A stretch of 64,000 nucleotides of DNA, from contig OX597830.1 of NCBI GenBank assembly GCA_951406725.2, positions 26,226,001-26,290,000 of the forward strand, read 5' to 3'. The notes beneath the pieces were generated by a model, which saw only the letters and a list, made by a program, of their open reading frames with translations, searched no databases and was not told the origin of the DNA. Position 1 is the stretch's first letter; each line of letters opens with the position of its first letter. Positions 1 through 64,000 of this stretch are shown piece by piece. A program made the position numbers and the translations under genes. This DNA comes from Octopus vulgaris (taxonomy: Eukaryota).

Positions 1-1250
1 TCGACTTTATCTACCAAGTAAAGAGGGAGGCCGTGGTCTTTTACAACTAGCAATGACAATGAAGGTTGCTACAATTGGCCTAGACACCTACCTGAAAAAC
101 TCTGGATGTTAAAGTACTGGATGTTAAAACTTGTCTCAAAACATGAAAACAAGAAAGCATCATACTCACTAACAAAACAGGCAAAGGAATACCTAAGTGA
201 ATTCCAAGTGCAACAAATTCCGGAATTAGACACACAAGAAACAAGCACAGAAAAAGCTAAGCGCATGAAAACCCGTGCTAAAACAGCTGCCTTAGATATT
301 CTGAATGATAAATGGCAAGAAAAAACTCTCAATGGCAAATATCCAAAGAGAATGAATAATACAGATGTTGACAAAGCCCTGACCCATCAATGGCTAATGG
401 TTTATGGCTTAAAATCTGAAACAGAAGGATTTATTATAGCAGCTCAAGATCAATGCCTACCTACAAGGAACTACCAGGCCAACATTTTAAAGAACTGCAG
501 TAGCCCAACATGTCGTGTATGCCAGCAACAAAATGAAACCACAGATCAAGTTGTCTCCAAGTGCAGTCTTCTTTCGCCTACAGATTATCTCAACAGGCAT
601 GATATAGCTGCACAATATATTCACTGGGTAATTTGCAAAAGCCTGGACATGCCCCATGAAAAAAACTGGTGGGAACACAAACCACCGCCAGTGCTTGAAA
701 ATGACCACATCTCACTCCTCTGGAACTTCACCATTCAAACTGACAGAAAGATAGACGCGAATAGGCCAGACATAATAGTAAAAGACTTCAGACAAAAAAC
801 ATGCATCTTCATTGATATGACTGTCCCAATCGATATAAACGTATCTGTCAAGACCTACCAGAAACTGAGCAAATATAAAGATCTTGAAATAGAAATCAGC
901 AAAATGTGGAACCTGAAGACTAAAACAATACCTGTTGTCATAGGCGCCCTGGGAATGATAGCAAAAGGGGCTGATTGCTACCTAACTCAGATACCAGGAA
1001 ACCCCAGAATGGCAGAAATTCAAAAGATAGTGCTCATGGGAACTGCTCATAGCCTAGGCAAAATACTTTCTTTGTAATGTCAATTTTAAAAAAAACACAT
1101 AATTTTCGTATGGTTTTTTAGGCATTCACTAGTACAACACTAGTACAAAATCCAAATATATGGCATCCTAGGCATAACACCAACATGAACTTCCAACTTG
1201 TTGTCTCTTGAGGTCTTGTGCAAATGTAAAGCAAAATTCAAACATAGAAT
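1..1250 (+). mobile_element. 3' part of an R4/Dong-like non-LTR retrotransposon (family 1, older subfamily), truncated by window edge
   Basis: ORF 106-1077 has a CCHC-type knuckle (CRVC...ETTDQVVSKC), RHD, PD..D..K restriction-like endonuclease motifs (NRPDII...FIDMTVP...QKLSKY); 3' UTR ends in an AAT-rich tail; homologous to 29076-30360. Confidence 0.9.
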
Positions 1251-1426
1251 AAGAATAATAATGATAATGGTTTCAAGTTATAATTTCTTTATTTTCTCCA
1301 AGGACATAAAAGCGGGACATTACTTAGACAAAAATATTTAAAAAATGCTAACATATAATTTTACATCGGGTGAGTTATTATAACAGTATAAAGTTGAGAA
1401 AAACATGACAAATAAAAATTATATTA

Positions 1427-1639
1427 TACGAAAGGATGCTGAGAAGTTCCTGAATTTAAGCGTATCGTGAAAAACCTGATAGGAGGCCCAAACCTCCGAG
1501 TTTTAGAGGTCTTAGAATAACTGAAGGATCACTGCAACAAGTGTGTGAATTTGAGAGCGGAATATGTTGAAGAAAATCATAACTGATCCAGTGGTATTTT
1601 CTTTTGCCAAAAGCAGTAACGTTTTGGCAGCCACTCGTA
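1427..1639. mobile_element. Mariner-type MITE (copy A)
   Basis: Degenerate terminal inverted repeats TACGA..GCTGAGAAGTTCCTG / GCAGTAACGTTTTGGCAGCCACTCGTA with TA ends; near-identical copy at 30768-30980. Confidence 0.6.
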
Positions 1640-2301
1640 AATAATATATAATAACAATTTAGCAATATTATGAAAAGAACATTGTAAATTTAATTGCCCA
1701 AAACGGTTTCAATTGTTCAAATGAAGCAAGCAAATGCCTTTTCCCAGCGGTCATTTATAAACGTTTCTTCAAAGTTGAGTTATGCAGCTATTTCGAACCT
1801 TTTATCCATTGTCATCCATCTGATAATGGAGGGAAAACTGTTCTAGTTCCTTGGTATACTAAAAAGAAAACTTCGAATGACCAGTCCTTGTTTTCTTTGT
1901 ATCGTCTATCTGGATGTTTTGTTGTCCCTTTTATATCACCTAACTGTCCAGGTATTTTGCGTTCTTGTCCCATTTTGTATTTATATATAAATATGTATAT
2001 ATATATATATATATCTTTACAAAAATCACGCACGCGTACACACATCTTCTCACTCCTTCACACACACTGTATATGTATATATGTATATGTATATATGGGC
2101 ATACATATATATATATATACATACACACATGCCTACAGATATTACACACGCACACAAACACATGATCTCTCTCATACACAAATACATACATAGACACCTC
2201 ACAAACCCGTATATAAATTTTCTCCCTGCCCCCCTCTCTCTCTCTCACTTTCGTATATTAATATATGCTCTTCAAAGACTACGACAGTTTCTTAAAAGTA
2301 T

Positions 2302-4221
2302 TTAATCTGCCCCTTTAGAAAAAAAATGTCCATGTAAATTTACGCTTCGACATTTAGGCAAGGAGTATTTCCAAGTCGGTATGTCTGTAAATGATTCGTT
2401 TACTACCAGAGCCATTCCTTCAAAGGTATGAAATGCCATGTGGCAATGCATAAACCATAAGCCAGGATTATTGGCTTTCAGTCTGACAACAACGTAACCA
2501 CCTGAGGGTAATGTTACAGTATCCTTTAAGGGAGGGTTTACTAAATTCAATCCGGGTATATTGTCTCCTTTCCATGTCTTATTTCGCCAGACTGGATTAT
2601 TACAATATTCATACCCCGTGTTACCGTAACACATGATATCCTTATTAATTGAAATTAATTTTCCTGTTGTTTTGTTATAGGTAGGAAAACCCATTTTCAC
2701 CACATGAAAAGAATGGCCGTGTAAATGTATAGGGTGAGAAACTCCATAAATTCTGTGCATATTTGTTAAAACTAGTTGAACATTATTACCATTTGATAAC
2801 GTTATTGAATGCGTGCATGAGCAAGTTTTTCCAGGACCACATTCAGTTTCTTTGCACAATGTTTTTACTTCATTTGGTTGGAGCAATGGGTTGACATGAG
2901 GATAAAGAAAACTTCGTCCATTCACGGAAGCTGTACCATTAGGAAAAGCGAAATTAAGAAAATATTCTTCCCAATGGTGCTCTTCATACTTTGGTACATT
3001 TTGAACTTTAGGCGAACGGAGACCAGAAATGGAATGGCATCTTTTATTATATTTTACTGGAAAATACATAAATGGACAGTTGAGGACATCACAGACTGTA
3101 CGACTACAGTTTTTGCTTCTGCTGGTCGGATCTGTATCTGAGGCTCCTTCGTATGATAATATGGCTTCGAATGTTTGATTTAGATTCTCTGTTAACGTTT
3201 TACCTCGAATCCAATAATTTTTTATGTTTTTGTTAGTTGTTATGAAGAAATCATATCGTTCTCCTGGCTGTATGATGACAGAATCGTAAAAAGATCCTTT
3301 CAAATCTGCTCCATCAGACGCTACAATCTGAAGAGGATGGGAATCAATTGAAAATTCAAAAGGCAATTCACTGGCCGCGGAAATAACTCGGAATCGATAC
3401 ATTCGATCTTGTTGAACGTTAAATCTTGATAACGGTGCCCCATTGTGATGTCCTCGTTTGTCATAATATCGTCCTCTGCCGTTTACTAATCCAGATGTAT
3501 ACAGAAAGCCCCCTAAATACGTTCCATCATATGTTCTTAAGTCGGGCGTTATTTTCCCATGTAATGCATTGAAATAGTTTGTTTTCATCCATGCTTTATT
3601 CGCATTCCAAAAGTGATTGTATTCACTAATTATTAAAACCTTCTCCTGAATAATAGGAGGTTTATCCCGTACAATAAGCGCTCCATAAAGTCCCATTATC
3701 CTTTGTAATCCGATATGAGAATGGTAGAAATATGTACCTGTCTTAGTGGCATTGAATATGTAAATGAACGACTCACTTGGTTGTATTGGACACTGGGTAA
3801 CAAAGCTAACACCATCCATAAATGGAGATCCTACTTGGTCAATTCCATGCCAATGTAAGCTGGTAGCAGTGGACCACAATTCATTTGTGACTTTTATGAT
3901 GACAGTCTGGTTGATGAAAACTTCAATGGTAGGGCCTGGGATAGTTTCATTTACAGTGATTGCTAACCATTGGTCATCATAACCATCCATGGTTAATACA
4001 TCATCAGCATCGATGTAATGTTTGCCTTTGTGGAAATAATACAGTTTGCCGTCGATAATTTCGACTGAATGGCCATGATAGGTCATCGGTAGTTTGTGAG
4101 TAACGGTTAAACTAAACTCACATACTGTGTCTTCGTAGCGGCAGGAATTACGTCTTGCTAAGGTAACATAACTCGGGTTAACAAGCATCAGTACCAGTAC
4201 CAACAGGAAAAATGCAGACAT
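2302..4221 (-). CDS. Secreted laccase-like multicopper oxidase, paralog A (639 aa, single coding exon)
   Basis: N-terminal hydrophobic signal peptide; all four copper motifs present: HWHG, YHSH, HPIHLHGH, HCHMAFH...GM (axial Met); Cys-rich insertions typical of animal laccases; uninterrupted ORF. Confidence 0.96.
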   Translation of the reverse strand: MSAFFLLVLVLMLVNPSYVTLARRNSCRYEDTVCEFSLTVTHKLPMTYHGHSVEIIDGKLYYFHKGKHYIDADDVLTMDGYDDQWLAITVNETIPGPTIEVFINQTVIIKVTNELWSTATSLHWHGIDQVGSPFMDGVSFVTQCPIQPSESFIYIFNATKTGTYFYHSHIGLQRIMGLYGALIVRDKPPIIQEKVLIISEYNHFWNANKAWMKTNYFNALHGKITPDLRTYDGTYLGGFLYTSGLVNGRGRYYDKRGHHNGAPLSRFNVQQDRMYRFRVISAASELPFEFSIDSHPLQIVASDGADLKGSFYDSVIIQPGERYDFFITTNKNIKNYWIRGKTLTENLNQTFEAILSYEGASDTDPTSRSKNCSRTVCDVLNCPFMYFPVKYNKRCHSISGLRSPKVQNVPKYEEHHWEEYFLNFAFPNGTASVNGRSFLYPHVNPLLQPNEVKTLCKETECGPGKTCSCTHSITLSNGNNVQLVLTNMHRIYGVSHPIHLHGHSFHVVKMGFPTYNKTTGKLISINKDIMCYGNTGYEYCNNPVWRNKTWKGDNIPGLNLVNPPLKDTVTLPSGGYVVVRLKANNPGLWFMHCHMAFHTFEGMALVVNESFTDIPTWKYSLPKCRSVNLHGHFFSKGAD

Positions 4222-4236
4222 CTTTAAAGTTCGAAG

Positions 4237-4265
4237 CTAGAAACTGGAAGAGAAAGAAGAAATCG
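4237..4265 (-). promoter_or_regulatory. Candidate 3' splice acceptor 22 nt upstream of laccase A ATG
   Basis: Minus strand reads TTTCTTCTTTCTCTTCCAG|TTTCTAG|CTTCGAACTTTAAAGATG: polypyrimidine tract plus AG (4245-4244), alternative AG at 4238-4237; identical in copy B. Confidence 0.65.
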
Positions 4266-4366
4266 ACATCAACAACAACAAAACAACAACAACAGCAATA
4301 AAACGACTAAATACTAACAACAAAAGTCTTAACTTTATACTCTTCCTTCTCTTACGATGATCATCA

Positions 4367-4580
4367 GGCTGTGAGAGGACGAAATTGATAACGCGCCGGA
4401 AAAGGGAAAAAAAAACGCTTATCGACATTTCGCACGTCTTCACGTTCTGAGTTCAATTTCTGTCGAGGTCGACTTTGCTTTTCATCCCTTTCGGGGTCAA
4501 TGAGATGAATACTAAGATTGATGTAATTTTCTAGTCCCCATCCCACAAAATTTCGACTTTGTACCAAAGGTAGACGAAAT
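4367..4580 (+). mobile_element. Degenerate tRNA-derived SINE
   Basis: Carries family core GTTCTGAGTTCAA..GAGGTCGACTTTGCTTTTCATCC seen in many copies in the window; paralog at ~40187-40400. Confidence 0.75.
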
Positions 4581-5097
4581 TATTCTGCTGTTATATTGTA
4601 TTCGTACTCTAGGTGCTTCAATTAGGCTTCCTATTAAAGCCCTTCCATGCTGTTCACGACTATCCTTACTTCCGTGTCGAGAACCCTCTATATAATTCTA
4701 AGTGATCTCAACACACTAGTTTCTTGCACTACAGCCACTCCCTTATTGAGATCTATTTTCTCATAGTTTACTTTCAGTTTCTTCGTCACTATTTTCACAA
4801 CTGATACTTATCTTTTGACTTTATCGTTTAACCCTGAAAACTTCTGTAATCCAGTATTTGAGAATTTGGTAGTCCAAGTGTGTATTACTATTCTACTTAT
4901 ACAATTTCCTTTATTTAATATTAAGTGAACATGCCACGTCAAATACGAGACACCGTCTTCACCTTCTTATCAATGACTACAATATCCTGCTTCTTGTTCC
5001 CGACTTACTTTTCAAATTTTCAGGCTAAGTCCCATAACTGGATTACTTCATTGTTTTCTAAGAACTTTCATATATGTACCAACAAAAAGGTTTTAAC

Positions 5098-5206
5098 CTC
5101 CTCCTCCTCATTCTTCTTCTTCTTCTTCTTCTTCTTCTTCTTCTTCTTCTTCTTCTTCTTCTTCTTCTTCTTCTTCTTCTTCTTCTTCTTCTTCTTCTTC
5201 TTCATC

Positions 5207-5240
<34 letters not shown>

Positions 5241-5247
5241 TACTATT
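5098..5247. repeat. (TTC)n(TTA)n microsatellite
   Basis: Directly visible. Confidence 0.95.
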
Positions 5248-6100
5248 CAGTAGTTTTATTTTTATAGCGTGCTTTCACTTCACTACCGAGCACAGCTCTG
5301 TGTGCCTTGGGTATGTGCTGTGATTTGTTGTGATGCTCTGATGGTTCTGTATGGAAAGTGTTCTGCGTAGGATGTGTGCAGTGCCTAGTAGTGCAATTTT
5401 CTGTATGTTATATGTGTTTGTAAGTCCTGGTGTCTTTGTTATGTATTTGTCTGAATTTTTTTTATCATGCCTAATGCACCTACTATGATAGGAATTGTTT
5501 CTGTTTTCAGGTTCCACATTCTAGTTACCTCTATTTCCAGGTCTTTGTATTGTGAGAGTTTCTCCATTTCTTTTAGAGACACGTTGTCATCTGCCGGTAT
5601 TGATACATCAATTAGAAAGCATTTTTTTCTTCATGATCTCTGACAACTATATCTGGTCTGTTGGCCTTAATTTCTCTATCTGTGTGTATCGGCATATCCC
5701 AGAGTATGGTTGCTTTCTCGTTTTCTGTGACCTTTTCTGGTGTGTGCCTATACCATCTTTTTTCTGTTGTTATTCCATAATGTTGGCATAGCTTCCAATG
5801 TATGTAGGTTCCAACTCTGTCATGTCTGTGAATATATTCCTTCTTAGCCAAGACTGGGCAGCTAGAGATAATATGATTTATTGTTTCTTGTCCATCTCCA
5901 CATATTCTGCAGTTACTTGTAATATTTCTTTTAATTACATGTTTTTGGTAATTTCTGGTGGGGAGGCTTTGGTCTTGTGCTGCAATTAAAAATCCCTCTG
6001 TTTCTGCTTTGAGTCCTGAGATTCTCAACCATTGCTGGGATTTTTCTTTGTCTATTTCTTTTGCCTTTAGTTTAGTTTAGTTTAGTCTATTTCTTTTGCG

Positions 6101-6102
<2 letters not shown>
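5248..6102 (-). mobile_element. 5'-truncated R4/Dong-like retrotransposon, family 3 (frameshifted)
   Basis: Minus-strand ORFs 5612-6028 and 5275-5517 give AAQDQSLPTRNY, CRIC..ETINHIISSC, RHD, NRPDIV, ALLGTAHILRRTLS; flanked by (TTA)n; site is empty in copy B (40940-41087). Confidence 0.88.

Positions 6103-6195
<93 letters not shown>
6102..6195. repeat. (TTA)n microsatellite
   Basis: Directly visible. Confidence 0.95.
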
Positions 6196-6197
<2 letters not shown>

Positions 6198-6574
6198 TCT
6201 GGGTCTATAGAATAAATTACCAGTCAAATATTGGGGTCAGTATTATTAACAAAACCTTCCCCTAAAAACTGAAGTCCTTATGCTTAAACCAGATGTCGAC
6301 CGAGTCTGTAGTGATGATCGCACTGCTGCCCTCCTTCAATCGGGCAGGCAAGGCAGTTTTTCTTTGCCTGGTGGGTGTGGCGAAAGAGCTTGTTTGGTGG
6401 ACAAAGCTGAAATGCATGAGGACAGATGATACATTCCTCTCATTGACTTCTTCAGGTTCACTTGAAAAGGAAATTGAGAGTGGAGATGCAAGTACTGTTC
6501 TCAAGTGAGTTTACTGAAAGGTGGTTGAAAGTTGCAAAAATGGCAAGGGTGTATGGTACATTTCTAAGGGCAGA

Positions 6575-6712
6575 CCTGTGAATCCACTGAGATCGACCTT
6601 ACCGTTTATCCTTTCGGGGTCGATAAATTAGGTAGCAGATGTGTACTGGAGTCGATCTAATCGACTGGCCCCCAGCCCCAAAATTTAGGGCCTTATTCCT
6701 TAAGCAGAAAAG

Positions 6713-6791
<79 letters not shown>

Positions 6792-7570
6792 GGGTGGCGA
6801 GCTGGCATCATTTCTTTAAAAATATTCAAATGCAAATGGATCTTTTATAATAGCTTCTGATTTAGGCACAAGGTCAGCAATTTTGAGAGGTGGGGCAGCA
6901 GTCGATATTATCGACTCTTGTACTTTAGTTATTTTGTCGCCTACGGAGAGATGAAAAGCAAAGTTAACTTCGTCAGAAGTGACGGTACAGAAAAATTGCA
7001 CATAAAATGTTCGATGCCCCAACCATTCTGCCTGCTCACAGCTTTGGCGCTATAAATAGTTTCTGATTTAGGCAGAAGGCTAACAGATTTGAGTGGAGTA
7101 GATTAGTCAATACCATCGCGTCCAATACTTGATTGCTGCATTCTTAGCAATGAATTAAAATATATTGACTCTGGTAAAATATGATTGTATTGAAATAAAT
7201 ATTGGCTCCAAATTCTGGCACAAGACCAGTGATTTCATGGGTGGAGTGAGGCTAAGTCGATTACACTTACCCTCGTGTTCAACTGGTACTTCTTTTATCG
7301 AGCCTGGGAAGATAAAAAGAAAAGACAACCTCGCGGAATTTGAACTCAGAACATAAAGACCGAAATGCCGCTATTTTTTCCCGGTGTGCTAACGATTCCA
7401 CCAGCTTGTCACCTTTGCATTGAAATAGATACTGGTTTCAAATATTGGCACAAGGCCAGCAAATTTGAGGAGAGAGTAAGTCAATTAAATCGACCCCGAA
7501 TGTCAGCCTCGGCGGAATTTGATCCCAGTACGTAGAGACAGACGAAATACTGCTAAGCAGTTTTGCCCAG
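6575..7570. mobile_element. Cluster of degenerate SINE fragments in both orientations, with a (TTA)n tract at 6712-6790
   Basis: Recurrent SINE motifs (CCTTTCGGGGTCGATAAATTA, GGTGGCGAGCTGGCA, GGCACAAGGCCAGCAA, GCGGAATTTGAACTCAGAAC). Confidence 0.7.
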
Positions 7571-7835
7571 TTCAATGAAGTTAAAACCTGGTCTGGTTCT
7601 CATGTCTTTTATTATTGTATTTAATAAAAAGTTTTTGTCAAGAACTCAACTGTCAGTTAATTGCATTTTGAAATATGATGATTACTATGAACGTATGAAA
7701 GCGCTAATTGAACTTTATGAACATTACAAAATATTGTTTTAATGTTTAACACACTTCAACGTAGTAAAACATTTTTTTCAAATACAATCGTAAAAAAAGG
7801 GAGAACCAGACAATGTTTTAACTTTGTTCAACAGA

Positions 7836-7973
<138 letters not shown>

Positions 7974-8029
7974 TGTCTGTATGTCTCTCTATCTCTCTCT
8001 CTCTCTATATATATATTTTTTTTTTCCTG

Positions 8030-8338
<309 letters not shown>

Positions 8339-8360
8339 CATATATATATATATATATACA

Positions 8361-11300
8361 TTTGACAAAGTAGTAAAGTAGTGTCTCATTTGTGTCTTAA
8401 GTTCTCCTAGATAGAGCGGCCGAAATATCTCTCAAAACCTACGTTCGGGTTTTATAGGGGAAAACCTTTTTAACAAAGTAGTAAAGTAGTGCCTCATTTG
8501 TGTCATAGGTTCTCCTAGATGTAGCGGCCGAAATATCTCTCAAATCCTAGCTTCGGGTTTTATAGAGGAACACATATCTAACAAAGTAGTGCCTCATTTG
8601 TTGTATCTTAAGTTCTCCTAGATGTAGCGGCCGAAATATCTCTAGAATCCTCGCTTCGGGTTTTATAGGGGAAAACCTTTTTGACAATGTAGTAAAGTAT
8701 TGCTTCATTGTGTCTTATGTTCTCCTAGATGTAGCGGCCGAAATATCTCTAGAATCCTACCTTCGGGTTTTATAGGGGAACGCATATTTGACAAAGTAGT
8801 GCCTCATTTGTGTGTTATGTTCTCTTAGATGTAGCGGCCAAAATATCTCTCAAATCCTACCTTCGGTTTTATAGGGGAAAACAAATTTGACAAAGTAGTA
8901 AAGTAGTGCCACATGTGTGTCTTATGTTCTCCTAGAGGTAGCGACCGAAATATCTATCAAAACCTACCTTCGGGTTTTATAGGGGAAAACGTATTTGACA
9001 AAGCAGTAAAGTAGTGCCTCATTTGCGTCTTATGTTCTCTTAGATGTAGCGACCGAAATATCTCTCAAAAACTACCTTTGGGTTTTATAGGGGAAAACAT
9101 ATTTGACAAAGTAGTAAAGTAGTGCCTCATTTGTATCTTATGTTCTTCTAGATATAGCGGCCGAAATATCTCTCAAAACCTACCTTCGGGTTTTATAAGG
9201 GAAAACCTATTTGACAGAGTAGTAAAGTATTGCTTCATTTGTGTTTTATGTTCTCCCAGATGTAGCGCCGAAATATCTCTCAAATGCTAATTTCGGCTTT
9301 TATAGGGGAATTTCTATATGACAAAGTAGTAAAGTAGTGCCTCATTTGTGTCATATGTTCTCCTAGATGTAGCGGCTGAAATATCTCTCAAATCCTAACT
9401 TCGGGTTTTATAGGGGAAAACCTCTTTGACAAGGTAGTAAAGTAGTGGATCATTTGTTTCTTATGTTCTCCTAGATATAGCGGCCGAAATATCTCTCAAA
9501 TCCTACCTTCCGGTTTTATAGGGGATAACCTATTTGACAAAGTAGTAAAGTAGTGCCTCATTTGTGCCTTATGTTCTCCTAGATGTAGCGGCAGAAATAT
9601 CTCTCAAGTCTTACCTTCGGGTTTTATTGGGGAAAACATATTTGACACAGTAGTAAAGTAGTGCCTCATTTGTTTCTTACGTTCTCCTAGATGTAGCGGC
9701 CAAAATATCTCTCAAATCTTACCTTCGGGTTGTATAGGGGAAAACCTATTTGACAAAGTAGTAACGTAGTGCATCATTTGTGTATTATGTTCTCCCTGAT
9801 GTAGCACCCGAAATATCTCTGAAAATCTACCTTCGGGTTTTATAGAGAAAAACATATTTGACAAAGTAGTAAAATAGTGCCTCATTTGTCTCTTATGTTC
9901 TCCTAGATGTAGCAGTCGAAATATCTCTCAAAACTACCTTCGGGTTTCATAGGGGAAAACCTATTTGATAAAGTAGTAAAGTAGTGCCTCATTTGTGTCA
10001 TAGGTTCTCCTAGATGTAGCGGCCGAAATATCTCTCAAATCCGAGCTTCGGGTTTTATAGAGGAACACATATCTGACAAAGTAGTGCCTCATTTGTTGTG
10101 TCTTAAGTTCCCCTAGATGTAGCGGCCGAAATATCTCTAGAATCCTAGCTTCGGGTTTTATAGGGGAAAACCTATTTGACAAAGTAGTCAAGTAGTGCCT
10201 CATTTGTATCTTATGTTCTCCTAGATGTACCGGCAGAAATATCTCTCAAATCCTACCTTCGGTTTTATAGTGGTAAACCTATATGACAAAGTAGTAAAGT
10301 AGTGCCACATTTGTGTCTTATGTTCTCTTAGATGTAGCGGCCGAAATATATCTCAAATCCTTCCTTCGGGTTTTATAGTGGTAAACCTATATGACAAAGT
10401 ATTAAAGTAGTGCCTCATTTGTGTCTTATGTTCTCCTAGATGTAGCGGCCGAAATATCTCCAAATACTACCTTCGGCCTGTCTAGGGGAAGACCTATTTG
10501 ACAAAGTAGTAAAGTAGTGCCTCATATGTGTCTTATGTTCTCGTTGATGTAGCGGCTGAAATCTCTCTCAAATCCTACATTCGGGTTTTATAAGGGAAAC
10601 CTATTTGACAAAGTAGTAAAGTAGTGCCTCAATCGTGTCTTATGTAGATGTAGGGGAAAACCTATTTGACAAAGTAGTAAAGTATTGCCTCAGTTGTGTT
10701 TTATGTTCTCCCAGATGTAGCGGCCGAAATATCTCTCAAATGCTAATTTCGGCTTTTATAGGGGAAAACCTATATGACAAAGTAGTAAAGTAGTGCCTCA
10801 TTAGTGTCTTCTTTTCTCCTACATGTAGCCGCTGAAATATCTCTCAAACCCTACTTTCGGCTTTTATAGGGGAAAACCTATTTGACAAAGTAGTAAAGCA
10901 GTGCCTCATTTGTGTCTTATATTCTCCTAGATGTAGCGGCCGAAATATCTCTCAAATCCTACCTTTGGGTTTTATAGGGGAAAACCTATTTGACAAAGTA
11001 GTAAAGTAGTGCCTCTTTTGTGTCTTATATTCTCCTAGATGTAGCGGCCGAAATATCTCTCAAATCCTACCTTTGAGTTTTATAGGGGAAAACCTATTTG
11101 ACAAAGTAGTAAAGTAGTGCCTCTTTTGTGTCTTATATTCTCCTAGATGTAGCGGCTGAAATATCTCTCAAATCCTACCTTTGGGTTTTATAGGGGAAAA
11201 CCTATTTGACAAAGTAGTAAAGTAGTGCCTCTTTTGTGTCTTATATTCTCCTAGATGTAGCGGCCGAAATATCTCTCAAATCCTACCTTTGAGTTTTATA

Positions 11301-14300
11301 GGGGAAAACCTATTTGACAAAGTAGTAAAGTAGTGCCTCTTTTCTGTCTTATATTCTCCTAGATGTAGCGGCCGAAATATCTCTCAAATCCTACCTTTGA
11401 GTTTTATAGGGGAAAACCTATTTGACAAAGTAGTAAAGTAGTGCCTCTTTTGTGTCTTATATTCTCCTAGATGTAGCGGCCGAAATATCTCTCAAATCCT
11501 ACCTTTGGGTTTTATAGGGGAAAACCTATTTGACAAAGTAGTAAAGTAGTGCCTCTTTTGTGTCTTATATTCTCCTAGATGTAGCGGCCGAAATATCTCT
11601 CAAATCCTACCTTTGGGTTTTATAGGGGAAAACCTATTTGACAAAGTAGTAAAGTGGTGCCTCTTTTGTGTCTTATATTCTCCTAGATGTAGCGGCCGAA
11701 ATATCTCTCAAATCCTACCTTTGAGTTTTATAGGGGAAAACCTATTTGACAAAGTAGTAAAGTAGTGCCTCTTTTGTGTCTTATATTCTCCTAGATGTAG
11801 CGGCCGAAATATCTTTCAAATCCTACGTTCGGGTTTTATAGGTGAAAACCTATTTGACAAAGTAGTAAAGTAGTGCCTCTTTTGTGTCTTATATTCTCCT
11901 AGATGTAGCGGCCGAAATATCTCTCAAATCCTATATTTGAGTTTTATAGGGGAAAACCTATTTGACAAAGTAGTATAGTAGTGCCTCTTTTGTGTCTTAT
12001 ATTCTCCTAGATGTAGCGGCCGAAATATCTCTCAAATCCTACGTTCGGGTTTTATAGGGGAAAACCTATTTGACAAAGTAGTAAAGTAGTGCCTCTTTTG
12101 TGTCTTATATTCTCCTAGATGTAGCGGCTGAAATATCTATCAAATCCTACCTTCGGGTTTTATAGGGGAAAACTTATTTTACAAAGTAGTAATGTAGTGC
12201 CTCATTTGTGTCTTATGTTCTCCTAGATGTAGCGGCTGAAATATCTCTCAAATCCTACCTTTGGGTTTTATAGGGGAAAACCTATTTGACAAAGTAGTAA
12301 AGTAGTGCCACTTTTGTGTCTTATATTCTCCTAGATGTAGCGGCCGAAATATCTCTCAAATCCTACCTTTGAGTTTTATAGGGGAAAACCTATTTGACAA
12401 AGTAGTAAAGTAGTGCCTCTTTTGTGTCTTATATTCTCCTAGATGTAGCGGCCGAAATATCTCTCAAATCCTACCTTTGAGTTTTATAGGGGAAAACCTA
12501 TTTGACAAAGTAGTAAAGTAGTGCCTCTTTTGTGTCTTATATTCTCCTAGATGTAGCGGCCGAAATATCTCTCAAATCCTACCTTTGAGTTTTATAGGGG
12601 AAAACCTATTTGACAAAGTAGTAAAGTAGTGCCTCTTTTGTGTCTTATATTCTCCTAGATGTAGCGGCCGAAATATCTCTCAAATCCTACCTTTGAGTTT
12701 TATAGGGGAAAACCTATTTGACAAAGTAGTAAAGTAGTGCCTCTTTTGTGTCTTATATTCTCCTAGATGTAGCGGCCGAAATATCTCTCAAATCCTACCT
12801 TTGAGTTTTATAGGGGAAAACCTATTTGACAAAGTAGTAAAGTAGTGCCTCTTTTGTGTCTAATATTCTCCTAGATGTAGCGGCCGAAATATCTCTCAAA
12901 TCCTACCTTTGAGTTTTATAGGGGAAAACCTATTTGACAAAGTAGTAAAGTAGTGCCACTTTTGTGTCTTATATTCTCCTAGATGTAGCGGCTGAAATAT
13001 CTCTCAAATCCTACCTTTGGGTTTTATAGGGGAAAACCTATTTGACAAAGTAGTAAAGTAGTGCCTCTTTTGTGTCTTATATTCTCCTAGATGTAGCGGC
13101 TGAAATATCTCTCAAATCCTACCTTTGGGTTTTATAGGGGAAAACCTATTTGACAAAGTAGTAAAGTAGTGCCTCTTTTGTGTCTTATATTCTCCTAGAT
13201 GTAGCGGCTGAAATATCTCTCAAATCCTACCTTTGGGTTTTATAGGGGAAAACCTATTTGACAAAGTAGTAAAGTAGTGCCTCTTTTGTGTCTTATATTC
13301 TCCTAGATGTAGCGGCCAGAAATATCTCTCAAATCCTACCTTTGAGTTTTATAGGGGAAAACCTATTTGACAAAGTAGTAAAGTAGTGCCTCTTTTGTGT
13401 CTTATATTCTCCTAGATGTAGCGGCTGAAATATCTCTCAAATCCTACCTTTGGGTTTTATAGGGGAAAACCTATTTGACAAAGTAGTAAAGTAGTGCCTC
13501 TTTTGTGTCTTATATTCTCCTAGATGTAGCGGCTGAAATATCTCTCAAATCCTACCTTTGGGTTTTATAGGGGAAAACCTATTTGACAAAGTAGTAAAGT
13601 AGTGCCTCTTTTGTGTCTTATATTCTCCTAGATGTAGCGGCCGAAATATCTCTCAAATCCTACCTTTGGGTTTTATAGGGGAAAACCTATTTGACAAAGT
13701 AGTAAAGTAGTGCCTCTTTTGTGTCTTATATTCTCCTAGATGTAGCGGCCGAAATATCTCTCAAATCCTACCTTTGAGTTTTATAGGGGAAAACCTCTTT
13801 GACAAAGTAGTAAAGTAGTGCCTCTTTTGTGTCTTATATTCTCCTAGATGTAGCGGCCGAAATATCTCTCAAATCCTACCTTTGGGTTTTATAGGGGAAA
13901 ACCTATTTGACAAAGTAGTAAAGTAGTGCCTCTTTTGTGTCTTATATTCTCCTAGATGTAGCGGCCGAAATATCTCTCAGATCCTACCTTTGGGTTTTAT
14001 AGGGGAAAACCTATTTGACAAAGTAGTAAAGTAGTGCCTCTTTTGTGTCTTATATTCTCCTAGATGTAGCGGCTGAAATATCTCTCAAATCCTACCTTTG
14101 GGTTTTATAAGGGAAAACCTATTTGACAAAGTAGTAAAGTAGTGCCTCTTTTGTGTCTTATATTCTCCTAGATGTAGCGGCCGAAATATCTTTCAAATCC
14201 TACGTTCGGGTTTTATAGGTGAAAACCTATTTGACAAAGTAGTAAAGTAGTGCCTCTTTTGTGTCTTATATTCTCCTAGATGTAGCGGCCGAAATATCTC

Positions 14301-17300
14301 TCAAATCCTACCTTTGAGTTTTATAGGGGAAAACCTATTTGACAAAGTAGTATAGTAGTGCCTCTTTTGTGTCTTATATTCTCCTAGATGTAGCGGCCGA
14401 AATATCTCTCAAATCCTACGTTCGGGTTTTATAGGGGAAAACCTATTTGAAAAAGTAGTAAAGTAGTGCCTCTTTTGTGTCTTATATTCTCCTAGATGTA
14501 GCGGCCGAAATATCTCTCAAATCCTACCTTTGAGTTTTATAGGGGAAAACCTATTTGACAAAGTAGTAAAGTAGTCCCTCTTTTGTGTCTTATATTCTCC
14601 TAGATGTAGCGGCCGAAATATCTCTCAAATCCTACCTTTGAGTTTTATAGGGGAAAACCTATTTGACAAAGTAGTAAAGTAGTGCCTCTTTTGTGTCTTA
14701 TATTCTCCTAGATGTAGCGGCCGAAATATCTCTCAAATCCTACCTTTGAGTTTTATAGGGGAAAACCTATTTGACAAAGTAGTAAAGTAGTGCCACTTTT
14801 GTGTCTTATATTCTCCTAGATGTAGCGGCTGAAATATCTCTCAAATCCTACCTTTGGGTTTTATAGGGTAAAACCTATTTGACAAAGTAGTAAAGTAGTG
14901 CCTCTTTTGTGTCTTATATTCTCCTAGATGTAGCGGCTGAAATATCTCTCAAATCCTACCTTTGGGTTTTATAGGGGAAAACCTATTTGACAAAGTAGTA
15001 AAGTAGTGCCTCTTTTGTGTCTTATATTCTCCTAGATGTAGCGGCTGAAATATCTCTCAAATCCTACCTTTGGGTTTTATAGGGGAAAACCTATTTGACA
15101 AAGTAGTAAAGTAGTGCCTCTTTTGTGTCTTATATTCTCCTAGATGTAGCGGCTGAAATATCTCTCAAATCCTACCTTTGGGTTTTATAGGGGAAAACCT
15201 ATTTGACAAAGTAGTAAAGTAGTGCCTCTTTTGTGTCTTATATTCTCCTAGATGTAGCGGCTGAAATATCTCTCAAATCCTACCTTTGGGTTTTATAGGG
15301 GAAAACCTATTTGACAAAGTAGTAAAGTAGTGCCTCTTTTGTGTCTTATATTCTCCTAGATGTAGCGGCCGAAATATCTCTCAAATCCTACCTTTGGGTT
15401 TTATAGGGGAAAACCTATTTGACAAAGTAGTAAAGTAGTGCCTCTTTTGTGTCTTATATTCTCCTAGATGTAGCGGCCGAAATATCTCTCAAATCCTACC
15501 TTTGAGTTTTATAGGGGAAAACCTATTTGACAAAGTAGTAAAGTAGTGCCTCTTTTGTGTCTTATATTCTCCTAGATGTAGCGGCAGAAATATCTCTCAA
15601 ATCCTACCTTTGAGTTTTATAGGGGAAAACCTATTTGACAAAGTAGTAAAGTAGTGCCTCTTTTGTGTCTTATATTCTCCTAGATGTAGCGGCCGAAATA
15701 TCTCTCAAATCCTACGTTCGGGTTTTATAGGGGAAAACCTATTTGACAAAGTAGTAAAGTAGTGCCTCTTTTGTGTCTTATATTCTCCTAGATGTAGCGG
15801 CAGAAATATCTCTCAAATCCTACCTTTGAGTTTTATAGGGGAAAACCTATTTGACAAAGTAGTAAAGTAGTGCCTCTTTTGTGTCTTATATTCTCCTAGA
15901 TGTAGCGGCCGAAATATCTCTCAAATCCTACGTTCGGGTTTTATAGGGAAAACCTATTTGACAAAGTAGTAAAGTAGTGCCTCTTTTGTGTCTTATATTC
16001 TCCTAGATGTAGCGGCTGAAATATCTCTCAAATCCTACCTTTGGGTTTTATAGGGGAAAACTTATTTTACAAAGTAGTAATGTAGTGCCTCATTTGTGTC
16101 TTATGTTCTCCTAGATGTAGCGGCCGAAATATCTCTCAAATCCTACCTTTGGGTTTTATAGGGGAAAACCTATTTGACAAAGTAGTAAAGTAGTGCCTCT
16201 TTTGTGTCTTATATTCTCCTAGATGTAGCGGCTGAAATATCTATCAAATCCTACCTTTGGGTTTTATAGGGGAAAGCTTATTTTACAAAGTAGTAATGTA
16301 GTGCCTCATTTGTGTCTTATGTTCTCCTAGATGTAGCGGCCGAAATATCTCTCAAATCCTACCTTTGAGTTTTATAGGGGAAAACCTATTTGACAAAGTA
16401 GTAAAGTAGTGCCTCTTTTGTGTCTTATATTCTCCTAGATGTAGCGGCCGAAATATCTCTCAAATCCTACCTTTGAGTTTTATAGGGGAAAACCTATTTG
16501 ACAAAGTAGTAAAGTAGTGCCTCTTTTGTGTCTTATATTCTCCTAGATGTAGCGGCCGAAATATCTCTCAAATCCTACCTTTGAGTTTTATAGGGGAAAA
16601 CCTATTTGACAAAGTAGTAAAGTAGTGCCTCTTTTGTGTCTTATATTCTCCTAGATGTAGCGGCTGAAATATCTATCAAATCCTACCTTCGGGTTTTATA
16701 GGGGCAAACTTATTTTACAAAGTAGTAATGTAGTGCCTCATTTGTGTCTTATGTTCTCCTAGATGTAGCGGCCGAAATATCTCTCAAATCCTACCTTTGG
16801 GTTTTATAGGGGAAAACCTATTTGACAAAGTAGTAAAGCAGTGCCTCATTTGTGTCTTATGTTCTCCTAGATGTAGCAGTCGAAATATCTCTCAAAACTA
16901 CCTTCGGGTTTCATAGGGGAAAACCTATTTGATAAAGTAGTAAAGTAGTGCCTCATTTGTGTTATAGGTTCTCCTAGATGTAGCGGCCGAAATATCTCTC
17001 AAATCCTACCTTTGGGTTTTATAGGGGAAAACCTATTTGACAAAGTAGTAAAGTAGTGCCTCATTTGTTGTGTCTTAAGTTCCCCTAGATGTAGCCCCCG
17101 AAATATCTCTAAATTCTAGCTTCGGGTTTTATAGGGGAAAACCTATTTGACAAAGTAGTCAAGTAGTGCCTCATTTGTATCTTATGTTCTCCTTGATGTA
17201 CCGGCAGAAATATCTATCAAATCCTACCTTCGGGTTTTAAGGGGTAAACCTATGTGACAAAGTACTAAAGTAGTGCCTCATTTGTGTTTTATGTTCTCCC

Positions 17301-18839
17301 AGATGTAGCGGCCGAAATATCTCTCAAATGCTAATTTCGGCTTTTATAGGGGAATTTCTATATGACAAAGTAGTAAAGTAGTGCCTCATTAGTGTCTTAT
17401 ATTCTCCTAGATGTAGCGGCTGAAATATCTATCAAATCCTACCTTCGGGTTTTATAGGGGAAAACTTATTTTACAAAGTAGTAATGTAGTGCCTCATTTG
17501 TGTCTTATGTTCTCCTAGATGTAGCGGCCGAAATATCTCTCAAATCCTTCCTTTGGGTTTTATAGGGGAAAACCTATTTGACAAAGTAGTAAAGCAGTGC
17601 CTCATTTGTGTCTTATGTTCTCCTAGATGTAGCGGCTGAAATATCTATCAAATCCTACCTTCGGGTTTTATAGGGGAAAACTTATTTTACAAAGTAGTAA
17701 TGTAGTGCCTCATTTGTGTCTTATGTTCTCCTAGATGTAGCGGCCGAAATATCTCTCAAATCCTACCTTTGGGTTTTATAGGGGAAAACCTATTTGACAA
17801 AGTAGTAAAGCAGTGCCTCATTTGTGTCTTATGTTCTCCTAGATGTAGCAGTCGAAATATCTCTCAAAACTACCTTCGGGTTTCATAGGGGAAAACCTAT
17901 TTGATAAAGTAGTAAAGTAGTGCCTCATTTGTGTTATATGTTCTCCTAGATGTAGCGGCCGAAATATCTCTCAAATCCTAGCTTCGGGTTTTATAGTGGA
18001 ACATATATCTGACAAAGTAGTGCCTCATTTGTTGTGTCTTAAGTTCCCCTAGATGTAGCCCCCGAAATATCTCTAGAATTCTAGCTTCGGGTTTTATAGG
18101 GGAAAACCTATTTGACAAAGTAGTCAAGTAGTGCCTCATTTGTATCTTATGTTCTCCTAGATGTAGCGGCCGAAATATCTATCAAATCCTACCTTCGGGT
18201 TTTAAAGGGGTAAACCTATGTGACAAAGTACTAAAGTAGTGCCTCATTTGTGTTTTATGTTCTCCCAGATGTAGCGGCCGAAATATCTCTCAAATGCTAA
18301 TTTCGGCTTTTATAGGGGAATTTCTATATGACAAAGTAGTAAAGTAGTGCCTCATTAGTGTCTTATATTCTCCTAGATGTAGCGGCTGAAATATCTATCA
18401 AATCCTACCTTCGGGTTTTATAGGGGAAAACTTATTTTACAAAGTAGTAATGTAGTGCCTCATTTGTGTCTTATGTTCTCCTAGATGTAGCGGCCGAAAT
18501 ATCTCTCAAATCCTTCCTTTGGGTTTTATAGGGGAAAACCTATTTGACAAAGTAGTAAAGCAGTGCCTCATTTGTGTCTTATGTTCTCCTAGATGTAGCG
18601 GCTGAAATATCTATCAAATCCTACCTTCGGGTTTTATAGGGGAAAACTTATTTTACAAAGTAGTAATGTAGTGCCTCATTTGTGTCTTATGTTCTCCCAG
18701 ATGTAGCAGTCGAAATATCTCTCAAATCCTACCTTCGGCTTTTATAGGGGAATTTCTATTTGACAAAGTAGCAAAGTAGTGCCTCATTTGTTGTGTCTTA
18801 TGTTCTCCTAGATGTAGCGGCTGAAATATCTCTCAAATC
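8361..18839. repeat. 108-bp tandem satellite array 1 (~97 monomers)
   Basis: Monomer GACAAAGTAGTAAAGTAGTGCCTCATTTGTGTCTTATGTTCTCCTAGATGTAGCGGCCGAAATATCTCTCAAATCCTACCTTCGGGTTTTATAGGGGAAAACCTATTT; same phase recurs at 10981 and 11521 (5 x 108); no long ORF. Confidence 0.97.
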
Positions 18840-19287
18840 ACACTGTCGACTTGAAAATGAAAGACGTATTGGATAAGGTAGTCGCACATATACTATGACT
18901 CAAAAAATAAAACAATACAGGATAGTAACAGCTAAATGAGATTTCGTCGTTGGCATATTCAATGAGAGTAGACGTGCGGATCAACAACAAAACAATGATC
19001 ACCAGCACCACCACCATCATCATCACAAGAACAACAACAACGACAACAACAGCAACAACAACAACAACAACAACAACAATAGCAACAACAACACAAGCAG
19101 TTAATAATAGTTCAGGCCACTTAACTGTATCCAGGAGTGTAATTTTGGTAGACTTTACCAAATTAAGCTACGGGAAAATGGCTGCGATGCGAAGGGGTAT
19201 TAACTATAGAAGAGAAAGAATATCCATCGGGATTTGACGAGCAAACACTCACATTAATTAAACAAAGCGAAGTAAAAGCATAAATCA

Positions 19288-19371
19288 ACTCACTTATATT
19301 TTCGATCTTGATACTCTTGTTCGTAATGTCGTTTGTAAGTAACCTTTTTCTCCAATGGCTTCCTTTATATA
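19288..19371 (-). promoter_or_regulatory. Candidate TATA promoter, initiator and ~47-nt non-coding exon 1 of laccase A
   Basis: Minus strand: TATATAAAGG (19371 downward), TTA(+1)CTT initiator-like site at 19340 (31 nt after TATA start), exon to 19294, then donor AA|GTGAGT; all conserved in copy B. Confidence 0.5.
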
Positions 19372-19433
19372 CATGCATACATACCTACCTACCTACATAC
19401 ATACATACATACATACATACATACATACATACA

Positions 19434-19465
<32 letters not shown>

Positions 19466-19639
19466 CATATGCATATACATGTATGTATATATTCGTTTTA
19501 AAGATAAAATTTGGTGAAATGTTGGCAGAGATATATAGATTTGTATGTTATTTTAATTGGACGATTTCCTCTTAAGCTCCTTAAGTTTCTAAGTATGTAC
19601 GTGTAAGTGCATACATTCATATATGCATATATATATATG

Positions 19640-19765
19640 AATGGTTGTGTGATAAGAAGTTTGCTTTCCAACTACATGGTATCAGGTTGAGGCCCACCGC
19701 GTGGTACCTTAGGCAAGTATCTTCTATACAGTCTCGAGCTGACCAAGGCCTTGTGTGTGGATTAG
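19640..19765 (+). mobile_element. Degenerate SINE (second tRNA-derived family)
   Basis: TGGTTGTGTGATAAGAAGTTTGCTT...CGCGTGGTACCTTAGGCAAGT...GGCCTTGTGTGTGGATT matches copies at 55975-56135, 56580-56740 and 63010-63115; paralog ~53333-53458. Confidence 0.7.
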
Positions 19766-20289
19766 AACGATATTACTGTTGTTTTTAGCCCATAGAAGAC
19801 ATCTCCTCTAGCTGACTAAAGACACACTGACAGTGTCTGATTAGTATTTACGAGGGGAGGTTATCGCTCCCGTCTCTAGCTTTTTGTGATACTCACAAAC
19901 CCGAGTTTCTGAGTAGTTGCCCATCTTCAGCGTGTGATGATCATCAGGCTAGTGATTAAAACTCATTTCCCTTGCAAAATACTATATGCTTTTTCCAGTA
20001 ACAAACTCTCTCTGATATGCATACATATTAGTCAGTATAATAAGTGAACGTCATCCCATGCTATTGTAATGCAACAGTATTACAAAAACCTTAGAGAACC
20101 TTTAGCAAATTAGAAGTTAGAAGTACACCAAGAGCAGATGAAAGAAGTTAAATCTGCTCAGTAGGAACGGACTTTACGCATTTTATCTTACACACAAACA
20201 GAGACTCACACAAACAGAGACTCACACACAGACACACGCATCCACACACATTTCCAAGTAAGTTCTATCGTAATAATTACGATAATTTT

Positions 20290-20635
20290 TCTATCGTCTC
20301 GGCTTAACAGCACTCAACGTTTGCTTTTACTGACTTGCTCTCACTGTCCTGTTCTTGTTACCACTTTCACCCTCTGCAAAAATCCCAAATTTTATTTAAT
20401 TTGCTTTGCGGGAAGGACTGTTTCAACGAAGTCGCGTCTTGTCCCTACCTTTGAACGCGGAGTAGATGAAAGAGGGACAACTGATGAAGGGGATTATTTT
20501 TTATGTTGTATGTCTCGTTTTTCTGGGGGGGGGTTTTCGTTGTTCGAAACAAAAGTTCGTTTTAATGTTTTGTTTTTATGTTCTCGTTTCTCATTGCGCT
20601 CAACGTTTTTTGATGTCCTGTACCCAGATATGCAT
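20290..20635 (+). repeat. Dispersed repeat relic (paralog ~53960-54312; related inverted copy ~57195-57500)
   Basis: Shared motifs GCGGGAAGGA..TTTC..CGCGTCT..CGCGGAGTAGATGAAA and TCCTGTACCCAGATATGC. Confidence 0.55.
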
Positions 20636-20718
20636 GTATATATACATATATGTATGTATGTATGCATATATTTATTTTATATATATGTATGTATGTATGC
20701 ATGTATGTATGTTTATGT

Positions 20719-21270
20719 CAGGTTACTTTCGAGTGCTACTGGTAACATGTAACCCAGTACAACTTGTTGCATGGTCGAGTCGTCGGCGACTAAACCGGCA
20801 ACTCCACCAGGCTTGCTTGGTGAGGAGGGTATTTATTGAACACTCTGCGGGATGAAAAACGAAGCCCGTCAAAGGGCGGAGGAACTCTTGAGAGTCAACG
20901 GCCATCCAATAAATGTCTTAAGGCTGTATCATGCGCGGGCACATAGAAATAATCGGACTGAATACCCGATAGCGCGGTTAAACCATTGGGAGTGAAGGAC
21001 TCCTAGCCTTTGTTAGGGCATCCTTCTAGGAGAAATTAACTCAGGTAACTGGGATAACTCCGATATAAAACCTGCGGCTCAGTGGTTACCGATGATGTTG
21101 ACTTGTTCTTCTTTTCGGATTATGGCTGCTATTGCTTAGTGAGTGGGATTGACTCAGTGCACAGCCTTTCCTCACTTAAAAAAAAATCTTCTTGCACAGG
21201 CATTGCATGATAACAACATTGATTAAGCCTTGTGCAATGGCCATACTCGATAACAAAGGGGCAGCCACCA
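20719..21270. mobile_element. Unclassified ~550-bp insertion in (TATG)n, absent from copy B
   Basis: GC-richer island bounded on both sides by TATG microsatellite; no recognisable protein. Confidence 0.4.
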
Positions 21271-21338
21271 TGTATGTATGTATATACATACATACATATA
21301 TATATACACACACACATATATATATAATATATATATGT

Positions 21339-21400
<62 letters not shown>

Positions 21401-21462
21401 ACATATATCTTATATATATATGCATATACATACATACATACATACATACATTCTCATATATA

Positions 21463-21518
<56 letters not shown>

Positions 21519-21622
21519 CGTTTTTCAGATGGCCAGATAACCGAATAGATGATGTTGTGTATTCCCACCTCGGCATCCGAAACGCAGAGTTTTATCTTGG
21601 CTATTGAATAATTGTCACATAT

Positions 21623-21664
<42 letters not shown>

Positions 21665-21679
21665 ATGTATATATATATA

Positions 21680-21892
21680 AAGTTAATCCAAACAAGAAAA
21701 CAAAAATGACAACAACGCAAAGAGGTGGAACAATTAAAGTATTATTAGGCGCTCAGTTAAAAAGGGAAGAAGGAGGGTATGACGTTTCGAGCGGAGCTCT
21801 TCGTTGGAAACATAAGAGAAAGAAAGATCACGAGGTGGGAGGACAGAGGGAAAAAAACGCGAGTGGTCTTCACGAGGTAAACATAATGAAAG
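21680..21892 (-). mobile_element. Penelope-like relic with degenerate minimal hammerhead
   Basis: Minus strand GTTT-CCAACGA-A-GAGCTCCGCTC-GAAAC-GTC-ATAC; reverse-complement relative of 56900-57097; flanked by (TA)n. Confidence 0.5.
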
Positions 21893-21924
<32 letters not shown>

Positions 21925-21928
<4 letters not shown>

Positions 21929-22330
21929 GCATATCGCTATGCAGGTGTAAGATCCAAGGATCCAAGTGTAGCTAGTTTGTTAGTTTCTCGCAGTTTGGCA
22001 GGTATAGAGAAGAAACACTGGATAATGTACGTTAGAGAACAATGGCGATTTATTGGCATCGAAAGTTACACAATTTTTCCCATATTGAAATTACGAAGGA
22101 ATTCGAGAAGCTGATAGTGTCTTAATGGCTCACGGTTAGCAACTAGAGTTACTACAAATGCACGTAAACATCCAAATTAATGGGGTGAAATGCTTAAAAT
22201 GTAGCTTACTCAAGTTTCTTAGCAAGTCGACTCTCTGACATAATAGTTACTCAACACTGCAGCAATTTGCAGAATTTGGAAATTCCGAGCAATAATATAG
22301 CAGCTATTAATTAAAGTGGAAATTCAAAAC
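21925..22330 (+). repeat. ~400-bp block repeated at 57536-57937 (partial inverted copy ~56138-56217)
   Basis: Direct near-identity (CGCTATGCAGGTGTAAGATCCAAGGATCC...GTGGAAATTC). Confidence 0.85.
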
Positions 22331-22522
22331 ATAGCATATACTCTGATAGGGGGTGCAATCACCCCGAATCAAGAATTCCGTAGACTGACCGGCCAGTATC
22401 GTCTATTTCCCAAGCCATCTTCAGTAAGACCAGTTCGTTCGGTTGATTCCGGGCTAGCAGATCGCTAATGTTTATACAACAAATGAATAAAAACTACTGT
22501 TTGCAATATTATACCGTAAAAA

Positions 22523-22925
22523 GGCGGCGAGCTGGCAGAAACGTTAGCACGCAGGGTAAAATGCTTAGCGGTATTTCACCTGTCTGCACATTCTGAGTTC
22601 AAATTCCGCCGAGGTCGACTTTGCCTTTCATCCTTTCGGGTTCCATAAATTAAGTACCAGTTACGTACTGGTGTCGATATAATTGACTTAATCCGTTTGT
22701 CTGTCCTTGTTTGTCCTCTAGGTGTTTAGCCCCTTGTGGGTAGTAAAGAAATAGGTATTTCATCTGTCTTTATGTTCTGAGTTTAAATTCCACCGAGGTC
22801 GACTTTGCCCTTCATCCTTTCGTGGGATCGATAAATTAAGTACTAGTGGCGTACATGGGTCGATCTAATAGACTGGCCTCCTCCCCCAAAATTTCGGGCC
22901 TTGTGCCTAGAGTAGAAAAGAATAT
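22523..22925 (+). mobile_element. Well-preserved tandem tRNA-derived SINE pair
   Basis: GGCGGCGAGCTGGCAGAAACGTTAGCACG...GAGTTCAAATTCCGCCGAGGTCGACTTTGCCTTTCATCCTTTCGGG; second unit from ~22755. Confidence 0.85.
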
Positions 22926-23012
22926 TATACGGTAAAGGAAAACTATAGTCGCCAACTAAACTTCATTATGGGCGAGCAAGCTATGCATGTGTATATATAC
23001 ATACATACACAC

Positions 23013-23133
<121 letters not shown>

Positions 23134-23234
23134 TTTCCATCTTCCAGATCTACTCACAGGACGAGGTTATAGCAGAAGGCACTTTCCTAAAGTATTTCGC
23201 CCGGCGTGCTAACGATTCTGCCAGCTCACCGCCT

Positions 23235-30610
<7,376 letters not shown>

Positions 30611-30767
30611 TGTTTTCAAGTTATAATTTCTTTATTTTCTCCAAGGACATAAAAGCGGGACATTACAGAGACAAAAATATTTAAAAAATGCTAACAGAAT
30701 TTTACATCGGGTGAGTTATTATAACAGTATAAAGTTGTGAAAAACATGACAAATAAAGATTATATTA

Positions 30768-30980
30768 TACGAAAGGATGCTGAGAAGTTCCTGAATTTAA
30801 GCGTATCGTGAAAAACCTGATAGGAGGCCCAAACCTCCGAGTTTTAGAGGTCTTAGAATAACTGAAGGATCACTGCAACAAGTGTGTGAATTTGAGAGCG
30901 GAATATGTTGAAGAAAATCATAACTGATCCAGTGGTATTTTCTTTTGCCAAAAGCAGTAACGTTTTGGCAGCCACTCGTA
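30768..30980. mobile_element. Mariner-type MITE (copy B)
   Basis: Near-identical to 1427-1639. Confidence 0.6.
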
Positions 30981-33069
30981 AATAATATATAATAACAATT
31001 TAGCAATATTATGAAAAGAAAATTGTAAATTTAATTGCCCAAAATGGTTTCAATTGTTCAAATGAAGCAAGCAAATGCCTTTTCCCAGCGGTCATTTATC
31101 AAAGTTTCTTCAGAGTTGAGTTATGCAGCTATTTCGAACCTTTTATCCATTGTCATCCATCTGATAATGGAGGGAAAACTGTTCTAGTTCCTTGGTATAC
31201 TAAAAATAATACACAAATGTGTCTCAAAATATACGCCTACCGCCTCGAGAAGTGGTAAAACATTATGGATAATGAAGTCTATGGCACATTTTATCAGAAA
31301 TATACAAAAGCGAAAGCGAGTGAGAGAGAAAGAGAAAGATCGAATAGTTGTATCTTGAATATGTCTGAATATTTCAGCTCAATCAGGGCTGACCTAAGAT
31401 TAAGAAACTACAGGAAAAAAAACGTATAACAACGACATCAATAACATTTTGTAAAATTTATCAATAAAGCTTTTACACTTATTTTCCATATGACGAGATA
31501 CTAGAGAAGGCAACGAGAGTTTCTTCGGAAAAGAAAACACCTAACCTTAAACCTTTTGTGCTTTAATCACCAGGTGCAAAATATACGGTACACATTTAAA
31601 AAGCACTCCTGCGTGATTGCTCTGCAATAGCAACTTGACTTACTTACTATTATACCTTAGCAGTAGTAATGGAAGACGAGTTGGCAGAATCGCTAGAGTG
31701 TCGGAAAGAATTGCTCAGCGATATTTATTCTCGCTCTTTACGTTCTGAGTTCAAATCCTGCGCGGTCAACTTTGTCTTTCATTCATCCGATGTCGAGAAA
31801 ATGGTGTGTTAGTCTAGTACTGATACGCATCGATTGTAAATTCAGTAACATGCATGTGTTGCACCCTGCATAGCACTTGCCTAAAAATGACATTGGTTTA
31901 CTGAGTTAAGGTATGAACCATAGACTTCACGAAACTAATTTCATTGATTAGATGGAAATTACTCAGCAATCTGATTCAGATTCAGAAACATATGTAATTC
32001 TAAATTACTGTGAGAGTGCATCTATAACCTGCCGAAGATAATCATAACTGCATTCCGCTGCATTAAAAAGATCTCTGGTCTGTGTGACTGAGAAATATAT
32101 CATACCATGCAGATTTAAAACTGCTGAACAAAGACAAGAGAGTGTAGCGAAGTGTAGACACAAGAATAAATTTCTACAAAAATATTTGCAGCGGAAATGT
32201 TTGGCTATACCTAATATCGTCAAAACTGCATTGGTAATAATTATTACAGTAATGTACACCAGACTGCCACGCAGACCAAGACCTATCTACTTGAGCCGAA
32301 GAAGGTACGGACGCGATCGCTCATCCTGCTGAAAATAAAATTTTGTCGTCCTTCAAATTATATCCTTTAAATGAGGGATATACTGGATAAAGAAATTCTA
32401 GTTGCACGAGGTTTGACAAAAATGCAGGATTGTCGTAGCTGAGCGTCATTTATAGCTTTTTATTGTGGCAGTGACCAATTCCTGCTACAGGGCTTCTGAG
32501 ATTGATGAAAGGAAGGGAAGAAAGGAGGGGGTAAGTAATCCTCAAGCCGAAGGTCTGACCTGAATATTTACAATAGAGTGGACTCCACTAAACGTACCCA
32601 AGTTATCAGATCATGGTATTAAACCAGATGACGTGATAAGTCTATCGCCCAAGTAGGTCATGATAAGATTTGAACTTACAACTCAAAGGGCCCAAACAAA
32701 TACCGCAAGACATCCAGTCCAACGGTTCTTACAGTTCCGCCAAACAATTATTTTAGATTAGTATTTTTTATCGATCGTGGCGGGCTTTGAACTCAGTGCC
32801 AGAGTGTCTGAATATTTGATTCTTTAACAGCTCTACTAATTTACCTGGATAAGTCTGCTAAATCAGAACAAACTCCTTTTTTTGACCATAGATCTGCTGA
32901 ATTCGTGGTGGCTAATGCTCAACAACTACATCTGACTACCCGACCAAACTATCGGACTATATAAATTCTATGTCTAATATTTTCGCCAAGCAACTATACA
33001 TAAGTTACAAATCAATGATAAGTAAACATGCATGCAACGAAATTCGGTAGTCGTTAGTAATTAGAACTT

Positions 33070-34363
33070 TAAATGATGCACTGAAACCTCGGATTCAAAA
33101 TGAATTGAATATCATTGTGCCTTGTTTTTAATGCTTAATGTATATTATTTTGCCTGAATGAAAGAGTATTTGCAAAAGATGGTTTGTAAAATTCATTAGT
33201 GGAGGTTTCAGCTTTGAAGAAGAGGAGACCCGAACAGGTTGTCCAATTGAGTGTGATGATTAGCTCCTTTTGGCAGAACTTGAAAAATATCATGCAGTTT
33301 CAGTTGAAGAGTTGGCAATCAAGCTCCTTTCTGATTTCTTTATTTCCGACAAGGGGCTAAACATAGAGGGGACAAACAAGGACAGACAAACGGATTAAGT
33401 CAATTACATCGACCCCAGTGCGTAACTGGTACTTAATTTATCGATCCCGAAATGATGAAAGGCAAAGTCGACCTCGGCGGAATTTGTACTCAGAACGTAA
33501 CAGCAGACGAAATACCGCTACGCATTTCGCCCGGCATGCTAACGTTTCAGCCAGCTCGTCGCCAAGCTTCTTTCTTGCTATACAAGTGTTCACTGCCATC
33601 TTCAAAAGCTTGGAGAGATTCCAAAACTCGGGAAATGTGTACCTCATAATTTATCTGAAACCAACCGTAAACCATATGTGGACATGTGCCCTGCTCTTCG
33701 TTCTCATCTCACCATTTTGGATAGATTAGTGACCGGTGAGGAAAAATGGGTCTTTTATCAAACTGTTATGCATCGTAAGCATTCGCTTGGTGAAGGGGAA
33801 AAGGTCCACTATAACCGGAAAGGAAACTCCATGCGAAGAAGGTTCTCCTCTCTGTTTGGTGGGATTGCAAAAGGGTCATCCACTTTGCTACAATCTAAAG
33901 CAACAATCAATGCTCAAGTCTACTGTCAGCAATCAAAGCGTTTGAAGGTTGCTTTGCAGAAAACAAAGGGAGTGGTGTTTCATTAGGACAGTGCAAGACC
34001 CCACCTCGCAAAGTTCACGTCACAAAAGATCGAAGAAGTTGTTTGGGAGAAATTTGCTCATCCGCCTTATTTCCAAGACCTTGCTCCTTCAGATTACCAT
34101 TTGTTTCGTAGTTTACTGAATCATTTGGTTGGATTATCTATTGAAAACACTGAGGAAGTCGAAACTAATATTTGATAGTTTTCTTCTAAAGAGAAATAGT
34201 TTTTCATTAATGGGATTAAAAAGCTAAACAGCTTACGAATATATGAGAAGAAGTCAAAGATAACCTTGGAAACCATATTGATGATTAAGTTTTATTAAAA
34301 TGTTAGATTTGATAATCACTTGTCCTTATTTAAAATCCGGACATTATTCATCTGATGACCTGA
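33070..34363 (+). pseudogene. Decayed mariner (DD34D) transposase, interrupted by a SINE
   Basis: LDRLVTGEEKWVFY, H*DSARPH and HPPYFQDLAPSDYHLFRSL motifs; TIR-like end CGGACATTATTCATCTGATGACCTGATA; left boundary approximate. Confidence 0.85.
33330..33565 (-). mobile_element. SINE inserted into the mariner relic
   Basis: Reverse complement of the 22523 family. Confidence 0.85.
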
Positions 34364-34396
34364 TATGCATGTGTGTATATATATGTATCTTTAGGT

Positions 34397-35905
34397 ATAC
34401 AATAGTGGCCAAATTTAGAGAACGAAAAAAAAAAAGGATATTTACGTTTCTGCTTCTTTTACTCGAATAGGATTTTTACTGTATGTGCTTTAAAGCTAGT
34501 TCATTAATTGCAATAAATTTTGTAGGAAGTGATTAATAATTAAATAATTTATAATAGAAGAAAATGTTAACTTGAAAAATACATGATGGATAAAATTAGA
34601 GAACGTATGACATAAAATTCAAGAAATCAAAATTTTGCCAGAGATTTTACAATTCACATCAATAATAATAAGTTGTGTACATTCCTTTATTTTTAATGAT
34701 TCAGCACGTCTCCGTCCACAGGATTTGACCAATTTCTCACATTGTTCTGATGAAATCTTATTCCATTCATCCTGGCGTTTTTCCCACAAAATTGTAACAT
34801 TTGCAGGCCAGTGCTCTCTAATCTTAGCTTCCATATGTTTTCAATGGGATTAGAGTCAGGACTTCGAGCTGGCCAGCACATCACATTAATGTTTTAAGCT
34901 TCAAATACCTCCTTAACTATTTTAGCACTGTGACATGGCGCATTAACCTGAATAAAGATTGGCTGATGAGTTGGAGATGACCTCATAGCTGGCACATGCT
35001 GTAGTACGATGCTTTTGAATATGGCTGCATTCACGTTACCATGGATCTGGATCAAAGGCCCAACACCTGCTGCAGAATTCTTTCCCAACACCATAAAACC
35101 CTCACCTCCCAGGCTTCACTGATTTTTTTCATGCATTTAAGGAGTAATCTTTCACTTGTACGACGTCTCTCGTATTGTCTAGCATCAGAGCTAACTAAAT
35201 TGAACTTGCTTTCATCACATTGTTGTCCATTGAAAGTAGATGCTCATTAGCAAAGACTAACCTCGCTTCTTCGTACTGACGAGAAGCTTAGTGGCGGGAC
35301 AATGGGCATCAAGCCCAACTTCCTTCAAACGACAAGTCACAGTCTTCCGAGACACATTCATTCCGTAATCACGAATTATTTGGCGAGAAATTCCTGCAGC
35401 AGTATCGAAACCGTCTCTTAAAGAGAGCCTCTGGATCACACAGTTTTGCCAAATAATTGTTTACCGTGGACTCCCTCATTTTTCTAATGATACAAACAAG
35501 CTTGTTTCTTCATAAACCTTAAGTATTCCTGAAACAACACTCTTTGATATGTTGATGGTGATAGCAGAAATTGCTACTCTTTCTTTTTTCAATGGGACCG
35601 TTTGCTTCTTAAGGCCTCCATCAACTTTACGTTCGCTTTCTATGGTTGCTAATTCACCACTTTTCAACATAAATCTTCTTACTGTTAGGTCAACTTAGTT
35701 TACATCAGTTAGAGTGTTGCCAGATTTTACTTTTTGAATTTTACGCCATACATTTTCTAATTTTTTTCTATCTTGTGATTTTCAAATAAACATTTTCTCT
35801 ATGATAAATTCTTTAGTTATTAATCATTTCCTACAAAATTTATTGTTATTCAGCAAAAATCCCATTTGCAGAAGTAAAATAGAAATGTAAATGTCTTTAA
35901 ATTTT
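34397..35905 (-). pseudogene. Decayed Tc1-like (DD34E) transposon with long inverted repeats
   Basis: WPARSPDSNPIEN, NAPCH, VSRKTVTCRLKEVGL and C-terminal W..IS.EQC.KLVKS motifs over several frames; inverted match 34510-34535 vs 35820-35848; AAATT(T)AGAGAACG repeated at ~34411 and ~34593. Confidence 0.82.
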
Positions 35906-35917
35906 ATTTTTATGTGA

Positions 35918-35948
<31 letters not shown>

Positions 35949-35978
35949 TGTATGTATGTATGTATGTATGTATGTATG

Positions 35979-36009
<31 letters not shown>

Positions 36010-36875
36010 GTTTGTATCTAGGTAAGTATGTGATAGTAATATTCCAGGGAACTAAAACAGAGAATTTGGGTTATCTTGCATATCTTCACTGTGTTTCTAA
36101 TTGAAAATATTTTCGATATCCGGGTTTATTTACAATACACTTCTCGGAAAAACCCAACATTTTAAAGCGTTATTTATATCAGTACTTAGTTTGTTTAGGG
36201 TACATGTGATAATAACTGCAAAGAACTATCTATAACAGGTATATAAAAATGTAATTAGTTTCGCTCTATCTCACAATGTATGTGTACATGTACACACACA
36301 CACGCGCACACACACACACACACACACACATCTACCCACACATACATATATTCACGCACATATATATATACATTACACAAATACATAACTAATTCTATCA
36401 CACACGCATATACACACATGTACGTGTACACAAACATACACAAACACACACACACACACAACGCTGATATTTAGATGCATTCGTACATATAGACATACAT
36501 ACATTCATATATACACCTACAAATTGTTTTCAGCGATGTGTATTTTAGTTGTTCATACAATCACTTGGCTAAAGTAAATGGTTGATTATTCAACAGTCAC
36601 TTGTACTTTTAATAAAAACCACTCTGCAGTGTTTCTGTATGTGGTACAGCTTATATTATGGGCTCCGACACAGTTTCCGTTGACCAGTTTTCAATCACCA
36701 AAGATATGATTAAATCTGGCCCGGAGATATGCTAAAATAAAAACAAACAAAATGCCTCAAGGCACCAAAGAGTAGGGTCAAACCTGAAGCTTCCTGATTT
36801 CGAAGCAAATATTTTAACCAGTCGGCTACGCCTACACAAATACACTTCATATCGACCAAAGCGTACGTACGTCGC

Positions 36876-36912
<37 letters not shown>

Positions 36913-36919
36913 ATATATG

Positions 36920-37012
<93 letters not shown>

Positions 37013-37023
37013 CCAATGTATAC

Positions 37024-37811
<788 letters not shown>

Positions 37812-38107
37812 TTACAAAGATCACGCACGCGTACACACATCTTCTCACTCCTTCACACACACTGTATATGTATATATGTATATGTATATATGGGCATATA
37901 TATATATATAAATATATATACACACACACATGCCTACAGATATTACACACGCACACAAATACATGATCTCTCTCATACACAAAAACATACATAGACACTT
38001 CACAAACCCGTATATAAATTTTCTCCCTGCTCCCCCACTCTCTCTCTCTCTCACTCTCGTATATTAATATATGCTCTTGAAAGGCTACGTCAGTTTCTTA
38101 AAAGTAT

Positions 38108-40021
38108 TTAATCTGCCCCTTTAGAAAAAAAATGTCCATGTAAATTTACGCTTCGACATTTAGGCAAGGAGTATTTCGAAGTCGGTATGTCTGTAAATGA
38201 TTCGTTTACTACCAGAGCCATTCCTTCCGAAGTATGAAATGCCATGTGGCAATGCATAAACCATAAGCCAGGATTATTGGCTTTCAGTCTGACAACAACG
38301 TAACCACCTGAGGGTAATGTTACAGTATCCTTTAAGGGAGGGTTTACTAAATTCAATCCGGGTATATTGTCTCCTTTCCATGTCTTATTTCGCCAGACTG
38401 GATTATTACAATACCCCGTGTCACCGTAACACATGATATCCTTATTAATTGAAATTAATTTTCCTGTTGTTTTGTTATAGGTAGGAAAACCCATTTTCAC
38501 CACATGAAAAGAATGGCCGTGTAAATGTATAGGGTGAGAAACTCCATAAAGTCTGCCTATATTTGATAAAACTAGTTGAACATTATTACCGTTTGATAAC
38601 GTTATTGAATGCGTGCATGAGCAAGTTTTTCCAGAACCACATTCAGTTTCTTTGCACAATGTTTTTACTTCATTTGGTTGGAGCAATGGGTTGACATTAG
38701 GATAAAGAAAACTTCGTCCATTCACGGAAGCTCTACCATGAGGAAAAGCGAAATTAAGAAAATATTCTTCCCAATGGTGCTCTTCATACTTTGGTACATT
38801 TTGAACTTTAGGCGAACGGAGACCAGAAATGGAATGGCATCTTTTATTATATTTTACTGGAAAATACATAAATGGACAGTTGAGGACATCACAGACTGTA
38901 CGACTACAGTTTTTGCTTCTGCTGGTCGGATCTGCATCTGAGGCTCCTTCGTATGATAATATGGCTTCGAATGTTTGATTTAGATTCTCTGTTAACGTTT
39001 TACCTCGAATCCAATAATTTTTTATGTCTTTGTTAGTTGTTATGAAGAAATCATATCGTTCTCCTGGCTGTATGATGACAGAATCGTAAAAAGATCCTTT
39101 CAAATCTGCTCCATCAGACGCTACAATCTGAAGAGGATGGGAATCAATTGAAAATTCAAAAGGCAATTCACTGGCCGCGGAAATAACTCGGAATCGATAC
39201 ATTCGATCTTGTTGAACGTTAAATCTTGATAACGGTGCCCCATTGTGATGTCCTCGTTTGTCATAATATCGTCCTCTGCCGTTTACTAATCCAGATGTAT
39301 ACAGAAATTGCCCTAAATACGTTCCATCATATGTTTTTAAATCGGGCGTTTTTTCCCCATGTAATGCACTGGAATAGAATGTTTTCAGCCATGCTTTATT
39401 CGCATTCCAAAAGTGATTGTATTCACTAATTATTAAAACCTTCTCCTGAATAATAGGAGGTTTATCCCGTACAATAAGTGCTCCATAAAGTCCCATTATC
39501 CTTTGTAATCCGATATGAGAATGGTAGAAATATGTACCTGTCTTAGTGGCATTGAATATGTAAATGAACGACTCACTTGGTTGTATTGGACACTGGGTAA
39601 CAAAGCTAACACCATCCATAAATGGAGATCCTACCTGGTCAATTCCATGCCAATGTAAGCTGGTAGCAGTGGACCACAATTCATTTGTGACTTTTATGAT
39701 GACAGTCTGGTTGATGAAAACTTCAATGGTAGGGCCTGGGATAGTTTCATTTACAGTGATTGCTAACCATTGGTCATCATAACCATCCATGGTTAATACA
39801 TCATCAGCATCGATGTAATGTTTGCCTTTGTGGAAATAATACAGTTTGCCGTCGATAATTTCGACTGAATGGCCATGATAGGTCATCGGTAGTTTGTGAG
39901 TAACGGTTAAACTAAACTCACATACTGTGTCTTCGTAGCGGCAGGAATTACGTCTTGCTAAGGTAACATAACTCGGGTTAACAAGCAGCAGTACCAGTAC
40001 CAACAGGAAAAATGCAGACAT
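38108..40021 (-). CDS. Secreted laccase-like multicopper oxidase, paralog B (637 aa, single coding exon)
   Basis: Same signal peptide and copper motifs as paralog A; ~22 substitutions and a 2-aa indel relative to A. Confidence 0.96.
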   Translation of the reverse strand: MSAFFLLVLVLLLVNPSYVTLARRNSCRYEDTVCEFSLTVTHKLPMTYHGHSVEIIDGKLYYFHKGKHYIDADDVLTMDGYDDQWLAITVNETIPGPTIEVFINQTVIIKVTNELWSTATSLHWHGIDQVGSPFMDGVSFVTQCPIQPSESFIYIFNATKTGTYFYHSHIGLQRIMGLYGALIVRDKPPIIQEKVLIISEYNHFWNANKAWLKTFYSSALHGEKTPDLKTYDGTYLGQFLYTSGLVNGRGRYYDKRGHHNGAPLSRFNVQQDRMYRFRVISAASELPFEFSIDSHPLQIVASDGADLKGSFYDSVIIQPGERYDFFITTNKDIKNYWIRGKTLTENLNQTFEAILSYEGASDADPTSRSKNCSRTVCDVLNCPFMYFPVKYNKRCHSISGLRSPKVQNVPKYEEHHWEEYFLNFAFPHGRASVNGRSFLYPNVNPLLQPNEVKTLCKETECGSGKTCSCTHSITLSNGNNVQLVLSNIGRLYGVSHPIHLHGHSFHVVKMGFPTYNKTTGKLISINKDIMCYGDTGYCNNPVWRNKTWKGDNIPGLNLVNPPLKDTVTLPSGGYVVVRLKANNPGLWFMHCHMAFHTSEGMALVVNESFTDIPTSKYSLPKCRSVNLHGHFFSKGAD

Positions 40022-40913
40022 CTTTAAAGTTCGAAGCTAGAAACTGGAAGAGAAAGAAGAAATCGACATCAACAACAACAAAACAACAACAATAACAACA
40101 AAACAACAACAACAGCAATAAAACGACTAAATACTAACAACAAAAGTCTTAACTTTATACTCTTCCTTCTCTTACGATGATCATCAGGCTGTGAGAGGAC
40201 GAAATTGGTAACGTGCCGGAAAAGGAAAAAAAAACGCTTATCGACATTTCGCACGTCTTCACGTTCTGAGTTCAATTTCTGTCGAGGTCGACTTTGCTTT
40301 TCATCCCTTTCGGGGTCAATGAGATGAATACTAAGAATGATGTAATTTTCTAGTCCCCATCCCACAAAATTTCGACTTTGTACCAAAGTTAGACGAAATT
40401 ATTCTGCTGTTATATTGTATTCGTACTCTAGGTGCTTCAATTAGGCTTCCTATTAAAGCCCTTCCATGCTGTTCACGCCTATCCTTACTTCCGTGTCGAG
40501 AACCCTCTATATAATTCTAAGTGATCTCAACACACTAGTTTCTTGCACTACAGCCACTCCCTTATTGAGATCTATTTTCTCATAGTTTACTTTCAGTTTC
40601 TTCGTCACTATATTCACAACTGATACTTATCTTTTGACCTTATCGTTTAACCCTGAAAACTTCTGTAATCCAGTATTTGAGAATTTGGTAGTCCAAGTGT
40701 GTATTACTATTCTACTTATACAATTTCCTTTATTTAGTATTAAGTGAACATGCCACGTCAAATACGAGACACCGTCTACACCTTCTTATCAACGACTACA
40801 ATATCCTGCTTCTTGTTCCCGACTTCCTTATTGCTTTCTAAGAACTTTCATATATGTACCAACAAAAAGGTTTTAACCTCCTCCTCGTCATTCTTCTTCT
40901 TCTTCTTCTTCTC

Positions 40914-41088
<175 letters not shown>

Positions 41089-41616
41089 TCTGGGTCTATA
41101 GAATAAAGTACCAGTCAAATATTGGGGTCAGTATTATTAACAAAACCTTCCCCTAAAAACTGAAGTCCTTATGCTTAAACCAGATGTCGACCGAGTCTGT
41201 AGTGATGATCACACCGCTGTCCTCCTTCAATCGGGCAGGCAAGGCAGTTTTTCTTTGCCTGGTGGGTGTGGCGAAAGAGCTTATTTGGTGGACAAGGCTG
41301 AAATGCACGCGGACAGATACATTCCTCTCATTGACTTCTTCAGGTTTCACTTGAAAAGGAAATTGAGAGTGGAGATGCAAGTACTGTCCTCAAGTGAGTT
41401 TACTGAAAGGTGGTTAAAAGTTGCAAAAATGGCAAGGGTGTATGGTACGTCTCTAAGTGCAGACCTGTGAATCCATCGAGATCGACCTTACCGTTTATCC
41501 TTTCGGGGCCGATAAATTAGGTAGCAGATGCGTACTGGAGTCGATCTAATCGACTGGACCCCAGCCCAAAAATTTAGGGCCTTATTCCTAAAGCAGAAAT
41601 GATTGTTATTATTTTT

Positions 41617-43664
41617 TTTTTCTTCTTTCAAATCTGCTTCCATTTCTTGCCGAGTGTCTTCCCGACTCCTAGGGCAATAAAACTCATAGTATACATTGAT
41701 AGGCCATTAAACTAAACTCAATAGTTCGTTCATTTTTTTTTTAAGTTAAAATTAAAATACATGGGTAGTAATAGTCGTCACATCGACAATGCTCTTCTCA
41801 ATACGTGTGATGTACCAGTTAAGACAATCTTTTGCACTTCTTGCAGGGATGGTAAGCCAGGGATCATTCTCATATAATTTTCTGTTCCCTTCTTGATCAT
41901 TCCTAGTGCTCCTACGATCACTGGTATTGTAACCGCCTTGAGATGCCACATTTTCTCAATTTCAATGAGCAGGTCTTTATATTTTCTGAGCTTGTCAAAT
42001 TCTTTCGCCGAGATATTATGATCACAGGGGATGCTCATGTCGATCAATAAGCAAACTTTATAGTTTTGGTCTTTCACAGCAATATCTGGTTTATTGACTT
42101 TGATGGTTCGGTCTGTATGTACTGGAAAGTCCCACAAAATCGTTACATTTTCTCCTTCAGTTACAGCTTCAGGGTGGTGATTATACCACTTGTCGGCAGT
42201 TCTGATATTGTAATGCCGACTTATTAGCCAGTGTATATATAGGCCAACTCTGTCATGTCTTAATTTATACTCCACTGGTGCTAAGACTTTACATCCAGAG
42301 ATTAGGTGATCCACTGTTTCAATCATGTCGTTGCAGAATCGGCATTTTGGGCCTGCTCCATTTTTCATGACATTGGCCTGGTAGTTCCGGGTTAATAGGC
42401 TTTGATCTTGAGCAGCCAGGATGAAACCTTCGCTCTCTGCTTTTAGCCCTGAGCTCCGTAGCCACTGATGGGTTTGCTTCTGGTCAACATCAGCTTGTTT
42501 GCTGCGGGCCACATATTTGCCGTGCAGAGGTTTCTCCTCCCACCTATCAGCCAATTGCTCGTGCGCTTTTTCGTTGCCATTATTTTCACCTTCTTTGCAA
42601 CAATAGTTGTCGTACTTCCCTCGGGTTGTTCAGTTTGGGTATCCTGCACGAGATCAATAGCAAATTTTTTGCTTTGCTTTATGATAGAATGAAGCTTCTT
42701 TCGTCTCTCGTGATTTTCCACGAGCTTTAGTATCCAGTCATTCGTTATTTCAAGATATTTGGCCAGTCCAATTGTGGTTGTTTTGTAAGCTAGTTCAAAT
42801 TGGATGAGGCCTCGACCTCCTTGGGCTCTGCCTTTGGGTGGTCTGCCTTTGGATGGTGCATCCTATTACAACTCAGCAGCTTTCGTATTTTCCTATCTAT
42901 ATTCTTTACTTCACTCATATTCCAGTTCAACACATTGTAGCTATAAGTAACAACTGGAACTGCTAAGGAATTTATAGCTAACACCTTGTTACGTGCACTT
43001 AGTTCAGATTTCAGGAATGCACGAACTCTCCTATAACATTCCTTCCTGATCTTCTCTTTCATGCTTGCATGCTGAATACCAGAGCCTTCATTTATCCCTA
43101 AATATTTGTATGTTTGTTCTTGCTCAAGCTCTCGTATGACTGTGTCAACATCTAACACGACTGAATTTGTGGTCTTCACTTTCCCTTTGTGGAAAGTGGC
43201 CTTGGCACACTTCTCAAGCCCAAACTCCATCCCGATGTCATCGCTGAATGCTTTCACAGTGTGCAATAGGCCTTCAAGTTCATTATCGTCTTTACCATAG
43301 AGTTTTAAGTCATCCATATAAAATAGATGGCTTATTTTTTTATTGGCAATTTTATACCCATACCCTGTTCTGTTTATTTCACTTCTAAGGGGTATTAGGG
43401 CTATGCAGAATATTAAAGGTGAAAGTGAGTCACCTTGGAAAATTCCACAGTTGATGTTTATATTTTCTGAGGCAAGTACTCCATTAGAGTGGTATAATTG
43501 GAGATTCGTATTCCACAACGACATATTGTGCTTCAGGAAGTTTGAAATCACAGGGGAAATTTTGAAGATGTCCAGCGATCTCAAGATCCATGGATGCGGT
43601 ATACTGTCGAAGGCCTTTTTATAGTCAATCCATGCGGAGTTGAGATTTCTGCGCTTGTTGTGAC
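41617..43664 (-). mobile_element. 5'-truncated R4/Dong-like retrotransposon, family 2 (frameshifted)
   Basis: GIFQGDSLSP, FYMDD, YKYLG, CRFC..ETVDHLISGC, RHD, KPD..D; site is an empty (TTA)n tract in copy A (6712-6790). Confidence 0.9.
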
Positions 43665-43679
43665 ATTATTATTATTATT

Positions 43680-44555
43680 ATTCTGTTTGACTTTTGCTTT
43701 ATATTTGTACAAGTTGGCTCCAAGTCTCACCCAGAGACCTCAAGAGACAACAGGGTTGGAAGTTCATGTTGTTATGTTGTTGTGAAGTTCCAGAGGAGTG
43801 AGATGTGGTCATTTTCAAGCAATGGGAGTGGTTTGTGTTCCCACCAGTTTTTTTCATGGGGCAAATCCAGGTTTTTACAGATTACCCAGTGAATATATTG
43901 TGCAGCTCTATCGTGCCTGTTGAGATACTCTGTAGGCGCTAGAAGACTGCACTTGGAGACCACATGGTCAATGGTTTCATTTTGATGCTTGCATACACGA
44001 CACGTTGGACTGCTTCTGATCTTTAATATGTTGGCGTGGTAGTTTCTTGTTGGTAGGCATTGATCTTGAGCTGCTATGATAAACCCCTCTGTTTCAGATT
44101 TTAAGCCATAGGCCATTAGCCATTGATGGGTCAGGGCTTTGTCAACATCTGCATTATTTGCTCTCTTTGGGTATTTGCCATAGAGAGGTTTTTCTTTCCA
44201 TTTATCATTCAGAATATCTAAGGCCGCAGTTTTAGCACGGGTTTTCATGCGCTTAGCTTTTTCTGTGCCTGTTTCTTGTATGTCTATCTCTAATTCCGAA
44301 ATTTGTTGTATTCGGAATTCACTTAGATATTCCTTTGCCTGTTTTGTTACTGAGTATGATGCTTTCTTGTTTTCATGTTTTGAGACAAGTTTTAACATCC
44401 AGTCCTCAGAGTTTTTCAGGTAGGTGTCTAGGCCAATTGTAGCAATCTTCATTGTTATTGCCAGTTGTAAAAGTCCACGGCCTCCCTCTTTTCTTGGCAG
44501 ATAAAGTCGTTCTGTATCTGCCTTAGGGTGGTGCATTCTATGCATTGTCAACAGT
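43680..44555 (-). mobile_element. 5'-truncated, internally deleted young family 1 copy
   Basis: Near-identical to 29033-29802 fused at ~43775-43785 to the last ~90 bp of the 3' UTR; flanked by (TTA)n. Confidence 0.9.
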
Positions 44556-44569
44556 TATTATTATTATTA

Positions 44570-44615
<46 letters not shown>

Positions 44616-45562
44616 GGTGGCCAGCTGGCAGCATTTCTTTAAAAATATTCAAATGCAAATGGATCTTTTATAATAGCTTCTGATTTAGGCACAAGGTCAG
44701 CAATTTTGAGAGGTGGGGCAGCAGTCGATATTATCGACTCTTGTACTTGATTGATAATTTATTTTGTCGCCTACGGAGAGATGAAAAGCAAAGTTAACTT
44801 CGTCAGAAGTGACGGTACAGAAAAATTGCGCATGAAATGTCCGATGCCCCAACCATTCTGCCTGCTCACAGCTTTGGCGCTATAAATAGTTTCTGATTTA
44901 GGCAGAAGGCTAACAGATTTGAGTGGAGTAGATTAGTCAATACCATCGCGTCCAATACTTGATTGCTGCATTCTTAGCAATGAATTAAAATATATTGACT
45001 CTGGTAAAATATGATTGATTTCATGGGTGGAGTGAGGCTAAGTCGATTACACTTACCCTCGTGTTCAACTGGTACTTCTTTTATCGAGCCTGGGAAGATA
45101 AAAAGAAAAAACAACCTCGCGGAATTTGAACTCAGAACATAAAGACCGAAATACCGCTATTTTTTCCCGGTGTGCTAACGATTCCACCAGCTTGTCACCT
45201 TTGCATTGAAATAGATACTGGTTTCAAATATTGGCACAAGGCCAGCAAATTCGAGAAGAGAGTAAGTCAATTAAATCGACCCCGAATGTCACCCACGGCG
45301 GAATTTGATCCCAGTACGTAGAGACTGACGAAATACTGCTAAGCCTTTTGCCCATCGCGGTAACGATTCTTTTCTACTCTAGGCACAAGGCCCGAAATTT
45401 GGTGGGAGGGAGCCAGTCGATTAGATCGACCCTAGTACGCAACTGCTTCTTAATTTATAGACCCCGAAAGGATGAAAGGCAAAGTGGGCCTTGGCGACTT
45501 TGTATGTTAACGGAACCATCTCACTAACAGACTCAGTCTGTTACATACAAGTTTACAAGTAC

Positions 45563-45880
45563 AGGCGCGTGGCTTAGTGGTTAAGGTATTCGGTTCACGT
45601 TCTTAAGGCCGTGAGTTCGATTCCTGGCGGCGCATTGTGTCCTTCAGCAAGACACTTTATTTCACGTTCTTCCAATCCACTCAGTTGGCAGAAAATGAAT
45701 CGTAATTCAAATATCAGACCTTTCTTACAGTCTGTGTCACGATAAATCTTCCAGAGAACTACGTGAAGGGTATGCGTTTCTGTGGAGTGCTCAGCCACTT
45801 GCACGTTAACTTACTAGTAGGCTGTCCCTTTGATCGCATCAGTTGGGGCATTCGTCGTCGCAACTGACGGAGTACCAGTA
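45563..45880 (+). mobile_element. tRNA-derived SINE (third family)
   Basis: GGCGCGTGGCTTAGTGGTTAAGG (A box)...GAGTTCGATTCCTGG (B box) followed by a non-tRNA body. Confidence 0.75.
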
Positions 45881-45921
45881 GTATGTATATAATCATTGGA
45901 AATTTACAGACACATATATAC

Positions 45922-45975
<54 letters not shown>

Positions 45976-46382
45976 ATATGTGTATATGTATGTATATATA
46001 TATATATATATGTATATGTATATGTATGTATGCATATATGTATATATATATATATATATATATAAATTTTTCCGAATTTGTGTAAATATGTATAGAATAA
46101 AATAACAGTTCAATGAAGTTAAAACCTGGTCTGGTTCTCATGTCTTTTATTATTGTATTTAATAAAAAGTTTTTGTCAAGAACTCAACTGTCAGTTAATT
46201 GCATTTTGAAATATCATGATTACTATGAACGTATGAAAGCGCTAATTGTACTTTATGAAAATTACAAAATATTGTTTTAATGTTTAACACACTTCAACGT
46301 TGTAAAAATTTTTTTTGAAATACAATCGTAAAAAAAGGGAGAACCAGACAATGTTTTAACTTTGTTCAACTGATATCTATCG

Positions 46383-46526
<144 letters not shown>

Positions 46527-46553
46527 GTCTGTCTCTCTCTGTCTATCAATCTA

Positions 46554-46602
<49 letters not shown>

Positions 46603-46622
46603 GTCTGTCTCTCTGTCTATCA

Positions 46623-47445
<823 letters not shown>

Positions 47446-47466
47446 ATATATATATATATATATATA

Positions 47467-47551
<85 letters not shown>

Positions 47552-47594
47552 GTCTATCTATCTATCTCTATCTATCTATCTATCTATCTACCTA

Positions 47595-47681
<87 letters not shown>

Positions 47682-48064
47682 ATATATGTATATATGTATA
47701 TATGTATATATATATCCACATACATGCATACTTAGGATGTAACATAGCGGTTTAGCGAAATAACGATAGAATAAGTTCTAGGCTTGGGAAGAATAAGTCC
47801 TGGGGTCGATTTGTTCGATTAAAGGCGATGCTCCAGCACGGCCGCAGTCAAATGACTGAAGCAAGTAAAAGAATAAAAGAAATACTGCAGAGTATTTTTG
47901 TCTTTGTCAAATGGGAAATACGCATTGTATGCGATGAGGTAATAGCTTAAAAAACCCGATGATCGTTAGATACCGTCTACTGTTGTCACTTCTTCCTGAC
48001 GTAAGCGCCATTCACCAAAGTGAATGGAAAAGAAATACCTTCTTCAAGGTGATTTCAACCAACA

Positions 48065-48111
<47 letters not shown>

Positions 48112-48205
48112 ATCTTGCAAATAAAATATGTTTCATGCAACTAATATTTTTACCCTTGTATGTTGAAAAATATGCATCGTATACAATTGAGGTTATGGTT
48201 TAAAA

Positions 48206-48528
48206 CAGTGGTTCCGAAACTTTTTTGGGCTGCCGCCCCGTTGACACCCAGTCCGCATTCCTAGCAGCCCCACCCCAACTAACCATCACAAACATAGACC
48301 GCTTTCTGAAGCAAATTCAAAGCAACTGTATTTTATAAATAAAACTTCACCTAATAAACCTTTTATGTTGTTTTTACATGAACTGCTAACCCCATTATCG
48401 CCCCAATTTTTACATGAATCGCTACCTCATCATCGCCCCACTTTTCTTCGACGCCCCATTGGAACTTTCCACCTCCTCCCTCGGTGGGGTGGGGGTGGGG
48501 GTAATACTGCCCACTTTGAGAATCACTG
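48206..48528. mobile_element. hAT (Charlie-like) MITE
   Basis: Termini CAGTGGTTCCGAAAC / CTTTGAGAATCACTG with a perfect 8-bp target-site duplication GTTTAAAA (48198-48205, 48529-48536). Confidence 0.88.
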
Positions 48529-48754
48529 GTTTAAAATATAGTTTGTCGATATTTTATACACGTTTTACTTTTCTTTCGTAAATAGGTTACTTGCTTGTCT
48601 ATAAAAACTGGTTGATTTATATTGTGCTGAAATATCTAACACTCGATATAATTGCAATTCAATATGTGCACATTATTTGTGGAATGTATAACATTCCTAT
48701 GTTTGATATACATTTAGTGTGCAGACTGAGACTACCTCAAGGTGGTTATTTAAC

Positions 48755-51700
48755 CTGCTAGAAGTAACAGCCAATATCTCTCTCAAATTCTACCTTGGTG
48801 TTTTATAGGGAAAACCTATTTGACAAAGTAGTGACTCATTTATTGTGTCTTATGTTCTAGATGTAGCGGCTGGAGTCTCTCTCAAATCCTACCTTAGGGT
48901 TTTATAGAGGAAAACCTATTTGACAAAGTAGTGTCTCATTTGTTGTGTCTTATGTTCTCCTAGATGTAGCGGCCGAAATATCTCTCAAAACCTACCTTCC
49001 GGTTTTATAGAGAAAACCTATTTGACAAAGTAGTAAAGTAGTGCCTCATTTGTGTCTTATGTTCTCCTAGATGTAGCGGCCGAAATATCTCTCAAATCCT
49101 ACCTTCCGGTTTTATAGGGGAAAACCTATTTGACAAAGTAGTAAAGTAGTGCCTCATTTGTGTCTTATGTTCTCCTAGATGTAGCGGCCGAAATATCTCT
49201 CAAATCCTACCTTCCGGTTTTATAGGGGAAAACCTATTTGACAAAGTAGTAAAGTAGTGCCTCATTTGTGTCTTATGTTCTCCTAGATGTAGCGGCCGAA
49301 ATATCTCTCAAATCCTACATTCGGGTTTTATAGGGGAAAACCTATTTGACAAAGTAGTGCCTCATTTGTGTCTTATGTTCTCCTAGATGTAGCGGCCGAA
49401 ATATCTCTCAAATCCTACATTCGGGTTTTATAGGGGAAAACCTATTTGACAAAGTAGTGCCTCATTTGTGTCTTATGTTCTCCTAGATGTAGCGGCCGAA
49501 ATATCTCTCAAATCCTACCTTCCGGTTTTATAGGGGAAAACCTATTTGACAAAGTAGTAAAGTAGTGCCTCATTTGTGTCTTATGTTCTCCTAGATGTAG
49601 CGGCCGAAATATCTCTCAAATCCTACCTTCCGGTTTTATAGGGGAAAACCTATTTGACAAAGTAGTAAAGTAGTGCCTCATTTGTGTCTTATGTTCTCCT
49701 AGATGTAGCGGCCGAAATATCTCTCAAATCCTACGTTCGGGTTTTATAGGGGAAAACCTATTTGACAAAGTAGTAAAGTAGTGCCTCATTTGTGTCTTTT
49801 GTTCTCCTAGATGTAGCGGCCGAAATATCTCTCAAATCCTACGTTCGGGTTTTATAGGGGAAAACCTATTTGACAAAGTAGTAAAGTAGTGCTTCATTTG
49901 TGTCTTATGTTCTCCTAGATGTAGCGGCCGAAATATCTCTCAAATCCTACGTTCGGGTTTTATAGGGGAAAACCTATTTGACAAAGTAGTAAAGTAGTGC
50001 CTCATTTGTGTCTTATGTTCTCCTAGATGTAGCGGCCGAAATATCTCTCAAATCCTACATTCGGGTTTTATAGGGGAAAACCTATTTGACAAAGTAGTGC
50101 CTCATTTGTGTCTTATGTTCTCCTAGATGTAGCGGCCGAAATATCTCTCAAATCCTACATTCGGGTTTTATAGGGGAAAACCTATTTGACAAAGTAGTAA
50201 AGTAGTGCCTCAATTGTGTCTTATGTTCTCCTAGATGTAGCGGCTGAAATCTCTCTCAAATCCTACATTCGGGTTTTATAGGGGAAAACCTATTTGACAA
50301 AGTAGTAAAGTAGTGCCTCATTTGTGACTTATGTAGATGTGGGGAAAACCTATTTGACAAACTAGTAGAATAGTGCCCCATTTGTGTCTTATGTTCACCT
50401 AGATGTAGCGGCCGAAATATCTCTCAAATCCTACGTTCGGGTTTTATAGGGGAAAACCTATTTGACAAAGTAGTAAAGTAGTGCCTCATTTGTGTCTTTT
50501 GTTCTCCTAGATGTAGCGGCCGAAATATCTCTCAAATCCTACGTTCGGGTTTTATAGGGGAAAACCTATTTGACAAAGTAGTGCCTCATTTGTGTCTTAT
50601 GTTCTCCTAGATGTAGCGGCCGAAATATCTCTCAAATCCTACGTTCGGGTTTTATAGGGGAAAACCTATTTGACAAAGTAGTAAAGTAGTGCCTCATTTG
50701 TGTCTTATGTTCTCCTAGATGTAGCGGCCGAAATATCTCTCAAATCCTACCTTTGGGTTTTATAGGGAAAAACCTATTTGACAAAGTAGTAAAGTAGTGC
50801 CTCATTTGTGTCTTTTGTTCTCCTAGATGTAGCGGCCGAAATATCTCTCAAATCCTACGTTCGGGTTTTATAGGGGAAAACCTATTTGACAAAGTAGTAA
50901 AGTAGTGCCTCATTTGTGTCTTATGTTCTCCTAGATGTAGCGGCCGAAATATCTCTCAAATCCTACGTTCGGGTTTTATAGGGGAAAACCTATTTGACAA
51001 AGTAGTGCCTCATTTGTGTCTTATGTTCACCTAGATGTAGCGGCCGAAATATCTCTCAAATCCTACGTTCGGGTTTTATAGGGAAAAACCTATTTGACAA
51101 AGTAGTAAAGTAGTGCCTCATTTGTGTCTTATGTTCTCCTAGATGTAGCGGCCGAAATATCTCTCAAACCTACCTTCCGGTTTTATAGGGGAAAACCTAT
51201 TTGACAAAGTAGTAAAGTAGTGCCTCATTTGTGTCTTATGTTCTCCTAGATGTAGCGGCCGAAATATCTCTCAAATCCTACGTTCGGGTTTTATAGGGGA
51301 AAACCTATTTGACAAAGTAGTAAAGTAGTGCCTCATTTGTGTCTTATGTTCTCCTAGATGTAGCGGCCGAAATATCTCTCAAACCTACCTTCCGGTTTTA
51401 TAGGGGAAAACCTATTTGACAAAGTAGTAAAGTAGTGCCTCATTTGTGTCTTATGTTCTCCTAGATGTAGCGGCCGAAATATCTCTCAAACCTACCTTCC
51501 GGTTTTATAGGGGAAAACCTATTTGACAAAGTAGTAAAGTAGTGCCTCATTTGTGTCTTTTGTTCTCCTAGATGTAGCGGCCGAAATATCTCTCAAATCC
51601 TACGTTCGGGTTTTATAGGGGAAAACCTATTTGACAAAGTAGTGCCTCATTTGTGTCTTATGTTCTCCTAGATGTAGCGGCCGAAATATCTCTCAAATCC

Positions 51701-52541
51701 TACGTTCGGGTTTTATAGGGGAAAACCTATTTGACAAAGTAGTGCCTCATTTGTGTCTTATGTTCACCTAGATGTAGCGGCCGAAATATCTCTCAAATCC
51801 TACGTTCGGGTTTTATAGGGAAAAACCTATTTGACAAAGTAGTAAAGTAGTGCCTCATTTGTGTCTTATGTTCTCCTAGATGTAGCGGCCGAAATATCTC
51901 TCAAACCTACCTTCCGGTTTTATAGGGGAAAACCTATTTGACAAAGTAGTAAAGTAGTGCCTCATTTGTGTCTTATGTTCTCCTAGATGTAGCGGCCGAA
52001 ATATCTCTCAAATCATACGTTCGGGTTTTATAGGGAAAAACCTATTTGACAAAGTAGTAAAGTAGTGCCTCATTTGTGTCTTATGTTCTCCTAGATGTAG
52101 CGGCCGAAATATCTCTCAAACCTACCTTCCGGTTTTATAGGGGAAAACCTATTTGACAAAGTAGTAAAGTAGTGCCTCATTTGTGTCTTATGTTCTCCTA
52201 GATGTAGCGGCCGAAATATCTCTCAAATCCTACGTTCGGGTTTTATAGGGAAAAACCTATTTGACAAAGTAGTAAAGTAGTGCCTCATTTGTGTCTTATG
52301 TTCTCCTAGATGTAGCGGCCGAAATATCTCTCAAATCCTACATTCGGGTTTTATAGGGGAAAACCTATTTGACAAAGTAGTGCCTCATTTGTGTCTTATG
52401 TTCTCCTAGATGTAGCGGCTGAAATCTCTCTCAAATCCTACCTTCGGGTTTTATAGGGGAAAAACACATTTGACAAAGTAGTGCCTCATTTGTTGTGTCT
52501 TATGTTCTCCTAGATGTAGCGGCCGAAATATCTCTCAAATC
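48755..52541. repeat. 108/100-bp tandem satellite array 2 (~36 monomers)
   Basis: Same monomer as array 1; frequent 8-bp-shorter variant (loss of GTAAAGTA); same right-hand junction into CACACTGTCGAC. Confidence 0.97.
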
Positions 52542-52956
52542 ACACTGTCGACTTGAAAATGAAAGACGTATTGGATAAGGTAGTCGCACATATACTATGA
52601 CTCAAAAAATGAAACAATACAGGATAGTAACAGCTAAAGGAGATTTCGTCGTAGGCATATTCAATGAGAGTAGACGTGGGGATCAACAACAAAACAATGA
52701 TCACCAGCACCACCACCATCATCATCACAACAACGACAACAACAACAGCAACAACAACAACAAAAGCAGTTATTAATAGTTCAGGTCACTTAACTGTATT
52801 CAGGAGTATAATTTATGTAGACCTTACAAAATTAAGCTGCCGGAAAATGGCAGCAGTGCGAAAGTGTATTAACAATAGAAGAGAAAAAATATCCATCGGG
52901 ATTTGACGAGCAAACACTAACATTCATTAAACAAAGCGAAGTAAAAGCATAAATCA

Positions 52957-53040
52957 ACTCACTTATATTTTCAATCTTGATACTCTTGTTCGTACTGTCG
53001 TTTGTAAGTAACGTTTTTCTCCAATGGCTTCCTTTATATA
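52957..53040 (-). promoter_or_regulatory. Candidate TATA promoter, initiator and non-coding exon 1 of laccase B
   Basis: TATATAAAGG (53040 downward), initiator at ~53009, donor AA|GTGAGT at 52963/52962; same geometry as copy A. Confidence 0.5.
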
Positions 53041-54400
53041 CATGCATACATACCTACCTACATACATACCTACATACATACATACATACATACATACATA
53101 CATACATACATACATACATACATACATACATACATACATACATACATACATTCATATACATATGCATATACATGTATGTATATATTCGTTTTAAAGATAA
53201 AATTTGGTGAATTGTTGGCGGAGATATATAGAATTGTATGTTATTTTCATTGGACGATTTCCTCTTAAGCTCCTTATGTTCCTAAGTATGCACATGTAAG
53301 TGCATACATTCATATATGCATATATATATATGAATGGTTGTGTGATAAGAAGTTTGCTTTCCAACCACATGGTATCAGGTTGAGGCACACCGCGTGGTAC
53401 CTTAGGCAAGTATCTTCTATACAGTCTCGAGCTGACCAAGGCCTTGTGTGTGGATTAGAACGATATTACTGTTGTTTTTAGCCCCAAGAACACATCTCCT
53501 CTAGCTGACTAAAGACATGCTGACAGTGTCTGATTAGTATTTACGAGGGGAGGTTATCGCTCCCGTCTCTAGCTTTTTGTGATACTCACAAACCCGATTT
53601 TCTGGATAGTTGCCCATCTTCAGTGTGTGATGATCATCAGGCTAGTGATTAAAACTCATTTCCCTTGCAAAATACTATATGCTTTTTCCAGTCACAAACT
53701 CTCTCTGATATGCATACATATTAGTCAGTGTAATAAGGTAACGTCATCCCATGTTATTGTAATGCAACATTATTACAAAGACCTTAGAGAACCTTTAGCA
53801 AATTAGAAGTTAGAAGTACACCAAGAGCAGATGAAAGAAGTTAAATCTGCTCAGTAGGGACGGACTTTACGCATTTTATCTTACACACACACACAGACTC
53901 ACACACAGACACACGCATACACACACATTTCCAAGTAAGTTTTATCGTAATAATTACGATAATTTTTCTATCGTCTCGGCTTAACAGCACTCAACGTTTG
54001 CTTTTACTGACTTGCTCTCACTGTCCTGTTCTTCTTACCACTTTCACCCTCCGCAAAAAATCCCAAATTTTATTTAATTTGCTTTGCGGGAAGGACTGTT
54101 TCAACGAAGTCGCGTCTTGTCCTTACCTTCGATCGCGGAGTAGATGAAAGAGGGACAACTGATGAAGGGGATTATTTTTTATGTTGTATGCCTCGTTTTT
54201 CTGGGGTTATTTTTTCGTTGTTTGAAACAAAAGTTCGTTTTTAATGTCTTTGATTTTATGTTCTCGTTTCTCATTGTGTTCAACGTTTTTGATGTCCTGT
54301 ACCCAGATATGCATGTATATATACATATATATGTATGTACCTATATGTATGTATGCATGCATATATTTATATTATAGTATATTATATATTATATATATAT

Positions 54401-54977
54401 ATTGGGTTGGTGCATAACTATTGCGGATTTTTTCAACAAATTTTATTGAGCAAAAACAATAACAATATTTAACAAAAACGCTGGGGACGAAGGGAAAATG
54501 TTCGTGCGGCTCTTGGCAACACCATTGTGTTTGTTGTGCATGCGTCTGCCCCTGCGAGTACCTGGCTGCTACGCTAAGTCTTGGCTTGTATCAGTTGTAT
54601 CTGTTGGAGCTACCGATTGATGCTACTGCCATGTGTAAAATCGCGCAGTTATTCGATTTTTTAACGCAAAAGTCATTTAACCGTAAGTGTATGGTGAGTC
54701 GTGCATGGATGTCAAAAACGTCCGCCAGTGGTATAGGGAATTTGCAGCTTGTCGTACTCAAATACATGATGAAGAAAGACGCAGGCGACCATTAATTTCC
54801 GACGAGGCAGTTGCGATGTTTGGGCAATTCCTGCGTGAAAATCGGCGAATCACTCTGGATTATGTAGAAAAATAGATAAATGGTTCAAACTTTAAAATAA
54901 TGTAAACATCATTGACAATAAATATTTCTGTGATTTCTAAATATTTTTGGAGACCTTACTGTTGGGGTTACCCTCGT
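54401..54977 (+). mobile_element. Mariner relics (TIR fragment plus internally deleted transposase N-terminus)
   Basis: TATTGGGTTGGTGCATAACTATTGCGG resembles the Hsmar1-type TIR; YGESCMDVKNVRQWYREF...DEERRRRP...LRENRRIT helix-turn-helix region; ends ...TTACCCTCGTA. Confidence 0.75.
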
Positions 54978-55597
54978 ATGTATGTATGTATGTATGTATG
55001 TATGTATGTATGTATGTATGTATGTATGTATGTATGTATGTATGTATGTATGTATGTACGTATGTATCTCTGTACGTATGTATGTATGTATGTATTTATG
55101 TATTATGCATGTATGTATATGTATATATATATAAATTACCTTGAGATGTATAATATATTTGTTTTAACCTTTTCTGCCCATTATTTCAATGAGCTTGTTA
55201 AACTTTTTTATATTCTCAACATACTGTTGTCACCAAAGAATGTATATTTATATGGATTATAGTACTCTGTGTCAACCAATATTCTGTGCATGTTTCAATA
55301 TACAGATACAGTACCAATATCAATTCCTTCTGGGAACTATCTTAAGTATGTCCTTGAGAACGATTATTTATGTAATCTTTTTTGCCCAATATTTTAAGGA
55401 ACTTGTTGAACTTTTTTATGTCCTTAACATGTCCCTGTTACCAAAGACTGTATATATATATGTAATGTAGCAATTTGAAACAACCAATAATGAACGCAAC
55501 CAAACTTCCACATGTTACTTTTGACAATCTTTTTCCAAAGAGTGAAACCGGTAAAGTAAATAAACATCTTTTAAATTGCATTTTCAAACCTTCTTTC

Positions 55598-55672
<75 letters not shown>

Positions 55673-55689
55673 TGTATATACATATATAC

Positions 55690-55903
55690 ATACTTCTTTT
55701 TACTCTTTTACTTATTTCAGTCATTTGACTGCGGTCATGCTGGAGCACCGCCTTTAGTCGAACAAATCGACCCCGGGACTTATTCTTTGTAAGCCCAGTA
55801 CTTATTCTATCGGTCTTTTTTGCCGCACCGCTAAGTATCGGGGACGTAAACACACCAGCATCTGTTGTCAAGCAATGCTAGGGGGACAAACACAGACACA
55901 CAA

Positions 55904-55971
<68 letters not shown>

Positions 55972-56298
55972 GAGAGGCTACTTTCAGTTTCCGTCTACCA
56001 AATCCACTCACAAGGCATTGGTCGGCCCGAAGCTATAGCAGAAGACACTTGCCCAAGATGCCCCGCAGAGGGACTGAACCCAGAACCATGTGGTTGGTTA
56101 GCAAGCTACTTACCACACAGCCACTGCCGCGCCTTTAAGGATTTCACCCCATTAATTTGGATGTTTACTTGCATTTGTAGTAACTCTAGTTGCTAACCGT
56201 GAGCCATTAAGACACTATATATATATATACACATATATAATATATACATATATGTATGTATATATACATATATATCTTATATATATATATATATATAC

Positions 56299-56333
<35 letters not shown>

Positions 56334-56740
56334 TGTGTATACTCTTTTACTCTTTTACTTGTTTCAGTCATTTGACTGCGGCCATGCTGGAGCACCGCCT
56401 TTAGTCGAGCAAATCGACCGCGGGACTTATTCTTTGTAAGCCTAGTACTTATTCTATCGGTCTCTTTTGCCGAACTGCTAAGTGACGGGGACGTAAACAC
56501 ACCAGCATCGGTTGTCAAGCAATGCTAGGGGGACAAACACAGACACACAAACACACATATATATATACATATATACGACAGGCTTCTTTCAGTGTCCGTC
56601 TACCAAATCCACTCACAAGGCATTGGTCGGCCCGGGGCTATAGCAGAAGACACTTGCCCAAGATGCCACGCAGTGGGACTGAACCCGGAACCATGTGGTT
56701 GGTTAGCAAGCTACTTACCACACAGCCACTGCTGCGCCTA
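55690..56740 (-). mobile_element. Two tandem copies of a SINE with an internal microsatellite (55690-56135, 56340-56740)
   Basis: Near-identical bipartite units with tRNA-like head GTGGCTGTGTGGTAAGTAGCTTGCT...GGGTTCAGTCCC on the minus strand. Confidence 0.85.
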
Positions 56741-56784
56741 TATATATGTATCTTATATTAAATTAGAGACAAAACCACTATTAG

Positions 56785-56862
<78 letters not shown>

Positions 56863-56899
56863 GTGTATGTATGTATGTATGTATGTATGTATGTATGTA

Positions 56900-57093
56900 T
56901 GTGACCGCGTGTGTACCTTTGGCGATTTTTCCCTCCGTCTTCCTTTCTTTGGATCTTTCCTTTTCCTGTGTTTCTGACGAAGAGCTCCGTTAGACCCTCC
57001 TTCTTTTCCTTTTTTCCTGAGCGTCCAATAATACTATACTTGTTCCACGTTCTCGCGTTGTTGTCTTTTCTCTTTGTGTTTTCATATTTGGAT

Positions 57094-57097
<4 letters not shown>
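56900..57097 (+). mobile_element. Penelope-like relic; hammerhead half-deleted
   Basis: GTTT-CTGACGA-A-GAGCTCCG then TTAGAC (CTCGAAACG missing relative to the 21781 copy). Confidence 0.5.
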
Positions 57098-57130
<33 letters not shown>

Positions 57131-58689
57131 ATATATTAATAAATAAAATATATGCATATATGTACTCCCTACCTCTACATTAATATATATACACGCATAT
57201 ATGAGTACAGGACACCAAAAAAACGTCGAACATAATGAGAAACGAAAACATAGACACAAACCCAAGGAACTGGACATTTTACTTAAACAACAAAAAAATA
57301 GAGTACAGGACAAATAACACAAGGAAATAACTCCTTCAGTCGCCATGGTTTCATCTACTCTGCGTTTCGAAAGTGAAGGCGAGACGCATCTTTGATAGAA
57401 ACTTTCCTTCCTGCGGAAAGCAAATCAAATAAAATTTGAGATCTTTTTGCAGAGGGGTAAAAATGGTAACAAAAACAGGACAGTAACGACAGTACAAAAT
57501 ATAAGCAGTAAAAGTACATATATACATATATATATATCGGTATTTCGCTATGCAGGTGTAAGATCCAAGGATCCAAGTGTAGCTAGTTTGTTAGTTTCTT
57601 GCAGTTTGGCAGGTATAGAGAACAATTACTGGATAATGTACGTTAGAGAACAATGGCGATTTATTGGCATCGAAAGATACACAGTTTTTCACATATCGAA
57701 ATTACGAAGGAATTCGAGAAGCTGATAGTGTCTTAATGGCTCACGGTTAGCAACTAGAGTTACTACAAATGCACGTAAACATCCAAATTAATGGGGTGAA
57801 ATGCTTAAAATGTAGCTTACTCAAGTTTCTTAGCAAGTCGACCCTCTGACATAATAGTTACTCAACACTGCAGCAAGTGAATTTGGAAATTCCGAGCAAT
57901 AATATAGCAGCTATTAATTAAGGTGGAAATTCCAAACGACAATCTAAGCTTCATTTAGGTAAGCCAATATCGGCCTGATAATAAGATAATTTGAGAAACT
58001 ATTATGCACATCAGAGGATCAGGTAACTAAGAACTTGTGTAGCTGAACTTGTCGTGTAGTAGTTAGCGTGCTGTTAACGCAAATACGATTGTGTTTTCTT
58101 CTCTCCTTCTCTTCTTCTTCTTCTGAACCTCGAAGACATGTCTAGGCCTATAAATAAACAAACAATAACATTTAAGTGAGACTTGATCCATTTGAAGTAA
58201 TATCCATCACTTGAGACAATCTTGGTACGAAGTCAAGGAATGAAAATTCGGCCACAGTATGGCCTATTTACCTTGAGATGAGACCATCAGTGAACAAAGG
58301 AAAAGAAAGAGAAATGTAGAAAGAGAGAGAGAGAAAAATGGGGAGAAAATCTATATTTGCTGTGCTCTAATTGCGCGGTCACTGTATATCTGGTGTATAA
58401 AAGTTTTATGCGTCATAAATTTACCTATTTCGAATGGAAAATACAACATATATATAGAGAGAATTTAAAGAATGTCCCTTTAAATTCTTTTCCTTAGTCA
58501 AAGGTGGTTTTCTATGGTAAATTTCCTTCATGTTTGTTGAATATATCATTCTGAAATGAATGAAACTGGTTGAACTATATTCTTCTCAATAACACACCAG
58601 ACGGTAGATATAAATGTTAAGGCGGTGGTGGAGGTGAAAAACACTCGGACATACATACATATATACATACTTACATAAATACATACATA

Positions 58690-58774
<85 letters not shown>

Positions 58775-59019
58775 TTATATTTATAAATAAGAATAAGATC
58801 GATATTTAAATATCGATCTTATCAAGTGGCCAGCATGGGAATAAAAACCTTACAAAGGTAATAGTTATTTAAAATTATAGATTAGGATATCTGAGAGATA
58901 CCACCACGCTGAAATAGCAGACAAAACCTGACCCTAAAGCCACATTAAATGTTCATATAGCACTAGGAGAGTAGACAGAGACAAAATAAACTAGCAAAAA
59001 GATTTTACTGGATAATTCT

Positions 59020-59690
59020 TTCGTTATACCAGTGTCTCACTTCCTGCGTTATACCGATGTCTCCCTCTCCTACGTTATACCAGTGTCGTACTCTGTTATA
59101 CCAGTGTTTTACTCTCCTTCGTTATACCAATGTCTTACTCCCCTACGCTGCACCAGTATCTTATTCTCCTTCTTTATACCAATATCTTACTCTCCTGCGT
59201 TATACCAATGTTTTACAATCCTACCTTATACCAGTGCCTTACCTTCTACCTAACACCAATCTCTTACTCTCCTGCTTTATACCAATGTCTTACTATCCTA
59301 CCTTATACCAGTGCCTTACCTTCTACCTAACACCAATCTCTTACTCTCCTGCATTATACCAATGTCTTACTATCCTACCTTATACCAGTGCCTTACCTTC
59401 TACCTAACACCAATCTCTTACTCTCCTGCATTATACCAAAATCTTACTATCCTACCTTATACCAGTGCCTTACCTTCTACCTAACACCAATCTCTTACTA
59501 TCCTACCTTATACCACTGGTTTACTCTCCTACCTCATTCCAGTGTCTTACTCTCCTTCGTTATACCAGTGTCTTATTCTCCTACTATATACCAGTGTCTT
59601 ACTCACCTTATACTAGTATTTCACTCCCCTACGTTATATCAGTGCCTCACTCATCTACCTTAAACCACTGTTTTACATTATCCGGTATCA
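59020..59690. repeat. ~26-bp minisatellite with a 77-bp trimeric higher-order repeat
   Basis: Unit ~TTATACCAGTGTCTTACTCTCCTACG; CTACCTTATACCAGTGCC recurs at 59221, 59298, 59375, 59452. Confidence 0.9.
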
Positions 59691-59869
59691 TACTCTTCTA
59701 CGTTATATCCATATCCATATATCCATATAGGCGCAGGATTTTATATTAAGAATAGTCCTCCGTTTCAATGATATTGAAGTCTACTTCTTTTGTTGCGACA
59801 CGTACGGCTTGTTGCATTATATAAACCTAAAACACTCTATAAACACGCGCACACACACACACACACACA

Positions 59870-59920
<51 letters not shown>

Positions 59921-62040
59921 AATTCATGGAATTTTTTAGAAATTTCGGTCGGCCTTTTTTCGAGTAGCGTGCGCTTTGTGAAGAAATTATATGGTTAATG
60001 GACAATATGTACAATTTTTCGGCATATTTGGCATTTCCTTTGCCCTCATTTATGAATTGTTTATAAATTTAACCTTTAAAGGTATTTTTTAATATGCTGG
60101 CCATTGATAAAATTTTTTTCGAAAAGAATATTTTTTTCGAAAGAAATTTTATCCTCATTAGATATATATATATATATATTATATATATATATTCGTGTGT
60201 GTGCGTGTATGTTTGTGTGTATGTGTGGTGGGGAAGAAACGGACTTTTAATCATTTCCGTCTACCAAAGTATCGGACAACACAAGTTAGTTGCCCCAAGT
60301 GTCGTGCAGTGGTAGTTTACCACTCTAAACCTTGAGGTCGCAAAATCGAAACTGTTAACCACTCAGATTTACCTACGTTAGTAAGAAAAATTATCTAAGC
60401 TCTTGTCGCAAATTCCTTAGACAATTATTATCTTTTTTATCAAATTGGTGAACCAGATTTGCATAGTCATGATATCTGTATACTGTATACTATTGCATAG
60501 TAACTGATATCGCTAGAGGAAATGGCTTTATTATGTAAATATATTCATCTTTTTTTAATCTCTTATTTTTTTCTTCGTATTTGTAAATACTCACATTTAC
60601 TAAGACTAGGCAACATTATTTTAGGTTACTGCTTGTATTCTGATTCGTCATTGTACATAGCGAATAATAGTTTCCTAGTTGCATATTTTATATCGCTTCT
60701 AAACTGCCTGTATGTGCTAACTTTACAGAGCAATGGTCATAACATGTTTCTGTCAAAATATGTTGAAATCCTGTTGAGTTTCAAGGAAGTTTATTCATTG
60801 AGATATAAGATTCGGAATTGAATTAAAAGATTTTTACTTAATCTGAGACAACGAAATATAAAGCAGATATAACTAGGTATCCCCTTACTGTGGTTATGGA
60901 ATACTCCCAACCATGATTCACCCGCTGGTTTGCCTGTTAGTGATTTTACCTTATTGTTTAAACATTTTGGAAACTAAAACAGAGAATGCAAATTGTTGCG
61001 TGGTAAATTGGGTTTTGATGCTTACATTAAATAAATTCAAACACAAAAAATTAAAGACATAAATTTGGGCAAAGTAGTCGATCGATTAAATTAACTCTAC
61101 TATCTTATTGTATGGATCCCTGAAGCGTCAGTAGAATATAAACATAGAACGTAAGGAATTTGAATAAAACTGCAATGCATTTTCCCGACGCTCTAATGAT
61201 TTTGCCAGGCCACCGCCCTTGTTGTTTCTAATTTAAACAAAAGTCAGCAGTTTTAAGAGGAAAGGTTTTCTCTCTACTATCGACTCCGGGAGTCAAAGTT
61301 AACGTCGGTGAAATTTGAGTTCAGAACGTAGAGAGCCGCAATTAAATATCACAAGGCATTTTCTCCATGGTTCTAAATCATACACAAAGCATGAAATTTG
61401 GGCGAGGAGTGTTACTCCTTTATATCGAAACCAGTTTTTTTTACTGATACTTTATTTTATCGAGCCTATAGCAATGGAATGCGAATTTCATCTTGGCTGG
61501 ATTTGAACTTAAAATTTTAAAAGACGGAACAAATACCGCCGACTGTTTTACTGAAACGCACTAACGATTTTGTGAAATGGTCGTGTAGAATGTTTTTTCC
61601 CTTTTCTTCGATTTTTCCTGTTTGGTGTTATTCTTTTTATTAGACGTCTGGCTTCCTTTTATTTCTGCCAACTTCAGCACCGGAAACTTAAGAATGCATT
61701 CGCTACGGTCAGATCGATAATTGCACATAGACAAAGAAAGTGAAAACAACAATTCTTTTATTTGCTGCACTGTGACGTCTAGGTTAGCAATATTATACAG
61801 GTAAAGATGGAAAAAGCGAGTCACGTTCGATTGCCGGTAGTAACAGAGAGAATGAGTACTTACTGTATTTCTGAATCACAGCCTGCTTTGGTCCAGTTTT
61901 GTTTTACGAAAGAAAACTCATCGGTAGTCGAAGGTAATATTTGAATGACGAAAACTTGATCCAGCTTTGGAGTTGATTTAACTGGACCACTGACATTTGG
62001 AATAGGCAAGAAAAAGATGACATGCATATTCATTATTTAA

Positions 62041-62342
62041 CCGTTTCGGCAGATTCGGACATCAATATTTTGTTATATTTTGTCACAGGAGAACAACTTT
62101 TTGACGAATGTTCATTTATAACACTCAATTCATTAAGGCAACGGATTTTGGAATGGCTGAAGCTATAAACAAAGCATCGGCTCTTTATAAATTTATTAGT
62201 TCAGGGTGTTCAGAATCCCTTGTGCTAATGAATCGAGTATGTTATGAACACACATTCATTGTGAAGAATCTATTCTCCTGTGACCAAAAAAAGAGAAAAA
62301 AAAACAGTGATTAGTATATTCAGGTTCGAATCTGCCGAAACG
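62041..62342. mobile_element. Possible piggyBac-type MITE
   Basis: Inverted termini CGTTTCGGCAGATTCGGAC / GTTCGAATCTGCCGAAACG; TTAA on the left only. Confidence 0.5.
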
Positions 62343-63009
62343 TTTTTGCTTCTTGCTTCACCGTACGTATGGCGATCTAAGAAAATTATGCACTCTAGAA
62401 AAGAAAATATAGTTGTGAGAGTCTAAAATACATTTCTTTGCACTCTAGGTCTATCATTTATAATGTTATGAAACCTGTAAAGAAATTATCTTCATAAATG
62501 TAGGTTACACAATTCTAAATTGTGACAACATACTGGATGACATAATCGATACACGCTGAATTGAAATATTTAATCGAATTCGATGACATCTGCTTTTGCT
62601 GGCATCAGTCAATGAAGTGAAGGTCATGTTAGGGCAACGCCTGTAAAAGTTTATAGTTGATCGTATCCACGGCAATACTTGTGCCTGTTTGATATTTCAC
62701 TAATCGATCTCTTGTTATCGAGTGGCGAAGATACCTTTTGAATTAACTGAATGCACTTCGACGCACCGTTATGTGCATACAGATCGCAGACATATGCATG
62801 TATGCTTGTATATGTGTATGTATGTATGTATGTATGTATGTATGTATGTATGTATGTATGTATGCATCTATACCTTAGCTGCCTACATATATGTACACAG
62901 GCACACGCACATACACGCACACACACACACACACACAAACACACACTCACACACACGCACACTCACACACAAACACACACACACACACATACACATACAT
63001 ATATGTGTA

Positions 63010-63595
63010 TCAGGTGCAAGCGTAGTTGTGAGGTAAGAAGTTTGCTTCCCAATCACATGGTTCTAGGTTCAGTTCCACTGCGTGGCACCTTGGGCAAGTG
63101 TCTTCCGCTATAGACTACCAGTCTGATAAGGGTACACCAGGCACATGCATCACGACCATGTGTGCGCGATATGGTGATCTCATATCAAGATAAACAGCAC
63201 ATGACCTTGCAGGTAGGGCCCAATTAGAATTTTCTTCAGGTCGAGTAGCCCATCCCACTCGAAAGGTCCCTGAATAAGGGTTGTTTAAGGATGTTGAACA
63301 AAACACCCATATCTCCAGAGGTGAATTATTCAAACCCCAAAGAATCCCTCTCAACACACGGCTATGATGCTCCCCCACTACTTCTGCTCGTGATCAGAGA
63401 TGCACATATCGCCAGCCACTAAGGGACATGCTCAACTGGTTAAGGTCAAACAACTGACAAGAAAATCTGTGGTATTGAGCAGAATATTTGCTGTCGCCCA
63501 TTTTTTATACCAAGACAAAACAATGTACATGATAACACTTCCAATCAGTTAAGATTAGAAGCCACGAGAGCCACTGCCTGGTACTGCATCAGGGC

Positions 63596-63600
<5 letters not shown>
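63010..63600 (+). mobile_element. SINE 5' part (63010-63115) followed by a probable LINE 3' end running into (TTA)n
   Basis: SINE head matches the 56580-56740 family; abrupt switch at ~63116 to a sequence ending GCATCAGGGCATTTATTATTA. Confidence 0.55.
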
Positions 63601-63683
<83 letters not shown>

Positions 63684-63724
63684 ATTATTATTATTATTAT
63701 TCATGTCACTGAATATTATTATTA

Positions 63725-63930
63725 TTCAGGATTTATAAGCCCTAAAATTCACTCTATAATTGCCCACAGGCAATAATAATAATAACAACATCGAAAAATA
63801 CCTTAGGAATGAGAACCCAGGTTCGAAATTTCTTCCAATACACCTGATGAAGGCTGGAGGGTATATCTGCCGTAACGTTGTGTTAACAAAAACCAAGATG
63901 AGAACAAATATCCGTCTAATGTAAATATAT
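63725..63930 (+). mobile_element. Penelope-like relic with minimal type I hammerhead vestige (63840-63883)
   Basis: ACAC-CTGATGA-A-GGCTG..CTGCC-GTAAC-GTT-GTGT: stem I ACAC/GTGT and CUGAUGA intact; GAAAC mutated to GTAAC. Confidence 0.6.
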
Positions 63931-64000
63931 TCGCCATGATAAATCGCTAGCCACACATTCTTTATTTTCTCTCCTTCTTTCTTTCTGTCTTCCTTTCTGT

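Follow-up and report, generated by a model that had tools for sequence, protein, structure and literature searches.

The window analyzed here, a 64-kb stretch of Octopus vulgaris DNA, holds two laccase-like multicopper oxidase genes on the minus strand, each with a single coding exon. Copy 1 (2302..4221, 639 aa) was recognized by its open frame, Pfam domains, copper motifs and RNA-type contigs, and copy 2 (38108..40021, 637 aa) by its open frame, Pfam domains and a block of 98.1% identity to copy 1. PF07732 (Cu-oxidase_3), PF00394 (Cu-oxidase) and PF07731 (Cu-oxidase_2) were found in both copies, and copy 1 carries the four copper motifs HWHG, HSH, HPIHLHG and HCH at 123, 167, 496 and 592, respectively; these motifs, together with an N terminus that is hydrophobic by eye, predict a secreted copper oxidase as the product. 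Comparing the window with itself, we observe colinear blocks at approximately 1.9 to 22.3 kb and 37.6 to 57.9 kb, with an identity in self-alignment of 98.1% for the block with the coding exon and 94.9% for that with the first exon proposed below, and by this measure the pair is a recent tandem duplicate. The two proteins differ by 22 substitutions and a 2-residue deletion, and the differences are concentrated at residues 212 to 238 (8 differences; window 3508-3588) and 486 to 491 (4 differences; window 2751-2766). Residue 600, adjoining the last copper motif, also differs between the copies. Positive selection between the copies was considered and is unsupported (dN/dS 1.3, Fisher P = 0.68).

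With respect to known relatives, the pair falls in a 90% protein cluster containing laccase-2-like proteins from Octopus vulgaris, O. sinensis and O. bimaculoides, and shares its Cu-oxidase domains and copper motifs with cluster members XP_029656357.1 and XP_014768859.2. The Argonauta protein GAB1609403.1, at 73% identity to the octopus laccase, likewise has three Cu-oxidase domains and four copper motifs, and what distinguishes the pair from molluscan laccase-like multicopper oxidases is the recent tandem duplication. One O. sinensis protein (P0124) is a mosaic, with 16 of 24 differing columns copy-1-like, 7 copy-2-like and 1 neither, which suggests recombination or conversion between old variants. 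A metagenome scan with the laccase gave 14 pattern matches and 0 relatives. On the 3′ side of the genes, neither AATAAA nor ATTAAA occurs within 400 nt past the stop codon of either copy (copy 1: 2305-1900, minus strand), and three contigs continue for some 127 to 129 letters beyond 2230, up to the start of a TA-rich repeat.

Upstream of each coding exon lies an array of a 108-bp satellite unit. Array 1 (8360..18839) spans 10.5 kb and approximately 97 units (21.4 + 75.9 copies by Tandem Repeats Finder), and array 2 (48758..52541) spans 3.8 kb and approximately 35 units, such that array length differs markedly between two otherwise closely similar copies. Both arrays end some 420 to 450 nt below the donor site described below (454 nt for array 1), and their exon-side, right-hand junctions are identical, indicating that the array predates the duplication. 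The unit has no match outside the arrays within the window, and Rfam returned 0 matches across the window. Read on the laccase strand, the units contain TATAAAA 88 and 35 times, AG/GTAGG (the slash marking a potential exon-intron boundary here and below) 63 and 13 times, and AATAAA once in each array, so that there is little premature polyadenylation signal. Exact 40-mers in the arrays are repeated at nearest distances that also include 756, 966 and 2377 nt, which may point to a higher-order block structure.

Other repeats surround the pair. A LINE-type element lies between the copies (26841-30151, plus strand) with frames of 326 and 801 aa, of which the longer encodes reverse transcriptase and zf-RVT domains. 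LINE pieces of 87 to 99% identity are also present at 2-1268 and 43665-44556. At the left edge of array 1 sits a SINE-like segment (8040-8235, minus strand) with a tRNA B-box-like word by eye and no match elsewhere in the window, and a minisatellite of 26/77-bp period is found upstream of copy 2 (59022-59608).

The first-pass annotation had proposed a strong splice acceptor 22 nt before each ATG, and such acceptors are present. In copy 1, the acceptor (4244..4262, minus strand) has pyrimidines at 16 of 17 tract positions, ends in TCCAG at 4244, and is followed by 22 untranslated nucleotides (4222..4243) before the ATG at 4221; over the 62 nt above it (4307-4246), no further AG is found. Querying sequencing runs with the coding region of copy 1 gave a list of 24, of which 20 contain the stretch and none is recorded as RNA. 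The four runs that we examined (X1, X4, X9 and X13, from four studies and under two organism labels) are RNA by guess, and their contigs were aligned to 2230-5090, a segment that ends short of the array and the proposed exon. Within it, a repeat that begins 10 nt beyond the contig stop (4254-4307) was skipped. In 4/4 runs the laccase contig match ends exactly at 4243, and the next bin past the acceptor (4246-4341) has zero contig cover in all four. Because the match halts at 4243, where genomic DNA would have continued matching, the contigs behave as RNA spliced at this acceptor does, and the acceptor at 4243 is taken to be in use in copy 1.

Beyond 4243 the contigs carry unaligned letters, known by length alone: 30 in X1, 1 in X4, 12 in X9 and 57 in X13. 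The exact stopping point of the match constrains the joined exon, since a halt at 4243 means that the last base of that exon is not G, as in AA/GT. This excludes 3 of 18 other donor-like sites and leaves 15 of 18 compatible. The AAG/GTAGG of the array was also considered as the donor for 4243 and is rejected for the four contigs, as an exon ending in AG would push the match to 4245. All four contigs are of the copy-1 type, with the copy-2 letter at 1, 2, 2 and 2 of 42 differing columns; no copy-2-type contig was seen in the four runs, which were picked with copy-1 words, so that this has little bearing on copy 2. Further into the aligned segment, X13 has a 154-nt contig at 4706-4859 (depth 3.5) and most of 4244-5090 is uncovered; neither was used with respect to intron transcription. 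A dispersed short repeat at 4435-4498, which matches seven other places within the window, reaches summed contig depths of 30,000 to 76,000 in all four runs (bin 4438-4533).

Beyond the satellites, the first-pass annotation had described TATATAAAGG, an initiator-like TTACTT at 31 nt and an AA/GTGAGT donor 47 nt further on, and all three are where it placed them, in both copies and on the minus strand. In copy 1, TATATAAAGG (19362..19371) starts from 19371, the A of TTACTT lies at 19340, 31 nt past the first T, and the first base of the intron is 19293; in copy 2, the corresponding TATA-box-like element (53031..53040) starts at 53040, the initiator A is at 53009, the donor at 52962 and the acceptor at 40044. 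The likely first exon of copy 1 is accordingly placed at 19294..19340, its 3′ end being supported and its 5′ end uncertain (perhaps 19350-19358), and the first exon of copy 2 is predicted by homology at 52963..53009, with 45 of 47 bases equal to those of copy 1. Both TATA-box-like elements are sequence-level candidates; TATATAAAGG occurs at exactly two places in the window, one per copy, and the copy-1 occurrence adjoins an (ATAC)n repeat (19369-19463). The initiator-like A stands 31 nt below the TATA in both copies, with one mismatch to YYANWYY. We observe no ATG in either 69-nt leader (the mature length if transcription starts at 19340) or in the longer 65-nt piece described below, which agrees with the earlier view of the upstream exon as non-coding.

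Two further arguments in favor of this arrangement lose their weight on inspection. The conservation between copies is real but not independent: the 2 differences among the 47 bases of the first exons equal the background of the 94.9% identical block in which these lie, and conservation was therefore set aside as a sign of function. Nor is the combination of promoter and donor motifs by itself beyond chance. Under a rule built on consensus motifs (TATAWAWR, an initiator-like A at +29 to +33, a donor within 300 nt and no ATG), 54 of 200 local block shuffles of the 33.6-kb sequence above copy 1 produce one or more such sets. On the real sequence, the rule yields two candidates above copy 1, namely the set described here and a second one at 8242/8210/8155, and two distinct candidates above copy 2.

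An additional line of evidence comes from a public protein model. CAI9735095.1 (P0123), a 647-aa Octopus vulgaris protein and the third of this species in the 90% cluster, equals copy 2 over 624 aa and then continues with a 23-aa tail, the first 21 residues of which are the translation from 19358 downward, that is, of the copy-1 version of the proposed exon. After tail residue 21 the unspliced frame would read K and stop, whereas P0123 reads N, F and stop. An exhaustive splice search for the tail is satisfied by a single donor, the GTGAGT at 19293, and by three acceptors, at 9071, 6268 and 4243. The protein alone cannot choose among the three, and with 16 of 17 pyrimidines, versus 7 and 8 for the others, the acceptor at 4243 is most likely the correct one as judged from the tract; it is also the one at which the RNA-type contigs stop. 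With it, P0123 is rebuilt exactly, including the stop, from the copy-2 coding sequence at 40021-38150, a 65-nt piece treated as a coding exon (19358-19294) and 7 nt at 4243-4237, all on the minus strand, joined across two GT-AG introns (38149-19359 and 19293-4244). The public model thus very probably holds the intron proposed by the first-pass annotation, with the donor at 19293 in common and the acceptor at 4243 most likely in common; what differs is that P0123 treats the small exon as coding and joined to copy 2, whereas we assign it to copy 1 as a non-coding leader. The gene model had been described as hidden, and in this respect it appears to be already public, in garbled form.

The other intron of P0123 (38149-19359) ends in a purine-rich acceptor without a pyrimidine tract, and GAAGC flanks both sides of the joint between copy 2 and copy 1. 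A short sequence common to both sides of a joint is typical of template-switch or alignment artefacts. The join is likely such an artefact and P0123 a mis-joined model; the chimera may in part be an artefact of prediction. The O. vulgaris annotation described in PMC10700109 was built from RNA-seq and Iso-Seq data with STAR, minimap2, StringTie, Portcullis junctions, PASA, Augustus and EVM, as outlined in that paper. A 65-nt coding exon followed by a 7-nt last exon is otherwise hard to account for, which hints at junction reads behind P0123, and we infer that the model derives from this pipeline, with real junction reads underlying its intron.

Taken together, we consider it probable that copy 1 has a short first exon, likely ending at 19294, that is spliced over an intron of the 13-to-15-kb class to the acceptor at 4243. 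Transcription of each copy would start just beyond its satellite array, and in copy 1 the polymerase would make a short ATG-free exon and then copy a unique stretch of 454 nt together with the array, microsatellites and fragments of LINEs, after which the spliceosome would join 19294 to 4243 across 15,050 nt. The exon joined to 4243 would in this arrangement be the one at 19294..19340. Copy 2 would be processed likewise by homology, from an exon end at 52963 to the acceptor 22 nt before its ATG, and is presumed to be spliced as copy 1 is. Of the two 5′-UTR introns put forward in the first-pass annotation, the one in copy 1 (4244..19293, 15,050 nt, minus strand, GT-AG) has gained an acceptor used in 4/4 runs and a donor needed by P0123, and the one in copy 2 (40044..52962, 12,919 nt, minus strand) continues to stand on homology to copy 1. 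Given the intron, the position of the array inside it follows from the coordinates, and the arrays make up 70% and 29% of the respective introns. The array would then be copied into the pre-mRNA and lost with the intron as passive content, presumably with no regulatory role. That it acts instead as a length-variable control element, whose length tunes elongation or splicing and contributes to copy 1, but not copy 2, being seen in RNA, with read-through from copy 2 adding a tailed isoform, strikes us as highly improbable.

Where exactly the exon begins is less clear than where it ends. An exon of 47 nt, as originally proposed, accommodates three of the four overhangs (1, 12 and 30 letters), but the 57 letters of X13 exceed it by 10 and the P0123 piece is 65 nt long. 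It is about an even call whether the TATA box directs transcription to start at 19340, and the exon may be 57 to 65 nt. If the letters of X13 come from the proposed exon, they reach 19350, and a start there lies too close to the TATA box for the latter to position it. The same donor and intron with a longer exon, starting at or above 19350 and with TATATAAAGG not positioning the start, is a real possibility, though less likely than not. The reach of the P0123 piece to 19358 and the fact that the TATA letters adjoin a microsatellite fit such an exon. The 31-nt spacing from TATA to A in both copies speaks against it, as do the three overhangs that fit within 47 nt, and X13 is a contig of depth 6.4 with a different organism label whose additional letters may be residual adapter or template-switch sequence.

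A different exon altogether might be joined to 4243. The second set found by the promoter rule offers an example, a 55-nt candidate at 8210-8156 within the SINE-like repeat, with which the array would lie outside the transcript: it passes the TATA-initiator-donor rule, has a non-G last base and is close in length to the 57 letters of X13, and 15 of 18 donor-like sites satisfy the non-G clue in any case. For this candidate, however, no counterpart was found in the rest of the window, including copy 2. Its TATA coincides with the border of an (AT)n run and it cannot rebuild P0123, so that we regard a different exon as unlikely. Taking P0123 at face value, on the other hand, a genuine read-through transcript would extend from copy 2 into copy 1 and include the small exon internally as well, and the copy-2 enzyme would thereby gain a novel tail of 23 residues. 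The exact reproduction of P0123 with two GT-AG introns agrees with this, and read-through could account for an overhang longer than 47 nt. Against it stand the acceptor at 19359 without a pyrimidine tract, the GAAGC on both sides of the joint, a stop in the corresponding frame of copy 2's exon and the absence of the tail from the other six retrieved members of the 90% cluster, which make true read-through very unlikely. We thus retain a non-coding first exon of copy 1, with the donor at 19293, as the preferred reading.

5′-UTR introns that contain repeats are common in animals, and the laccase pair shares with animal genes that have a non-coding first exon both an ATG-free leader and a GT-AG intron ending just before the ATG; we see nothing different in kind. 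PMC2864569 gives a figure of approximately 35% of human genes for 5′-UTR introns. For O. vulgaris, PMC10700109 puts the median intron length at 2,467 bp and the repetitive share of the genome at 68.68%; on these values, a repeat-filled first intron of 13 to 15 kb, approximately 5 to 6 times the median, is long but not strange. The pair can also be compared with the Drosophila Y-loop genes kl-3 and kl-5, whose satellite-filled introns are transcribed as pre-mRNA according to PMC6508621. A satellite within an intron is common to both systems, with pre-mRNA transcription a matter of inference for the laccase pair. The Y-loop introns as described there measure megabases, make up more than 99% of the locus, consist of simple repeats and are served by dedicated RNA-binding proteins, whereas the laccase introns are of 15,050 and 12,919 nt, with arrays of a 108-bp unit taking up 70% and 29% of them and no sign of a special program, so that intron gigantism of the Y-loop type is excluded by intron size and array share. 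Octopus satellites are described as relatively methylated in PMC9476566. Among the matches listed for the laccase, octopus and satellite literature, a scope that left supplements and most subscription papers outside, no title concerns this locus or array; an annotation file in such supplements could already list the UTR exon.

These results indicate that the architecture is ordinary for animal genes and that the intron is probably correct. The locus opens no new kind of system, and the public isoform CAI9735095.1 is suggested to be a mis-joined model. For the laccase pair itself, the gene model means that the promoter likely lies 13 to 15 kb away from the coding exon, a point of relevance to promoter cloning and to the interpretation of expression. 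The pair is in addition a small natural comparison, in which near-identical genes carry an array of 97 versus 35 units in the same intron.
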